DNA of 64,000 nucleotides from Terracidiphilus sp. (lineage in GTDB: Bacteria; Acidobacteriota; Terriglobia; Terriglobales; Acidobacteriaceae): the NCBI GenBank assembly GCA_035315085.1, contig DATFYK010000026.1:1538-65537 (forward strand), written 5' to 3'. This document shows, piece by piece, positions 1 to 64,000 of this stretch (positions are counted from its first letter, which is position 1; each line of letters opens with the position of its first letter). The notes below the pieces were generated by a model that did not search any database, was not told the origin of the DNA, and saw nothing but the letters and a program-made list of their open reading frames with translations. Position numbers and translations under genes: made by a program.

Positions 1-2
1 TG

Positions 3-188
3 GGCTTTGTGTTGTGGAGCCTCCCCTCCGGACTGGCTCTCTACTGGGGCACCAGCAACATCATCAACCTGGCCCTGCAGATCGGCATCAATCAATCCCA
101 CATCGGCAAGGAGATGAACGCCATCGCCGCCAAACGCGCCGTGAAAAAGGCCGGCGTCAACCCGAAAACCATCCAGGGACGCAGATAA
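3..188 (+). CDS. yidC: Membrane protein insertase YidC, C-terminal fragment (5' truncated by window edge)
   Basis: Manual translation GFVLWSLPSGLALYWGTSNIINLALQ...KRAVKKAGVNPKTIQGRR*. The PSGLxLYW..SN motif plus a basic tail is typical of YidC/Oxa1. Not in the ORF track. Confidence 0.85.
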   Translation, partial: GFVLWSLPSGLALYWGTSNIINLALQIGINQSHIGKEMNAIAAKRAVKKAGVNPKTIQGRR

Positions 189-208
189 ACTGCTTTTCTG
201 CAAATGGG

Positions 209-245
209 AGCCCCGCTCAAGCCCAGCCTGAGCGGGGTTTTTCTT
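209..245 (+). terminator. Intrinsic terminator after yidC
   Basis: Stem AGCCCCGCTCA / TGAGCGGGGTT followed by a T-tract. Confidence 0.75.
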
Positions 246-310
246 GTACAGCGCGATCCACCGCGGAATGCCCCCACTCGCTGCATCCCGCCCCATTGGT
301 GTATTGTCCA

Positions 311-1042
311 ATGCGTATGGCATCCACTGCGAGCAGCGTTCCGCATCCCGCGCCCGAAGCAGAAGAGGTCTACCGCCGCTGGATACAGTTTCTCGATGAG
401 GAGTTCACCCGGCACCACTCCCCGGAGCTTCGCGCGGGGATAGTGCGCGACCAGCTTTATCAGCTCTACCTGGGACACCCGCACGGCGGCAAGCTCAACC
501 TGACCCTCACCTCCGAACTGCCCGGCAACGTCGTCAGCCTATCGCTGGACCCGGACAACGTGACCCTGGAGGCAGAGCACTTTGCCGACGCCGACCGCGA
601 GCGCTACAACGAGCGCAAACCGCTGCTCTGGTTCTGGCAGATGTTCGACCGCTCCCCGGTCGGCCTCAACCACTGGCTGGGCATCCGTTTCCGCTCGATG
701 TTGGGCCGCCACATCTTTGCCCACATGGGCGCAGGGGTCAAACTCTACCACGGCATCGACCTTACCTACGGCTACAACCTCACCATCGGAGACGGGGTCA
801 CCATCCGCCAGCACGCCCTTCTCAACGACCGCGGCGGCATCGCCATCGGCGACAACGCCGTCATCGGCTCCTTCGCCCGCATCTACTCCCACAGCCACTC
901 GCCGGAAAACTACGATCAGGTCACGCTCGCGCCCACCGTCATCGGCGCCAACGCCCGCATCGGCAGCCACGCCATCGTGCTGGCCGGCCAGCACGTCGGC
1001 GAAGGCGAAACCGTGGGCAGCTTCCCCGGCGACCGCATCTGA
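311..1042 (+). CDS. Hexapeptide-repeat (left-handed beta-helix) acyl/acetyltransferase
   Basis: C-terminal repeats LTIGDGVTI, IAIGDNAVIG, TVIGANARIG. Start moved from the ORF-track 14 (which overlaps yidC) to ATG 311/317. Confidence 0.8.
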   Translation: MRMASTASSVPHPAPEAEEVYRRWIQFLDEEFTRHHSPELRAGIVRDQLYQLYLGHPHGGKLNLTLTSELPGNVVSLSLDPDNVTLEAEHFADADRERYNERKPLLWFWQMFDRSPVGLNHWLGIRFRSMLGRHIFAHMGAGVKLYHGIDLTYGYNLTIGDGVTIRQHALLNDRGGIAIGDNAVIGSFARIYSHSHSPENYDQVTLAPTVIGANARIGSHAIVLAGQHVGEGETVGSFPGDRI

Positions 1043-1066
1043 GCGAAGGGGCGAACTCCGCCCTAC

Positions 1067-2269
1067 TCATTGCGCCGGATTCACTCCGCCATGCACCACA
1101 AACTTCTCTAGGTAGTCGTGCAATAGTTGCCGATGTTCCTTCCGGTACGCATCGTAGTCCTGCGCAATACCGTTGTCGGCCCCGTTGATGAGAATCCAGC
1201 AGTCCAACATTCCGGCATCGCTGAGTTCGACCAGATTGCGCAGGCTCTCGTCCAGCTTGTCCGGCTTGATCTTTCCTTCTTTTATGATTTCGGCCACCGC
1301 GCTTAGCGCCGTGTCCTCTTCCTTGAGCGAGTGCCGGTACTCCTTCTCGTTGGGAAACGCTTGCTTGAATCCATCGCCGCGAAAGGCAGCGCGCGCCATC
1401 GAGTAACCTAACCAAGCGTAGCCCCCAGGATGCTTCTTTTCGTCAGTTGCATCGGGGGCGATGTTGATGGTGATGTTGTTCGGCTTCTTGGCGTCCACAA
1501 CCGGTCCCGCAGGCCGGTCGATCTTGGGCGCCAGGATGACCGCCTTCTCAAGCTGCGCCCACTGCTGGATCCCTTGCCAGGCCAGTTTGTTATACGGCTC
1601 GGCCACGATGGCATCAATGAACTTTCCCTTGGCGGACAGCGGGTCGCCGCTATACTTCTTGATCGCGTCGCCCCAGTAGCGGTAGGCCGTCTCACGGTTC
1701 GGATCAATGGCAATGGCCTTCGCAAACCACTGGGCCGCAGTCTTCAGATCCTTCTGCTCGAAGGCAGTATCACCCGCATAGAGCGCGGCCTCGTAGAGCT
1801 TGGGATCAGCCTCCGCGGCGGCGCTATACTTAGCCATCGCGGTGGGGAAATCTCCCGCCGTGAAGGCCTTCTCGGCCTCGGCCATCAGAGCCATAGCCGG
1901 AGTGGTAGCGACGATATTGATCGGCTGGTTAGGATCAAAATTGGCCATCATCTTCACGTATTCGGCAGTCTCGCCCAGCTCGACAGCCCGCTTGGCTGCA
2001 TCGCGCATCCGGGCAGCCACCGCTCTTGATTCGGAGATATCACTCAGTTGAGCAGCCTGCGCAACCAGGCAGTCAGCCAAACGCTTGAAGTAAAGGCTCT
2101 GATCTGGATGAGCCTTGGCTAAATCTTCATAGAGAGGTAAAGCTTCAACCATTTTGTGTTCCTCGTAAAGCGCATTTGCCCGGGCCGCCTCATCGTCCTG
2201 GGCGAATCCCGCCATTGCCAGGCCAAAAACCGCTAGGCAAAGACACGTTCCCGCCTTCCATCCCCGCAT
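1067..2269 (-). CDS. Secreted tetratricopeptide-repeat protein
   Basis: Signal peptide ending AGFA-Q; TPR-like helices (AAQWFAKAIAIDPNRETAYRYWG). Confidence 0.8.
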   Translation of the reverse strand: MRGWKAGTCLCLAVFGLAMAGFAQDDEAARANALYEEHKMVEALPLYEDLAKAHPDQSLYFKRLADCLVAQAAQLSDISESRAVAARMRDAAKRAVELGETAEYVKMMANFDPNQPINIVATTPAMALMAEAEKAFTAGDFPTAMAKYSAAAEADPKLYEAALYAGDTAFEQKDLKTAAQWFAKAIAIDPNRETAYRYWGDAIKKYSGDPLSAKGKFIDAIVAEPYNKLAWQGIQQWAQLEKAVILAPKIDRPAGPVVDAKKPNNITINIAPDATDEKKHPGGYAWLGYSMARAAFRGDGFKQAFPNEKEYRHSLKEEDTALSAVAEIIKEGKIKPDKLDESLRNLVELSDAGMLDCWILINGADNGIAQDYDAYRKEHRQLLHDYLEKFVVHGGVNPAQ

Positions 2270-2410
2270 GACCGTACTCCTTTCTCACACTGTTTGTTCG
2301 GATCCTCTGACTCCTTAGACAGCACCAGCCAGCCGTTTTGTTCCCGGTTCGACTCAAATCCTCACGACCCTCCATGCTAACCTGAGTCTTCCAGGCCGTG
2401 GAGTATTCGT

Positions 2411-3124
2411 TTGCAATCTGGCGCCTTTGTCATTGCCGTCTTCGAGTTCGTTTTGCTGCTTTTTTCGCTCAGCGTGCATGAGTGCGCGCACGCCTGGATG
2501 GCCTCGCGCCTGGGCGACCAGACCGCCCGCCTGCAGGGGCGCATCACGCTCAACCCCATGTACCATGTGGACCCCATCGGGACGCTGCTGTTTCCCGCGC
2601 TGATCATCTTCGGCCCCTTTATCGGGCTCAATTTCTTTAGCGGCATGCTGGTGGGCTGGGCGAAACCCACCCCGGTCATTACGCGCAACTTTCGCAAGAT
2701 TGTGCGCGACGACAACCTGACCACTCTGGCCGGCCCGGTCTCTAATCTGCTCCTTGTCCTGGCTGCCTTTCTTGTGCTGGCCGTCATCTGCGTCGCCGTC
2801 CCCGATGGGCGCCTGCTCGTTCTCTCTGCTTTCCAGGGTGGCCTTGCCATGGGCGCGCCTACCGGCCTGGAGGCACTGGTTGTGCTCTGCACCCTGGCCA
2901 TTTTGATCAACCTCTCGCTCTGCTTTTTCAACCTCCTCCCCATTCCTCCGCTGGACGGCAGCCGCGTGGCGCGCAATATGCTGCCCTACAAAGCCGTGCA
3001 GGTCTACGACCGGATGAACATCTGGATCAGCTACCTGCTCATGATCTTCGTGGGCCGGTACATCCTGATGGCGCTGCTTGGTCCGGCGCTGGGCGTGGTC
3101 TACTGGGCCTTGATTCATATTTAG
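2411..3124 (+). CDS. Site-2 protease (peptidase M50)
   Basis: HECAH zinc motif, AGPVSN, FNLLPIPPLDG; multiple TM segments. Confidence 0.92.
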   Translation: MQSGAFVIAVFEFVLLLFSLSVHECAHAWMASRLGDQTARLQGRITLNPMYHVDPIGTLLFPALIIFGPFIGLNFFSGMLVGWAKPTPVITRNFRKIVRDDNLTTLAGPVSNLLLVLAAFLVLAVICVAVPDGRLLVLSAFQGGLAMGAPTGLEALVVLCTLAILINLSLCFFNLLPIPPLDGSRVARNMLPYKAVQVYDRMNIWISYLLMIFVGRYILMALLGPALGVVYWALIHI

Positions 3125-3195
3125 CTGGCAGGGATAAAAGCTCCAGAACCCGCTAGAATCAATCGAGACACTATTTTCCCGGAATCGAAAGCAAA

Positions 3196-4326
3196 ATGCC
3201 CGAACCCGTAATCTCATCGTCCCGTCCCCGCGTCCTGAGCGGCATGCGTCCCACCGGCAAGCTTCACCTGGGCAACTACATGGGCGCGCTGGCCAACTGG
3301 GTCAAGCTGCAAGACCAGTACGAGTGCTATTTCTTTATCGCAGACCTGCACGCGCTGACGACCGACTACGCGGACACCTCCAATATCGCGGCCAACACGC
3401 TGGAGGTGGCGTTGGACTTTCTGGCCGCCGGACTGGACCCGGCAAAGAGCGTGATCTTTTTGCAGAGCAAGGTCTTGCAGCACGCCGAGCTGAACCTGCT
3501 GCTGGGCATGATTACCCCGGTTGGCTGGCTGGAGCGCGTGCCCAGCTACAAGGAGATGCAGGAAAACCTCTCCAACAGGGACCTGACTACTTACGGGTTC
3601 CTGGGCTATCCGGTGTTGATGGCTTCGGACATTCTGCTCTACCAGCCGGATTTTGTTCCGGTTGGGCAGGATCAGCAGGCGCACGTGGAGCTGACCCGCG
3701 AGATTGCGCGGCGCTTCAATTTTCTCTATGGAACTCCGGGTACCCACTCCGTATTCCGTGGCGATTCTGGAGCGTCATTGGCATTTACGATGGTTACATG
3801 GGGTGGCGAAGGAGCCCAACCACCCCCCGAGAATCTGCGGGAGACAAAGGTAATCCTCCCCGAGCCCAAATCCTTGCTCACTCCCTCGCCCAAGCTGCCC
3901 GGAACCGACGGCCGCAAGATGTCCAAGAGTTACGGCAACACCATCCAGATGACCGACACGGAGCCGGTGGTGCGCCAGAAGCTGAAGACCATGGTGACCG
4001 ATCCGGCGCGCGTTCGCCGCACCGATGCTGGCGACCCCGACAAGTGCCCGGCAGGCGACCTGCACAAGGTTTTCTCGACGCCGGAAACGCTGGCCAAAGT
4101 CTATGAAGGCTGCCGCTCGGCCGGCATCGGCTGCATCGAATGCAAGGGCTGGGTGGCCGATGCCCTAGTGCAGGTGCTCGAGCCCATCCAGGCCCGCCGC
4201 GCCAGCTTTTCTGAATCTCAAGCAATCGAGATTCTTGAAGATGGCTCAAATCGCGCCCGCGCCCGCGCCGAAGAGACGATGCGGCAGGTGCGAGCCGCCA
4301 TGCAGATGGCCCAAACCAGCCGGTAA
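3196..4326 (+). CDS. trpS: Tryptophan--tRNA ligase
   Basis: SGMRPTGKLHLGNY (HIGH), ADLHALT, VPVGQDQ, KMSKS. Confidence 0.97.
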   Translation: MPEPVISSSRPRVLSGMRPTGKLHLGNYMGALANWVKLQDQYECYFFIADLHALTTDYADTSNIAANTLEVALDFLAAGLDPAKSVIFLQSKVLQHAELNLLLGMITPVGWLERVPSYKEMQENLSNRDLTTYGFLGYPVLMASDILLYQPDFVPVGQDQQAHVELTREIARRFNFLYGTPGTHSVFRGDSGASLAFTMVTWGGEGAQPPPENLRETKVILPEPKSLLTPSPKLPGTDGRKMSKSYGNTIQMTDTEPVVRQKLKTMVTDPARVRRTDAGDPDKCPAGDLHKVFSTPETLAKVYEGCRSAGIGCIECKGWVADALVQVLEPIQARRASFSESQAIEILEDGSNRARARAEETMRQVRAAMQMAQTSR

Positions 4327-4458
4327 ACAGAGTCTGGCGCCTACTGGAGAGGCGCGCGGTTGAAACGGGGCGCGGATGTTTCCATGCACGGCCCGGCAAA
4401 ATGAGCCCACCCGTGCCAGAAGATCGGCAGACCGAACGCGGCCCGAGCCGCCGGGGGA

Positions 4459-6138
4459 ATGCAAATGCTCGAAAAGACGGTCCCGTGGTGGCGAAAGGCC
4501 CTGATTTACGCATTGGGGGGAATTCGCTCAGGATTCGGCCTTTTCCCCCGGCCCGCGCAGCCCGTACCCTTGAATGAGGAGAGATTTCCGGAAGGGCTTG
4601 AACCATCTCCGGGAGTTGAAACAGCATTGACCGATCACACCGCCAATCCGGAAACCATCGCCGCCGAACCTGTCGCAGCGGCCGAATCCGCTCCTGCACC
4701 CATTGCCGAGTCTGACAATGCAATCGAATTGGTCTCAGTGGCAGCCGATGCACCGGTCGTCGAATCGGCCTCTACACCGGCCCCAGAAGACGCCGTTCCA
4801 CCTAATCCGGTCCCGGTCCGGGAGACCGCTCCTGAGCATGTGCCCACCCCAGAAGCTGCACCGCAGCAAGAGCCCGAGAAGGAACCCGCCGTCGAAGCTG
4901 TGACCATCGCCGAGCCCACTCCTGCCGCCGAACCGGTGCCCGAGGACGGGCCTGCTGCTGCCGTTGAACCGGTCGTTGAGTCTCCCGCCGCTGAACCGGT
5001 CATAGAGCCCATCGACCTGATTGACCCGAGCGCCGAGCAGAGAGCCGAGCAAGCGACCGTGGCCGAGCCCGCAACCGAGCCGGTGCCGCTCGCCGAAGCT
5101 GCGTCCGTGGCCGAGCCCGCACCTGCCGCCGAACCGGTGGTTGAGTCTCCTGCCGCTGAACTGGTCGTAGAGTCTCCCGCCGCGCCGAGCGCCGAGCAGG
5201 CAGCAGCCCCAGGCCAGGAGCCAGCCGCACCAGGTCAGGAGGCAGCCGCCCTGGCGGTGCTCATCTCCCAGCCTGCCCCAGAACAGATCTCCGATGAGAA
5301 GGCCGCCGCCAAACTCGCCGCCAGGCAAAAGATGCTGGACGAAGCCTCCGAACTCTCGCCCTTCTCGGTCTCCGTGGGCCAGGTCTATGACGGTCCCCTC
5401 GACCTGCTGCTCAACCTGATCCGCAGCCAGGACATCGACATCTACGACATTCCCATCGCCAAAATCACCGCCCAGTTCCTGGCCTATGTGAACCAGCTCA
5501 AGGCCAGCGACGTGGACGTGGCGGGCGAGTTCATCTATACCGCCTCGCTGCTCATCCACATCAAGAGCAAAATGCTGCTGCCGCGCGCGCCCGCCGGCCC
5601 AGGCGAAGCCCCCGAGGACCCCCGCCGCGAGCTGGTCGAGCGGCTGCTGGAGCACGAGCGCTTCAAGAACGCCGCCCAGATGCTGCAACAGAAACAAATG
5701 CTCGAGGCGGCCACATGGTCCAACCCCGGCTCGCGCGAGTTCGCTGACGATGACGCCCCCGAATCCGAAATCGCCCCCGAGATCGCAGCCGACACGCTCG
5801 ACCTGGTCCGCATCTTCCGCGACATCCTGGAGCGCGCCCGCAAGCGCCCCATCATCGACGTCAGCGAAGACTCGGTGACCGTGGGCCAGATGATCCAGTT
5901 CCTCGCCCGCCGCCTCACCCTGGAAGACAAGCCCGTGGCCCTCCGCCGCCTGCTCAGCCACACCCGCTCCGAGCGCGCGCTGGTGGCCATCTTCCTGGCC
6001 CTCCTCGAACTGGTCCGCCTCCAGGCCATCCTGCTTCGCCAGGACCGCGCCTTCTCCGAGATCTTCGTCAAGAAGCACACCGGCTTCGACGCCGTGATCA
6101 GCGGAGGTTTGATGAACGTCCGTGATGACTGGAAGTAG
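4459..6138 (+). CDS. scpA: Segregation and condensation protein A (kleisin) with a long Pro/Ala/Glu-rich N-terminal extension
   Basis: YDGPLDLLLNLIR, DIYDIPIAKIT, AGEF...LLIHIKSKMLLP, FLALLELVR. True start uncertain. Confidence 0.9.
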   Translation: MQMLEKTVPWWRKALIYALGGIRSGFGLFPRPAQPVPLNEERFPEGLEPSPGVETALTDHTANPETIAAEPVAAAESAPAPIAESDNAIELVSVAADAPVVESASTPAPEDAVPPNPVPVRETAPEHVPTPEAAPQQEPEKEPAVEAVTIAEPTPAAEPVPEDGPAAAVEPVVESPAAEPVIEPIDLIDPSAEQRAEQATVAEPATEPVPLAEAASVAEPAPAAEPVVESPAAELVVESPAAPSAEQAAAPGQEPAAPGQEAAALAVLISQPAPEQISDEKAAAKLAARQKMLDEASELSPFSVSVGQVYDGPLDLLLNLIRSQDIDIYDIPIAKITAQFLAYVNQLKASDVDVAGEFIYTASLLIHIKSKMLLPRAPAGPGEAPEDPRRELVERLLEHERFKNAAQMLQQKQMLEAATWSNPGSREFADDDAPESEIAPEIAADTLDLVRIFRDILERARKRPIIDVSEDSVTVGQMIQFLARRLTLEDKPVALRRLLSHTRSERALVAIFLALLELVRLQAILLRQDRAFSEIFVKKHTGFDAVISGGLMNVRDDWK

Positions 6139-6610
6139 GCAGATGGTTCAGCAGTTTCGGCGGCTGGTTGGGCAGAAACTGCGCGAAGAGAAATAATCAA
6201 ATAGAAGAAAAGGCGAAAAACCGGCAATGATTGCCATGGCCGCCTCTGGACGGAACTCCAACAGAAGGGCCAAGATAACCCCTAGTTAGCTGAATACTTT
6301 GGGGCTGGCGGATTCCTGATCCACTGACCCGCTCTCGCCGAGATTTCCACCGCTCGAACGCATACGCCTCTTACCCACCCCCTATCCGATGTAGAATTGT
6401 TACAGCCTGGTTACTTTCATATTGGTTTTCCAGGCAAACGACAGCGCGATCATGCGGTTGTTGGGGTTTTATGGACGCCTATTTATCCGGCTCTTCTCTC
6501 TCCTGCCACAGTTCATCTCCTTTGTATTTGCTTAGTACTTCCCTTGTCGCGTCTCGTCCATGGAGGCCCAGGCGCCACCGGAATCTTTCCGGCCGCTTTG
6601 GTGAAATCTG

Positions 6611-8230
6611 ATGGCCGGCCTGGCTACGGCGGTTGAAATCATGCCCGCGAGCGCTTCGGTCCTTGACCGCAAGATGAATAAAACATCCGCGTGGGTCAGC
6701 GCAGCGGTCGTCCTGTTGGCGCTTCTGGGCGGCCTCGCGTTCATTGGCTTCCACATCTCCCAGGACCTGGGGAACATCGCCCTGGGCAGCATCTGGCCTT
6801 TTCTGCTGCTCGCCCTGGCCTTGCTGATCGCACTCGGCTTCGAATTTGTCAACGGCTTCCACGACACCGCCAATGCCGTGGCCACGGTCATCTACACCCA
6901 CTCGTTGGAGCCTAACATCGCCGTGGTCTGGTCGGGGCTCTGCAACCTGGCCGGCGTGCTCTTCTCCTCCGGCACTGTGGCCTTCGCCATTATCACCCTG
7001 CTGCCGGTCGAACTGATTCTTCAGGTCAGTTCGGGCGCGGGCTACTCCATGATCTTCGCCCTGTTGATCGCGGCCATCGTCTGGAACCTGAGCACCTGGT
7101 GGTTCGGGCTGCCGGCCTCCAGTTCGCATACTATGGTCGGCTCCATCATCGGCGTGGGCATCGCCAACCAGTTGCTCAGCCTCCGCAGCGGCACCTCCGG
7201 CGTGGATTGGGAGCAGGCCATCAAGGTCTTCAAGGTTTTGCTGATCTCGCCGGTGATAGGTTTTTGCGCAGCGGCGCTGCTCATGCTGGTCTCCAAGCGG
7301 CTCATCAAGTATCCCTCCCTCTACGAAGCGCCCAAGGGCAAGCAGCCGCCGCCGTGGCCCATTCGCGCCCTTCTGCTGCTCACCTGCACCGGGGTCAGCT
7401 TTTCGCACGGCTCCAACGACGGACAAAAGGGCATGGGCCTGATCATGCTGATCCTCATCGGCACGGTACCCACTGCCTATGCGCTCAACCATGCCGTCAC
7501 CGCCAACGATATTCAGGACTTCATCGCCGCCTCCGAGCAGGCCGGACACATCCTGGACCGGCACGTGGACAAAGCCGGCATCCTGGGCTCCGACGCCCGC
7601 GCCGAGGTCACCGATTACATTCGCACCCAGCAGCTTCAGCCGGACACCATTCTGGCGCTCCGGGAACTGGTGGAGGACCTGAACCACGAAGTGGCTCTCT
7701 ACAAGGTCTTCAAGTCAGTCCCGGCGCAGGATCAGGCCAACGTCCGCAACGACATGTACGTGGCCAGCGAGGCGCTCCGGCTGATGGTCAAGAACCACAA
7801 CCCGGCTTTTACGGCCGCGGAAAACGCCGCCCTCACCAACTATAAGGACAAAGTAGACAAGGCCACCAAGTTCATCCCCAACTGGGTTAAAGTGGCCGTG
7901 GCCCTGGCGCTGGGCCTGGGGACCATGGTGGGCTGGAAGCGCATTGTGGTGACGGTGGGCGAACGGATCGGCAAGCAGCACCTTGCCTACGCGCAGGGCG
8001 CGAGCGCCGAACTGGTCGCCATGGCCACCATCTTCGCCGCCAACATCTGGGGTCTGCCGGTCTCCACTACGCATGTGCTCAGTTCGGGCGTGGCCGGCAC
8101 CATGGCCGCCAATAACAGCGGTCTGCACCTGTCGACCATTCGCAACATCGCCGCCGGCTGGGTCTTCACGCTGCCGGCCGCGGCGCTGCTCTCCGGCCTG
8201 CTCTTCTGGCTCTTCCGTTCCCTCTCCTGA
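6611..8230 (+). CDS. pitA: PiT-family inorganic phosphate transporter
   Basis: GFHDTANAVAT, GLPASSSH, HGSNDGQKGMG, GLPVSTTH signature motifs. Confidence 0.92.
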   Translation: MAGLATAVEIMPASASVLDRKMNKTSAWVSAAVVLLALLGGLAFIGFHISQDLGNIALGSIWPFLLLALALLIALGFEFVNGFHDTANAVATVIYTHSLEPNIAVVWSGLCNLAGVLFSSGTVAFAIITLLPVELILQVSSGAGYSMIFALLIAAIVWNLSTWWFGLPASSSHTMVGSIIGVGIANQLLSLRSGTSGVDWEQAIKVFKVLLISPVIGFCAAALLMLVSKRLIKYPSLYEAPKGKQPPPWPIRALLLLTCTGVSFSHGSNDGQKGMGLIMLILIGTVPTAYALNHAVTANDIQDFIAASEQAGHILDRHVDKAGILGSDARAEVTDYIRTQQLQPDTILALRELVEDLNHEVALYKVFKSVPAQDQANVRNDMYVASEALRLMVKNHNPAFTAAENAALTNYKDKVDKATKFIPNWVKVAVALALGLGTMVGWKRIVVTVGERIGKQHLAYAQGASAELVAMATIFAANIWGLPVSTTHVLSSGVAGTMAANNSGLHLSTIRNIAAGWVFTLPAAALLSGLLFWLFRSLS

Positions 8231-8376
8231 GCGGTTTGCGGCGGACTTTCCTGTCTGAACGGGCCTTCTGGTTGCAATAATTCGGACCAGGCGTGCGCAT
8301 GGTAAGGTATATTGGCTCGTAGCCGGGAGAGCTAACTGGAAATTCCTGACAAAAACTCAACGGCAAGGAGATCATC

Positions 8377-9030
8377 GTGGCAAACTTTTGCGCGAAATGC
8401 GGAGCTGCATTATCCGCCAACGAGCAATTCTGTACGTCCTGTGGCGCGGCAGCCGCCACCGGAGGCGCGGTTGCGGCGCCTTCTCAACCAACCGCCGCTC
8501 AACCAGCCGCCGCACCGGCCCAATCCGGCGGCAGCGCGGTCAAGATCATTCTGATTATCGTAGCCATCGTCGTGGGGCTGGGCATTCTCGGCCTGGGAGC
8601 CGTTGGATACACAGCTTGGCGCATCTCCCGGGCCGTCCATGTGAGCGGCCACGGCGACCAGGTGACGCTGCAAACAGCCGAAGGCAAGGTCAACCTCAAT
8701 GCGTCGGAGAACTACACCGCAGCCGAGCTGGGCACGGATCCCTATCCCGGCGCGCAGAGCACGCGCGGGGGCATGAAGATGGATTTGCCCGGCGGCTCGA
8801 TGGTCACGGGCGTATACCTAACTTCGGACTCGAAGCAGCAGGTAGTCGATTATTACAAGGGCAAGTTTGGCAGCACTGTCGCAGTCTTCGACACTGCCGA
8901 CGCGGCTATTCTGACTTTCCCCATAAGCAAGCAGGAATCCGTCATGGTGACGATTACCGCCAAGCCGTCAGAGAATGACGGCAAGACCAGGATCACCATC
9001 ACGCACACCAAGAGCAACAAGGCGTCTTAG
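8377..9030 (+). CDS. Zinc-ribbon single-pass membrane protein
   Basis: FCAKCG...FCTSCG, one TM helix, extracytoplasmic C-terminal domain; AAGGAG RBS before GTG. Confidence 0.82.
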   Translation: MANFCAKCGAALSANEQFCTSCGAAAATGGAVAAPSQPTAAQPAAAPAQSGGSAVKIILIIVAIVVGLGILGLGAVGYTAWRISRAVHVSGHGDQVTLQTAEGKVNLNASENYTAAELGTDPYPGAQSTRGGMKMDLPGGSMVTGVYLTSDSKQQVVDYYKGKFGSTVAVFDTADAAILTFPISKQESVMVTITAKPSENDGKTRITITHTKSNKAS

Positions 9031-9065
9031 AGCCTGTTAACACTACCTGGGCGGATGGCGTTCCA

Positions 9066-9100
9066 CCCCAGCGAGCAAAAATCGCTTGCCGGGGACCCCG
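9066..9100. repeat. REP-like palindrome, family A
   Basis: CCCCAGCGAGC-loop-GCTTGCCGGGG followed by ACCCCG; same architecture at 24406-24440. Confidence 0.6.
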
Positions 9101-9165
9101 CTTCCCTCCGGATCGAGTTTTTCAACAGCCTGTATAGGCGAAAGACTATAGATAGGTGGAGCTAT

Positions 9166-9211
9166 CCCACCTTAGGCGCAAAGACAAGAGCGCGCCGAAG
9201 GTGGGGCACCC
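9166..9211. repeat. REP-like palindrome, family B
   Basis: CCCACCTTAGGCGC / GCGCCGAAGGTGGG stem (13 of 14 pairs) followed by GCACCC, between convergent genes. Confidence 0.6.
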
Positions 9212-9266
9212 AACTTTGTGGGACGCCCGCTTCAGTGGGATACCCGCTTCTGTGGAACAACTGGCT

Positions 9267-11828
9267 TTATTCGTTTGCGAGGGCGACTTCATGGAGCCAG
9301 CCGGGGGCTTTGAGGAGTTCGCGGGGGCGGGAACCGTCGGCGGGGCCGACCAGGCCGTCGCGCTCCATGAGGTCGATCAAGTGGGCGGCGCGGCCATAGC
9401 CGATGCGGAGACGGCGCTGGAGCAGAGACGTGGAGGCTTTGCCGAACTCGAAGACCAGGCGGACAGCGTCGTCGAACATGGGGTCGTTTTCGTCGGGGCC
9501 GCTGTTGGAGCCATCGACGGAGGCGCGCTCGTCTTTGGGCGATTCGAGGAAGGTATGGACGTAATCGGCATCTCCCTGCGCCTTCCAGAAATCGACCACC
9601 GCCGCGGTCTCTTTTTCGGTGACCAGGGGAGCGTGGAGGCGCATGAGGCGGCTGGTGCCGGGGGGCAGGAAGAGCATGTCGCCGCGGCCTAAAAGCGCCT
9701 CCGCTCCGTTGGAATCGAGGATGGTGCGGGAATCGACCCTGGTGGCCAGCCGGAAGCTGATGCGGGTGGCGATATTGGCCTTGATGAGGCCGGTAATGAC
9801 GTCGACGCTGGGGCGCTGTGTGGCCAGGATGAGATGAATGCCGACGGCGCGGGCCATTTGCGCCAGGCGGGTGATGGACTCCTCGACATTGGAGCGGTCG
9901 ATCATCATCAGGTCGGCGAGCTCGTCGATGATGATGACGATGAAGGGCAGCGGCTCCTCGTTTTCTTTCGGGTCGAAGAGCGAGGGCATGGTGTTTTCAA
10001 AGAGCTTGTTGTACTGGTCGATGTTGCGCACGCTGCGCGAGGCGAGCAGCTTGAGGCGGCGCTCCATTTCGCGGACGGCGTTGCGGAGGGCGTTGGCGGC
10101 CAGCTTGGGCTCGGTGATGATGGGCGTGAAGAGGTGGGGAATGCCCTCATACATGCCCAACTCGACGCGCTTGGGGTCCACGAGGATGAGACGGACCTGC
10201 GAGGGCGTGGTGCGGAAGAGCAGGCTCATGATCATGGCGTTGATGGCCACGGACTTGCCGGAGCCCGTTGAGCCGGCGATGAGGACGTGAGGCATGGAGG
10301 CCAGGTCGGCGGTGACGATACGGCCGTTGATGTCCTTGCCCATGGCCAGGGTGAGGCGCGACCTGGCCCTGTGGAAGGTCTCCGACTCGATGACGTCGCG
10401 AAGGTGGATGGTTTCGCGCTCGTGGTTGGGAACCTGGATGCCGACGGTGCTTTTGCCGGCCATGCGCTCGATGAGGATGCTTTCAGCGCGCATGGCGAGG
10501 CAGAGGTCGTCGGCGAGGCCGGTGACGCGCGAGTATTTGACGCCGGCCTCGGGCTTGAATTCGAAGGTGGTGACCATGGGTCCGGGGTTGATCTGGACGA
10601 CCTGGCCGCGCACGTCGAACTCGGCGCATTTCTCGACCAGGACCTTGGCTTCCTCGCGCAGGTCATCTTCGCGGACGGCCTGGGGGCCGTCGCCGGCACT
10701 GAGCAGGGTGCTGGGCGGGAGTTTGAAGCCGCTGACATTTTTTGGGGCGACGGCGGCAGTGCGCAGGTCCGCATCAGCCCGGCTGTGGATGGCGATTTCT
10801 TCGACTCGCCGGGGAGCGGAGACGGAGGCCGAGTCCCATGGGGAGGCGATGGGCCGCGAGGCCGCGGGGTACGGCTGGGGGGACCGGTCGCCGATGGATT
10901 GGAGCGTAAACCTGGGCTGCATCGGCGGGGCATTTTCCGGGACGGGGACGGCCGGGGAAAAGGTTGTTTCCGCCGCGCGCTCCCAGATGCTGGTCTTGCG
11001 GGCCGGAGCCTCTACGGGGATTGGTCCCTCTGACGGCGCGACACGCTGGAATGCGGGGATCTCGTCTAGCGGGTCTGCTTCAGGCGCGCGGTTGCGGCGG
11101 CGGAAGAAGGCGGCGAACCAGCTGGAGCGGCGCTCCGCTTGAGCTGCGGCTGTCTCGTGTTCCTCGGCACGCTCGGCTTCCCGTTCAGCTTCGCGCTCGG
11201 CTTTGCGCTCGGCGCGCTCTTCGCGCCAGTTACGCCAGCGGTCATGCAAGGAGACGGCCTGCAGCCAGCGGGTATGGATGCTTTCAACGATGGCCCAGAA
11301 GCTGACCGCAGAGGCAAAGTAAAGTCCCGTGGCGGCCAGCACGCCGGCCACCAGCCATGCGCCCTGGATGTTGAGGTAGCCCACGAGCAGACCGGCCATG
11401 AGGCGGCCCACCACGCCCTCGACCGGGAGCACACCAAGCCAGAGCCAGTGCCAGGGGAGAAGACCAAAGACGGCAGGGATGAAAAGGATGGCCAGAAGAG
11501 TGCCGATCCAGCGGAGCACGGGCGAGCCGCTGGGACGGGAATGCATCCAGGTCCAGCCGATTCCGCCCAGCCACAGAGGCAGTAAAAAGGCGGTAAAGCC
11601 GAGAGATTGCAGCAGAAGGTCGCTGAGACCCGCGCCGAAGAGGCCGATCCAGTTGCGGACGGCGTGGGGGCCGGCCTCGCCCGAAGCGGTGTTCAGGGAG
11701 GGATCGGTGGAGTGGTAAGTGGCCAGCGCGAGGAGGAGCACGAGCGAGGCCAGCAGCAACACGAGCCCCAGGAACACGTTCCAGGGGCGGCTTCGCGTAG
11801 GCGACAATACGATGCGAATCGGCTTCAT
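9267..11828 (-). CDS. ftsK: DNA translocase FtsK
   Basis: N-terminal 4TM domain, PHVLIAGSTGSGKS Walker A, IIIDELADLM, LATQRPSVDVITG, gamma domain LQRRLRIGYGRAA. Confidence 0.97.
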   Translation of the reverse strand: MKPIRIVLSPTRSRPWNVFLGLVLLLASLVLLLALATYHSTDPSLNTASGEAGPHAVRNWIGLFGAGLSDLLLQSLGFTAFLLPLWLGGIGWTWMHSRPSGSPVLRWIGTLLAILFIPAVFGLLPWHWLWLGVLPVEGVVGRLMAGLLVGYLNIQGAWLVAGVLAATGLYFASAVSFWAIVESIHTRWLQAVSLHDRWRNWREERAERKAEREAEREAERAEEHETAAAQAERRSSWFAAFFRRRNRAPEADPLDEIPAFQRVAPSEGPIPVEAPARKTSIWERAAETTFSPAVPVPENAPPMQPRFTLQSIGDRSPQPYPAASRPIASPWDSASVSAPRRVEEIAIHSRADADLRTAAVAPKNVSGFKLPPSTLLSAGDGPQAVREDDLREEAKVLVEKCAEFDVRGQVVQINPGPMVTTFEFKPEAGVKYSRVTGLADDLCLAMRAESILIERMAGKSTVGIQVPNHERETIHLRDVIESETFHRARSRLTLAMGKDINGRIVTADLASMPHVLIAGSTGSGKSVAINAMIMSLLFRTTPSQVRLILVDPKRVELGMYEGIPHLFTPIITEPKLAANALRNAVREMERRLKLLASRSVRNIDQYNKLFENTMPSLFDPKENEEPLPFIVIIIDELADLMMIDRSNVEESITRLAQMARAVGIHLILATQRPSVDVITGLIKANIATRISFRLATRVDSRTILDSNGAEALLGRGDMLFLPPGTSRLMRLHAPLVTEKETAAVVDFWKAQGDADYVHTFLESPKDERASVDGSNSGPDENDPMFDDAVRLVFEFGKASTSLLQRRLRIGYGRAAHLIDLMERDGLVGPADGSRPRELLKAPGWLHEVALANE

Positions 11829-12015
11829 GGCGGGCTCACACTCGCTCCTGAACCGCCGCGGACAACCCCGGATGAGCCGCGAACGAGTTGCTGGAGCGGA
11901 CGAAAAGTCCCAGAGCAGCTTCTATTATCCCTGCGCTGGAGGCGGATTTTGGGCAAAAGAAGGCGGGGGGAACCTTGGTGTGGACCCCCGGCGTTGATTG
12001 GAATTGCTGGAGAGA

Positions 12016-12879
12016 TCAGCTCCCGATGTACTTTGCTCCCCAGATCAGCAGCGCGGCGCCGAGGAGGATGCGGTAGACGGCGAAGATGGTAAAGCCATGC
12101 TTGCGGACCCAGAAAAGGAACCACTCCACGACGCCGAGGGCGACGATGAAGGAGACCACGGTGCCGATGATGAGGACAATCCAGTTGTCGGTGGTCATGA
12201 CCACGTGCGCGGTTGCGCCGCCGCTGGGGAAGACCTCCTTCTTCAGGTCCCAGCAGGTGGCGGCGACCATGGTGGGAATGGAGAGGAGGAAGCTGAACTC
12301 GAGGGCGGAGGGACGGTCGAGACCGGCGAGCTGGCCGGCGGCGATGGTGGACATGGAGCGCGAGGTGCCGGGAAAGATGGCCGACAGGGTCTGGCAGAGG
12401 CCGATCCAGATGGCCTGGGGGAGGGTCATCTCCTCGACATCAAGGGTCGTCGATTCGCGGCGGGCCGCCCAGGCATCGATGATCCACATGGCGATGCCGC
12501 CGATGAGCAGCGCCATGGACATGGCCTGGAGGCTGCCCAGATTTTTTTCGCTCCATTTGTGCAGGAGCAGGGCGGGCGCCGAGGTGCAGGCAAAGGCGAT
12601 GAAGGTGAGGGAGATGGGATGGTTGAGCCAGTTGCGGTCGCCGTTCCGGCCGCTGGGAAAGTTGCGCAGGAAGCCGGCGATGCGGCCCAGGAACAGCAGC
12701 AAGAGGGCCAGAATGGCGCCCAACTGGATGACGATGGTGTACATCTTCCAGTAGGCGTCATCGAGGGGGATATTCATCAGAGCTTCAGTGATGCGGAGAT
12801 GGGCCGTCGAGCTGACCGGCAGGAATTCGGTCAGGCCTTCCACGATGCCGAGAATGATGGACTGAATATAGGGGTTCAA
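12016..12879 (-). CDS. uppP: Undecaprenyl-diphosphate phosphatase (BacA/UppP)
   Basis: GIVEGLTEFLPVSSTAH, IQLGAILA, PGTSRS, EFSFLLSIP. Confidence 0.96.
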   Translation of the reverse strand: MNPYIQSIILGIVEGLTEFLPVSSTAHLRITEALMNIPLDDAYWKMYTIVIQLGAILALLLLFLGRIAGFLRNFPSGRNGDRNWLNHPISLTFIAFACTSAPALLLHKWSEKNLGSLQAMSMALLIGGIAMWIIDAWAARRESTTLDVEEMTLPQAIWIGLCQTLSAIFPGTSRSMSTIAAGQLAGLDRPSALEFSFLLSIPTMVAATCWDLKKEVFPSGGATAHVVMTTDNWIVLIIGTVVSFIVALGVVEWFLFWVRKHGFTIFAVYRILLGAALLIWGAKYIGS

Positions 12880-12939
12880 AAAGCCTCCAGAGCGCGATTG
12901 ACATAAGGCGGCAAGCGAGCGCGGGAAACGCGTTTCCGC

Positions 12940-13992
12940 TTATTCCAGGTCAATACCGTAAACAGGGATGCCTACATCCAATTTGTACACCAGAGCTCCG
13001 GCGCGCCAGGAATAATCCGACTGCACGAAGTGTTCTTTCAGCTTTGCGGCCAGCTCATGGGCGTGGGCTTTGGCGTTGTTGCTTTTATTGTCGCTGCCTT
13101 CGGCGGCATACATATCGGTGAGCACGGCCTGACGGTAGACGGCCTGGTAGAGGGCCTGCGCCGTGCGCGGCCCGTCAGGATACTCGGCAGCATATTTTTC
13201 ATAAACCTCTGATTCCTTCTCAGGGCATTTGGGCGATCCCTGCCAGTCTCCGCAAAGCTTGTTGTCAATGAGGTCGAATGCCGCGAGTTCGGCCTGGCGG
13301 GTGTGAGGATAGAATTTGAGGACCTTCTTCAACTCATCCTCGTCCATCTGATCGTGGAGGGAGGGATCCCTCTCCCTGGCGGAGGGGCGCGAGGCGGCGT
13401 CGGCCTTCTGAATTTGCCAGAGAATGTCGCCGGCACGCCATGCGGCTTCGGGCACCAGCGGCGAGTTGGGGAACATTTCGACCAGGCGGCGGTAGAGGAG
13501 GCGGGCGCTTTGCGCGGCATTGGCCGGGCCGCGCGGATCGGAGGCCAGCGACTCCTGGTTGGCGGCTTCGCCCATGATGACCTGGTCGCCGTTGGGGGTA
13601 GTTTCCGCGACCACCTCCTTGGCTTCCATCCATCCGGAGACGGGGGGTGGGGCGTCGTCGCGGCCGAAGGTGGGCGTATCCTTCTCTCTCACCTCCTGAA
13701 TGTCGGTGTTGGCGTAGACGCGCATCCAGGGGCCGTTCTTTTCGGCGACGACCATTTCACGGCCAATCTGGACGCGGTCGACCTTCTGGGAGCCGGTGTC
13801 GGGCGCGATGTAAAGCCATGCGATGCGGAGGGGCGTGGCGCGGGGGCCGGCCAAGGGCTTTTCGAGGTGGGGAGGCTTCTTTTGGCCGAGAGCGGGCAGG
13901 GCAGCGCAGAGGAGGGCCAGGGCGATGGTGAGAGCGCGAGGCGTGCGAGTTCGGGGCGCGAAAATGCGTGGTTTCATCACAGGGAAAATCAT
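12940..13992 (-). CDS. Secreted protein with SH3-like N-domain and BamD/YbgF-like TPR repeats
   Basis: Signal peptide (PALG-Q); repeats YRRLVEMFPNSP, LKFYPHTRQA, YAAEYPDGPRTAQALY. Confidence 0.65.
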   Translation of the reverse strand: MIFPVMKPRIFAPRTRTPRALTIALALLCAALPALGQKKPPHLEKPLAGPRATPLRIAWLYIAPDTGSQKVDRVQIGREMVVAEKNGPWMRVYANTDIQEVREKDTPTFGRDDAPPPVSGWMEAKEVVAETTPNGDQVIMGEAANQESLASDPRGPANAAQSARLLYRRLVEMFPNSPLVPEAAWRAGDILWQIQKADAASRPSARERDPSLHDQMDEDELKKVLKFYPHTRQAELAAFDLIDNKLCGDWQGSPKCPEKESEVYEKYAAEYPDGPRTAQALYQAVYRQAVLTDMYAAEGSDNKSNNAKAHAHELAAKLKEHFVQSDYSWRAGALVYKLDVGIPVYGIDLE

Positions 13993-14137
13993 AGTCCAAC
14001 GACGGCTGGGGCGGGATTCCGGCGAGCGGCCGGAGTGAAAAACGTCGCTTGGGAGCTAAAGCCTGTGTCGATTGTGTTGCCTTTGCGGCACGGCTATCGC
14101 TGTGCCCTTTCAAAACATCGACATATGCAGTAGAGGC

Positions 14138-15463
<1,326 letters not shown>

Positions 15464-15751
15464 GCGGAAGGTCTTGCTCCGGGGGGACGGCAAAATTTGC
15501 GCACTGAAGGCCCATCCCGCTGACTTGGGGGCTGTTGCGCGCTTAGGCTCGATTGTATCCCAGCAACCACAGGAACCGCGCGCGGCAGGCGCCGGCCAAA
15601 CAGAATCGCCCGGCGCCCCGGATTCGATATTTAGAAAAGAATAAACAGGGCGGAAGCCGCAGCCAATGGACTTTGCAACTTACAGGCAATGCCGAGGGCA
15701 AGTTTTAGCCATTCAGGCCTCGCAACAGGATGAAAACGCTGAAAAGTAATC

Positions 15752-15780
15752 TTGACGGACTCTAGCCGGTAACCTACGAT
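15752..15780 (+). promoter_or_regulatory. Sigma70-type promoter of the first YCF48-like gene
   Basis: TTGACG-17 bp-TACGAT; homologous to the promoter at 17169-17198. Confidence 0.6.
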
Positions 15781-15801
15781 TCCACCCGAAAGGAAGTGTG
15801 C

Positions 15802-17130
15802 ATGAAACTCCCTCGGTATTTCTCTGTTCTTGCCGCGTTCATGTCGCTTTTCGCCCTCCATGCGGGGGCGCAAGGGACGCCCGTTCACCCTCAACCCGCC
15901 CCGGCAGGGGCCTCCACCGTCCACCAGCCCACCCCCGAGCAGATTGCCAAAATGCCGGTTGTGGCGCTGCCAATCAGGGACTTCAAGCTGCTCAACTCCG
16001 GCACCGGATGGGTCTCAACCGGGAATCGGCTGCTCTTGACCACCGACAACGGCACACATTGGAAGGACATCTCCCCGCCCGTCCCCGCCCTGGCCGATCC
16101 TCGTGACGATAAGTTTTCGGGAGTCTTTTTTCTCGACGCGAACACTGGCTGGGTACTTTTTACAACCGCCCCAGATGACACAACCACTGAATGCGATACT
16201 CACCTCGCCTCGACCGTCGATGGCGGAGCCACCTGGACCACGGTGTCGCAGCTTCCCAGATTGGATCCCTGGCGGGAAGTGACCGGCGGCGGCTCCCTCG
16301 TGTTTTCCGATAAGCTCCACGGCTGGGTGGACCTGGGCACGATCCGCTCAGGCGTCCTGTTTGCCACATCAGATGGAGGCCGGACCTGGCAGAGTCCCAA
16401 GAGCCAACCTGGAATTGGTTCCGATATGGTTGCTCCTACCGATAAGGATCTCTGGATGGCAGGAGGAAGAGATTACATACTGGTTGCGACACACGACGGC
16501 GCAAACACGTTTCAGGAGGTCTCACTGCCCGTTCCTGCGGGGATAGACCCTGAAGCTTATCCAGTCTACGGTCTGCCTGTATTCACAGACAGCCTCAACG
16601 GCTATGAGCCGGTAACCTACATAAACGGCGACGAAAAATCCGCCGAGGCGCTTTTCGCTACCACAGATGGCGGGCGTACTTGGCATATTGATCGCACGGT
16701 GACGAACTTGGATCCAAGTACAGCTGAGAGAAGTTCGCCCTCCGCCATTGTAGGTTCCACATGGTTATTCTCATTCGCGCCCGGGGGAACTCAAACAACT
16801 CTGATCAGAATTCACCCCAATGAAAAGAAAGCTGCTGCCGCCAATAGAGACGGTCACGATGGCTTCAACGGCTGCGATCTCAGCTTCCTCACCGCGGATG
16901 AGGGGTGGATGAATTGCACCGGCAATCTTACCTCTACCATTGATGGCGGGGCAACCTGGACCAACATCACTCCACGCGCCCGCAATGGCTCGAACAACGG
17001 AGTTCTCACCACAGACCCCGTTACACCAGTGCCAGCCCCAAAACCGATGACAACCCATCCAATCAAACTTGCAGACCCTAAAACTGTGCCGAACGCTACC
17101 AATGCACCTTCCGGCAACATACAAAACTGA
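15802..17130 (+). CDS. Secreted YCF48/BNR(Asp-box) beta-propeller protein
   Basis: Signal peptide (HAGA-Q); repeated TxDGGxTW Asp-boxes and F.D...GW blades; AAGGA RBS. Confidence 0.85.
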   Translation: MKLPRYFSVLAAFMSLFALHAGAQGTPVHPQPAPAGASTVHQPTPEQIAKMPVVALPIRDFKLLNSGTGWVSTGNRLLLTTDNGTHWKDISPPVPALADPRDDKFSGVFFLDANTGWVLFTTAPDDTTTECDTHLASTVDGGATWTTVSQLPRLDPWREVTGGGSLVFSDKLHGWVDLGTIRSGVLFATSDGGRTWQSPKSQPGIGSDMVAPTDKDLWMAGGRDYILVATHDGANTFQEVSLPVPAGIDPEAYPVYGLPVFTDSLNGYEPVTYINGDEKSAEALFATTDGGRTWHIDRTVTNLDPSTAERSSPSAIVGSTWLFSFAPGGTQTTLIRIHPNEKKAAAANRDGHDGFNGCDLSFLTADEGWMNCTGNLTSTIDGGATWTNITPRARNGSNNGVLTTDPVTPVPAPKPMTTHPIKLADPKTVPNATNAPSGNIQN

Positions 17131-17168
17131 GAAGTGAGTTACTTATTATATAATAACTGAATAATAAA

Positions 17169-17198
17169 TTGACAAATTCGAACTAGCGCGCCTACCAT
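17169..17198 (+). promoter_or_regulatory. Sigma70-type promoter of the second YCF48-like gene
   Basis: TTGACA-18 bp-TACCAT, preceded by an AT-rich tract. Confidence 0.55.
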
Positions 17199-17219
17199 CC
17201 CACCCGAAAGGAGTTTTAT

Positions 17220-20200
17220 GTGAAAGTCCCCCGGTTTTTAGCACTTCTTGCTGCGTTCACATCGCTCTTCGCCCTCCATGCGGGGGCGCAAGGGACGCCC
17301 GTTCACCCTCAAACCGCCCCTGCAGGGGCCTCCACACCCCACCAGCCCACTCCCGAGCAGATCGCCAAAATGCCGGTCACGGCGCTGCCAATAAAGGACT
17401 TCAAGCTGCTCAACTCCACCACCGGATGGGCGTCAACGGGAGGCAGGCTGTTTTTGACCACCGATAGCGGCACACATTGGAAGGACATCTCCCCGCCCAA
17501 CCCGAATCAGGACCACTACGCGGATGTCTTCTTTCACGACGCCGACGCCGGGTGGGTGCTCTTCGCGCACCGCATACGTGACGACGAAGAGCCGGCTGCC
17601 GACTCGCCGACAAGCAACTGGACTTTTCACCTCTCCGCCACGGTCAATGGGGGGGCAACCTGGACCAACGAGAACCTCCCGGCATGGAACAGCGACCGGG
17701 GGATGGGTGACCAGGGTGTCATCGCCTTTTCGGACAAGCTTCACGGATGGCTGAGCCTAGGCATCGCGGGCAGTACAACCTGGAGCGCGAGCGAGCTGCT
17801 TGCCACCTCCGATGGAGGCCGAACCTGGGTTTCAACAAAAGGCGGATCGGAAGGAAGAGTCGAAGCGATGCTCGCCCTTACCGGCAAGGATGTCTGGGTA
17901 GTTGGCAGCCCGGAGGGTGGCAGTGAACTCGATGTAAGCCACGATGGCGGAGATAGCTTTCAGGAAGTCGCCTTGCCGGCGCCCAAAGAATTCGCTCAGT
18001 TTGGTTACCCGGAATACAGTCTGCCGACATTCACAGATAGTCTCAACGGTTACGAGGCTGTAACCTATTCAGACTCCGAGGCTTCAAAGTCGGTCGCGGT
18101 GATGTATGCAACCCAGGACGGCGGCCGTACTTGGAAGTTGGACCGGATACTGTCCAATCTGGCCGAGGGGGAGACGGTAAGGTCTACCGTCGCTGGTTCT
18201 ACTTGGGTTCTTCCCTTTGCACCCGTTGGGTCTGAGCCGGCACTGGTGAAACTGTTCCCCGGTGGTAGGACAGCGGCCGCAACCCATACAAGCAGCGGCA
18301 CCTTCAACCTTTGCGGTCTCAGCTTCCTCACGCCAGACGAGGGGTGGATGAACTGTTCTTCCGGCCTTTCCTCCACTATCGATGGCGGAGCCACCTGGAC
18401 CGCAATTGCTCCGCGCACCCGTAACGGCGTTCTCACAACCGATCCGGTTACGCCGCTTCCTCCGCAAAAACCGCTGAAAACCATCCCAATCAAAACTTCT
18501 GCTGTCGGCACGAGTGGGGCAACCGCAGCTGCCATGGCTGCCGGGGCCGGCACCGGCCAAAGCGGAATCGACCAGCACCTCGGATTCGATATATCGAAGT
18601 ACATGCCGCCGGCGGAGATGAAAAAATGGTGGGATTCCAGCCCGTATTACGACGCGATCTTCTACGCGCCGGGCGCACCCACCCATCTGCCCAATGGGAG
18701 CACGCAATTCACCGCGGCTTGGGGTGCGGCGCTTTTGGCGCAGGGCTGGGGGTTCATCCCCGTTTGGTCTGGCTATCAGTCCGACTGCGCCTGCGCGCCG
18801 CCAACCAAGACGAACAAAAGCACCACTTGGCCAAGCTGCCCCCGGTTCAATGCAAAAACACAACAAATCGATCCCGAACCAGCCAAAGCCACAAAGCAGG
18901 GAACAAAGGAGGCCGACGACGCAATCACCGCATTCAGGAATCTGGGATTCGATGGCCTTATCGTCTATTTGGACGTAGAGGGATTTAACGATACAAGCAC
19001 TGGCGTCCAGGTGGTGAATGGAAAGACTTACGCCTGCAGTGCGTCGGCGAAGGCTTACATGGGCGGCTTCGTCGCGGAGATGCACAACGAAGGCGCGCTC
19101 GCCGGCCTGTATGGAAGCGCCAGCGACATCAAGAGCGATTTTCTCCCTGAAAAACCGGACGAAATCTATATCGCCGACACGAGCGGTAAAGTTACCGTGT
19201 GGGGAATGGGTGCAAAGTCCTATAAGGTGAGCGACTTGGACTGGCCGAACAAACAGAGAATCCATCAATACATGGCAGAAACTCTGCAAACATGGGGGGG
19301 GTCGAGGTCGTACTCGGTCGATCTGGACATCGTGGATGCCACCATCGTTCCCAGCAGCGGTGTCAAGAAGTACACCTCCGACAGCTTCCAAGCCCCTGTC
19401 TTGATGTCCAACGCCTATGAACTCTTCGGGATCAATAACGCGGTGAATAACGGCACGGCGCTGCAGATGGGAACCGTTCTCGGCTACGATTTCTCCGAGA
19501 ACTTATTCACTTATTCGCCGGCGGCAGGAATGACGATGATAACCTCTCTGTTGGGCGCTACTGGAATCAACAATCTCGGCCAAGTCATCGGCTATGATCA
19601 GAATGACAACAACGTGCTCTATACCCCAGGGGCAAATCCTCCTACCACTCCAATCTATGGCCCAGAGGGGATGCAAGATATGAATTTGAATTCGATCAAT
19701 GATGCCGGATGGATCCTCGGGGAATATTCCGATCAAGACGGGATTCAACACTGTATGCTGAGCAAACCACCCTACAACTCGAACACGACTTTTTCCTTTG
19801 ATTTCATCGGAGATATCCCTTGTGACGCAAACCAGCCAGTCATCAGCGGCGGTAGTGGAACTTTTTTGTGGGGCGGCAATGATCAAGCGGATTGGCTGGG
19901 AATCAACGGCCTGGGACTGATTGTGGGTTCCGCCGTTTCGGCGGTCTACGACGGTTATGGGAATACTACACCATTAGGATCCGAGGTATTTTTTGACGAT
20001 GTTGAAAACGGTGTCCCAGGCCCTTCGGACAATCTTGCCATCCTGGCGACAACGCAAGGCTGGAATACTCTGCTTCCGGTTGGAGTCAACAACAACGGTC
20101 AAGTGGCAGGCACATACTTAGCTGGAGAATGGTTCACTTGTGAGGGAGAGGGAACAGAACAGGGATTTTTCATCAATACGGACGGCAGCTATAGTTCGAT

Positions 20201-20309
20201 TGTCATTTTTCCCGCAGATTTGTGTGACTATCTTACGGGGATCAATGACGACGTTCAAATGGCGGGGACTAGCGATTTGGGCGGCTTCACCATCGACACC
20301 CAACACTGA
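17220..20309 (+). CDS. Secreted YCF48/BNR propeller fused to a DUF1906 (GH25-like) glycoside hydrolase and a C-terminal GINN-repeat propeller
   Basis: N-terminal ~430 aa paralogous to 15802-17130; HLGFD...SPY...GWGFIPVW...YLDVEG...GLYGS...IHQY...VDLD; C-terminal GINN/GIND repeats. Confidence 0.78.
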   Translation: MKVPRFLALLAAFTSLFALHAGAQGTPVHPQTAPAGASTPHQPTPEQIAKMPVTALPIKDFKLLNSTTGWASTGGRLFLTTDSGTHWKDISPPNPNQDHYADVFFHDADAGWVLFAHRIRDDEEPAADSPTSNWTFHLSATVNGGATWTNENLPAWNSDRGMGDQGVIAFSDKLHGWLSLGIAGSTTWSASELLATSDGGRTWVSTKGGSEGRVEAMLALTGKDVWVVGSPEGGSELDVSHDGGDSFQEVALPAPKEFAQFGYPEYSLPTFTDSLNGYEAVTYSDSEASKSVAVMYATQDGGRTWKLDRILSNLAEGETVRSTVAGSTWVLPFAPVGSEPALVKLFPGGRTAAATHTSSGTFNLCGLSFLTPDEGWMNCSSGLSSTIDGGATWTAIAPRTRNGVLTTDPVTPLPPQKPLKTIPIKTSAVGTSGATAAAMAAGAGTGQSGIDQHLGFDISKYMPPAEMKKWWDSSPYYDAIFYAPGAPTHLPNGSTQFTAAWGAALLAQGWGFIPVWSGYQSDCACAPPTKTNKSTTWPSCPRFNAKTQQIDPEPAKATKQGTKEADDAITAFRNLGFDGLIVYLDVEGFNDTSTGVQVVNGKTYACSASAKAYMGGFVAEMHNEGALAGLYGSASDIKSDFLPEKPDEIYIADTSGKVTVWGMGAKSYKVSDLDWPNKQRIHQYMAETLQTWGGSRSYSVDLDIVDATIVPSSGVKKYTSDSFQAPVLMSNAYELFGINNAVNNGTALQMGTVLGYDFSENLFTYSPAAGMTMITSLLGATGINNLGQVIGYDQNDNNVLYTPGANPPTTPIYGPEGMQDMNLNSINDAGWILGEYSDQDGIQHCMLSKPPYNSNTTFSFDFIGDIPCDANQPVISGGSGTFLWGGNDQADWLGINGLGLIVGSAVSAVYDGYGNTTPLGSEVFFDDVENGVPGPSDNLAILATTQGWNTLLPVGVNNNGQVAGTYLAGEWFTCEGEGTEQGFFINTDGSYSSIVIFPADLCDYLTGINDDVQMAGTSDLGGFTIDTQH

Positions 20310-20317
20310 TTGGCCAA

Positions 20318-21427
20318 TTAGGATTTCCTACCGGCAAAACCGCCCGCCAGGGTTTCCGGGGTTACGGCTTTGTGGCGGACGTAGTTGCAGGGAGGGACGG
20401 TGTAGCCGCGCAGGAGGGCAATGCCGAGTTGGATGAGGCGCGGGCCGTAAGTTTCGGCTTCGTATGAGATGGAGCCGATGAGGGCGCTTTTGCCGGCGCG
20501 CATCTCGTCAATGGCCTCGGGGATGCAGCCCTGGCCGGCGATGGCGAAGTCCCGCTCGCGGCCGTCCTGGCGGGCGGCGTCGAGAACGCCGAGGGCGCTC
20601 AAATCGGTGGCGGCGGCGACCAGGAAGCGCTGGCCCTTGCGCTGGCCGCGGAGAAAATCGGCGACGATCAACTGGCTGGGCTGGCGCATGCCGCGGCCGT
20701 CGAGTTGGACGAAACGGTCGGCGGGTATATCGGCGAGGCGGTCGCGAATGCCGTCGAAGGCGCCAGTGATGCGGCTCTGGACAAAAGTGCCGGCTTCAGG
20801 GAATCCGACGCCCAGGACCCAATTGACTTTGCCCTTCCATTTGCGCAGGACATGCTGGGCGAGGAGGGAACCGGCTTCATAGCCGGCCTCGAAGTTGTCC
20901 ACGCCGAAGTAGGTGGCGTTGGGGTGGGGCGCGTCGATGGCGACAAGCGGGATGCCGGCTTTGCTGAAGACGCGGGCCACGCGCGGGGCCACATGCTCCC
21001 CGACCTGGAACTCGAGCGCCAGATCGACGCGCCTGGCGACAAACTCTTCGGCGTTCTGGATGGCGATGCCGGGGCCGGAGCGGTTATCGAGGACGAGCAA
21101 TTCGACGCCGGATGCGGCGGCGGCCGCGGTGACGCTCTGGACGACGGCAACTGAGAAGGGCATCTCAGCGCTCTGGGCGGCGAAACCGAAGCGCAGGCGG
21201 CGGGGGCGGGAAACGAGGCGGTAGAGGCCGTCCTGCGCCTGGGCGACATAGCCGCGGTGCACCAGAGTCTTGAGGATGCGGTAGACGCTGGTCTTGGAGA
21301 TGCCGGTCTTCCGGTGGATGTCTTCGAGGGCGACGGGAACGTGGCTATTCTCCAGCAGCTCGAGTACGTCGAGGGCCTTGGAGAGAATGGGAATCAGGTA
21401 GAGCCGTTTGATCTTAGTCCTGGGCAA
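20318..21427 (-). CDS. Transcriptional regulator: IclR-type HTH fused to a periplasmic-binding-protein-like sugar-binding domain
   Basis: LSKALDVLELL...GISKTSVYRILKTLVHRGYV HTH; GIPLVAIDAP..YFGVDNFEAG LacI/RbsB-like domain. Confidence 0.85.
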   Translation of the reverse strand: MPRTKIKRLYLIPILSKALDVLELLENSHVPVALEDIHRKTGISKTSVYRILKTLVHRGYVAQAQDGLYRLVSRPRRLRFGFAAQSAEMPFSVAVVQSVTAAAAASGVELLVLDNRSGPGIAIQNAEEFVARRVDLALEFQVGEHVAPRVARVFSKAGIPLVAIDAPHPNATYFGVDNFEAGYEAGSLLAQHVLRKWKGKVNWVLGVGFPEAGTFVQSRITGAFDGIRDRLADIPADRFVQLDGRGMRQPSQLIVADFLRGQRKGQRFLVAAATDLSALGVLDAARQDGRERDFAIAGQGCIPEAIDEMRAGKSALIGSISYEAETYGPRLIQLGIALLRGYTVPPCNYVRHKAVTPETLAGGFAGRKS

Positions 21428-21449
21428 GCGGTCATCTCGCAGCGCGCAA

Positions 21450-21463
21450 TTTCAATAGTGAAA
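21450..21463. promoter_or_regulatory. Candidate IclR-type operator
   Basis: TTTCA-ATAG-TGAAA inverted repeat just upstream of the regulator start. Confidence 0.45.
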
Positions 21464-21785
21464 CTGTACGCGCTCAAGGATAACGTATTTCAAGCGTAGC
21501 TGTTCACGGCCGGCGCCGGGTTGGCTATTCCAATTCAGATTTTGAGAGCGGACCCCCATGAGGTTCGGGTTCCGTGGCCACGCAGGCGGAATTTGCATTA
21601 GCTCGAGGAAATTGCGGCTTCCCGGAGCGGAGGGCCGTCCTATGGAAGTGGAAGCAAAGTGTATCTGCCGCTAGGCGTCGCGAAGGCGATTGCCGGGCGG
21701 GAGCTCGAGCGCAAGTCCGGCACACGCCCAACCAGAACCGCGGCCTGTGCTTTAGAATTAGCGGGTTCGACATTCAGGAGGCAAT

Positions 21786-24392
21786 ATGCAGCACGTAATG
21801 CAAGGGAAGAGGACGCGGCGCGTCTTTCCGGCCCTGTTCTTGTCCTTCACAGTCTTGATGAGCACCGTCCTGTTTGGCGGGGTGGCGAGCCGGGCGCAGA
21901 GCGCGGACGACGAAAAGAAGATCAACGACACGATTTCGAAGCTCACGCTGGAGGAGAAGATTCATCTGCTCTCCGGTTCGAGCATGATGGCCTCGACGGG
22001 GATTGCCCGGCTGGGGATTCCGGCCTTCCGGATGAGCGACGGGCCGATGGGCGCGCACATTCCGCCGCCGTCGACGGCGTACGCGGCCGGGATCGGTCTG
22101 GCTGCGAGCTGGGACCGGGAGCTGGCGGAGCGGGTCGGGACGCAGATCGGGCGGGATGCGCGGTCGCGCGGCGCCAGCTTCCTGCTAGGGCCGGGAGCGA
22201 ACATTTACCGCGCGCCGCTGAACGGCCGCAACTTCGAGTATTTCGGCGAAGACCCGTTTCTGGCCGGGGAGACGGCGGTGGGCTACATCAATGGAGTGCA
22301 GTCGCAGGGCGTGAGCGCCACGATCAAGCACTATGCGGCCAACAATTCGGAGTACTTCCGCTTTACCGAGGACTCGGTGGTGAGCGAGCGGGCGCTCAGG
22401 GAGATTTATCTGCCCGCGTTCGAGGCCGCGGTGCGCAAGGCCCACGTGGGCGCGATCATGGATTCCTACAACCTGTTGAACGGCGAACACTCGACGCAAA
22501 ACTACCACCTGAACGTGGAGATTGCGAAGCAGCAGTGGGGGTTCGACGGGGTGATGATGTCGGACTGGATGGCGACCCACGACGGCGTGGCGGCGGCCAA
22601 CGCCGGGCTGGACCTGGAGATGCCTTTCGGAATTTACATGAACGAAAAGAGCCTGCTGCCGGCAGTGAAGGACGGCAGGGTGAAGGAATCGGCTATCGAC
22701 GACAAGATCCGGCGGCTGCTGCGGGAGGGATACCGGTTTGGATGGATCGGCCACGACCCGCTGGACGAGAGCATTCCGCGCTATAGCCAGCAGGGACGGC
22801 TGGCGGCGCTCCAAAGCGCGCGCGAGGGGATTGTTCTGCTGAAGAACCAAGGCAACCTGCTGCCCCTGGACCCGGCCAAGGTGAAGACCATCGCGGTGAT
22901 CGGGCCGGACGCCTTCCCGGCGATTCCGACGGCCGGCGGCAGCGGACAGGTTCCCGTCTACTCCGAGGTCAGCGCCCTGAAGGGGATCAGCGACCGGCTG
23001 GGCGTGAACGCCAATGTGCTTTATGACCGGGGAGTTCCCAAGCTGTCGGTGCTGGCCATGCGCTCAGGGTTCAGCCAGTTTGCCGACAAGTTTGTGCCGG
23101 GGCTGACGGTAGAGAGCTTCGACAATCCCGGGTTTACCGGCAAGCCGGTGGCCACAAGGACCGAGATGACGGCGAACGGCGGACAGAACATGATGGATAA
23201 CCCGGATTTGGCGGAGTTGATCAACACGATCAGCGCCGACCAGATGATGGGATTCATGAGCGGGGGCGCAGCCCCGCGATTTAACCGCTGGACGGGCTAC
23301 TATATTGCCCGCGCTCCGGGCAACTATGTGGTGTTTGTCGAGAACCAGGGCAAGTACCGGCTGACGATCGACGGGCAGACGGCGATCGACCACGCGGAGA
23401 TTCCGAAGTTTGCCATGGAACAGACGACGCTGCCGTTGACGCCCGGACCGCACAAGGTGGTGCTGGAAGTTCTGGGCGGCGAGCAATTCACCGGTGAAGC
23501 CATCAAGATCGGCATTGCGCAGGAGGGCACGCTGGTGAACCAGTCGGCCATCGAGCTGGCCAAGCGGGCGGATGCGGTGATCGTGGCCGTGGGCTACGAC
23601 GCGGAGATCGAGACCGAGGGCGCGGATCGCCAGTTCCAACTGCCTCCGGGCCAGGAGGAGCTGATTGAGAAGATCGCGGCGGCGAATCCGAAGACCATTG
23701 TGACGGTGACTTCGGGCGGGAGCGTGGACGCTTCGCGGTGGATCGACCAGGTGGCCGCGCTGCTGGAGAACTGGTATCCGGGCGAGGAGGGCGGAACGGC
23801 GCTGGCTGAGGTGCTGTTTGGCGACGTGAACCCCTCGGGACGGCTGCCCATCAGCTGGGAACGGAGCCTAAAGGACAATCCGTCGTACGCATACTACTAC
23901 CCCACGCCGGGGACGCTGACGATTCCGTACAAGGACGATGTGTTTGTGGGCTACCGGGGCTACGAACACAACGGAGTGAAGCCGCTGTTCCCGTTCGGGT
24001 TCGGGCTGTCGTATACGAGCTTCAAATACTCGGGGCTGAAGATTCACCCGGCCGGCGGGGCGGGGGCTTACGAGGTCAGCTTCGATGTGACCAACACCGG
24101 AACGCGGGCCGGGGCAGACGTGGCCCAGGTGTACGTGAGCGAAGATCACCCCGAGGTTCCGAGGCCGCCGCAGGAGTTGAAGGGCTTTGCGCGGGTGGCG
24201 CTCGGTCCGGGCCAGACGCGCCACGTAACGGTTCCGCTGGATGCGCGGAGCTTCAGTTGGTATGACGAGAAGGCAGCCGCCTGGCACGCCGATGCGGGCA
24301 GCTTCACGGTCCGCGTCAGCCGGTCATCGGCCGATCCGCAACTGGAGGGCAAGGTCAAGCTGGCGCAGGAGATCGTGGCGCCGGTCAAATAG
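21786..24392 (+). CDS. Secreted GH3 beta-glucosidase/xylosidase with PA14 insert and FnIII-like domain
   Basis: SDGPMG, GRNFEYFGEDP, KHYAAN, MSDW nucleophile motif, FVGYRGY, FPFGFGLSYTSF; AGGAGG RBS. Confidence 0.95.
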   Translation: MQHVMQGKRTRRVFPALFLSFTVLMSTVLFGGVASRAQSADDEKKINDTISKLTLEEKIHLLSGSSMMASTGIARLGIPAFRMSDGPMGAHIPPPSTAYAAGIGLAASWDRELAERVGTQIGRDARSRGASFLLGPGANIYRAPLNGRNFEYFGEDPFLAGETAVGYINGVQSQGVSATIKHYAANNSEYFRFTEDSVVSERALREIYLPAFEAAVRKAHVGAIMDSYNLLNGEHSTQNYHLNVEIAKQQWGFDGVMMSDWMATHDGVAAANAGLDLEMPFGIYMNEKSLLPAVKDGRVKESAIDDKIRRLLREGYRFGWIGHDPLDESIPRYSQQGRLAALQSAREGIVLLKNQGNLLPLDPAKVKTIAVIGPDAFPAIPTAGGSGQVPVYSEVSALKGISDRLGVNANVLYDRGVPKLSVLAMRSGFSQFADKFVPGLTVESFDNPGFTGKPVATRTEMTANGGQNMMDNPDLAELINTISADQMMGFMSGGAAPRFNRWTGYYIARAPGNYVVFVENQGKYRLTIDGQTAIDHAEIPKFAMEQTTLPLTPGPHKVVLEVLGGEQFTGEAIKIGIAQEGTLVNQSAIELAKRADAVIVAVGYDAEIETEGADRQFQLPPGQEELIEKIAAANPKTIVTVTSGGSVDASRWIDQVAALLENWYPGEEGGTALAEVLFGDVNPSGRLPISWERSLKDNPSYAYYYPTPGTLTIPYKDDVFVGYRGYEHNGVKPLFPFGFGLSYTSFKYSGLKIHPAGGAGAYEVSFDVTNTGTRAGADVAQVYVSEDHPEVPRPPQELKGFARVALGPGQTRHVTVPLDARSFSWYDEKAAAWHADAGSFTVRVSRSSADPQLEGKVKLAQEIVAPVK

Positions 24393-24405
24393 AGGCTTGA
24401 GACCG

Positions 24406-24440
24406 CCCCACGGACGAATACCTGTCCGTGGGGACCCCGG
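24406..24440. repeat. REP-like palindrome, family A
   Basis: CCCCACGGAC / GTCCGTGGGG perfect 10-bp stem followed by ACCCCGG. Confidence 0.62.
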
Positions 24441-24495
24441 ATTGCCACCCCAGTGGGGGGGGCCGGCGGAGCTTTGGCTTTATTTGGCGCCGTGG

Positions 24496-24523
24496 GTCAA
24501 CCTCCCTGGCTGGTTTACGTCTA
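24496..24523 (+). promoter_or_regulatory. ECF-sigma-type promoter (copy 1)
   Basis: GTCAAC-16 bp-CGTCTA, conserved with identical spacing at 28800-28827. Confidence 0.55.
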
Positions 24524-24863
24524 AAAAGTTAGTCCGCTCCCGGTGTTTCTATCGGCAGACGTTCGATTCTGAGATGACATCCTTTTGATCCGGCTTCCAG
24601 GTTCCTTTTTGCAGTGGTCAGGAAAGCGCAGACAAGCACAGGAGCCGGGATATTCTCCCCTGCGGAGATTTTTCCTCCAGTTCATGGCGGAGGCGATTGG
24701 CGGCCGAACGCGGAACGGGTCAGCCGATTATGATACGTTTGGCAATCAGGCTGAATGTTGTGTGACGGCGTGCGGGCAGCATGCCCGGACATTCTTGATA
24801 GGAACCGCAAATTGTGGTGAGTTCGGGGGTTCTTCCCCGAAGAAAGGGTCCAGGAAAACCAGT

Positions 24864-27800
24864 ATGCGTCCCTTGCGTTCGCTTCCACTCAGTCTATTGG
24901 CCAGTGCGTTGCTATGCGCCTCAGCGGCGTTGGCCCAGCAATTCGCACCGACCGCACGGATCGTCAACCCGATCAACGAGAGCCAACTGACAACGCTCAA
25001 GGGCAACACGCACCCGGCGGCCAATGCCAGGAACGACCGCGGCCCGGTGAGCCCGGACCTCCCCATGACCGACCTGATTTTGGTGCTGAGCCGCAGCCCG
25101 GAGCAGCAGGCGGCGTTCGACAAGTTTGTGGCCAGCCAGTACGAGCCTGGCTCGCCCGACTTTCACCATTGGCTTGAGCCTGAGGAAGTGGGCGCGAACT
25201 TCGGTCCCTCCGAGACCGACATCGCGACCATCTCGAAGTGGCTGACGGGGCATGGTTTTTCGATCGACGAAGTAAGCAAGGATCGCATGACGATCCGCTT
25301 CAGCGGGACGGCGGGGCAGGTGGAGAGCGCGTTCCACACCGAGATTCACAACCTGGAAGTGAAGGGCGCGGCGCATATCGGCAACATGAGCGATCCGCAG
25401 ATTCCTGCCGCTCTCGCGCCGGTGGTGGTAGGCGTGAAGGCGCTGCACAACTTCTTCCCTAAGCCGATGCACAAGCTGGGGAGCAAGGTTCAATTCAACA
25501 GCAAGACGGGGAGATGGGAGCGGATCGCGAGTGACGCATCCACGGGAGCCAAGAGTTCCGCTGCTGCCAGGCCACAGGCCGCTCGCCCGCAGTTCGGCAC
25601 GCAGGACTCCTACGGCGACGTGATCGAAGACGTGGCGCCTTACGACTTTGCCGCAATCTACAACGTGCTTCCGCTATGGAATGCGGCCAATCGCATCGAC
25701 GGAACGGGCCAGACCATCGCCATCGTCGGAACCAGCGACATTCTCCCTGCCGACATAGCCACCTTTCGCAGCGCCTTCGGCCTGCCGGCCGTGAAATCGT
25801 TCACGACCATTGTTGCCAATGGCACAGACCCCGGTCAATGCGGCGTGCATCCGACCACATACTGCACGCTCGGCGACCAGATCGAGAATTCGCTGGACGT
25901 GGAGTGGTCGGGAGCAGTGGCTCCGGGCGCCGACCAGGTACTGGTCGTCTCCGGTTCGAACTCGGCGACAACCGACACGGTCTTTTCGTCGGCAAACTAC
26001 ATCATCCAGAACAAGGCGACCGTGAATGCCTCGATCCTGAACGTCAGCTACGGCGAGTGCGAGTTGGGCATGGGCACCAGCGGCAATGTCGCGTATTACG
26101 ACATGTGGCAGACGGCCGCTGCAGAGGGAATTGCCGCCTTCCTGGCTTCGGGCGACTCGGGCTCGGCCAGCTGCGACCAGGGAGGAGATAACGGCGGTCA
26201 AAACCTGCCCTATGTCGCTGAGCTCGGCCTGTCAGTGAGCGGCTTGGCCTCTAGCCCCTACGACACCGCCGTGGGCGGCACCGACTTCAACTGGTGCCCC
26301 GCGTCAGACATCACCTCGGGCACGGCCTGCAAAGCATCGCCCTATTGGAGCGCCTCGAACAACACGACCACGCAGGCCAATGCCCTGGGCTATGTGCCCG
26401 AGATTCCCTGGAACGACAGTTGCGCAAGCGCAACGGGAATTGCCATTGCGCAGTACTATGCAATAGGACTAAGTAAAAACGGCTACTCGACGCCTACTCC
26501 AAACGATGCCGAGACCTCCTGCAACTTCTATGTCCTGAACTATATTACCATTTATGAGTTATCAGGGTATGACATCTCCGGCTTTGTCGATACAGTAGGC
26601 GGCGGCGGCGGCAAGAGCGGGTGCGTTGTCAATAGCACCACCAGCACAACTACCGGGCCAGTTTCCAGTTGCGTCAGCACCACCACCAGCACTGGCACCG
26701 CCAATGGCTCCATTCCTCTTGTCAATGACGGATGGCCCAAGCCCAGTTGGCAGACTAACGCGAACATCCCCGGCCTTCCCAGCGACGGTGTGCGCGATAT
26801 TCCCGACGTCTCCTTCTTTGCGGCGAACGGGTTCAATGAGAGCTCATACCTGATCTGCGTCTCGGCGGCAGGGGTTTGCACGTACACCGGGGACGCCGAC
26901 ACAAATCCGCTGGACATGCAGGAGGTGGGCGGCACCTCGGTCTCATCCCCGGCCATGGCCGGCGTGATGGCGCTGATCAACCAGAAGATCGGCCTGGCGC
27001 AGGGCAACCCCAACTCCGAACTTTACGCCCTGGCGGCCCAGCAGACCTACTCCAGTTGCAGCGCGGAGAGCGTGACTGCTAGCAGCGCCTGCTACTTCAA
27101 CGATATCGACGAGTACACGAACGACCAGCCATGCAACTACAGCGGCCTCTCTCCCAACTGCGTGGCGAGCGAATCCTTTGAAGGGGTAACGGACGAGGTT
27201 GGGCTTCTATCCAACGGCAGCGCAACGGAAGGCGGCTACAACGCAACCCGCGGCTTTGACATGGCCACCGGCCTGGGATCGCTGAACGTGGCCAACGTGG
27301 TGAATGGCTGGACGTCGTTGATCGGCACTGCGACGGCTAGCGTGACAGTGACGCCGGCGTCATCCAGCCTGCAAGTGAATACCGCCTTGAGCGTGACGGT
27401 GACGGTGGCCAGCGTACCCGCCGGCGGGACAACGCCGACCGGGACGGTTGCGCTGTCGGGCGGCGGCCTCAACCCCATCCTGACGGGGACGCTTTCCAGC
27501 GGCAGCTACACCTTCACGATTCCTGCCTTCAGCCTGAGTGGCGGAACCGACACTCTTACGGCCACCTACAGCGGGGACTCGACTTACGCCCAGGAGAGCG
27601 GGACGGCAAGCGTGACAGTGACCAAGGTGACGGCGACGGTGACGGTGCAGCCGTCCCCGACCACGGTCGGCACGAACACGATCGTCGTTGTGCAGGCCAC
27701 TGTGACTGGGACCGGTCCGACGCCGACCGGGACGGTGCAACTGACGGGCGGCGGCTATACATCGGGGGCGTGCACGCTTGCGAGCGGCGCCTGCACGATC

Positions 27801-28727
27801 AACATTCCAGCCAACAGTCTGAGCAACGGAACCGATACTTTGACCGTTGCCTACAGCGGAGACTCGAACTACAACGCGGCGAGCGGGACGGCGACGGTTA
27901 CAGTGAACATACTGTGGCCGACAGTGACGGTGACGCCGGCGGCGAACAGTGTGGAGTCGGGATCGAGCCTGACCGTGACGGGCACGGTAAGCGGCACGGG
28001 GCCAACGCCGACCGGGACGGTACAACTGACGGGCGGCGGGTACCTCTCGGCGGCAGCGACGCTTTCGAGCGGCAGCTACTCCGTCACCATTCCGGCTAAC
28101 AGCCTGAGCACCGGAAGCGATACGCTGACCGTTTATTACAGCGGAGATATCAACTACGCCACAGGCACGGGAACGGCAAGCGTGACGGTGACGCAATCGA
28201 TATACGCGCTGGCGGCGACCACGCCGGCCGCAATCACTCCCGGAGGGACCGCGACTTCAACCGTCACGGTGAGTTCTTCCACCGGCTATTCGGGAACCGT
28301 CACGCTCAGTTGTGCACTGACCACGTATCCCAACGGGGCGACGGATCTGCCCACCACCTGCTCCGGCGTCAACACGACGCAGTCGGTGGGTGGGAGCGGA
28401 GCAACCTTCACGGTGTATACGACTGCGGCCAGCAGTGAGCTGGTGTGGCCTAAGCTGGGCAACGGCAAGGGCTGGGCTGGAGCGGGCGGCGGCGCGGTTC
28501 TGGCATTCCTGCTGTTCCTGGGGATTCCGGCGCGGCGGCGCAGTTGGCGGTCGATGCTAGGGGTGTTGGCTGTGATGGCCGCGCTGGGCAGCCTGGCCGG
28601 TTGCGGCGGTGGCGGTGGAGGCAATTCTGGGACGACGGCCGGCAGCTACACCTTTACGGTGACCGGAACCGGCACTCCCGCGGTCACGCCGGCACCCACA
28701 ACCACGTTTACGGTGACAGTGAATTAG
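24864..28727 (+). CDS. S53 (sedolisin/kumamolisin) protease with pro-domain, Ig-like repeats and C-terminal TM/lipobox cassette
   Basis: Signal peptide from ATG 24864 (CAGGA RBS); catalytic ENSLD, SGDSG, GGTS; Ca-site GFDMATGLG; YSGD Ig repeats. Confidence 0.92.
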   Translation: MRPLRSLPLSLLASALLCASAALAQQFAPTARIVNPINESQLTTLKGNTHPAANARNDRGPVSPDLPMTDLILVLSRSPEQQAAFDKFVASQYEPGSPDFHHWLEPEEVGANFGPSETDIATISKWLTGHGFSIDEVSKDRMTIRFSGTAGQVESAFHTEIHNLEVKGAAHIGNMSDPQIPAALAPVVVGVKALHNFFPKPMHKLGSKVQFNSKTGRWERIASDASTGAKSSAAARPQAARPQFGTQDSYGDVIEDVAPYDFAAIYNVLPLWNAANRIDGTGQTIAIVGTSDILPADIATFRSAFGLPAVKSFTTIVANGTDPGQCGVHPTTYCTLGDQIENSLDVEWSGAVAPGADQVLVVSGSNSATTDTVFSSANYIIQNKATVNASILNVSYGECELGMGTSGNVAYYDMWQTAAAEGIAAFLASGDSGSASCDQGGDNGGQNLPYVAELGLSVSGLASSPYDTAVGGTDFNWCPASDITSGTACKASPYWSASNNTTTQANALGYVPEIPWNDSCASATGIAIAQYYAIGLSKNGYSTPTPNDAETSCNFYVLNYITIYELSGYDISGFVDTVGGGGGKSGCVVNSTTSTTTGPVSSCVSTTTSTGTANGSIPLVNDGWPKPSWQTNANIPGLPSDGVRDIPDVSFFAANGFNESSYLICVSAAGVCTYTGDADTNPLDMQEVGGTSVSSPAMAGVMALINQKIGLAQGNPNSELYALAAQQTYSSCSAESVTASSACYFNDIDEYTNDQPCNYSGLSPNCVASESFEGVTDEVGLLSNGSATEGGYNATRGFDMATGLGSLNVANVVNGWTSLIGTATASVTVTPASSSLQVNTALSVTVTVASVPAGGTTPTGTVALSGGGLNPILTGTLSSGSYTFTIPAFSLSGGTDTLTATYSGDSTYAQESGTASVTVTKVTATVTVQPSPTTVGTNTIVVVQATVTGTGPTPTGTVQLTGGGYTSGACTLASGACTINIPANSLSNGTDTLTVAYSGDSNYNAASGTATVTVNILWPTVTVTPAANSVESGSSLTVTGTVSGTGPTPTGTVQLTGGGYLSAAATLSSGSYSVTIPANSLSTGSDTLTVYYSGDINYATGTGTASVTVTQSIYALAATTPAAITPGGTATSTVTVSSSTGYSGTVTLSCALTTYPNGATDLPTTCSGVNTTQSVGGSGATFTVYTTAASSELVWPKLGNGKGWAGAGGGAVLAFLLFLGIPARRRSWRSMLGVLAVMAALGSLAGCGGGGGGNSGTTAGSYTFTVTGTGTPAVTPAPTTTFTVTVN

Positions 28728-28746
28728 AGCAATTAAACAAGCGCGG

Positions 28747-28785
28747 CGCGTTGGCCCTTCCCTGGGGAAGGGCCAACGCGTTTTT
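28747..28785 (+). terminator. Intrinsic terminator
   Basis: CGCGTTGGCCCTTCC / GGAAGGGCCAACGCG stem followed by TTTTT. Confidence 0.9.
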
Positions 28786-28799
28786 GGAGGGATTGCGGG

Positions 28800-28827
28800 G
28801 TCAACCTTCCTGGCTGGTTTTCGTCTG
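28800..28827 (+). promoter_or_regulatory. ECF-sigma-type promoter (copy 2)
   Basis: GTCAAC-16 bp-CGTCTG. Confidence 0.55.
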
Positions 28828-29057
28828 AGAAGTTTGTCCCTCCCGGTGTTTCTGTTGCGGGTTTTTTCCTCCAGTTCATGGCGGAGTCGATTGCCGGCCG
28901 GACTCGCAACGGGTCAGCCGATTATGATACCTTTGGCATCCAGGCAAATTGTCAAGCGCCGGCGTGCGGGAAACATGCCAGGACATGCTTGATTGGAACC
29001 GCAACTTTTTCCTCCGCTAGGGGGATTTTTTCCGAAGAAAGGCACAGGAATACCACT

Positions 29058-32000
29058 ATGCTTACTCTGCGTTTGCGTTCCCTTTGTGTATTGGCCGGTG
29101 CATTGCTGTGCGTTACGGCAGCGATGGCCCAGAACCCCGCACCCGCCGCACGGATCGTCAATCCGATCGACGAGAGCCAACTGAAAACGCTCAAGGGCAC
29201 CATGCATCCGCTGGCCAACGCCAAGAACGACCGCGGAGCCGCGGCAGACAGCACGCAGCTCAACCGCATGCATCTGGTTCTGACGCGCAGCGCCAGCCAG
29301 GAAACGGCCCTGCGGCAACTGATGGGCGAGCTGCACACGCCGGGCACCGCCAACTACCACAAGTGGCTGACGCCGGCCGAGTTCGGCAAGCAGTTCGGTC
29401 CCTCCGACGAGGACATCGCGACCGTTGAAACCTGGCTGACCGGGCACGGCTTCAGCGTCACGAAGGTCAATCCAGGGAAGCAGACCATCGAGTTTTCGGG
29501 CAACGTGGCCCAGTTTCGCAGCGCCTTCCATGCCCAGATTCATCAATATGAAGTGAACGGCCAGACCCATTACGCGAACGCGAGCGATCCGCAGATTCCG
29601 GCGGCGCTGGCGCCCGTGGTGGGCGGATTCGTCTCGCTGAACAACTTCCAGCTGAAGCACCCTATCAAGGTGCTCGGCAAGGCCATGTACGATCCGAAAA
29701 CAGACAAGGCCACGCCTGAGTGGAGCTGGGGCACGAGCGCTGGCGTCAATTATGTGCTTGCACCGGGCGACTATGCCGTCCAGTACGACATCGCTCCGCT
29801 CTATAACGCGACCCCGGCGATCAACGGCAGCGGCCAGGCCATCGCCATCGTCAACCCTTCCAACCTCAACATGGGCGTGGTGAATTCGTTCCGCAGCCTT
29901 TTTGGTCTTCCGTACAATCCGCCGCAGGTGATCATCGACGGCAACGACCCGGGGGTGAATGGAATCAACAATCCCGACGGCCAAAACGGCTGGGGGGTCG
30001 AATCCTACCTGGATGTGGAGTGGGCGGGAGCGGTCGCGCCCAACGCCATTGTCTATCTGGTCACCGCCGGCGACACGGAGACGGAAAACGGCCTGATTCT
30101 GGCCGCGGAGCACGCCATCTACGGCAACGTTGCACCCATCATCAGCGTGAGCGTGGGCGAATGCGAAAAGTACCTGGGCAGCTCCAACCAGTTCATCTAC
30201 AATCTCTGGGAGCAAGCCGCCGCGCAGGGAATCACTGTAATGATTTCCTCCGACGACAACGGCTCCGCCGGATGCGACAACTTCGATTCGCAGTACTATG
30301 CGGTCGGCGGCCAGGCGGTCAGCGGCTTTACCTCCACGCCGTTCAATGTCTCCGTGGGCGGAACGGACTTCTATTACAGCGACTGGGCGAGTGGCGGGGC
30401 CAGCATCGCAAACTACTGGAACACGACTCCCACCCAGATGCCCGCGGTTTCGCTGAAAAGCGTCATCCCCGAACAGCCCTGGAACGACAGCCAGTATGGC
30501 CTGAACATCTATAACGCGTTGACCGAGTCCGGCGACACGTATTCCACCATTGCGGCAGGCAGCGGCGGCGCCAGCAATTGCGTCACTGGCTCCGGCACGG
30601 GCACCTATGGCGGCTGGGCTACCTGCACCGCCGGGTATCCGAAGCCCTCGTGGCAGACCGCGGCGGCGGGAATCGGCGTGCCGAGCGACGGGGTGCGCGA
30701 CATACCCGATGTCTCGCTCTTTGCCGCCAACGGAGACAACTACAGCTTCTATCCCCTCTGCGCCGAAGATGGCGACTGCCAGACGCCATCGGGGAGCAAT
30801 CTAGTTCAGATCAGCGGCGTCGGCGGCACCTCCGCTTCGTCTCCGGCATTTGCGGGCATCATGGCGCTGGTCAATCAGCAATATGGACGCCAGGGGCAGG
30901 CGGACTTTGTGCTCTATCCTTTGGCGAAGCAGTACCCGGCGGCTTTCCATGACGTGACGGTTGGCACCAACTCCGTGCCCTGCTCTTACTCGCCAAGCAC
31001 GCCCGACTGCATCGCTGTCGCCAACCCCGTTGTCATCGACGATCCCTACTATGGTTCGGCGACGGAAGGCCAGATCGGCACCGGCACGACCCCGGAATAT
31101 AACGCCAAAGCGGGATACGATCTGGCCAGCGGGCTGGGGACGATCGACGCCAATGTTCTGGTGAGCGACTGGAACAAGGTCACCTTCGCTGCCAGCACGA
31201 CTACGCTGACGCCCTCCTCGACCAGCTTCGCCCACGGAACCGCGATCACGGTGAGCGGCACAGTGACCGGCAGCGGGACGCCGAGCGGCGAGGTGGCGCT
31301 AATGACCAGCAGCACGGAACCGGTGCAGCAGGGGCAGGGTTTCTCCGGGTTGTTCAATAGCAGTGTTGCCAGCACCTTTACCCTCAGCGGCGGAGCTTTC
31401 AGCGGCAGCGTGAGCACCTTACCGGGCGGCACCTACAACATCTGGGGCTCTTACAGCGGCGATGGCACGAATGGCATGAGCACCTCCACGCCGGTTCAGA
31501 TCACCGTGAGCCCGGAGAACAGCAACCTGGCTTTCAACATTTACACGGCCAGCGGCACGTATACTTCCACCGCGCCCCCCGGAAGCAATGTCGATTACGG
31601 GACGCAATTTTTGCTCAGCGCCACGCCCTCTCGCGCCGCGGGAGGTTCGGGGTACACGATTCCCACGGGAACGGTGACCTTCACGGATACTCTAGCTGGC
31701 TCTGGGCTGCCAAACACGGCGGTGATCAATGCCGAGGGGGAGGCGGAATTCAATGCGCCGTTCTCCGTGGGCGCGCACTCGGTGACGGCCAGTTACAGCG
31801 GGGACAGCAGCTACAACGCGAAGACAGCCGCTGCAATCCCCTTTACCGTGGTGAAGGACACGCCGTTGCTCAATCTGGTCACTTCGTTCCTAACGAATGG
31901 CGAAGCGATCAACGGCACTGGCCAGCCGACAGTGCTTACCGTCCAGATAGAAAACGGTGTCCAGAGTTCCAACTCAAGTGTGACGAGTTATGTTCCTGTC

Positions 32001-33764
32001 CAGATAGCCGCGCCAACGGGCACTGTGACCGTGACCGGGTTGCCTTCCGGCACACCCACCACCGGCACCTTGAGCCCAGGGGTGGACCCCGGTACCGGAG
32101 CCCAGTGGGGGGTAGTCAACTTCATCATCCCTGCAGGCACGGCTAGCGGAACCTATCCCGTCACGGTCAGCTACGGCGGAGATGGGAATTACAACTCCAA
32201 CTCGCAGAGCTACGCAATACCCGTCGCGAACACGAGCACAAGCGGCCTGCTGAACTCCACCACCATCGCAACCATGTCCGGGAGCATCTCGCCGACCACC
32301 ACTATTACCATCACCGGAACGGTAACCGGCCAGATTGGACACCCGGCGCCCACGGGCACGGTCAACCTCTACGTGAACGGCTACTATGAATCGATCAGTT
32401 TGTCACCGGGCACCGGGGATGTATCGAACTTTTATCTCACATTGAGCAGTTCGGGCATCCTCCAGGGAACGAACTTAATCACGTTCCAGTACAACGGCGA
32501 CAGCGTCTACAATCCCTCCGCCTACCAACTGAGCGCCGTCTCCAACCCGCTTTCGGACTTCACGCTGGCGCCGGAGTTCACGATTGTTCCCATCAGCATG
32601 AGCGGTGGCACCGGCAGTGGGACGGATACGATTAACCTGGCGTCAGTGAATGGCTTCAGCGGCAGTGTTGCCCTTACCTGCACAGCGGCTTTGGGCGTCA
32701 CCTGTTCGATTCCGGCGAGTGAGAACCTGACGAGCGGCGGCAGCGGAACGGCAACGCTCACCATCAACGCCGGGGAATATACGCCCAACCTGAGCTATAA
32801 CGTGCTGGTCACCGGAACGGATCCCACGGGAAAGTACGTTCACACGCTGGGGATTACGGCGGTGGTCAGCGGCTCAGCGGTGGGCTCCACGAGCTTCTTC
32901 CTCAGCAACAGCGGCAACATCACCGTGAGCCCCGGCGCCACAACCGGCAACACCTCGACCATTACCGTAACGCCTTTGGGCGCGTTTACCGGCACAGTGG
33001 ACCTGACCTGCGCGGTAGTGGGCCCGACGGGGGCGACCAGCCCGGCAACGTGCACCGTTCCGGCCTCGGTTACGATCAGCAGCTCGACAGCGCAAACAGC
33101 CACGCTGACTGTCAACACCACCTCCACAACCACCGCGGGAGCGTACACGGTGACGGTCACGGGCACGTCAGGGTCCATTACGCAGACCACCATCGTAACG
33201 GTCAGCGTGGGCACCCCGAGTTTTGCTCTTGCCAACAGCGGCAACATCACTGTGATGCAGGGTTCGACAAGCGGCAACACCTCGACAATTACCGTAACGC
33301 CGTCGTATGCGTTTACCGGAACAGTCAACCTGAGCTGCGCCATTACCCCAACGGCCGCCAGCCATCCGGCGACGTGCATTGTTCCGGCTTCGGTTACGAT
33401 CAGCGGCTCGGCCGCGCAGACGGCTACGCTGACGGTATACACCACGGCGTCTACCACGTCGGAGAACCAGATGAAGAAACTGTTCTGGCCATCGGCCGGC
33501 GGAGCCACTCTGGCGCTGGTGTTGTTCCTCGGCATCCCGAAACGGCGGCGTAACTGGCTGGCGATGCTCGGGCTGCTGGTCCTGTTTGCTTCTGTTGGCG
33601 CTCTCGGTTGCGGCGGCGGCGGAGGAGGCGGAGGTGGAGGTGGCAACAACGGCACCACACCCGGGACTTACACGGTGACCGTGACCGGAACTTCGGGGAC
33701 GGGCGCTTCGGCTATCACGCAAACCACCGCTGTAACACTTACCGTGAACGCACCCTTGCCGTGA
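29058..33764 (+). CDS. Second S53 protease with pro-domain, Ig-like repeats and C-terminal TM/lipobox cassette
   Basis: Signal peptide from ATG 29058; ESYLD, SSDDNG, GGTS, GYDLASGLG; multiple Ig repeats. Confidence 0.92.
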   Translation: MLTLRLRSLCVLAGALLCVTAAMAQNPAPAARIVNPIDESQLKTLKGTMHPLANAKNDRGAAADSTQLNRMHLVLTRSASQETALRQLMGELHTPGTANYHKWLTPAEFGKQFGPSDEDIATVETWLTGHGFSVTKVNPGKQTIEFSGNVAQFRSAFHAQIHQYEVNGQTHYANASDPQIPAALAPVVGGFVSLNNFQLKHPIKVLGKAMYDPKTDKATPEWSWGTSAGVNYVLAPGDYAVQYDIAPLYNATPAINGSGQAIAIVNPSNLNMGVVNSFRSLFGLPYNPPQVIIDGNDPGVNGINNPDGQNGWGVESYLDVEWAGAVAPNAIVYLVTAGDTETENGLILAAEHAIYGNVAPIISVSVGECEKYLGSSNQFIYNLWEQAAAQGITVMISSDDNGSAGCDNFDSQYYAVGGQAVSGFTSTPFNVSVGGTDFYYSDWASGGASIANYWNTTPTQMPAVSLKSVIPEQPWNDSQYGLNIYNALTESGDTYSTIAAGSGGASNCVTGSGTGTYGGWATCTAGYPKPSWQTAAAGIGVPSDGVRDIPDVSLFAANGDNYSFYPLCAEDGDCQTPSGSNLVQISGVGGTSASSPAFAGIMALVNQQYGRQGQADFVLYPLAKQYPAAFHDVTVGTNSVPCSYSPSTPDCIAVANPVVIDDPYYGSATEGQIGTGTTPEYNAKAGYDLASGLGTIDANVLVSDWNKVTFAASTTTLTPSSTSFAHGTAITVSGTVTGSGTPSGEVALMTSSTEPVQQGQGFSGLFNSSVASTFTLSGGAFSGSVSTLPGGTYNIWGSYSGDGTNGMSTSTPVQITVSPENSNLAFNIYTASGTYTSTAPPGSNVDYGTQFLLSATPSRAAGGSGYTIPTGTVTFTDTLAGSGLPNTAVINAEGEAEFNAPFSVGAHSVTASYSGDSSYNAKTAAAIPFTVVKDTPLLNLVTSFLTNGEAINGTGQPTVLTVQIENGVQSSNSSVTSYVPVQIAAPTGTVTVTGLPSGTPTTGTLSPGVDPGTGAQWGVVNFIIPAGTASGTYPVTVSYGGDGNYNSNSQSYAIPVANTSTSGLLNSTTIATMSGSISPTTTITITGTVTGQIGHPAPTGTVNLYVNGYYESISLSPGTGDVSNFYLTLSSSGILQGTNLITFQYNGDSVYNPSAYQLSAVSNPLSDFTLAPEFTIVPISMSGGTGSGTDTINLASVNGFSGSVALTCTAALGVTCSIPASENLTSGGSGTATLTINAGEYTPNLSYNVLVTGTDPTGKYVHTLGITAVVSGSAVGSTSFFLSNSGNITVSPGATTGNTSTITVTPLGAFTGTVDLTCAVVGPTGATSPATCTVPASVTISSSTAQTATLTVNTTSTTTAGAYTVTVTGTSGSITQTTIVTVSVGTPSFALANSGNITVMQGSTSGNTSTITVTPSYAFTGTVNLSCAITPTAASHPATCIVPASVTISGSAAQTATLTVYTTASTTSENQMKKLFWPSAGGATLALVLFLGIPKRRRNWLAMLGLLVLFASVGALGCGGGGGGGGGGGNNGTTPGTYTVTVTGTSGTGASAITQTTAVTLTVNAPLP

Positions 33765-33797
33765 GCGCGGCGAGTTAGAGCGGTCCAATAAGCACGT

Positions 33798-33836
33798 CGC
33801 ATGGGCCCTTCCTTCGGGAAGGGCCCATGCGTTTTT
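33798..33836 (+). terminator. Intrinsic terminator (between convergent S53 gene and kdpC)
   Basis: CGCATGGGCCCTTCC-TTCG-GGAAGGGCCCATGCG followed by TTTTT. Confidence 0.9.
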
Positions 33837-33878
33837 GGGAGGGAGTGCCGGTGGGCGGGGAAGCCGGATTGCTAAAAG

Positions 33879-34499
33879 CTATTTGGCGATCTTGTCGAGG
33901 GCGAGGTTCAGGTCGAGGACGTTGACGCGGGGTTCGCCGAGGAGGCCGAGCTGGCGGGTGGTGGTGTGTTGCTGGATGAGCTTGCGTACTGTGTCTTCGC
34001 TCAGGTTGCGGGCTTTGGCGACGCGAGGCGCCTGGAAGAAGGCGGCGTCGGGGGTGATGTCGGGATCGAGGCCGGAGGCGGACATGGTGACCAGGTCGAT
34101 GGGCACGGGTTTGCCGGGGTTCTCGGCGGCCAGCTTGTCGATGGAGCCCTGGATGCGGTCGACGAGGGCCTTGCTGGATTGGGCCAGGTTGGAGCCGCCC
34201 GAGGAGGTGGCGTCGTAGCCGTTGCCTGCGGCCGAGGGGCGGGGATGGAAGTATTTGTCGGAGGTGAAGCTCTGCGCCAGCAGCTCGGAGCCGATGATCT
34301 GGCCGTCTTTGAGGATGAGGCTTCCGGCAGCCTGGTGCGGAAAGATGAGGCCGGCGATGCCGGTGACGACGAGCGGATAGCCGAGGCCCAGCAGGAGCGT
34401 GGTTACGATGGTGAAGAGAATCGAGGTCTTCCAGACGGAATGCATGGCCGATGCGGCCGGCGGTTTTGCAGCGGGAGCCAGAGTAGATGTGGAATGCAC
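33879..34499 (-). CDS. kdpC: K+-transporting ATPase subunit C
   Basis: YPLVVT, GSELLAQ, YFHPRPSA, SGGSN, SASGLDPDI, GEPRVNVL. Confidence 0.96.
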   Translation of the reverse strand: MHSTSTLAPAAKPPAASAMHSVWKTSILFTIVTTLLLGLGYPLVVTGIAGLIFPHQAAGSLILKDGQIIGSELLAQSFTSDKYFHPRPSAAGNGYDATSSGGSNLAQSSKALVDRIQGSIDKLAAENPGKPVPIDLVTMSASGLDPDITPDAAFFQAPRVAKARNLSEDTVRKLIQQHTTTRQLGLLGEPRVNVLDLNLALDKIAK

Positions 34500-34537
34500 G
34501 GTGAATCTCCTTGCGGGGCGGGACGCAGCCCCTGTGT

Positions 34538-36571
34538 TTACGCCAGGTGCACGGCTACCAGGAACATGTCGATGGCCTTGATGCCGAAGAACGGGATGAT
34601 GATGCCGCCCACGCCGTAGAACAGCAGGTTATTGCGCAGCAGGATATCGGCGGCCTTGGGCTCGTACTTGACGCCTTTGAGGGCCAGCGGGATGAGGGCC
34701 ACGATGATCAGCGCGTTGAAGATGACCGCGGAGAGGATGGCCGACTGGGGCGAGTGCAGGAACATGATGTTGAGCGCACCCAGCACCGGGAAGACGCCGG
34801 CGAACATGGCGGGGATGATGGCGAAGTACTTGGCCACGTCGTTGGCGATGGAGAAGGTGGTGAGCGCACCGCGGGTCATGAGGAGCTGCTTGCCGATCTC
34901 GACGATCTCGATGAGCTTGGTGGGGTTGGAGTCCAGATCGACCATGTTTCCGGCTTCTTTCGCGGCTTGCGTGCCGGAGTTCATGGCCACGCCCACATCG
35001 GCCTGGGCCAGGGCGGGAGCGTCGTTGGTGCCGTCGCCGGTCATGGCCACCAGCTTGCCCTTGCTCTGCTCGCGCTTGATGAGGTCCATCTTGTCCTTGG
35101 GCTTGGCCTCGGCCAAAAAGTCGTCGACGCCTGCCTCGCGGGCAATGACGGCGGCGGTGAGCGGGTTGTCGCCGGTAATCATAATGGTGCGGATGCCCAT
35201 GGCACGCAGGCGGGCGAGGCGCTCCTTGAGGCCTCCCTTGACGATGTCCTTGAGATAGATGACGCCCAGAGCGGCGGCGTTTTCGGCCACGACCAGAGGC
35301 GTGCCGCCGGCGCGGGCGATCTCTTCCACCTGTTCGCGGACCTTCTGGGGCAACTGCGATCCCTGCTCCTCGAGGAAGCGGGCGATGGCGTCTACGGAGC
35401 CTTTGCGGATGCGCGCGCCAGGCATGTTGACGCCGCTCATGCGGGTCTGTGCGGTGAAGGGCACGAACTCGGCGTGAATGCCGGCCAGATCGCGGCCGCG
35501 CAGGTTGTACAATTCCTTGGCCAGAACGACGATGGAGCGGCCTTCGGGGGTTTCGTCGGAGAGCGAGGCGAGTTGCGCGGCGTTGGCGAGGCGCTCATGG
35601 CTGACGTCGGGCGCGGGGAAGAACTCGGTGGCCTGGCGATTGCCGAGGGTGATGGTGCCGGTCTTGTCGAGCAGCAGGGTGTTCACGTCGCCGGCGGCTT
35701 CAACGGCGCGCCCGCTCATGGCCAGGACGTTGTACTGGACCAGCCGGTCCATGCCTGCGATGCCGATGGCCGAAAGCAAGCCGCCGATGGTGGTGGGAAT
35801 GAGGCAGACCAGCAGCGAGACCAGCACGAAGATAGTCTGCGGGGCCTTGGAGTACATGGCGAAGGGCTGCAGCGTGACCACGGCCAGCAGAAAGACGATG
35901 GTCAAGCCGGAGAGCAAGATGCTGAGGGCGATCTCATTGGGAGTCTTCTGGCGAGTGGCGCCCTCGACCAGGGCGATCATGCGGTCGAGGAAGGTTTCGC
36001 CGGGGTTGGAGGTGATGCGGACCTTGATCCAGTCGGAGAGAACTTTCGTTCCGCCGGTGACAGCGGAGCGGTCGCCGCCGGCTTCGCGGATGACGGGAGC
36101 GGACTCGCCGGTGATGGCCGACTCGTCCACCGAAGCCACGCCCTCGATGACCTCGCCGTCGCCGGCGATGTAACTGCCGGCTGCAACGTAGATCACGTCG
36201 CCCAGGCGGAGCAGGCCGCTGGCGACCTCTTCAAAGCCGCCGCTGGCGGTGTAGCGCTGGGCAATGGTCTCGCCCTTGGCCTTGCGCAGGGTGTCAGCCT
36301 GGGCTTTGCCGCGGCCTTCGGCCATGGCCTCGGCAAAGTTGGCGAAGAGCACCGTGAACCACAACCAGAGAGTGATCTGGAGGTTGAAGCCGAAGCCGGG
36401 GCGGTGGTTGACGATGTTGTCGATGAGCAGCGCCGAGGTGAGCACGCTGCCCACCTCGACCACAAACATCACCGGGTTCTTGACCATCCAGCGTGGATCG
36501 AGCTTACGCACCGAGTCCAGCGTTGCCTGGACAATGATTTTCGTGTTCCAAAGACTCTTTTTTTCAAGCAT
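34538..36571 (-). CDS. kdpB: K+-transporting P-type ATPase subunit B
   Basis: [37 protein letters not shown]. Confidence 0.98.
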
Positions 36572-36607
36572 GACAGTCCGTTTCGCCTTGTCCTGATGCG
36601 GTATCGG

Positions 36608-38347
36608 TTAGAAGAGCTGTCCCGCCTTAAGCAGCAGGTGTTCCAGAATCGGTCCCAGGCTCAAGGCCGGGAAGAAGGTGAGCGCGCCGACAATCACGAC
36701 CACGCCGACCAGCAACACGGTAAACAGGGCGGTATTGACCGGAAAGGTGCCCAGCGAGGGAGGGACGCTCTTCTTGCTGGCCAGGTTGCCAGCCAAAGCC
36801 AGCACCGGGATCGACATCAAGAAGCGGCCGATCAGCATGTCCCAACCGAGGGCGACGTTGTACCACCACTGAGTGGTGGGATTGACGGGGATGTTGAGTC
36901 CGGCAAAAGCCGAACCATTGTTGCCCGCGCCCGAGGTAAAGGCGTAGAGAATCTCGGAAAACCCGTGCGGCCCCTGATTGGTGAGCGCGGAGAGGCCGAT
37001 GGTGGGCGAGAGCACGAAGATGGCGGTGAAGGTGAGGATGATGAGCGGGAAGATGAGCACGTAGAGCATGGACATCTTCACGTCGTAGGCTTCGATTTTC
37101 TTGCCCAGGTATTCAGGCGTGCGGCCCACCATGAGGCCGGCAATGAAGACAGAGAGCACCACCATGATCAGCATGCCGTAAAGGCCGGAGCCAACGCCGC
37201 CGAAGACCACCTCGCCAAGCATGATGTTGGAGAGCACCACCATGCCGCCGAGGGGAGTGAGCGAGTCGTGCATGCTGGTTACGGCGCCGCAACTGGCGTC
37301 GGTGGTGATGGTGGCGAAGAGGGCCGATTCGGCGATGCCGTTGCGGACCTCCTTGCCTTCCATGTTGCCGGCGGGAGCGGTAGCGGTGCCGGTTTGCGCC
37401 GCGCCGTGAATGAGCGGATGCGGATGCGACTCGGCCCAGTAGACGGTCGCGAATCCGGCGGCAAAGAGCACATACATGGCGGCCAGCACGGCCCAGCCGT
37501 GGCCCGGCGAGCCGGTCATGCGGCCCAGCGTATAGGTGAGCCCCGCGGGGATGATGAAGATCGACAGGATCTGCAGGAAGTTCGAAAACGGCGTGGGATT
37601 CTCGAAGGGATGGGCGCTGTTGGCATTGGTGAATCCGCCGCCGTTGGTGCCCAGCATTTTGATGGCTTCCTGGGAGGCGACGGGACCCTGCGCTATGGTC
37701 TGCGTCTGGCCTTCCAGCGTATGGGCCTGGGTGTAGGCGCGCAGGTTCTGCGGAACCCCCTGGCCCACGAGGAGCAGCGCGTAGATCAGTGAGGCGGGCA
37801 GGAGCACGTAGAGCAGGGTGCGCGTCATGTCCACCCAGAAGTTGCCGATCATTCCGGATACGGTTCGCTTGATGCCGCGGATGAGGGCCAGGGCCACCAC
37901 GATGCCGCCCGCCGCTGACCAGAAGTTATGCGTGGCGAGGCCGGCCATCTGGGTGAGATAGCTCATGGTGGTTTCGGGCGTATACGACTGCCAGTTGGTG
38001 TTGGTGGTAAAGCTGGCAGCCGTGTTCCAGGCCAGGTCTGGTCCCACCGCGGCCAGTCCCTGGGGGTTGAAGGGCAACAGTGCCTGCAATCGCTCGATGG
38101 CGTAGGTGGCCAGCAGAGTCACCGCCGCGAAGCCCAGCATGGCATAGGCGTACTCACGCCAGTTCATTTCCTTGTCTGCGTTGACGCCGCACAGCCTGTA
38201 GATGAGTCGTTCGATGGGGCGGAGGACCGGATCCAGCCAGGTGCGTTCACCCTCGAAAACGCGGGCCAGATAGATGCCCACGGGACGAACGGTTGCCAGC
38301 AGAATCAGAGAGTAGATGGCAAACTGCAACCAGCCGTTGGCGGACAT
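36608..38347 (-). CDS. kdpA: K+-transporting ATPase subunit A
   Basis: SFTTNTNWQSY, GTNGGG, ASCGA, FGGVGSG, GRTPEYLGKK, NNGSAFAG. Confidence 0.98.
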   Translation of the reverse strand: MSANGWLQFAIYSLILLATVRPVGIYLARVFEGERTWLDPVLRPIERLIYRLCGVNADKEMNWREYAYAMLGFAAVTLLATYAIERLQALLPFNPQGLAAVGPDLAWNTAASFTTNTNWQSYTPETTMSYLTQMAGLATHNFWSAAGGIVVALALIRGIKRTVSGMIGNFWVDMTRTLLYVLLPASLIYALLLVGQGVPQNLRAYTQAHTLEGQTQTIAQGPVASQEAIKMLGTNGGGFTNANSAHPFENPTPFSNFLQILSIFIIPAGLTYTLGRMTGSPGHGWAVLAAMYVLFAAGFATVYWAESHPHPLIHGAAQTGTATAPAGNMEGKEVRNGIAESALFATITTDASCGAVTSMHDSLTPLGGMVVLSNIMLGEVVFGGVGSGLYGMLIMVVLSVFIAGLMVGRTPEYLGKKIEAYDVKMSMLYVLIFPLIILTFTAIFVLSPTIGLSALTNQGPHGFSEILYAFTSGAGNNGSAFAGLNIPVNPTTQWWYNVALGWDMLIGRFLMSIPVLALAGNLASKKSVPPSLGTFPVNTALFTVLLVGVVVIVGALTFFPALSLGPILEHLLLKAGQLF

Positions 38348-38348
38348 G

Positions 38349-38444
38349 TCAGAACTTCTCCGGGAAAAGCAGGGTGATAATCAGGTAACCGAACAAGAGG
38401 ACGGACAGAACGAGCGCAACGACGGCAACGATGTCGGTTTGCAT
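38349..38444 (-). CDS. kdpF: K+-transporting ATPase subunit F (31 aa)
   Basis: Manual translation MQTDIVAVVALVLSVLLFGYLIITLLFPEKF*; YL..LL.PEKF is the KdpF signature; lies directly upstream of kdpA. Confidence 0.92.
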   Translation of the reverse strand: MQTDIVAVVALVLSVLLFGYLIITLLFPEKF

Positions 38445-38447
38445 GGG

Positions 38448-38534
38448 TTACCTCAACTTCTGGCATGCCTTGACGTAAAGAAACGCCAGGGCGAAGAAAA
38501 CTAGGGTGAACAGCAACATCAATCCATCTTGCAT
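38448..38534 (-). CDS. 28-aa hydrophobic peptide upstream of kdpF (KdpZ-like)
   Basis: Manual translation MQDGLMLLFTLVFFALAFLYVKACQKLR*; single TM plus basic tail; stop 3 bp before the kdpF start. Confidence 0.72.
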   Translation of the reverse strand: MQDGLMLLFTLVFFALAFLYVKACQKLR

Positions 38535-38620
38535 CGCAGGTCTCTCATTTTCAGGCGCATGACGCCGTTCGTCATGGGCCGGATTGCAGGCTCAAAAACC
38601 ATTCTGGCTCAGGCCAAGTT

Positions 38621-38656
38621 CAAGTATCGATAAGATTTCCTAAATAAAGCGTAAGG
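38621..38656 (-). promoter_or_regulatory. Candidate KdpE-binding tandem half-sites
   Basis: Minus-strand CTTA, TTTA, CTTA, CTTG at 11/10/10-bp spacing in an AT-rich tract upstream of the kdp operon. Confidence 0.4.
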
Positions 38657-38738
38657 ACTCAATGAAAGAGGAGAAATCTGGTTGAAACCCATGGAAAACC
38701 GGGTTCCATAGCCCTCGATGCATGGAGGATTGGGGAAG

Positions 38739-39434
38739 TCATTCCTCGTTGCCGCTCCAACCCTCGGGGATAAAGCGGTAGCCTACCCAGGGCTCGGTCT
38801 GGATGTACTGCTTGCCGGTTTCGGCTTCGAGCTTTTTGCGCAACTGGCCGATGAAGACGCGCAGATACTCGGGCTGGTGGGCCGACTGCGCTCCCCAGAT
38901 GGAGGTGAGCAGGGCGCGATGGGTCATGACCTTTCCGGCGTTGCGGGCCAGATGGAGGAGCAGATCGAATTCCTTGGGGGTGAGATGGATGGGCTGGCCG
39001 AGAACGGTAATGCTGTGGGCGGTCGAGTCCACCACAAAGTCTCCGGCTTCGATGGCGGCGGTGGCGCGTTCCGGGGCGCGGCGCAGGTGGGCGCGCACGC
39101 GGGCCAGCAACTCCTGAATGCCGAAGGGTTTGGTGACGTAATCGTCGGCGCCGGCGTCAAAGGCCTCCACTTTGGAGCGCTCGTGGTCGCGGACGGAGAG
39201 AACCAGCACCGGCGTGGCGGAGCGGGCGCGGATGGCGCGGGTGACCTCAACGCCGGACATGCCGGGCATCATGAGGTCGGTTACCACCAGGTCGGGCGGC
39301 CAATCGCGGAAGAGCTGCAAGGCCTCCTCAGGATCGTTGGCCGTGCGTACGTCATAACCCTGCGCGGAGAGCGCGGCGCGCAACACACGGGTGATTTGCG
39401 GTTCGTCATCGATAACCAGGATTCTGCCGGGCAT
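38739..39434 (-). CDS. kdpE: OmpR-family response regulator KdpE
   Basis: ILVIDDEPQI, GADDYVTKPF, YLRVFIGQLRKKLE, TEPWVGYRF; adjacent to kdp operon. Confidence 0.9.
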   Translation of the reverse strand: MPGRILVIDDEPQITRVLRAALSAQGYDVRTANDPEEALQLFRDWPPDLVVTDLMMPGMSGVEVTRAIRARSATPVLVLSVRDHERSKVEAFDAGADDYVTKPFGIQELLARVRAHLRRAPERATAAIEAGDFVVDSTAHSITVLGQPIHLTPKEFDLLLHLARNAGKVMTHRALLTSIWGAQSAHQPEYLRVFIGQLRKKLEAETGKQYIQTEPWVGYRFIPEGWSGNEE

Positions 39435-39501
39435 CGCGTTCTTCTTTCTTTAGAAGATTACATCATTCGCCCGGACGGGTATGATTCGGGTGAGGAAGAT
39501 C

Positions 39502-41082
39502 ATGGACGCGCGTTTGTGCTTGCGGCGGGCTCTGCGGTGGTTCGTGGCCACGCTGGTGGCGATGCTGACCACGCTGGCACTGGTGTGGATGGGCGCCAAC
39601 TCGACGGCCGCGGGGATGGTTTTTCTGGTGCTGGTAGTGTGGTCGGCGACCCAGGCCGGCATATGGCTCGCGCTTTATATCGCAGTTCTTTGCGCTTTCT
39701 CATTCGATTACTTTTTCCTGCTTCCCTACCACACGCTCCGGCTGGCCAGCGCACAGGAGTGGGTGGCCATGGTTTCATTTCTGGCCTGTTGCGTGGTGGT
39801 GGGCCGCGTGGCGGAGCTGGCCCGCAGGCAGACGCGCCAGGCCGAACAGCGGCGGGAGGACGTGGAACGGCTCTACGAGCTGAGCCAGGAGATGATGCTG
39901 TACGAGGACGCGGAAGGGCTGATCCGCGACCTGCCCCGGCTCATCCACCGCATCTTCGCGCTGGATGGGGTGGTACTGTACGTGCGCGATCAAGACCAGT
40001 TCTACTCCTCAGCGCCCGATTATCCGCAGAGCCTGCAACCGACCATGCAGGCCATGACGCAGGGCCAGAATCCCACGATTACCACGCAGGCGGGCTTCTA
40101 TAGCACGGCGCTTATGCTGGGGATGCGGCCAGTGGGCGCTCTGGGCTGGCGGCCGGCGCGGCTTTCCCGCGAGGTGGCCACAGCGGTAAGTGCACAGGTG
40201 GCCATCGTGCTGGCGCGGTCGATCGCCATCGAGGCCTCGGCGCGCATGGAGGCGGCACGCGAAGGAGAACGGCTGCGCACGGCGCTGATCGACTCGCTGA
40301 CCCACGAGCTGCGCACCCCGCTGACATCCATCCGCGCCGCGGCCACCACGCTTCGGGAGGCCAATGGGCTGGATGAGGCCGGGCGGCTGGACCTGGCGGC
40401 CATCGTCGATGAGGAGTCCGCGCGGCTGGATACGCTGATTGGCGAGGCCGTCGAAATGGCCGAGATCGACGCCAACGTGGTGCAGGTCCGCTCCGTTCCG
40501 CAGCATCCCCGCGCGCTGCTGGAGCAGGCGGTGGAAGAGTCGCGGGCGGCGCTGGCGGGGCACCGGGTGACGATCACCGTGGAGGAGCCGGACAGACTGG
40601 GCGAGACAGACAGGCCCGCGTGGTTCGATCCGCACCTGCTGGGCCGGGTGTTGCGGCACCTTTTGGAGAACGCTGCGCGCTTCACGCCCCCCGGCGGGCG
40701 GATTACGCTGAGCAGCCGTCGCACCGGGGAGCGCCTGGAGTTCTGCGTGCAGGACAACGGGCCGGGCATTGATGCGCTCGATTTACCGCTGATCTTCGAG
40801 AAGTTTTACCGGGGCAAGAAGAGTTCGAGCGGCGGGAAGGGAACTGGGATGGGGTTGGCGATCGCCCGCGCCATTCTGGCCGCGCATGGCGGAGGGATCG
40901 AGGCTTCCAGCGTTCCGGGCAAGGGCGCCAGCTTCCGGTTCTGGGTACCGCTGGTGGAGAAGGAAGCGGGGAGCGATCGGTCCAAAGTGGAAGATCGTGC
41001 CGCGCGAGGCTCGCTGGAGAAGCTCAAAAGCGTTCTGGCGAAGGTGAGCGATGCTCAGCCGGAAGAGGCAGACCGGCTGTAA
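39502..41082 (+). CDS. kdpD: KdpD-type sensor kinase lacking the N-terminal KdpD/USP domains (4TM, GAF-like, HisKA, HATPase)
   Basis: FDYFFLLPYHTL, ERLRTALIDSLTHELRTPLTSI, DNGPGI, FEKFYRG, GTGMGLAI; GAGGA RBS before ATG 39502. Confidence 0.8.
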   Translation: MDARLCLRRALRWFVATLVAMLTTLALVWMGANSTAAGMVFLVLVVWSATQAGIWLALYIAVLCAFSFDYFFLLPYHTLRLASAQEWVAMVSFLACCVVVGRVAELARRQTRQAEQRREDVERLYELSQEMMLYEDAEGLIRDLPRLIHRIFALDGVVLYVRDQDQFYSSAPDYPQSLQPTMQAMTQGQNPTITTQAGFYSTALMLGMRPVGALGWRPARLSREVATAVSAQVAIVLARSIAIEASARMEAAREGERLRTALIDSLTHELRTPLTSIRAAATTLREANGLDEAGRLDLAAIVDEESARLDTLIGEAVEMAEIDANVVQVRSVPQHPRALLEQAVEESRAALAGHRVTITVEEPDRLGETDRPAWFDPHLLGRVLRHLLENAARFTPPGGRITLSSRRTGERLEFCVQDNGPGIDALDLPLIFEKFYRGKKSSSGGKGTGMGLAIARAILAAHGGGIEASSVPGKGASFRFWVPLVEKEAGSDRSKVEDRAARGSLEKLKSVLAKVSDAQPEEADRL

Positions 41083-41110
41083 TAGCAAATCGAACAGTAA
41101 TTAAGTGATC

Positions 41111-41722
41111 TCACTTCGGAGCAGCCACAACATCCTGGTCCCGAAACCGGTGGAGAGTAACTGCAACGGCTTCTTTGCCCAATTTGGGATTCGCCTTTAC
41201 GAAAGCATCTATCTTTCGACGGTATGAACTAGCGGACTTTGAATAGATTTCAGTTGGATCCGGAACCTGGGTTTTCAGGCACCAGAGATAACCTTCTAAA
41301 AATCCAAGTTGTTCATCTTCGTTCATTTGAAACCAGAAATCGCCGTCCAGATACCAGTGTGCATTCTTCCATACCTCTGGATTACTCTTATCCACATCCT
41401 TGCTGGGTTTGGGATGATCCACAACCTTCTCCCACACATCGATGACGTTGAGAGTCGCCGATCCGGGATGCATTTTATAGAAATTGTCGATCTTGTCCAT
41501 GATCTGCTCAGGAGTCTCGCTGAACCCTGTTTTATGCGCCGTCCATGTCATGCAGTCAGAAAGCCCATGAAGAAATCCATAACGCTCTGCTTCATCTGTA
41601 TTGAGCCACCATTCCCGCGCGTAAGATGGCTTTGATGGAATAGAACCGTTGACGGGCTGCGCTGACTGAGACCAAGCGCCTGTTGTCAGCGATAAAACAA
41701 TTAAGCACAAAAGGCTTCGCAT
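41111..41722 (-). CDS. Secreted hypothetical protein with an internal two-fold repeat
   Basis: Signal peptide (GAWS-Q), GGAG RBS, repeats W....E.E..GFL.G...C; AT-richer than neighbours. Confidence 0.7.
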   Translation of the reverse strand: MRSLLCLIVLSLTTGAWSQSAQPVNGSIPSKPSYAREWWLNTDEAERYGFLHGLSDCMTWTAHKTGFSETPEQIMDKIDNFYKMHPGSATLNVIDVWEKVVDHPKPSKDVDKSNPEVWKNAHWYLDGDFWFQMNEDEQLGFLEGYLWCLKTQVPDPTEIYSKSASSYRRKIDAFVKANPKLGKEAVAVTLHRFRDQDVVAAPK

Positions 41723-41784
41723 AGACTCTCCATTTCAGTACACTTCGACTCTTCACTCCAATCGCAGACGATTTCGCGGCCCAC

Positions 41785-42171
41785 TCAAGCACCCGCGCCG
41801 CGCTCAAACCTGATTTTCTTCGACAGCGTCTTGCGGATGGGACACGCGCCGGCGGCTTGAAGCAGCCTGTTCCGTTGCTCCTCTGTCAGTTCACCGTCCA
41901 GTTCGACTTCATACCGGAACACAACTTCATCGGGATGGGTTCTGTCCAGGCTCACATTCGCGGTCACGACCCGCAGAGGGATTCCGTGGTTGTCCGCGTA
42001 CATGCGCACCGTCATGTTCACACATGCGGCCAGGGCCGCCTCCAGCAGGTCATGGGGCCGGAAACCGGAATGCTGCCCGCCTTTGTCGGCAGTCGTGTCG
42101 GAGACGCCCTCGTGCTTGCCGTCGGAGAACCGGGTTTGATATCGAGTCAAGTCGCTCTTGGCGCAGATCAT
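41785..42171 (-). CDS. OsmC/YhfA family protein
   Basis: GFRPHDLLEAALAAC...MYA and CPIRKTL two-Cys pattern. Confidence 0.88.
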   Translation of the reverse strand: MICAKSDLTRYQTRFSDGKHEGVSDTTADKGGQHSGFRPHDLLEAALAACVNMTVRMYADNHGIPLRVVTANVSLDRTHPDEVVFRYEVELDGELTEEQRNRLLQAAGACPIRKTLSKKIRFERGAGA

Positions 42172-42189
42172 TTCACTATTATTACCCGA

Positions 42190-43932
42190 TTAGCCTTCCA
42201 GCTTATACCGGGTTTCAGCCAGGCGGTAGAGGCGGCGCCAGACGAGGCGGTTCATAGTGACGACCATGAGGGAGATCATGATTGTGGCCAGCAGCAGGAT
42301 GGGAAAACGGCCCGTGTCGGTGGCGGCGTCGATCTGCGCGCCCAGGCCGATGGTCTGGAGGGTACGGTCCTGGACGTGGGAGTATTCAGCAAAAACCGAA
42401 GCGTTCCAGGCTCCGCCGGAGGCTGTGACCATGCCGGTGATGAGGTAGGGGAAGATTCCGGGGAGAATGAGTTTGGTCCAGCGCTGCCAGCGGGTGAAGT
42501 GGAAGAGGGAGGAGACTTCGCGGAGGTCGGAGGGGATGGACATGGCTCCGGCGATGACGTTGAAGAGGATGTACCACTGCGTGCCGAGGAGCATAAGAAC
42601 GATGGAGCCGATGCCCAGGCCGCCGCCGATTTTGACCAAGCCGATGAGCAGGATGGGGAAGAAGGCCGTGGCCGGGACGGAAGCCAATATCTGCGCAAGC
42701 GGCTGCACGAAGCGGGCGAGCCTGGGGCTGAAGCCGATGGCGACGCCGACGGGGATGGTCCAGGCGGCGGAGATGAGCAGGGCTGTGTTTACGCGGAGAA
42801 AGGTGGCTCCGGCGCCCTCCAGCAGCAGGCGCAGTTCGTGCCAGGTGACGGTGCGGAGCATGAGGATAGCCTGCGTGGCGCCCCAACCTGCAACGATGAT
42901 TGCGGTCACGGCCAGAGCCCAGAGTCCGGCGGAGGCTTTGCCGGTCTGGCCTTCATCCAGCGGATGGACGATGCGGCAGTCTTTGGTGAGGGCCATGCGG
43001 CGGTAGATGGGTTCATCAACCCTGGCAAAGATGCGGCCGGGCAGGGAAGTAAGCAGGCTGGAGCGGCGGAGCAGTTCAAGGACGGGAGAAGCAACGCGGT
43101 CGGCGGACTCGACCTGCTCGATTTTGAACTTGTCGCTCCAGGCGATGAGCGGGCGCCAGGCCAGCTGATCGGTGGCGACGACGATGAGGATCACAACCGC
43201 GAATCCAGCCACAAGCGCGCGCATGTCGGCGGAGTCAGCGGCGGTCTGCAGGTAGCTGCCCAGGCCGGGCAACTGGAAGTTGCGAGTGCCCATGGTGAAC
43301 ATCTCGCAGGCCATGAGGGCAAACCATCCGCCGGCGACGGAGACGATGGAGTTCCAGACCAGGCCGATGGCGGCGAAGGGCATTTGAAGCTGCCAGAAGC
43401 GCTGCCAGGCGGAGTAGCGATAGATGCGCGAGGCTTCCAGCATCTCCCTGGGGATGGTCTTCAACGAGGAATAGAAACTGAAGGCGAGGTTCCAGACCTG
43501 GCCGGTGAAGATGAGCAGGATAACGCCCATTTCGATGCCCATCTGACGGCCCGGAACGAGCGCGACCATGGCCAGCACGACAGGGGGCAGAAAGCTGAGC
43601 ACGGGAATGGATTGCAGGATATCGAGGACCGCGATCATCCAGGGTTCGAGGCGGGGGCTATGCGCGGCGGTGTAGCCATAGGCGACGGCGAAGAGCAGGC
43701 TGAGCACGTACGCGATGCCGATGCGCACGATGGAGTAAAAGGCGTAGACCGGCAGCGCGCCAATGGAGTGCGAGATGGGCACCACGGGAATCGGTTTGCC
43801 CAGCCAGTAGACGCCGGTGCTGACGATAGAGAAGAAGATGGTCAGCGCACAGGCGGCCACTCCCAGATCGATGAGGAACGGCCAGGCGCGGGCACTGACC
43901 GGCGTTCGCGCAAGGGGGTGCTGGAGCTTCAC
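42190..43932 (-). CDS. ABC transporter permease with two fused TM domains (NitT/TauT-like)
   Basis: DILQSIPVLSFLP, two EAA-like loops; overlaps the ATPase stop codon. Confidence 0.9.
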   Translation of the reverse strand: MKLQHPLARTPVSARAWPFLIDLGVAACALTIFFSIVSTGVYWLGKPIPVVPISHSIGALPVYAFYSIVRIGIAYVLSLLFAVAYGYTAAHSPRLEPWMIAVLDILQSIPVLSFLPPVVLAMVALVPGRQMGIEMGVILLIFTGQVWNLAFSFYSSLKTIPREMLEASRIYRYSAWQRFWQLQMPFAAIGLVWNSIVSVAGGWFALMACEMFTMGTRNFQLPGLGSYLQTAADSADMRALVAGFAVVILIVVATDQLAWRPLIAWSDKFKIEQVESADRVASPVLELLRRSSLLTSLPGRIFARVDEPIYRRMALTKDCRIVHPLDEGQTGKASAGLWALAVTAIIVAGWGATQAILMLRTVTWHELRLLLEGAGATFLRVNTALLISAAWTIPVGVAIGFSPRLARFVQPLAQILASVPATAFFPILLIGLVKIGGGLGIGSIVLMLLGTQWYILFNVIAGAMSIPSDLREVSSLFHFTRWQRWTKLILPGIFPYLITGMVTASGGAWNASVFAEYSHVQDRTLQTIGLGAQIDAATDTGRFPILLLATIMISLMVVTMNRLVWRRLYRLAETRYKLEG

Positions 43933-45311
43933 TCGCTGTCCTCGCTGGCGGCAATCTCTTCATCCTGCGCGTCGGGCAATACGAAGCGGCGGCGGCCGGC
44001 GTCATAGTCGAACAGCTCGGCGTAGCGTCCCCAGGCGACGGCGGTTTCCATCTGGCGCAGACATTCCTCCTCGCTGAACTGCTCGTTGAGCATGTCGAGG
44101 AAGAAGTCCTCGGGGATGGTGTGGTCGCTCTTGGCTTCGAGGGCGCGGCGAATCTGGCGGAGCAGCAAGACATTGGCCACGGCGGCGTCGCGGAAGAGCT
44201 CTTTCTGGCGGAGAATTTCAGAGTTGGCAAACTCGGCGCCACTGGGGGTGATGGCCGCGTCGCCTTCTTCGACCTTGAGGAAACCGAGCAGTTCCGCGGC
44301 ATCGACGATGGGCAGCAGGTCGTCGATCTCGAAGGCCAGATCGTCGGCCAGACGGTAGATGTCGTCGCGCCCGCCCTTGTCGAGCAGGAGTTCGAGTAGA
44401 CCGGCCATGCCGCCGGGGCGGGCGTGGGGCAGCATCTGATAGTGCATCTGGCGCTGGTCGCGAACCCGGACCTGTTGATCGGGCGCCTCGTCAGGGGCCA
44501 CATCAGGCTTGGTGAGCACCTTGTAGATGTAGTCGACCAGTTGCGTGAAGGGCTCGGATTTGCGGTCGCGGGGCTGCGGGAGCTGGACGCGGAAGTCGGT
44601 GCGGATGTGGCCGGGGTTGCGGCCGAAGACGATGATGCGGTCGGCAAGAAGGACGGCTTCTTCGATGTTGTGGGTGACGAGAAAGACGGCCTTGGTGGGC
44701 ATGGTCTTGTTGGCCCATAGCTCCAGCAGTTCGCTGCGCAGGTTTTCGGCGGTCAGCACGTCGAGCGCGGAGAAGGGCTCATCCATGAAGAGCACCTCCG
44801 GCTCGACGACCAGGGCGCGGGCAAAGCCGACCCGCTGCTTCATTCCGCCGGAGAGTTCCTTGGGATAGGCGGCTTCAAAGCCGTCCAGGCCGACCGTGTC
44901 CAACATCTTCATGCTGCGGTCACGGCGCACATCCGGGGCGATGCCGCGGGCTTGCAGCGGCGCTTCGACGTTTTCGAGCACCGTGAGCCAGGGAAAGAGC
45001 GCAAAACTCTGAAAGACGATGGAGACGTTGATCTCAGCGCCGGCGATGGGCTTCTCGTGCCAGTAGACCTGGCCGGCGGTGGGCGTGGAGAGCCCGGTCA
45101 ACATGCGCAGCATGGTGGATTTTCCAGAACCGGAGGGGCCCAGCAAAGCGAGAATCTCTCCGGGCACGATGGAGAGGTCGGTCGCCGAGATGACCTGAAT
45201 GCGGTTCTCGCTGGGCTGCGCGTAGTACTTCTCGACCTTCTCGGCGCGAATGATCGGTTCAACGACTGGGACAGGGGCTGGGGTCTGGTTGGGGACGCCG
45301 GTTTCCTGCAT
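43929..45311 (-). CDS. ABC transporter ATP-binding protein (NitT/TauT-like) with C-terminal associated domain
   Basis: GPSGSGKST, LSGGMKQRV, MDEPFSALD, VTH; C-terminal WGRYAELF domain. Confidence 0.93.
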   Translation of the reverse strand: MQETGVPNQTPAPVPVVEPIIRAEKVEKYYAQPSENRIQVISATDLSIVPGEILALLGPSGSGKSTMLRMLTGLSTPTAGQVYWHEKPIAGAEINVSIVFQSFALFPWLTVLENVEAPLQARGIAPDVRRDRSMKMLDTVGLDGFEAAYPKELSGGMKQRVGFARALVVEPEVLFMDEPFSALDVLTAENLRSELLELWANKTMPTKAVFLVTHNIEEAVLLADRIIVFGRNPGHIRTDFRVQLPQPRDRKSEPFTQLVDYIYKVLTKPDVAPDEAPDQQVRVRDQRQMHYQMLPHARPGGMAGLLELLLDKGGRDDIYRLADDLAFEIDDLLPIVDAAELLGFLKVEEGDAAITPSGAEFANSEILRQKELFRDAAVANVLLLRQIRRALEAKSDHTIPEDFFLDMLNEQFSEEECLRQMETAVAWGRYAELFDYDAGRRRFVLPDAQDEEIAASEDSE

Positions 45312-45627
45312 GGGTGGTTCTCCGGTTGAGGTCCGCTGCCATAGCCGCGGCCGGTTATTGTTTCCAGTCTATTGTTGGCCGGTTGCTCCCAGATGAATCG
45401 GCGTTCGCAGCCGCGCCTTGGGTCCACGGGGTGGTTTGCGGCCGCTTGCCGTTGGCTTATGCCGCATCGAGGTCAAGAGGCTTGCAGAGAATCGCTCAAG
45501 CTGAGCGTATCATTGTAGGAAAGCGTCTTGCCAGGGAAGTGAATTCACATTTCGCCGTCAGGCGGCGCGTTGTGGAGTCGCACAGCAGCGCGCCGTCCTG
45601 CCAATTCCATCATGGGTCCAGGAGAGT

Positions 45628-45999
45628 ATGCCGGAAAACACCGCTAAGCCCAAGGTGATGGTTGTCGACGACGAACGTGTGATCGCCGACTCGCTGGCCA
45701 TGATCCTGAACCAGAGCGGCTTTGAGGCTCGCGCCGTTTATTCCGGCGAAAAGGCCCTCGAAGCGGCTCCCACCTTCAAGCCGGACATGCTCATCTCCGA
45801 CGTGATCATGGCCGACTTGAACGGAATCGATGCGGCGATCCGTATCCGCGCCTTGCTGCCGCAGATCAAGATTCTACTTTTCTCCGGCCAGGCGGCGACG
45901 GCCGATCTGCTGGAAAAGGCGCGCGCCAGGGGCTATGAGTTCGAGATTCTGGCCAAGCCCGTCCATCCCCACGATTTGCTGACCAAACTGCGCGGGTAA
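45628..45999 (+). CDS. Single-domain response regulator (receiver)
   Basis: VMVVDDE, ISDVIM, SG, AKP; AGGAG RBS. Confidence 0.9.
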   Translation: MPENTAKPKVMVVDDERVIADSLAMILNQSGFEARAVYSGEKALEAAPTFKPDMLISDVIMADLNGIDAAIRIRALLPQIKILLFSGQAATADLLEKARARGYEFEILAKPVHPHDLLTKLRG

Positions 46000-46047
46000 A
46001 GTAGCGCTCGGCCCGCGCGGGTCAGCCAGACTGGCCGGGTTGCGCGT

Positions 46048-48861
46048 TCAGCGGCGCGCGTTCAGCTTGTCGAGGACGCGCTTCAAATCGTCAAGCTTCT
46101 GTCCAGCCTCGGCCAGCTTGCCTTCCGACGTGAGGCGCTGGTAATCGGAAAAGTCCTTGCCCCCTTGTGCGATGAGCGCATTGACGTCCGCTGCGGGCTG
46201 CGGCGCGCCTGCTGTTGTTGCGGCGGGTGTGGACTGGGGCGCGGTTTCCGCGGCGCTCAGGGACGAGGACTCGGATCCGAAAAGGGAAGCCAGCGCGGCC
46301 TCGAAGGTTGGCGCGTAGGCGAGCCGGTCTTGTAGCGCGAGCACAACGAGGCGAAGCTCCGGCATGGGGCTGCGCTCGGCCTGGAGGTAGATGGGCTCCG
46401 CGTACAACAATGCGCGCCCGCATGGAATCACGAGCAGGCTGCCGCGCCGCACATGCGAGCCTTGCTGATTCCACAACGTGAGCTGCCCTGAGAGCTGCGC
46501 ATTCTGATCGATGCGCGCCTCGATCTGCTGCGGCCCGTCAACCAGTTTGGTTTTAGGAAAGTCGTAGACCACGGATGTGCCGTAGTGCGCGCCGTCGCTG
46601 CGGCCGGCAATCCAGCCGATCAGGTTGTTTCGATTGGCGGGCGTGAAGGGCAGAATCTCAACGAACTCGAGGCCGGCCTCTCCGGGCAGTTTCATGAGCA
46701 CGAAATTCGGCTGCATCGCCGCCGCCGCTTGTTCCCCGCCCTGGCCCATGGTTTCGGTGGCGACTGTCCACAGATCCTCGCGGTTGTAGAAGACCTCGGG
46801 ATTCGTCATGTGGTACAGGCCGTAGACCGCCGCCTGCAACTGAAGCAGCATCTCGGGGTAGCGCACGTGTTTGCGAAGTCCGGCCGGCATGGCCGAGGCG
46901 TCCTTGAACAGAGCCGGAAAGATGCCGCGCCAGGCGGCCAGGATCGGGTCTTCGCTGTCGAAGACGTAAAAGGTTGTGGTTCCATCGTAGGCGTCGACGA
47001 CCACCTTGACGCTGTTCCGCATATAACTGACGGAATCGCTGTCGAGGCGATAGTGACTGGAGTAGGGATAGCTGTCGGATGTTGTGAACGCATCCATGAT
47101 CCATGAGAGCCGGCCATCCTCGCCGACCACGATGTAGGGGTCCGGATCGTAGGCGAGGAAGGGGGCGAGGGCGGCTACGCGATCGCGCACGTTACGGCGC
47201 ATGAGCAGCCGGCTCTGCGCGTTTACGTCGTCGCTGAAGGGGAGCTTGGCGATATCGCCGCGGTCGAATGCGAGCAGGATGCGGCGGAAGAAACCGCCCA
47301 CGACGATGCCGCCTGCGCCCTCATAGGAGGTGAGGTTGTTGGCCTGGCCCTCGGGGAAGTTGAACTCCTGCTGGCGCGTTTTTACGTAGACGTCGGTGTT
47401 GGTCATTTCGCCGAAATAAATCTCGGGGCGGGTGATGTTGATGCCGCGCACCGTGCTCTGGACGGGCATGTTCGAGAGCATCAGCGTGGGCAAGCCCTCC
47501 GGCGTGAACCCATTGACGGGGTTCATGGTAATGCCGTAGCCGTGGGTGTAGATGAGCTTCTCGTTGATCCAGTTGCGGCTGCTCTCGGGAAGTTTGTCCA
47601 CGTTGAGTTCGCGCGTGGCCAGCATCACCTCGCGCATGGCGCCGTCGATTTCGTAACGATCGATGTCGATGTCGGGAAAGTCGTAGTAGGTGCGAATCTC
47701 CTGAATCTGGCGCAGCGTATCCTTCAGCGCCTGCACGTCCCACAGGCGGATGTTCTGGAGCGTGGGCTGGTTGTCGGCTGAATCGGTTGCGCCTACGGTT
47801 GTCTCCGCGGGGAACTCGCGCAGCGAGAAGCGGTCCAAGCCAAAGGCCTGGCGCGTCATCTCGATGTTGTGTGCGATATAGGGTTGTTCGCGAACCAGTT
47901 CGTTCGGTTTGACGAGAAAGCTGCTGACGTACCAGCCCACCACGCCGACGGCGGCATAACAGACTGCGGCCGGAACGATGGCAGCGAGAAGCCAGCGCCC
48001 CCGGGGCAGGAAGACGGCGCCGGCAAGGGTGATCAACGCACCGAGCACGAGGGCCGCACAAACAAATAACATGCCGGTGAGCGTTACGTGAGCGTCGGTG
48101 TAGGTGACTCCGTCGAAGACCGTGTGGTGTTCAAACAACCGTTCAAAGCGGCCGAGATATACGCGCAGCGCCAGGACGAGGAGCAGGAACCCAAGCGTGG
48201 TGGAGAGCCCGCGCCAGGGCAACGGGATGCCGCCATTCAAACGTCCGCCGAGCGCGCGGGAACTGCCCGTGATGAGGATGAACACCACTGCAAGGATGCA
48301 GGTGAGCACGGCCAGCGTTAACAGCCATCCGGCAATGAGCTGCCAGGCGGGCAGGGTGAACAGATAGAAGTTGAGCGGGTTGCCGAATATGGGGTCTGCC
48401 ACGCTTCCCGTGGAGTGCGGGGCATACCAGAAGAGCGCCAGCGTGGGCCACTGCGCCTCCATCGCCGCGCCTGTCGCCAGAGCGATGATGATGGAGAGAA
48501 CGATCGCGATCAGACGGAGGGAGGAAGCGACGGGCAGGGTGACGGCGTTTCCCGCGATGAAGATGGTGTGATCGGCAGGCAGATCGGCGGAGTGCGCCCG
48601 CTTGAGGGCTGAAATGGCTCCGTAGAGAATGAGGAATGTGACAGCGGCAAAGGCCGCGAAGATGCCCCACTTGAGGCCGAAGGTCTTCCAGAAGACCTCT
48701 CCGTAGCCGAGCGACCGGAACCAGAGCAGGTCAACCCAATACGACAGCGCGGTGCTGCTTCCGAAGACGACGACGGCGATGATGGCGATCAGGAAAAGGA
48801 GTGTGCGGCGGCGTGTCCGCGGCGGCTGTGTCTGGAGTGGCCAATCAATGGAATCGCGCAA
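46048..48861 (-). CDS. UPF0182 family membrane protein
   Basis: DLLWFRSLGY, FYLFTLP, NIRLWD, YTHGYG, RNSVKVVVDAYDG, LYAEPIYLQ. Confidence 0.93.
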   Translation of the reverse strand: MRDSIDWPLQTQPPRTRRRTLLFLIAIIAVVVFGSSTALSYWVDLLWFRSLGYGEVFWKTFGLKWGIFAAFAAVTFLILYGAISALKRAHSADLPADHTIFIAGNAVTLPVASSLRLIAIVLSIIIALATGAAMEAQWPTLALFWYAPHSTGSVADPIFGNPLNFYLFTLPAWQLIAGWLLTLAVLTCILAVVFILITGSSRALGGRLNGGIPLPWRGLSTTLGFLLLVLALRVYLGRFERLFEHHTVFDGVTYTDAHVTLTGMLFVCAALVLGALITLAGAVFLPRGRWLLAAIVPAAVCYAAVGVVGWYVSSFLVKPNELVREQPYIAHNIEMTRQAFGLDRFSLREFPAETTVGATDSADNQPTLQNIRLWDVQALKDTLRQIQEIRTYYDFPDIDIDRYEIDGAMREVMLATRELNVDKLPESSRNWINEKLIYTHGYGITMNPVNGFTPEGLPTLMLSNMPVQSTVRGINITRPEIYFGEMTNTDVYVKTRQQEFNFPEGQANNLTSYEGAGGIVVGGFFRRILLAFDRGDIAKLPFSDDVNAQSRLLMRRNVRDRVAALAPFLAYDPDPYIVVGEDGRLSWIMDAFTTSDSYPYSSHYRLDSDSVSYMRNSVKVVVDAYDGTTTFYVFDSEDPILAAWRGIFPALFKDASAMPAGLRKHVRYPEMLLQLQAAVYGLYHMTNPEVFYNREDLWTVATETMGQGGEQAAAAMQPNFVLMKLPGEAGLEFVEILPFTPANRNNLIGWIAGRSDGAHYGTSVVYDFPKTKLVDGPQQIEARIDQNAQLSGQLTLWNQQGSHVRRGSLLVIPCGRALLYAEPIYLQAERSPMPELRLVVLALQDRLAYAPTFEAALASLFGSESSSLSAAETAPQSTPAATTAGAPQPAADVNALIAQGGKDFSDYQRLTSEGKLAEAGQKLDDLKRVLDKLNARR

Positions 48862-49151
48862 TTTTCTACCCCACCTTATTTGTTTCTTCCGGCTGAGAGA
48901 TTGAGGAGTTGTTCAACGCATGAGCGGGCAAGCGTTTGCGGTTCGCGCGACCCAAGGTTGAGCAAACTCACCCCCATCCACTCTAGTCCTCTTGAACCCT
49001 GTTTGCAGGCGGAAGATGGTTGATGAGGGAAATGGCCGCGGATGGTCACAGGCGACCCCTTGGGAGGATGCGGTCCGGTGGAAATGGCCTTGGCTCGCAG
49101 GTTAGCGAGTCTAACTTATTGTGTTTGTGATGGTTACATAGAATCAGGCTC

Positions 49152-51107
49152 TCATTGCCTGGGGTCAACATTGCGGGCCTTGAATCCTCCATCGAGGTCC
49201 GCGAAGGGTCCCGGCAGCCTGGTTCCGGTGCTGGCGTGGCCGAAGAAGTCGGTGTCGATTCCCTTGAAGATATCGAGCGGGGCCAGATTCCCTTTCACTG
49301 ACAACGTGAGTTCCAGCTTGTCGGCATCGAGAGCCGCGTCGATCTCGGCCATGGCGCCGTTCATCTCCCACTTGTATTCTTCGCGCAGGGAGCTGAGATT
49401 GTGCCACTCGGGCGGCTCGGGCGTCTTGACGCGCAAGAAGGGTTGCGAGAAAGAGAATCCGAAGAAGCCGGGAGCGTTGCCATAGATATTTCCATCCGCA
49501 TCGTTGCGGGCGTTTGTGAACTCGATTGCGGAGCGGCCCATCTTGAAGAAGATGTTGTCATGAACCAACAGATTGTGCACGTCGTTGGTGTGTCCCGCGA
49601 TCGGGCGCGGCCCGTTGATGCCCGAGACCGTGTCGACGCAGACCTCGTCGCAGTTCATGAACAGGTTGTAGGCGATGATGACGTTGTTGGTGTCGCGAAT
49701 GAGAATGCCGCCGGTGAGGCGATCGAAGATGTTGTTGTCGATCTGGTTCAGGTCTTCGCTGCCTTCAATGTGAATGGCGTGCGGATTGACGTGCCCGGGA
49801 ATATCGGCGAATACGTTACCCGTCAGACGTACATTGGCGTTTCCGATGTCGAGCCAGATGCCGTTGGCGTGGCGGATATGGCGGATGACGTTATTACGGA
49901 AGAGCAGATTCTTTGCGCCGTGCATTTTGGTGGCGCCCGACTCCGACATCATGGCCGCATCCTGCCAGCCGATCCACTCGAAGAGATTCTTCTCGACCAG
50001 CGTCGATTGCGGACCGCCTGTTCCGCCCAGCCCCTCAATGCCGCAGTAGCGGAAGGTGTTGCCGCGAATGATGTCGTAGCCCACCGGCTGCGGCGGCCGC
50101 GATGCGCCCCAGTCCTCGTTGCCGATGTCGAGACCGACGCTGTTGGCCCACTCGAAGGTGTTGTCTTCAAAGATGAAGTGATTGCCGCGATTGACCGAGA
50201 CCATGCCTCGCTGCGGCACCGGAAAACCGTTGCCCGCATACTGGAAAACAATGCCCTTGACGCGGATGTAGGACTGGTAGCGCTCCGCCGGAGAGAAAAT
50301 CTGCTCCTGCGTTGTGATTTCAATAACGTGCTTGGCGGGATCATCATCATTGGCCAGGCGAATGTGCAGGGTCATGCCGTTGGTTTCGATCCACACCTTG
50401 CCGGCTTCCGGGGAGAACTCCTTGAACAGAGGCTTCCAGTGCACCTCGGTGAAGTAGTTCATCGACCGCGGCGACGGCCCGGCCAGCTCGAAGGGAGTTT
50501 CCACCGGCTCCAGCGGCTTGCCGTCCACAAACACCAGCCCGCGCCGCCGGAAGTAGGTCGCCATATTGTCCTCGGCATATCTGAGCCACATGTGATTGCC
50601 GAGCACGTTGTCCACTTCGAATGGGTTGTAGCCGTTCGGGAAGAGCGCGGGATCGAGACGCAGCTCCCAGGCGCGGACCGGCTGTTTGGTGACGGGGTCA
50701 AAGCCGAAGTTCCAGCCCTCGCTGGGGCGCCAGCCGGTGACCACGGCCGCGCCCTTGACCACGACCTTTGCTCCGGGCGCAGCCTCGTAACTGATCATGG
50801 CGTCCGGGCCGGTTCCGCCGCGCGCCGGGCGGATGCTTTCGCGGTAGACGCCTTCCGCAATCACCACCCGTTCACCCGGCGCGAGCACCTGCGCGGCCTT
50901 GTTGATGGTGCGGAAGGGACGCTCTTTGCTGCCGGGGCCGTTGTCGTCGGCGTTTTTGGCCTGGCCGTCCACATAGTAGGTCCGAGAGAAATGGAGCGGC
51001 TTCTCCCACATGGGAAAATCGGCGCCGTCGGGCAGCTTGGAATCCGAGGCCAGCGCGACTCCCGCTGTGGCCAAAATCGCCAGTGTGCAGAACAGTCTCC
51101 ATTTCAT
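49152..51107 (-). CDS. Secreted right-handed beta-helix protein, GH120 beta-xylosidase-like
   Basis: Signal peptide from ATG 51107 (AAGGAG RBS); PFRTINKAA, EGVYRE, ESGATKMHGA, GIWLD, IHIE resemble GH120 XylC as recalled. Confidence 0.72.
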   Translation of the reverse strand: MKWRLFCTLAILATAGVALASDSKLPDGADFPMWEKPLHFSRTYYVDGQAKNADDNGPGSKERPFRTINKAAQVLAPGERVVIAEGVYRESIRPARGGTGPDAMISYEAAPGAKVVVKGAAVVTGWRPSEGWNFGFDPVTKQPVRAWELRLDPALFPNGYNPFEVDNVLGNHMWLRYAEDNMATYFRRRGLVFVDGKPLEPVETPFELAGPSPRSMNYFTEVHWKPLFKEFSPEAGKVWIETNGMTLHIRLANDDDPAKHVIEITTQEQIFSPAERYQSYIRVKGIVFQYAGNGFPVPQRGMVSVNRGNHFIFEDNTFEWANSVGLDIGNEDWGASRPPQPVGYDIIRGNTFRYCGIEGLGGTGGPQSTLVEKNLFEWIGWQDAAMMSESGATKMHGAKNLLFRNNVIRHIRHANGIWLDIGNANVRLTGNVFADIPGHVNPHAIHIEGSEDLNQIDNNIFDRLTGGILIRDTNNVIIAYNLFMNCDEVCVDTVSGINGPRPIAGHTNDVHNLLVHDNIFFKMGRSAIEFTNARNDADGNIYGNAPGFFGFSFSQPFLRVKTPEPPEWHNLSSLREEYKWEMNGAMAEIDAALDADKLELTLSVKGNLAPLDIFKGIDTDFFGHASTGTRLPGPFADLDGGFKARNVDPRQ

Positions 51108-51189
51108 GGGTGCGTCTCCTTCATGCGCTGGCGCGGCAGTTCTCGCGGCAGCATCGCCCGAGAAATTGCCCGCCGGTTGCGGACCCATG

Positions 51190-51203
51190 GTAAACCGATT
51201 TCT
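51190..51203 (-). promoter_or_regulatory. Candidate LacI-family operator
   Basis: AGAAATCGGTTTAC on the coding strand; 11/14 identical to the site at 59556-59569. Confidence 0.5.
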
Positions 51204-51313
51204 CTGTTGTTGTCGATGACGCCTTGCGGAATGGTGCTGGCGGAGCAGTCCGGCCGGCTTCATCCCAAGGGCCCGATACGGGACCGGCGAGAATGCAGAA
51301 TGCGAGGAGCATT

Positions 51314-51991
51314 TTATTCGGGCCGGATGAGTTGGATGCGGTCGCGGGTGCGGACCCAGGTGTTGCCGGCCATGCGGCCGACGGCGTCCAGGCCGGCTGG
51401 ATCAACGCGAAAGTCCTGGAAGAGGTCTTCGCGCAGGTGGAAGCGGAGCACTTCACCCAGCACGATGACGCCTCCGCCAGGCTCGCGGCTGGTGTAGATG
51501 ACCTGAAGCAGCTTGCACTCCATCTGGGCGGGCGATTCCCCGACGCGGGGCGGGCGGATGGCTTCACTGGGAATCGGCGTGAGCCCGGCGAGCACGAATT
51601 CGTCGACTTCCGGAGGGACCTCGGCAGAGGCGGCGTTGGCCGCGGCTGCGATGGCTTCGCTGACCACATTCACCACGAACTCGCCGGTCTCTTCGACATT
51701 GCGCAGGGTGTCTTTGCGGATGTCGTGCCTGAAATCGGGCCCGGCACCGGGAACGGAGGGCTTGGGCGCGCGCACCGAGGGGCAGAAGAGCACGGTGGGC
51801 GGGACGGAACCGACTCCATTGAAAAAACTGAAGGGCGCCAGGTTGGCCACCCCGTCGCGGTCCATGGTGGAGACCAGGGCAATCGGCCGCGGCACAATGA
51901 TGCCGGTCATCAGCTTGTAGATCTGGCGGGGTTCGCAATTGGCCGGGTTGAGGCTGAACATGGGGCTGCGGGAAGGGATTGCGGAGTTCAT
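51314..51991 (-). CDS. Flavin reductase family protein (DIM6/NTAB)
   Basis: VPRPIALVST, NLAPFSFFN, KDTLRN..ETGEFVVN, PPRVGESP. Confidence 0.92.
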   Translation of the reverse strand: MNSAIPSRSPMFSLNPANCEPRQIYKLMTGIIVPRPIALVSTMDRDGVANLAPFSFFNGVGSVPPTVLFCPSVRAPKPSVPGAGPDFRHDIRKDTLRNVEETGEFVVNVVSEAIAAAANAASAEVPPEVDEFVLAGLTPIPSEAIRPPRVGESPAQMECKLLQVIYTSREPGGGVIVLGEVLRFHLREDLFQDFRVDPAGLDAVGRMAGNTWVRTRDRIQLIRPE

Positions 51992-52144
51992 GGTGTTAGC
52001 CTAGAACATCCTGCCGGCGCATGGCGCGTCCAATCCGTATTGGGACATTGCGCCCGCGGGGCGTGACAAGTGTGATACCGGGCACGAAATTCGCACGCCA
52101 GTAACATGCAATGGTGCACAATCAGGTATACGGGAGAATAGGCC

Positions 52145-52816
52145 GTGCCGCGCATTCACTTTCAACAGCAACTCGCCGAACTCAAGGATAAGCTGCTGGC
52201 CATGGCTGCCCTGGCGCAGCAGGCGGTGGAGTCCGCGGTAGACGCCTATCTGCAGCGAGACAAGAGCCTGTGCAAGTACGTCAAGCAGAACGAGACCGCC
52301 ATCAACTCCGCGCAACGGGAGTTGGATGAGATGGCCTATGAGCTGCTGGCCAAAGAACAGCCCATGGCCGTCGACCTGCGCTTCATTCTGGCGGTGATCA
52401 AGATCAACGGCGACCTGGAGCGGATCGGCGACCAGTCGATGGGCATTGCCCGCCGGACCAAGGAAATCCTGAAGGCCGAGGAGGTCGATCTGCCGGTAGA
52501 TTTTGCGGCCATGGGGGAGTTTGCCGGACGGATGATCCGGTCGGCGGTGCAGGCGCTTCTGGATGGCGATGCGCGGCTGGCCGACTCAGTGCGCGAGATG
52601 GACGACGATATCGACCGCATGAACCGCCGCGCCAACGCCGACCTGCTCAAACTGATCCAGGAAAAGCCGCGCTTCACGCAGCAGTCGATGAACGGCATCC
52701 TGGTGGCGAAGAACCTGGAGCGGATCGCCGACCACGCATCGAATATCGCTACCGATGTAATTTTCTGGATTCGCGGCGCGGACGTGCGGCACCAGTTGAG
52801 CATATCGATGGATTGA
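52145..52816 (+). CDS. phoU: Phosphate signalling protein PhoU
   Basis: QPMAVDLR, DLERIGD, DDDID, LERIADHASNIA. Confidence 0.95.
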   Translation: MPRIHFQQQLAELKDKLLAMAALAQQAVESAVDAYLQRDKSLCKYVKQNETAINSAQRELDEMAYELLAKEQPMAVDLRFILAVIKINGDLERIGDQSMGIARRTKEILKAEEVDLPVDFAAMGEFAGRMIRSAVQALLDGDARLADSVREMDDDIDRMNRRANADLLKLIQEKPRFTQQSMNGILVAKNLERIADHASNIATDVIFWIRGADVRHQLSISMD

Positions 52817-52853
52817 GGAAGAGCAGGGAATAAGGAATTGAAGGCCGACAGAT

Positions 52854-55800
52854 CTATTGGCGGGGTGGCGCGGCGTCCGCTTTGAAGCTCTGTAGAAACG
52901 CGTGGAACTCCTTGACCGGCAGCGGGCGGCTGAAGAGGTAGCCCTGGAAGGAATGACAGCCGAGCCCGACGAGGAAGGTTAGCTGTTCTTCGGTTTCCAC
53001 GCCCTCGGCGATCACCGACAACCCCATGGCCCGGCCCAGCGAAAGGATGGTTTGCGCAATGGCGCCGCTGGAGGCATCCACCAGAATGTCGCGGACGAAG
53101 GCCCGGTCGACCTTCAGGCGGTCCAGGGGCAGGCGCTTCAGGTAGGCCAGCGAGGAATAGCCCGTGCCAAAGTCGTCCAGGGAAAATCGCAGGCCATGCG
53201 ACTTGAGCTGGGTCATCTTGGCGATGATTTCCTCTATATTCTCCACCAACATGCTCTCGGTAAGTTCCAGCCTGAGACGTTCGGGATTGGCTCCGGTGCG
53301 ATCGAGGGCCGCCAGCACCTGTCCCACGAACTCCGGCTGTCGTAACTGCCGCGCGCTGATATTGACCGCAACCGTGAAATCGGCTGTTTGTTTCTGGCCT
53401 GCCCACGCCGCAATCTGCGTGCAGGCGTTTTCGAGGACCCATTCTCCCAGAGGCAAAATCAGTCCCGTTTCCTCTGCCAGGGGAATGAACTGGTCCGGCG
53501 GCACGATGCCGCGCAAAGGGTGCTTCCAACGGATCAGGGCCTCGGCGCCGGTCAAGCGGCCCTGCTCCACTTGAGGCTGGTAGTAAAGCAAGAACTGGTT
53601 GGTCTTGATCGCCTTGCGCAGGTCCTCCTCCAGCGTGGCGCGGGCGTTGACGGCAGCCTGCAAGGCGGGAGAGAAAAAGCGCATGGTGTTGCGGCCGGCC
53701 GCCTTGGCCTGATGCAGGGCGATATCGGTCTGCTGCAAGATATCATCCGTGCTGTTCGGCCGGTCCCCGAAGACCGTGATCCCGATGCTGGCGCTGCTCA
53801 GGCATTCGCGGTCATCGAACAGGTAGGGCTGGTCAACCGAAGCCAGGATTTTCTCGCTGACGGCCTGGGCCTGGGCCGCGGCCTCCTCGGGAACTTCGCT
53901 CAGGTCTTCGAGCATCACGACAAACTCATCACCGCCCAGTCGCGCCACGGTGTCGGTTTCGCGGACGCAGGCGGCCAGGCGCCGGGCGAATTCCTGCAGC
54001 ACATGATCGCCTGTTTGATGGCCGAGGGTCTCGTTCAACGTCTTGAGATTATCCAGATCGATCAACAACAGCGCTTGGGTGCGGCCCCATCGGGCGCTGG
54101 CGGCCAGGGCCTGGCGCAACCGGTCCAACAGAAGTCGGCGGTTGGGCAGGCCTGTCAACGGGTCGTAAAAAGCAAGATTGCGAATGGTGTTCTCCGCCTC
54201 CTTGGCAGCGGACATATCCCGCGTGATGGAAACGATGCAGGGAACGCCATCAAGCTCAATCACCGCTGCCGATATAAGCGCCGAGAAAATCTCACCGTTC
54301 TTCCTTCTAAGGTTGGCCTCTAAATTCCGGCAATTGGAGTTCTGGCGCAGCAGTTCAACAAAGCTCTGCCGATCACGAGGATCCGCCCAGATGTTGAGTT
54401 CCCACGACGTTCGCCCAATGACTTCTTCGCGCTCGAACCCCAAGATATCGAGGTATGCATCATTGGCATCGATGAATGTCCCATCGTCCAGACGGTTGAT
54501 ATCGACGAGATCGGGACTCGTCTGGAATACGGTGCGGTAGCGTTCCTCGCTGGCGCGCAGCGCTTCCTGAGCTGAGGCCAGGCGCTCTTCCGCCTCCTTG
54601 GCAGCGGACGTATCCCGCGTGATGGAAATGATGCAGTAAACGCCGTCAAGCTCAATGACCTCTGCCGAAATCTCCCCCCACCTAACCTCTCCGTTCTTTT
54701 TTCTGAACCGGGCCTCCAAACCGCGGCAACTGTAGTTCTGGCGCAGGATTTCGACCAGTTTTTGCAGGTCGCGATCATCCGCCCAGATGTTCAGTTCCTG
54801 CGAAGTCCGCCCCAGGACTTCCTCGCGCTCAAATCCTAAATTGTCGAGGAAAGCCTGATTGCAGTCGATATATTTCTCATCGCTCACGCGGTTGATACTG
54901 ATAGCGTCAAGACTGGTCTGGAATACGGTGCGGTAGCGTTCCTCGCTGGTCCGCAGCGCTTCCTGGGCTGCAGCCAGACGCTGTTCCGCCGCCTTGGCCT
55001 CGGAGATGTCCCGCACGATGAGCAGGAAGCTGGGCACGCCATCGATCTCAATCCGCTCCCCCGAAACCAGCCCCCATAACCTTTGCCCATTCTTCTTCGT
55101 AAACTGGAACTCGATACCCCGGCATACGGACTCCGTGCGCAGAACCTCGACCAGTCTTTGCCGGTCCTGCGGTTCCGACCAGATTCGGAGTTCCAGGGAG
55201 GTTCGCCCGATAACCTCCTCGCGTTCATACCCAAACATGTTGAGAAATGTCTGATTGACGTCGACAAACTCCCCATCATCCTGACGGCTGATGGTAATGG
55301 CGTCGATACTCGTCTGGAATGCGGTGCGGTAGCGTTCCTCGCTCTGCCGCAGGGCCTCCTGGGCTGCCGCCATCCGTGCTTGTGCTGCTTTGACTTCAGA
55401 AATCTCTTTTGCAAAGGTAATCCGGCAACGCTCTCCCCCAATCTCAATCAGGGATGCGGACAACCGGATCCAAAACAGTTCCCCTTTCTTTTTACGGGAT
55501 TGCACCTCCAGATCCCGGTACTCGCCTTGCTGGTTCAACTGCTCGAAATACATCTGCTTGTCGGAATCATTCACCCAGAGGCCGAGCTGCACCACCGTGC
55601 GTCCGATGACTTCGTTGCGCTCAAACCCCACGGAATCCAGGAACAACTGATTCACGTCGAGGATCACCCCATCGCTCTGCCGAGAAATGATGACACCATC
55701 GGGGCTGGTCTGGAATACAGTGCGGTAGCGCTCCTCGCTTTCGCGGATCTGTCTCTCAGCCCGCTTGCGCCCGGTGATGTCTTCTATGAAGCCTTCAAGA

Positions 55801-56501
55801 TAGAGCGCGCGCCCGTCGCTCCCGCATACTCTGCGGGTATTCAGCGAAACCCAGATTGGAGTGCCGTCCTTGCGCTTGAACTGGCACTCGAAATCCCGGA
55901 TGACTCCGTGCTCTTCGAGCTGCTGGAGGTACCGCGCGCGCTCCTCCGGATCCATCCACACATCGCGGCCCGTGTCTTTGATGGTCGATTTGAGCTCATC
56001 CGGCCAATCGTAGCCGAGCATCTTTGCCAGCGCTGGATTTGCGGCCAGGGGTTTGCCCTCGGGGGTTGATTGGTAGAACCCTTCCACCGCCCCCTCGAAG
56101 ATGTCCCGATACTTCTTCTCGGCCTCCTGGAGCGCTTTCTCCGCGGCCTTCCTTTCCGTGATGTCCTTGCCGAAGACGGAAATACCGGTCACATGGCCAT
56201 CGACAAGGATGGGGTTGAAAGCCAGTTCCAGGGTTCGGGGAAGGATCAGGGAATACTCGATCCGGAAAGGGCCTTCATGCAGCACACGCTCATAGAACGG
56301 AGGCCAAAGCGCCGCCCTCTCCGGCGGGAGCAGCTCGTGCAGCCGCATCCCCGCCGCAAGCTGGACGCCAAAGGTTTCCTTGATATTCTCCCGCAAGGCC
56401 CGATTGAAGGTAATCAAGCGGTAATCGAGGTCCACCGACCAGATCAGGTCTTCGGTGCTTTCGATCAAGGCCGCGAGATTAGCTTCAGCTTGATTGCTCA
56501 T
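52854..56501 (-). CDS. Six-PAS diguanylate cyclase/phosphodiesterase (GGDEF-EAL)
   Basis: Six PAS/PAC units; DPLTGLPNRR, RETD I-site, GGDEF, EALIRW, DDFGTGYSS. Confidence 0.95.
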   Translation of the reverse strand: MSNQAEANLAALIESTEDLIWSVDLDYRLITFNRALRENIKETFGVQLAAGMRLHELLPPERAALWPPFYERVLHEGPFRIEYSLILPRTLELAFNPILVDGHVTGISVFGKDITERKAAEKALQEAEKKYRDIFEGAVEGFYQSTPEGKPLAANPALAKMLGYDWPDELKSTIKDTGRDVWMDPEERARYLQQLEEHGVIRDFECQFKRKDGTPIWVSLNTRRVCGSDGRALYLEGFIEDITGRKRAERQIRESEERYRTVFQTSPDGVIISRQSDGVILDVNQLFLDSVGFERNEVIGRTVVQLGLWVNDSDKQMYFEQLNQQGEYRDLEVQSRKKKGELFWIRLSASLIEIGGERCRITFAKEISEVKAAQARMAAAQEALRQSEERYRTAFQTSIDAITISRQDDGEFVDVNQTFLNMFGYEREEVIGRTSLELRIWSEPQDRQRLVEVLRTESVCRGIEFQFTKKNGQRLWGLVSGERIEIDGVPSFLLIVRDISEAKAAEQRLAAAQEALRTSEERYRTVFQTSLDAISINRVSDEKYIDCNQAFLDNLGFEREEVLGRTSQELNIWADDRDLQKLVEILRQNYSCRGLEARFRKKNGEVRWGEISAEVIELDGVYCIISITRDTSAAKEAEERLASAQEALRASEERYRTVFQTSPDLVDINRLDDGTFIDANDAYLDILGFEREEVIGRTSWELNIWADPRDRQSFVELLRQNSNCRNLEANLRRKNGEIFSALISAAVIELDGVPCIVSITRDMSAAKEAENTIRNLAFYDPLTGLPNRRLLLDRLRQALAASARWGRTQALLLIDLDNLKTLNETLGHQTGDHVLQEFARRLAACVRETDTVARLGGDEFVVMLEDLSEVPEEAAAQAQAVSEKILASVDQPYLFDDRECLSSASIGITVFGDRPNSTDDILQQTDIALHQAKAAGRNTMRFFSPALQAAVNARATLEEDLRKAIKTNQFLLYYQPQVEQGRLTGAEALIRWKHPLRGIVPPDQFIPLAEETGLILPLGEWVLENACTQIAAWAGQKQTADFTVAVNISARQLRQPEFVGQVLAALDRTGANPERLRLELTESMLVENIEEIIAKMTQLKSHGLRFSLDDFGTGYSSLAYLKRLPLDRLKVDRAFVRDILVDASSGAIAQTILSLGRAMGLSVIAEGVETEEQLTFLVGLGCHSFQGYLFSRPLPVKEFHAFLQSFKADAAPPRQ

Positions 56502-56846
56502 AGCGGCCTTTCCTGGTGTCCGCGATCTCCCGTTACATCCATCGGGAACACACTACCTGAGGGTACGCCGGAGCGAACCAGTACGCCCATTTCCTGATGC
56601 CTCAAGATACAGTTTTCCCCATCGAATCGGTATACAACTTTCATCGTAGAAAGCCGGGATGACCTTTAAGGAACTTTCGAGAGCCCGAAAATCATTTTGG
56701 AATGTACAGCGCGTGCGGGTGTTAGCCGCAGCATTTTTCTTCCCGAAGGCGGATTTAGCGCAAAATCCGGCGCCGGGGGCCCGGATTGTCGCTGGGGACC
56801 CCGCGGAGAGGCGGCGCCCATTGTTTTCAGCGGCTTGGAGGTAAAA

Positions 56847-57839
56847 CTATACCTTTTCCAGGGGATGCTCGGCGAAGTGGAGCAGCACGGCGACGGCGCA
56901 ACTGGTGAGCCGTGTCTGGGCCGAATCCGCCCGGCTGGTGAGGATGATGGGCACGCGCGCGCCGAGGACGATGCCGGCCAGTTGCGCGCCGCCCAGGTAT
57001 TCGAGCTGCTTGGCCAGCATATTGCCGCTCTCCAGGTCGGGGACGACAAGAATGTCGGCCTGGCCGGTAACCGGCGAGATCAGACCCTTAATGGCGGCGG
57101 CCTTGGCGCTGACGGCGGTATCGAAGGCCAGCGGGCCGTCGAGGATGCCGCCGGTGATCTGGCCGCGGTCGGCCATCTTGCACAGGGCCGTTGCGTCGAG
57201 GGTGGACTTGATTTTGGGATTCACCGTCTCTGTGGCCGACAGCAGCGCCACCCTGGGCTGGGGAATGCCCAGTGCGTGGGCCAAGTCGATGGCGTTCTGC
57301 ACGATGTCGATCTTGTCCTTGAGCTCGGGCGTGATGTTGATGGCCGCGTCGGTGATGAGCAGAGTGCGCGCATAGGCCGGGGTGTCCATGATGAAGACGT
57401 GGGAGATGCGGCGGGGTGTGCGCAGGCCGGTGTCGCGCTGCATGACCGCCTTCATCAACTCGTCTGTGTGCAGGCTGCCCTTCATCATGGCCAGGGCTTT
57501 TCCGGAGCGGCACATGGCCACACCCAGTTCAGCGGCCTCGGCCTCAGTGTCCGCCTGGAGGATGGTATAACCGCCGATGTCCAGGCCAAGCTTCGCGGCC
57601 CGCGCCTTCATTTCGGCCTGGTCGCCGATGAGGGTGGGTTTGATGAGGCCCTGAACCGCGGCTTCGACGGTGCCCCTCAGAGCCACGTCGGAGAGCGGCC
57701 AGACCACGGCGGTTGCGATGGCCGGCAGATCTTTGCAGCGCTCAATGAAATTGTGAAAGACGTGGTAGTCGGCGGGATGGGCGACCAGCGGGTCAACGGT
57801 AACGGATTCAGCCAGCGGGGCAAGATCGCTCATGTGCAT
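56847..57839 (-). CDS. Phosphate acetyl/butyryltransferase (PTA_PTB family, no MaoC domain)
   Basis: MKGSLHTD, TDAAINI, LSATE, DGPLAFD, PDLESGNML, TSRAD. Confidence 0.92.
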   Translation of the reverse strand: MHMSDLAPLAESVTVDPLVAHPADYHVFHNFIERCKDLPAIATAVVWPLSDVALRGTVEAAVQGLIKPTLIGDQAEMKARAAKLGLDIGGYTILQADTEAEAAELGVAMCRSGKALAMMKGSLHTDELMKAVMQRDTGLRTPRRISHVFIMDTPAYARTLLITDAAINITPELKDKIDIVQNAIDLAHALGIPQPRVALLSATETVNPKIKSTLDATALCKMADRGQITGGILDGPLAFDTAVSAKAAAIKGLISPVTGQADILVVPDLESGNMLAKQLEYLGGAQLAGIVLGARVPIILTSRADSAQTRLTSCAVAVLLHFAEHPLEKV

Positions 57840-57912
57840 TCTCTCCCGGCCGGCGCAACGGATGTCTGGCGGGCCTCACGCACTTATTCTCGCCTAACGG
57901 AATGCGAGCGCC

Positions 57913-57928
57913 TGTGCGGAAGGTCACA
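57913..57928 (-). promoter_or_regulatory. Crp/Fnr-type box upstream of the phosphate acyltransferase
   Basis: TGTGA-CCTTCC-GCACA on the minus strand; class II-like spacing from a GAGAAT -10 at 57891-57886. Confidence 0.55.
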
Positions 57929-58023
57929 GTCTGGGGCTGTGTACCGAATGGCGACGTAGGCTTGGGCTACGGCGCGGCTGCGTTGCACAGGCGCTGCCCG
58001 TGGGCCAATTTCTGAATCGGCCG

Positions 58024-59403
58024 TTAATCGCCTGCAATGGGCGACAGAGCTTGAGAAAAGGCCGCAAACCGGGAGCTGACCGGGCTAGTCAGAAGTTCAT
58101 CCTCAGCTTCGAGGGAGGATTCCGTGCGGCCGGCGGGCAAAGGCAGTCCGTCATTGTCGCCTTTACCGGCCTCCACGAGGGCATCGAAGAGGACCGCATA
58201 CAGACCTTGCCGTCCCGCGAGTCTCTTGTTCCGCGCGCGCAGAAAATCGAAGCGAAAGGAAGAACTAGGTTCGAGTTCATCCAGGAATGCCGGAGTAAAG
58301 AATTCCTGCGAGCCGGCCACAGCCATAAGGATGAGCGATCGCCAACTCATCCGCAGCAGGTTCTTGAGCGTCGCGGGGCCGTTGGGCAAGCGATCGATCC
58401 GGTCCGCAACCCGCTCACTAAAGTTCAGCAGCTGAATTGCGAGGTCGTCCAATGGCTGGCCCGATGCAGCAGCGCTCGAGAACAGCGTGACCGAACCACG
58501 CCGCAGATCCTCGCGCACGTCCTGCAAATCGTCTCCCAACTGCAGCAATGCGCCCCACTCGAACGAGAATCCGCTTTCTTCCTCGCTCAGCCAGCCGTGC
58601 GAGAGGCAGGCATCGGCGAGCACGGAAGTTCCGCCTTTGGCGCAGCTTATCCGCAACACATCGGAATCATCGCAATGGCCGCAACTGTTGAGTTGCGCGA
58701 TACTCAGTTCCTGTGCTCGATGGATGGCCAACAAGCATTCAAAGACCTGGGGGTAGCGAAGGCGGGGATATTGTTCTTCGATGAACTGAACCATCGTCCA
58801 CACTGCCGCTTCCCGATGGTTTCGGGCTGAAAGCCTCCGGCCGCACAGCCGGTCCCGAAAACGCGCACTGAACTGGAGTTTCTCCGCCCTGGATACTTTT
58901 CCATCGTCCAGATAGTTGTCGCTATACGGATACAGGAGGCTGTATCCCAGGATCGATGGCGTGATTCCCATGGGGTCGCCGAGCAGCGGTTGCAAGCCGC
59001 AGGCGGTCCAGGCATTGCGGCAGGCCTGGATGGTATCGGTCATGCTCAGGCTTGGATCGAATCGCCTTGCCCATCGTGCAAACTGCGCGCCTATCGGCAA
59101 GAAACCGTCGGTGAGGAGCTGAACTGTCTCCCCCTCCAGGTCCAGCGCGAGGGCCGCGAAGCGAGGAAATGCGGCAACGATTCGCTGCTGTGCTTCGTGG
59201 CGCTGCGCCTTGGTCCGCGGGGCCTTTCTCGCCTCCCGCTCGACGGCTCGCAACCCTTCGTCGTAGGCTTTCTCTCTCTTCCGCTGCTCTCCCGGGCTGT
59301 ACCACGGCCCGCCTGGCCACGGTCGCGCGGCGCAGTCTTTCCAGACGACGATGGTCTGCGCAACCTGCGCCTCAACCCACGGCCAACTGTAGAGTTGTTT
59401 CAT
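58024..59403 (-). CDS. Uncharacterised class I isoprenoid-synthase-fold protein
   Basis: Asp-rich motifs YPYSDNYLDD and LQLGDDLQDVRED, plus KGG; all-helical character. Confidence 0.62.
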   Translation of the reverse strand: MKQLYSWPWVEAQVAQTIVVWKDCAARPWPGGPWYSPGEQRKREKAYDEGLRAVEREARKAPRTKAQRHEAQQRIVAAFPRFAALALDLEGETVQLLTDGFLPIGAQFARWARRFDPSLSMTDTIQACRNAWTACGLQPLLGDPMGITPSILGYSLLYPYSDNYLDDGKVSRAEKLQFSARFRDRLCGRRLSARNHREAAVWTMVQFIEEQYPRLRYPQVFECLLAIHRAQELSIAQLNSCGHCDDSDVLRISCAKGGTSVLADACLSHGWLSEEESGFSFEWGALLQLGDDLQDVREDLRRGSVTLFSSAAASGQPLDDLAIQLLNFSERVADRIDRLPNGPATLKNLLRMSWRSLILMAVAGSQEFFTPAFLDELEPSSSFRFDFLRARNKRLAGRQGLYAVLFDALVEAGKGDNDGLPLPAGRTESSLEAEDELLTSPVSSRFAAFSQALSPIAGD

Positions 59404-59555
59404 TCTGTTCTAGTTTACGAAAGGCAGGGTCAAACGGTTCCAGCTTCGGCTCCAGGCTCCGAATGGCGGCTGACTCGAAAACTGGACGGGGCTACGCTCC
59501 GCGCTCGGTTCGCTGTCCCCGCAACGGTCCGGAATGATATGCTGACCAACACCGG

Positions 59556-59569
59556 AAAAAGCGATTTAC
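59556..59569 (+). promoter_or_regulatory. Candidate LacI-family operator downstream of an extended -10 (TGATATGCT, 59535-59543) of xylB
   Basis: AAAAAGCGATTTAC with AAAnCGnTTT core. Confidence 0.5.
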
Positions 59570-59587
59570 GCAAGGGAGAAAACAGGT

Positions 59588-61063
59588 ATGTGGTTCCTTG
59601 GAATGGATGTGGGCACGGGCGGAACGCGGGCCGTGGTGGTGGATGAAGCGGGCAAACTGATTGCCGGGGCGTCGAGCGAACATGCGGCGTTCAAGACGGC
59701 GCACCCCGGCTGGGCGGAGCAGGATCCCGAAGACTGGTGGCGGGCGGCGCAGGAGGCGATTCGCGAGGCATTGGCCGCCGCGCCGGAGCCGCGACAACCC
59801 ATCGCCGCCATTGGCCTGACCGGCCAGATGCACGGGGCGGTGATGCTGGACGAAGGCGGGAAGGTGCTGCGGCCGTCGCTGATCTGGTGCGACACGCGCA
59901 CCCAGCCGCAGTGCGACTGGCTGACGGAGAAGATAGGCTATGAGCGGCTCATCGAGCTGACCTGCAACCCGGCGCTGCCCAACTTCACCCTCACCAAGGT
60001 GTTGTGGGTGAAGGAGCATGAGCCGGAGATTTTCAAGAAGATCCGCCACATTATGTGCCCCAAAGACTACGTGCGCTACCGGCTGACGGGGGAATTTGCC
60101 ATCGACGTGCAAGAGGCCTCGGGGACGCTGCTGCTGGACGTGACGCATCGCCGCTGGTCGAAGGAAGTGGCTGAGGCGGCGGGGATTCCCGAGAGCTGGC
60201 TGCCCAAGGTCTATGAGTCGCCCGAGGTCTGCGCGCGCATCAGCGAGGGCGCGGCGGGGCTGACCGGCCTCAAGGCGGGAACGCCGGTGGTGGCCGGCGC
60301 GGGCGACCAGGGAGCCGGCGCTGTGGGCATGGGAATCCTGCAGCCGGGGTCGGTTTCAGCCACCATCGGCACCTCGGGAGTGGTGTTTGCGGCCACGGCG
60401 AGCCCGACCAAGGACCCCAAAGGACGGCTGCACACCTTCTGCCACGCCGTTCCGGGGCTGTGGCATGTGATGGGCGTAACGCAGGGCGCTGGGTTGAGCC
60501 TGCGCTGGCTCAAGGAGACCTTTTTCCCCGGTCATGATTATGACTATCTGACCGCGGCGGCCGGCAAGGTTCCGGCCTGTAGCGAGGGGCTGGAGTGGGC
60601 GCCGTATCTGCTAGGCGAGAGGACGCCGCATCTGGACCCTGAAGTGAGGGCGGCTTTTGCCTGCATTTCGACCGTGCATACGGCGGCACATTTTGTGCGG
60701 GCGGTGCTGGAAGGTGTGGCTTACTCGCTGGAAGACACGTTCACGCTTTTTGCCGAGTTGGGGATTCCGGTGAGCGCCATTCGCCTGGGCGGCGGCGGCG
60801 CGCGCGGGCCGCTGTGGCGCAAGATTCAGGCCGGCATCTACGGCCAGGCCGTCGAGGTTCTGACCGCCGAAGAAGGCGGCGCCTTCGGCTCGGCGCTGAT
60901 GGCCGGCGTGGGAGCGGGCCACTGGGCCAACCTGGACGAGGCCTGCGGGCAGGCTATCGAGGTCGCCCAGCGCATCGAGCCGGATGCTGCGGATCTCAAG
61001 GCTTACAAGGCTGGCTACGCCAAGTGGCGGAAGCTGTATCCGGCGCTGAAGAGCCTGCGGTAG
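59588..61063 (+). CDS. xylB: Xylulokinase (FGGY family)
   Basis: GMDVGTGG, GWAEQDP, TGQMHG, WCDTR, GAGDQ, IGTSGVV, PYLLGERTPH. Confidence 0.9.
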   Translation: MWFLGMDVGTGGTRAVVVDEAGKLIAGASSEHAAFKTAHPGWAEQDPEDWWRAAQEAIREALAAAPEPRQPIAAIGLTGQMHGAVMLDEGGKVLRPSLIWCDTRTQPQCDWLTEKIGYERLIELTCNPALPNFTLTKVLWVKEHEPEIFKKIRHIMCPKDYVRYRLTGEFAIDVQEASGTLLLDVTHRRWSKEVAEAAGIPESWLPKVYESPEVCARISEGAAGLTGLKAGTPVVAGAGDQGAGAVGMGILQPGSVSATIGTSGVVFAATASPTKDPKGRLHTFCHAVPGLWHVMGVTQGAGLSLRWLKETFFPGHDYDYLTAAAGKVPACSEGLEWAPYLLGERTPHLDPEVRAAFACISTVHTAAHFVRAVLEGVAYSLEDTFTLFAELGIPVSAIRLGGGGARGPLWRKIQAGIYGQAVEVLTAEEGGAFGSALMAGVGAGHWANLDEACGQAIEVAQRIEPDAADLKAYKAGYAKWRKLYPALKSLR

Positions 61064-61126
61064 AAGATAACGGGTCTGGCCACAGAACAGGCCTCGCACG
61101 GCGAGTTTGATGGCGAGATTGCGCGC

Positions 61127-61783
61127 CTATTGAAAGTCCGCAAACACGAAGCCATCCCGATTGACGACTTCGCCCGCTTGCAAACACAGGGGGGCTGTGA
61201 ACATGGGCCCGCCGTAGACGCAGGTGTGAAACTCGCCGTGCTCTCCACAGGGGTCTATCTCCGGCGGGAAATCGCGCAACAAGGCAGCATCGAACTCGCG
61301 GCCGGCAAAGGAGCCCGGCAATTGCTTCGTATCCACGCAAGACAGTTTGGCGCGGAGGCCGCCGGCGATCATGTCGCGCGCGAGCGCGGCGGTTGGAATC
61401 TGCCACAGGGGAAACAAGGGTTCGAGGCCAGTCGGCTTGAGCTGGGTCTCGCGATAGGCGCGGACGTCGGTCAGGAACAGGTCGCCGAAGGCAACTGCGT
61501 CGATATGCTCATCGACGGCGCGTTTGCAGACTTCGGCCATGCGCTGCTCATAGATTTCGTTGGAACAGGGCCAGGGCAGCGGCACAATCCACAAGGGCAA
61601 CTGAGCGGCTTCGGCCTGCGCTTCCAGAACGGAACGGCGCGTGCCGTGCATGGCGACACGCTGGAACTCGGAGTTCAGGGTGGTCAGCAAGCCGCACAAT
61701 TCTATGCCCGGCTGCTGGCGCAGCAGGTGGAGCGTCCAGGCGCTATCTTTACCGCTGCTCCAGGACAAGAGGACGCGCTTCAT
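61127..61783 (-). CDS. PP-loop ATPase, diphthine-ammonia ligase-like (DUF71/MJ0570 family)
   Basis: SWSSGKDS, VAFGDLFL, DPCGEHGEFHT; start moved to MKRVLL. Confidence 0.9.
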   Translation of the reverse strand: MKRVLLSWSSGKDSAWTLHLLRQQPGIELCGLLTTLNSEFQRVAMHGTRRSVLEAQAEAAQLPLWIVPLPWPCSNEIYEQRMAEVCKRAVDEHIDAVAFGDLFLTDVRAYRETQLKPTGLEPLFPLWQIPTAALARDMIAGGLRAKLSCVDTKQLPGSFAGREFDAALLRDFPPEIDPCGEHGEFHTCVYGGPMFTAPLCLQAGEVVNRDGFVFADFQ

Positions 61784-61847
61784 AGGACGATCATAACCTT
61801 CCGCTCGGACGGCACGGCCCACCACCCGGAGGCGGCAGGCCTCCGGG

Positions 61848-61905
61848 TGTGATCGACGTCATAGACCTGTGACCAGAGTCACAACGCGGGGTGAATCGTG
61901 TCACT
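61848..61905. promoter_or_regulatory. Three tandem Crp/Fnr-type boxes
   Basis: TGTGA-N6-TCATA (61848), perfect TGTGA-N6-TCACA (61868), GGTGA-N6-TCACT (61890). Confidence 0.75.
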
Positions 61906-61986
61906 GATAGCTTATCGAGGCAGAGAGCAGACTCAGAGTCCAAGGGCAAGAAATGAGTGAGGCGCTTTGTGGCGCCAGAGGCATCC

Positions 61987-62886
61987 ATGAGCTTTGCAAC
62001 CGGCATGAAGACGATTGTCGTGGCCACGGATCTGAACGGCCAGTCGGAAGCGGCGCTGGAGTATGCGCGCAAGTTGGCGGCAGGGTATGGGGCGCGGATG
62101 GTGCTGGCTCACGGCATTGACCCGCTGGACTATGCGGCCGTGGATGCGGTTCCCGGTCAGGTGCTGAAGGGACTGACCGAAGAGGCGCGCGCGGCGCTGG
62201 GAAAACTGGCCGGCGAACTGCTGCGGGAAGGGATACCGAGCCATTCGGAGGTGCGGCAGGGCGCGGTGGCGGCGATGCTGGTGGACGTGGCGCGGCAATA
62301 CGAGGCCGGGCTGATCGTGATTGGCACGCATGGAATGCAGGGGGCCGGCGCGGTGATGGTGGGCGCGGTGGCGGAGCAGTTAGTGCGGCTGGCACCGTGT
62401 CCGGTGCTAGCCGTGGCGGCGGACTGGAATGCGGGCGAGTTCCGCCCTACTCCAGGCGGGCCGGTGCTGCTGGCGATGGAGCGCAATGAGGCTACGCAGG
62501 CCGCGGTGGATACCGCTTATTCGCTGGCGGAGACGTTTCATCGCACACTGCTGGTCTTGCACGCGCGCGGGCCGGCCGAGGCATCAGCGTTTCTGAACCC
62601 CGGCGCAACCACGCTGGAGGAGTTTGGCATCCAGCCGAGCGGACGTTTCCCGGTGCGCTGCATGGTGAAGGACGGCAACCCGGCAGACGCCATCGTGGAA
62701 GCGATCGCGCAGCACCATCCCAGCGTGCTGGTGGCCGGGGTGAAGCGCTGCAGCGATACGCCGGGACCGCATGGGACCGCCTTTGCGCTGCTGGCCCGTT
62801 CTCGCGTGCCCGTGATGTGCGTTCCGCCGCAACCGGTGCCCGTGGTGCCGGAGCGGGAGACTTGTACCCAGGTGGAGACCCTATAG
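61987..62886 (+). CDS. Universal stress protein (tandem USP domains)
   Basis: IVVATDL, LIVIGTHG..G...GAVAEQLVRLAPCPVL; second degenerate USP domain. Confidence 0.9.
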   Translation: MSFATGMKTIVVATDLNGQSEAALEYARKLAAGYGARMVLAHGIDPLDYAAVDAVPGQVLKGLTEEARAALGKLAGELLREGIPSHSEVRQGAVAAMLVDVARQYEAGLIVIGTHGMQGAGAVMVGAVAEQLVRLAPCPVLAVAADWNAGEFRPTPGGPVLLAMERNEATQAAVDTAYSLAETFHRTLLVLHARGPAEASAFLNPGATTLEEFGIQPSGRFPVRCMVKDGNPADAIVEAIAQHHPSVLVAGVKRCSDTPGPHGTAFALLARSRVPVMCVPPQPVPVVPERETCTQVETL

Positions 62887-62927
62887 CGCGAGAGGAGCGC
62901 AGGAGCCGAAGGTTCACTGTTGGCAAT

Positions 62928-62975
62928 AGATGGGCAGGCGGAAGCGGAAATCCCGCCACCCCATCTCGTTTGATT
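62928..62975 (+). terminator. Possible terminator after USP
   Basis: AGATGGG..GGCGG / CCGCC..CCCATCT stem with a T-rich tail. Confidence 0.4.
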
Positions 62976-63156
62976 CGTTTCTCTGGAATTGTTGCATTGG
63001 AAGCGATTTGCCGGATATGGATTTTGAACTACAGAGCTTGGTTCATCGCAAATCCGCAGTACCGAACGCGCTCGCCAAGGACCGGCCGGCAGGTGGATTG
63101 CAGACGCCAATCACCGCAGGACCGGAGATCGGGCGGAGATAAAGGGAGATATAGCC

Positions 63157-63654
63157 ATGCAACCTGAGGCAAGATCCAGGCGAATGGATGCGGTGACAGC
63201 GCATCCGCTGGCAGAGTTATTGGAGTGCCCTCCGGCGACCGGGAATCTGCTGAACAGCTCGGCCCAGTGTATGGATTTCGAGGCCGGGGCGATTGTCTTT
63301 CGCCAGTTCGGAATCTGCCGGGGGCTTTATGTGGTGGTTTCAGGGAGGTTTCAGCGCAGGACGGAGCGGCTGGAGACGCGGCTGACGCTCTCGCCGGCGC
63401 GCGCCGGGGACCTGGTGGAGCTGGCGGCCGTGCTGGGGGACGGCAGGCACACCTACACGCTGAGCGCGCAAACTCCCGGATCGGTGCTGTTGCTGCCCAT
63501 GGAGGCTCTTCATCTGGCGTTTCAGTCCTATCCGCCGCTGCGTATGCAGTTGCTGGAGGAATTGGCCCGCGAGGTTTCGCGAGCCTATAACGTTAGCTGC
63601 CTTACCCGTTCGGCCAGAGTACGGGGGCGAGAACCCCGGGCCGCAACGGCATAG
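63157..63654 (+). CDS. Stand-alone cyclic-nucleotide-binding-domain protein (no HTH)
   Basis: FEAGAIVFRQ...LYVVVSG...AGDLVELAA...YTLSAQT Crp N-domain pattern. Confidence 0.78.
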   Translation: MQPEARSRRMDAVTAHPLAELLECPPATGNLLNSSAQCMDFEAGAIVFRQFGICRGLYVVVSGRFQRRTERLETRLTLSPARAGDLVELAAVLGDGRHTYTLSAQTPGSVLLLPMEALHLAFQSYPPLRMQLLEELAREVSRAYNVSCLTRSARVRGREPRAATA

Positions 63655-63780
63655 ACGGCCGTTTTGTCCTGCTGAATTCCTGCCGCGGGTCCACTCAGGG
63701 CCACAACGGGAATTGAAGGAAAATCCCTGCCTTGCACACGGCCAAAGTGCGATATACTCAGATTGCACAACGGCGAAGCC

Positions 63781-64000
63781 ATGGCCTCATTTCATCCCCA
63801 TCACCCTCCGGAAGATTGTGTCAATTGTGAGCATCGCCATTTGCGGATGTTCTGCAATCTCACACCCGAGGCGCTCGCAGATTACGACGGGATCGGGATC
63901 ATGATGAGCCATGCGCGGGGCGCGAAGCTGTTTACCGAGGGCGACCCGGCGCGGAATGTCTTTGTGATCTGTTTTGGGCAGGTAAAAATTTCCTCTACCT
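63781..64000 (+). CDS. Crp/Fnr family regulator with N-terminal Cys cluster (3' truncated by window edge)
   Basis: Manual translation MASFHPHHPPEDCVNCEHRHLRMFCNL...RGAKLFTEGDPARNVFVICFGQVKISST; not in the ORF track. Confidence 0.85.
   Translation, partial: MASFHPHHPPEDCVNCEHRHLRMFCNLTPEALADYDGIGIMMSHARGAKLFTEGDPARNVFVICFGQVKISST

Follow-up and report, generated by a model that had tools for sequence, protein, structure and literature searches.

The window, a stretch of 64,000 nt from a Terracidiphilus genome, codes for an S53-type protease which almost certainly ends in a member of the NCBIfam family NF058595 ("invert_tail"; lipo-invert putative C-terminal anchoring domain; NCBIfam release 20.0, June 2026). 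The best explanation for this tail is that it works by the lipo-invert mechanism proposed below (probability about 0.6): a lipoprotein-type signal inside the last Ig-like domain would give rise to a short lipopeptide that anchors the enzyme.

Assignment of the tail to a catalogued family

The NF058595 profile matches residues 1454-1564 of the protease over its full length (profile positions 1-113 of 113), with 77.7-83.1 bits on the protein and 84.6 bits in the genome search (cutoff 37; E about 1e-22). The match stops 4 residues short of the C-terminus. The tail and the family share the order of parts (helix, basic cluster, lipobox helix, Cys, beta-strands), the extreme C-terminal position on a long exported protein, and the taxon (Acidobacteriaceae); there is no structural difference. 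The initial annotation had claimed that no sorting signal with this layout is described. This does not hold, because NF058595 already catalogues the layout and covers the tail end to end. With the tail family already catalogued, this gene adds little to what is known. A literature search for NF058595, lipo-invert or an internal lipobox found no paper or experiment on any member. The family name "lipo-invert anchoring domain" is a hypothesis of its curator.

The protease gene and the architecture of its tail

The gene product is assigned to peptidase family S53 (sedolisins) on the basis of its activation domain and a predicted catalytic domain. The domain order is N-terminal Sec-type signal peptide, pro-kumamolisin activation domain, catalytic domain, Big_3_5/Ig-like repeats and lipo-invert tail. 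Pfam matches are Pro-kuma_activ (PF09286, 115.7 bits) and Big_3_5 (92.5 bits), and among solved structures the protein matches kumamolisin (1t1e, E 1.5e-18) and TPP1 (3edy, E 1.6e-12). The serine motif GGTSASSP can be read in the sequence, and the signal-like N-terminus ends AMA-Q. The start codon is the ATG at 29058 and not the one at 28878, because a 93% identical orthologue (1567 aa) begins at that same Met. Immediately upstream is a tandem paralogue, the tail of which is matched with 58.9 bits in the search of its own genome (C26:29938-30261). Downstream, a terminator-like hairpin is predicted to close the transcription unit of the protease gene; the convergent kdpC gene comes next. Coordinates are listed in Table 1.

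Table 1. Features of the S53 protease gene, its tail and its neighbourhood (positions in the window).
Feature	Position	Strand	Basis and remarks
Tandem paralogue: another S53 protease, which has Big_3_5 repeats and a lipo-invert tail of its own (28401-28724)	24585..28727	+	Pfam and profile matches; immediately upstream
S53 (sedolisin/kumamolisin-type) protease CDS	29058..33764	+	ORF, 1568 aa
Repeat A, uninterrupted Ig-like repeat	32892..33218	+	73% identity with the start of repeat B over 81 residues
Repeat B, pre-insert part: first five to seven strands of the last Ig-like domain, ends ...TLTVYTTASTT	33219..33458	+	sequence, AF2
Short linker (SENQMKK) and TM1 (LFWPSAGG...LGIP; 33480-33539), first stop-transfer-like hydrophobic helix	33459..33539	+	sequence, AF2 helix
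Basic KRRR turn, presumably on the cytoplasmic side	33540..33551	+	sequence
TM2, resembling the h-region of an internal lipoprotein-type signal, ends in lipobox G-A-L-G	33552..33608	+	sequence, AF2, PS51257-like rule
Lipobox Cys codon (TGC), invariant	33609..33611	+	sequence; tail alignment
11-Gly run, flexible tether after the Cys	33612..33644	+	sequence
Last two beta-strands of the Ig-like domain (NNGTTPGTYTVTVTG... to ...VTLTVNAPLP)	33645..33761	+	AF2; stop codon 33762-33764
Intrinsic-terminator-like hairpin, 15-bp stem and T run	33798..33831	+	downstream of the S53 protease gene

The membrane hairpin, the KRRR turn, GALG-C, the 11 Gly residues and the split of repeat B, all of which the initial annotation had described, are present as tabulated. 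The lipobox Cys is residue 1518 of 1568, and the internal signal extends over residues ~1495-1518, so that ~50 residues remain after the Cys. The likeness between repeats A and B (E 2e-32) ends at ...TTASTT. Repeat A is a natural insert-free counterpart of repeat B.

Distribution and conservation

The genome codes for five lipo-invert tails, including that of the upstream paralogue. The tail is present in all 33 sampled genomes from the same family (Acidobacteriaceae, as assigned from the names of the matches), often with at least ten copies each. A database search retrieved 1115 proteins with a tail match at E <= 1e-3, and each of the best 120 of these has the complete layout. In line with what the initial annotation had expected, the cargo among these best 120 is of unrelated types (S53 and C1A proteases, FG-GAP, IPT/TIG, PhoD-like and others), and the insert always resides within an Ig repeat, which is always the last Ig-like one. 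The TM1 motif recurs in 120 homologues. TM1 is not uniform; about 9 of 31 tails carry another helix of the YAxWL type.

The Cys, for which invariance had been expected, is indeed the sole invariant column in 88 aligned tails. It is also kept in all 31 tails from the genome searches, where position -1 of the lipobox is always G, A or S, and position +2 is occupied by G, A, S or N and in no case by D. Two nearly invariant Cys residues in the Ig part (C40 and C53, from the same 88 aligned tails) would fit a disulfide bond, and hence an extracytoplasmic location of this part. Across 151 tails, the region after the lipobox Cys has 34-70 residues, its run of only G/S/T/N/P/A/Q residues has a median length of 19, and the loop between TM1 and TM2 has a median net charge of +4. 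The layout is not a chance one, given the full-length profile match, the five genes in this genome, the more than 1000 database proteins and the Cys as the only invariant residue.

The internal lipoprotein-type signal

The signal rule applied here, which resembles that of PROSITE PS51257, consists of a basic n-region, an uncharged h-region, one of [AGS] at -1 and a Cys at position 15-35. Read from the first basic residue, this pattern is found in 143 of the 151 tails (median position of the Cys: 24). It is likewise found in the fragment of the S53 protease that begins at KRRR, with the Cys at position 24. The sequence and this rule agree with the claim of an internal lipoprotein-type signal behind a stop-transfer-like helix.

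The tail has much in common with an ordinary signal peptidase II signal: basic n-region, uncharged h-region, small residue at -1, Cys, and a tether rich in Gly and Ser. Ordinary lipoprotein signals are, however, N-terminal, while that of the tail is internal, located behind a first membrane helix in a protein with a separate N-terminal Sec-type signal. If cleaved, the mature lipoprotein would have only about 50 residues. We know of no natural internal signal peptidase II signal. The pathway genes are present in the same genome (LspA, 134.8 bits; Lgt, 181.4 bits; Lnt, 320.8 bits; LolA, 70 bits). The Cys is probably lipidated, and the odds are slightly in favour of cleavage by LspA in front of it. 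TM2 and its lipobox were also compared, by regular expression on six-frame ORFs, with the N-terminal lipoprotein signals of this genome; the high GC content made the comparison too noisy to be of help. The genome does have a few clear lipoproteins with C-GGS or C-GSGG starts.

Structure prediction for the split Ig-like domain

The AF2 monomer model of repeat B with the tail (pLDDT 87.4, pTM 0.71) has the insert as a helical hairpin, with TM1 at model residues 92-105 and TM2 at 113-128. The strands before the insert (residues 2-74) have pLDDT 93-98, and those after the Cys (residues 149-159 and 166-177) have pLDDT 92-98. In a fold search, model residues 1 to about 180 align as a single Ig-like domain (95-110 aligned residues, Z 10-12, rmsd 2.0-2.5). 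The pLDDT values, the secondary structure and the extent of the fold alignments served to judge how the strands pair. On this basis, the model bears out the claim that the post-Cys strands pack into the preceding Ig domain. Chaperone folds also occur among the fold matches of the model.

The pre-insert part and the post-Cys peptide were also folded as two chains. They score 0.54 (best of 3 controls: 0.02), which is above a mark reached by 58 of 80 solved complexes and by 2 of 110 mismatched pairs; scores of at most 0.60 came from 7 of the 80 solved complexes and from both mismatched pairs that passed. The runs share at least 95% of their contacts, and the pLDDT of the partner is at least 67. 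This prediction weakly supports strand donation. Because each of the two chains is one half of a single Ig fold, the pass may simply mirror likeness to solved Ig domains.

Proposed anchoring mechanism

In the proposed lipo-invert mechanism, the N-terminal Sec signal would export the protease and its Ig repeats (roughly 1450 residues) until TM1 halts transfer, with KRRR remaining in the cytoplasm. TM2 would then re-insert with its N-terminus inside and its C-terminus outside, carrying the last ~50 residues outward. Both halves of the last Ig-like domain would then be located outside the inner membrane and could fold together. TM2 and the lipobox would be taken as an internal signal for signal peptidase II. 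Lgt would attach diacylglycerol to the invariant Cys, LspA would cut in front of it, and Lnt would acylate the new amino group. The resulting lipopeptide of ~50 residues would keep hold of the cargo, its two strands being integral to the Ig sandwich, and the protease would end up with a lipid anchor at its C-terminal end. A further protease cut, close to the GG early in TM1, would free the cargo from the TM1-loop-TM2 hairpin, and the Lol system, possibly with a surface-export route, would carry the complex to the outer membrane.

We infer the topology, the lipidation, both cleavages, the non-covalent tethering and the final location from the features described above. A signal within a fold, which always leaves exactly the last two strands behind it, would be meaningful only with a cut of the chain at that place, after which the parts must stay together. 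A cut by LspA alone would leave the cargo on the membrane hairpin, so that the model requires an extra protease. That the cargo is tethered by donated strands has an even chance of being correct, and the second cut at TM1 is doubtful. The full scheme is a split-domain lipid anchor with a cut by LspA, a second cut by a membrane protease, and an enzyme held solely by the acylated ~50-residue peptide that completes its last Ig-like domain; it is somewhat less likely than not. The split-domain lipopeptide model of the initial annotation is plausible. To our knowledge, a non-covalent, strand-donating lipopeptide anchor has not been shown experimentally in any organism.

If correct, the lipo-invert model would represent a new use of the universal lipoprotein pathway, with an internal signal and an anchor that shares a fold with its cargo, and the tail might serve as a tag for surface display. 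The Acidobacteriaceae, which abound in soil, have many large hydrolases and adhesin-like proteins that are secreted or displayed, and in a single genome the tail can be found on as many as ten or more of these large proteins.

Candidate processing enzymes and alternative explanations

TM1 resembles the GlyGly-CTERM and PEP-CTERM tags in combining a short GG motif with a hydrophobic segment and a cluster of Arg residues, a similarity that is evident by eye. The tail may be read accordingly as a sortase-type tag, cut by a rhombosortase or exosortase that joins the cargo to a lipid or polymer, with the remainder of the tail being accessory. An exosortase gene is indeed present in the same genome, and each of the 41 family genomes searched codes for generic rhomboids. 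Several results make this reading very improbable. The known tags end the protein, while 70 residues follow the Arg cluster here. An NCBIfam scan of the protease at E <= 1 gave no GlyGly-CTERM or PEP-CTERM model, and the tail is devoid of a PEP motif. None of the 41 genomes reaches the 84-bit cutoff for rhombosortase (TIGR03902; best score 58.3 bits; 34.3 bits in this genome), so that rhombosortase was rejected as the TM1 enzyme and the likeness to the GlyGly-CTERM/rhombosortase system drawn by the initial annotation is not supported. Exosortase was found in only 25 of the 41; the searches did not detect it in G048 (6 tail matches) or G062 (9 tail matches), although both genomes are 100% complete. 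It was rejected as the tail enzyme and is dispensable for the tail. The 41 genomes include the unpublished G402 and G421; when these are disregarded, the counts are 0 of 39 for rhombosortase and 25 of 39 for exosortase.

Two further candidates were considered and rejected. A second, divergent Lgt-like gene (C104:1052-1918) codes for a protein 35% identical to the canonical Lgt and scores under the TIGR00544 cutoff. Outside this genome, it was detected only in three of four others from the same genus (E <= 1e-50, at which distant orthologues may be missed). Being confined to the genus, it does not track the family-wide tail and was rejected as a dedicated transferase. A partner encoded downstream was also rejected. 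The terminator and the convergent kdpC follow here, no plausible downstream partner was found at the other tails of this genome, and no downstream gene recurs across 30 loci. With flanks of 1.5 kb and blastp, which is insensitive to barrels, this is a weak test. A shared downstream ORF, coding for an FAD oxidoreductase, was seen in only three of the 30 loci, which are orthologous.

The searches for rhombosortase, exosortase and a dedicated Lgt revealed no dedicated processing enzyme, which is what one would expect if TM1 and TM2 form a plain inner-membrane anchor. The protease would then be held at the periplasmic face of the inner membrane with its chain uncut and its Ig domain intact, and the Cys would only be S-lipidated by Lgt or be conserved for another reason. 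A two-helix hairpin with a +4 loop follows the positive-inside rule and could anchor a protein by itself. We consider such an anchor rather unlikely. A simple C-terminal helix behind the domain would suffice for it, and it leaves unexplained why the insert is always in the last Ig hairpin and why, of all residues, only the Cys is invariant, in a full lipobox that has a small residue at -1. The cargo, polymer-degrading enzymes and adhesin-like proteins, would moreover be expected at or beyond the outer membrane. Hardly credible is a scheme of excision and re-ligation, in which two cuts remove the hairpin, a covalent bond then links the cargo to the lipidated Cys, and the Ig domain becomes continuous again, its last loop bearing a lipid at the tip. 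All that speaks for it is the precise location of the insert in a loop which, as repeat A illustrates, can be short. The rhombosortase and exosortase searches gave no candidate for a transpeptidase, the scheme is purely conjectural, and we know of no precedent for it. TM2, the lipobox and the Gly run, taken alone, resemble an ordinary lipoprotein start, such as that of the gene at C67:71746 in this genome. The tail could for this reason be viewed as the end of a C-terminally tagged gene fused to the start of a lipoprotein gene, either by misassembly or in a decaying gene. The chance of this is practically nil: the same in-frame layout, with only 34-70 post-Cys residues, recurs in 151 tails that come from many genomes and are attached to cargo of many types, which refutes an artefact, and a full-length orthologue with 93% identity exists.

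Relation to other anchoring and strand-exchange systems

MYXO-CTERM tags combine an invariant Cys, predicted to be lipidated, with a membrane helix and an Arg-rich cytoplasmic end; they occur on dozens of unrelated surface proteins per genome and are cut by the myxosortase MrtX, a CPBP protease (PMC11980579). Both MYXO-CTERM and the lipo-invert tail are C-terminal tags of a Gram-negative phylum with an invariant Cys and many types of cargo. The Cys of MYXO-CTERM is located before the only helix, and nothing follows the tag in the protein (PMC11980579). The lipo-invert Cys, in contrast, comes after the second of two helices and belongs to a classical lipobox. Unlike MYXO-CTERM, the lipo-invert tail has part of a folded domain after the Cys, and the phyla also differ. 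The tail of the S53 protease does not fit the definition of MYXO-CTERM.

In the donor-strand complementation of chaperone-usher pili (e.g., of the SafA-SafB type), strands supplied by a second chain complete an Ig-like fold, and the resulting non-covalent link is very stable. Pili donate one strand, whereas the lipo-invert tail would donate two, originating from the same precursor after cleavage. There is no chaperone or usher in the lipo-invert scheme, and the link would serve lipid anchoring rather than polymerisation; any likeness would be one of mechanism only.

Family assignment

The C-terminal tail of the S53 protease (TM1, a basic cluster, TM2, a lipobox Cys and a Gly run, set in the last Ig-like repeat) is, as judged from its sequence, a member of NF058595, a kind of tail that is already catalogued; its architecture is striking, and the anchoring mechanism is putative. 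An NCBIfam scan (release 20.0) gave one strong match, to NF058595 ('invert_tail'), over residues 1454-1564 and profile positions 1-113 of 113. The protein scores 77.7-83.1 bits (curated cutoff 37). NCBIfam describes this family as 'lipo-invert putative C-terminal anchoring domain-containing protein'. The initial annotation had considered the layout undescribed, with the proviso that an existing family covering it would remove the novelty. This curated family spans the whole layout, so that the novelty is gone. The Pfam scan of the protein yielded no match over the insert, and a literature search found no paper on 'lipo-invert' or 'internal lipobox'. As far as we have seen, the family appears to be catalogued without a publication.

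The large exported protein is encoded by the ORF at window positions 28878-33764 (+). A 93% identical orthologue (1567 residues) from a Terracidiphilus MAG, named protease pro-enzyme activation domain protein by NCBI, begins with the Met of MLTLRL, and the CDS was accordingly set to 29058-33764 (1568 residues). The N-terminus carries a Sec-type signal. Pfam matches are to the pro-kumamolisin activation domain (115.7 bits) and, for the Ig-like repeats, to Big_3_5. Kumamolisin 1t1e (E 1.5e-18) and TPP1 were matched by the first 720 residues, and the earlier label as an S53 protein is upheld. The last two repeats, the uninterrupted repeat A and the insert-carrying repeat B, are paralogous (73% identity over 81 residues, E 2e-32), and their similarity ends exactly after ...TTASTT. 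All insert elements listed in the initial annotation (TM1, KRRR, TM2, GALG-C, 11 Gly and the last strands) were located in the sequence.

Features of the tail, its genomic surroundings and the lipoprotein machinery (window positions unless a contig is given)
Feature	Location	Strand	Remarks
Linker and TM1	33459-33539	+	sequence reading
KRRR	33540-33551	+	sequence reading
TM2, ending G-A-L-G	33552-33608	+	sequence reading
Lipobox Cys codon	33609-33611	+	sequence reading
11 Gly	33612-33644	+	sequence reading; GGC/GGA/GGT codon run
Last two strands of Ig-like domain	33645-33761	+	sequence reading
Intrinsic-type terminator	33798-33831		15-bp stem; directly 3' of the S53 protease gene
kdpC, kdpB, kdpA (potassium-pump operon)	33879-38347	-	convergent to the S53 protease gene; KdpC 248 bits
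Second S53 protease	24585-28727	+	Pro-kuma_activ, Big_3_5; tandem, directly upstream; own lipo-invert tail 28401-28724
BNR/sortilin-like protein 1	15796-17130		upstream of proteases
BNR/sortilin-like protein 2	17220-20309		upstream of proteases
IclR/periplasmic-binding-type regulator	20318-21427	-	upstream of proteases
GH3 glycosidase with Fn3-like and PA14 domains	21786-24392		upstream of proteases
Divergent fifth tail	G000:C67:67568-71557 (locus L005)		33 bits, under cutoff; WTRRR, helix, GLMA-C; 70 residues after Cys
LspA	own genome		134.8 bits
Lgt	own genome		181.4 bits
Lnt	own genome		320.8 bits
LolA	own genome		70 bits

Conservation and occurrence

The Cys is kept in all 31 tails obtained from genome searches. 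In these, position -1 is occupied by G (16), A (10) or S (5) and position +2 by G (23), A (4), S (3) or N (1), with D absent from +2. The basic cluster precedes the Cys by 15-26 residues (median 19). When 88 sequences of the last Ig domain, insert included, were aligned, no column but that of the lipobox Cys was invariant; conservation is at least 90% for two more Cys of the Ig part, as would fit a disulfide outside the cytoplasm. Each tail was also read from its first basic residue, taken as N-terminus, against a PS51257-like lipoprotein rule. The rule holds for 143 of 151 tails, and the other eight fail narrowly, at positions -2 to -4. Among the 151, the Cys is at median position 24, the net loop charge is +4 (median) and the stretch after the Cys is 34-70 residues long (median 45). 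Gly runs of close orthologues differ in length (8-12), so that the tether appears polymorphic in length, perhaps as a result of slippage.

TM1 is unevenly conserved. The subtype found here is sharply conserved across unrelated cargo (LFWPSxGG...G[IV]P-RRRR-NW); about 9 of 31 diverse tails have a YAxWLxLxG-type helix. These two flavours, seen among the tails of loci L007-L015 and L001-L004, could represent two recognition classes or simply two lineages.

The assembly of this genome (3.03 Mb, 75.6% complete) codes for four tails above the NF058595 cutoff and a divergent fifth one. The gene next to the latter (C67:71746-74694) codes for an ordinary N-terminal lipoprotein-like protein (start ...PNGC-GSGGNN). 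Of 401 genomes sampled evenly across the phylum, those of the Acidobacteriaceae all have the tail (33/33), many with at least 11 scored matches, and it also occurs in two more families of the class (1/1 genome each). The rest of the sample has single matches only, mostly marginal. One protein from another family of the phylum (locus L039, G383:C14:122900-123900) has the full layout, with shorter helices, an RARVR loop and IVAG-C; the tail is thus sporadic outside its main family. With the tail region as protein query, 1115 matches were retrieved at E <= 1e-3 (among proteins 862-2744 residues long), and the full layout is present in 120/120 of the matches listed. The nearest come from Terracidiphilus, Acidicapsa and Candidatus Sulfotelmatobacter, source names by which the main family was assigned to the Acidobacteriaceae (Terriglobia). 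The cargo includes S53 proteases, a C1A cysteine protease, and FG-GAP, IPT/TIG, Kelch, PhoD-like, chitobiase-C and PF22612 proteins.

Predicted fold

Paralogy with repeat A already implied that the post-Cys strands belong to the Ig domain. The AlphaFold2 model computed from the 88-row alignment (mean pLDDT 87.4, pTM 0.71) is confident for residues 1-80 (pLDDT 93-98) and 141-180 (92-98; strands 149-159 and 166-177), and the insert is modelled as two helices (92-105 and 113-128; pLDDT 61-79). A comparison with 48,161 PDB representatives showed the model to be a single Ig-like sandwich, with 95-110 aligned residues spanning model residues 1 to 177-181; the targets are contiguous domains of about 100 residues. 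The best match is 1eut_A (Z 12.1, rmsd 2.0, 97 aligned), and 8jmw_A also matches (Z 11.7, rmsd 2.5, 105 aligned). In the model, the post-Cys strands are therefore part of the preceding Ig domain, as the initial annotation had proposed.

Its further suggestion, repeat B as two chains, fared less clearly. With both Ig halves folded as separate chains (alignments A2 and A3), the score is 0.54 (best of three controls, 0.02). This reaches the mark but was graded as weak support: 58/80 solved complexes and 2/110 mismatched pairs reach it, and at or below 0.60 there are just 7 of those 80 plus both passing mismatches. At least 95% of contacts agree between runs, and partner pLDDT is at least 67. As the chains are halves of one common fold, the pass may just mirror likeness to solved Ig domains.

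Proposed processing and anchoring

The layout is read most economically as an internal lipoprotein signal with a split Ig domain. Sec would export the cargo, with TM1 as stop-transfer and the Arg cluster remaining inside, and TM2 would carry the last ~50 residues out. The Ig domain would assemble from the parts on either side of the insert, and the internal lipobox would be processed by Lgt, LspA and Lnt. The acylated peptide would remain bound to the cargo, because it contributes two core strands of the Ig domain. The tail would work like a signal-peptidase-II signal that is placed inside the chain, and its likeness to pilus donor-strand complementation would be one of mechanism only.

The main rival is an uncut hairpin anchor in the inner membrane, with or without S-lipidation. 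The signal, however, always lies inside the last Ig hairpin, with only the last two strands following the Cys. An uncut chain would be anchored just as well by a helix placed behind the domain, so that this placement argues for cleavage; architecture is the strongest argument from which we infer it. The weak point of the cleavage mechanism is the fate of TM1. A cut by LspA alone would leave the hairpin on the cargo. To reach the outer membrane, the cargo would have to be cut again, perhaps at the TM1 start, where small residues and Pro/Gly resemble a rhomboid substrate.

The resemblance to GlyGly-CTERM/rhombosortase systems seen in the initial annotation did not hold, and assignment as a GlyGly-CTERM tag was rejected: rhombosortase is under the cutoff in this genome (34.3 bits, cutoff 84) and in 41/41 family genomes, which reach 58.3 bits at most. 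This genome and the 41 family genomes contain generic rhomboids only. One rhomboid-family gene (G000:C93:49211-49651) has another gene with a tail (C93:42546-45155) at a distance of ~4 kb, probably by coincidence. Exosortase is present in this genome and in 25/41 of the family, but G048 and G062, two genomes of 100% completeness that have 6 and 9 tail matches, gave no hit, and a PEP-CTERM tag was rejected. The 41 genomes include two that are unpublished (G402, G421); both conclusions are independent of these (rhombosortase 0/39, exosortase 25/39). A second Lgt-like gene (G000:C104:1052-1918; L036:1052-1918) is 35% identical to canonical Lgt and scores 55 bits (TIGR00544 cutoff 118.9). By eye, it is devoid of the Arg of the GRxG motif (EQLG versus GRIG in the canonical copy). 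It was rejected as partner, being restricted to the own genus at E <= 1e-50 and so not tracking the tail. No enzyme tracking the tail was found among these three.

The nearest published analogue is MYXO-CTERM (PMC11980579), where the Cys is invariant as well and predicted to carry a lipid. The order of parts, the enzyme and the phylum all differ.

Gene neighbourhood

No partner gene was found 3' of the S53 protease, where the terminator and the convergent kdpC lie, and no downstream gene recurs in the 1.5-kb flanks of 30 other tail loci. The inserts of the tandem S53 pair have diverged (GIPARRRSW... versus GIPKRRRNW...), so that the tail is not a recent duplication. The region upstream of the proteases (15796-24392) codes for further exported proteins that degrade or bind polymers (the BNR/sortilin-like pair and GH3).
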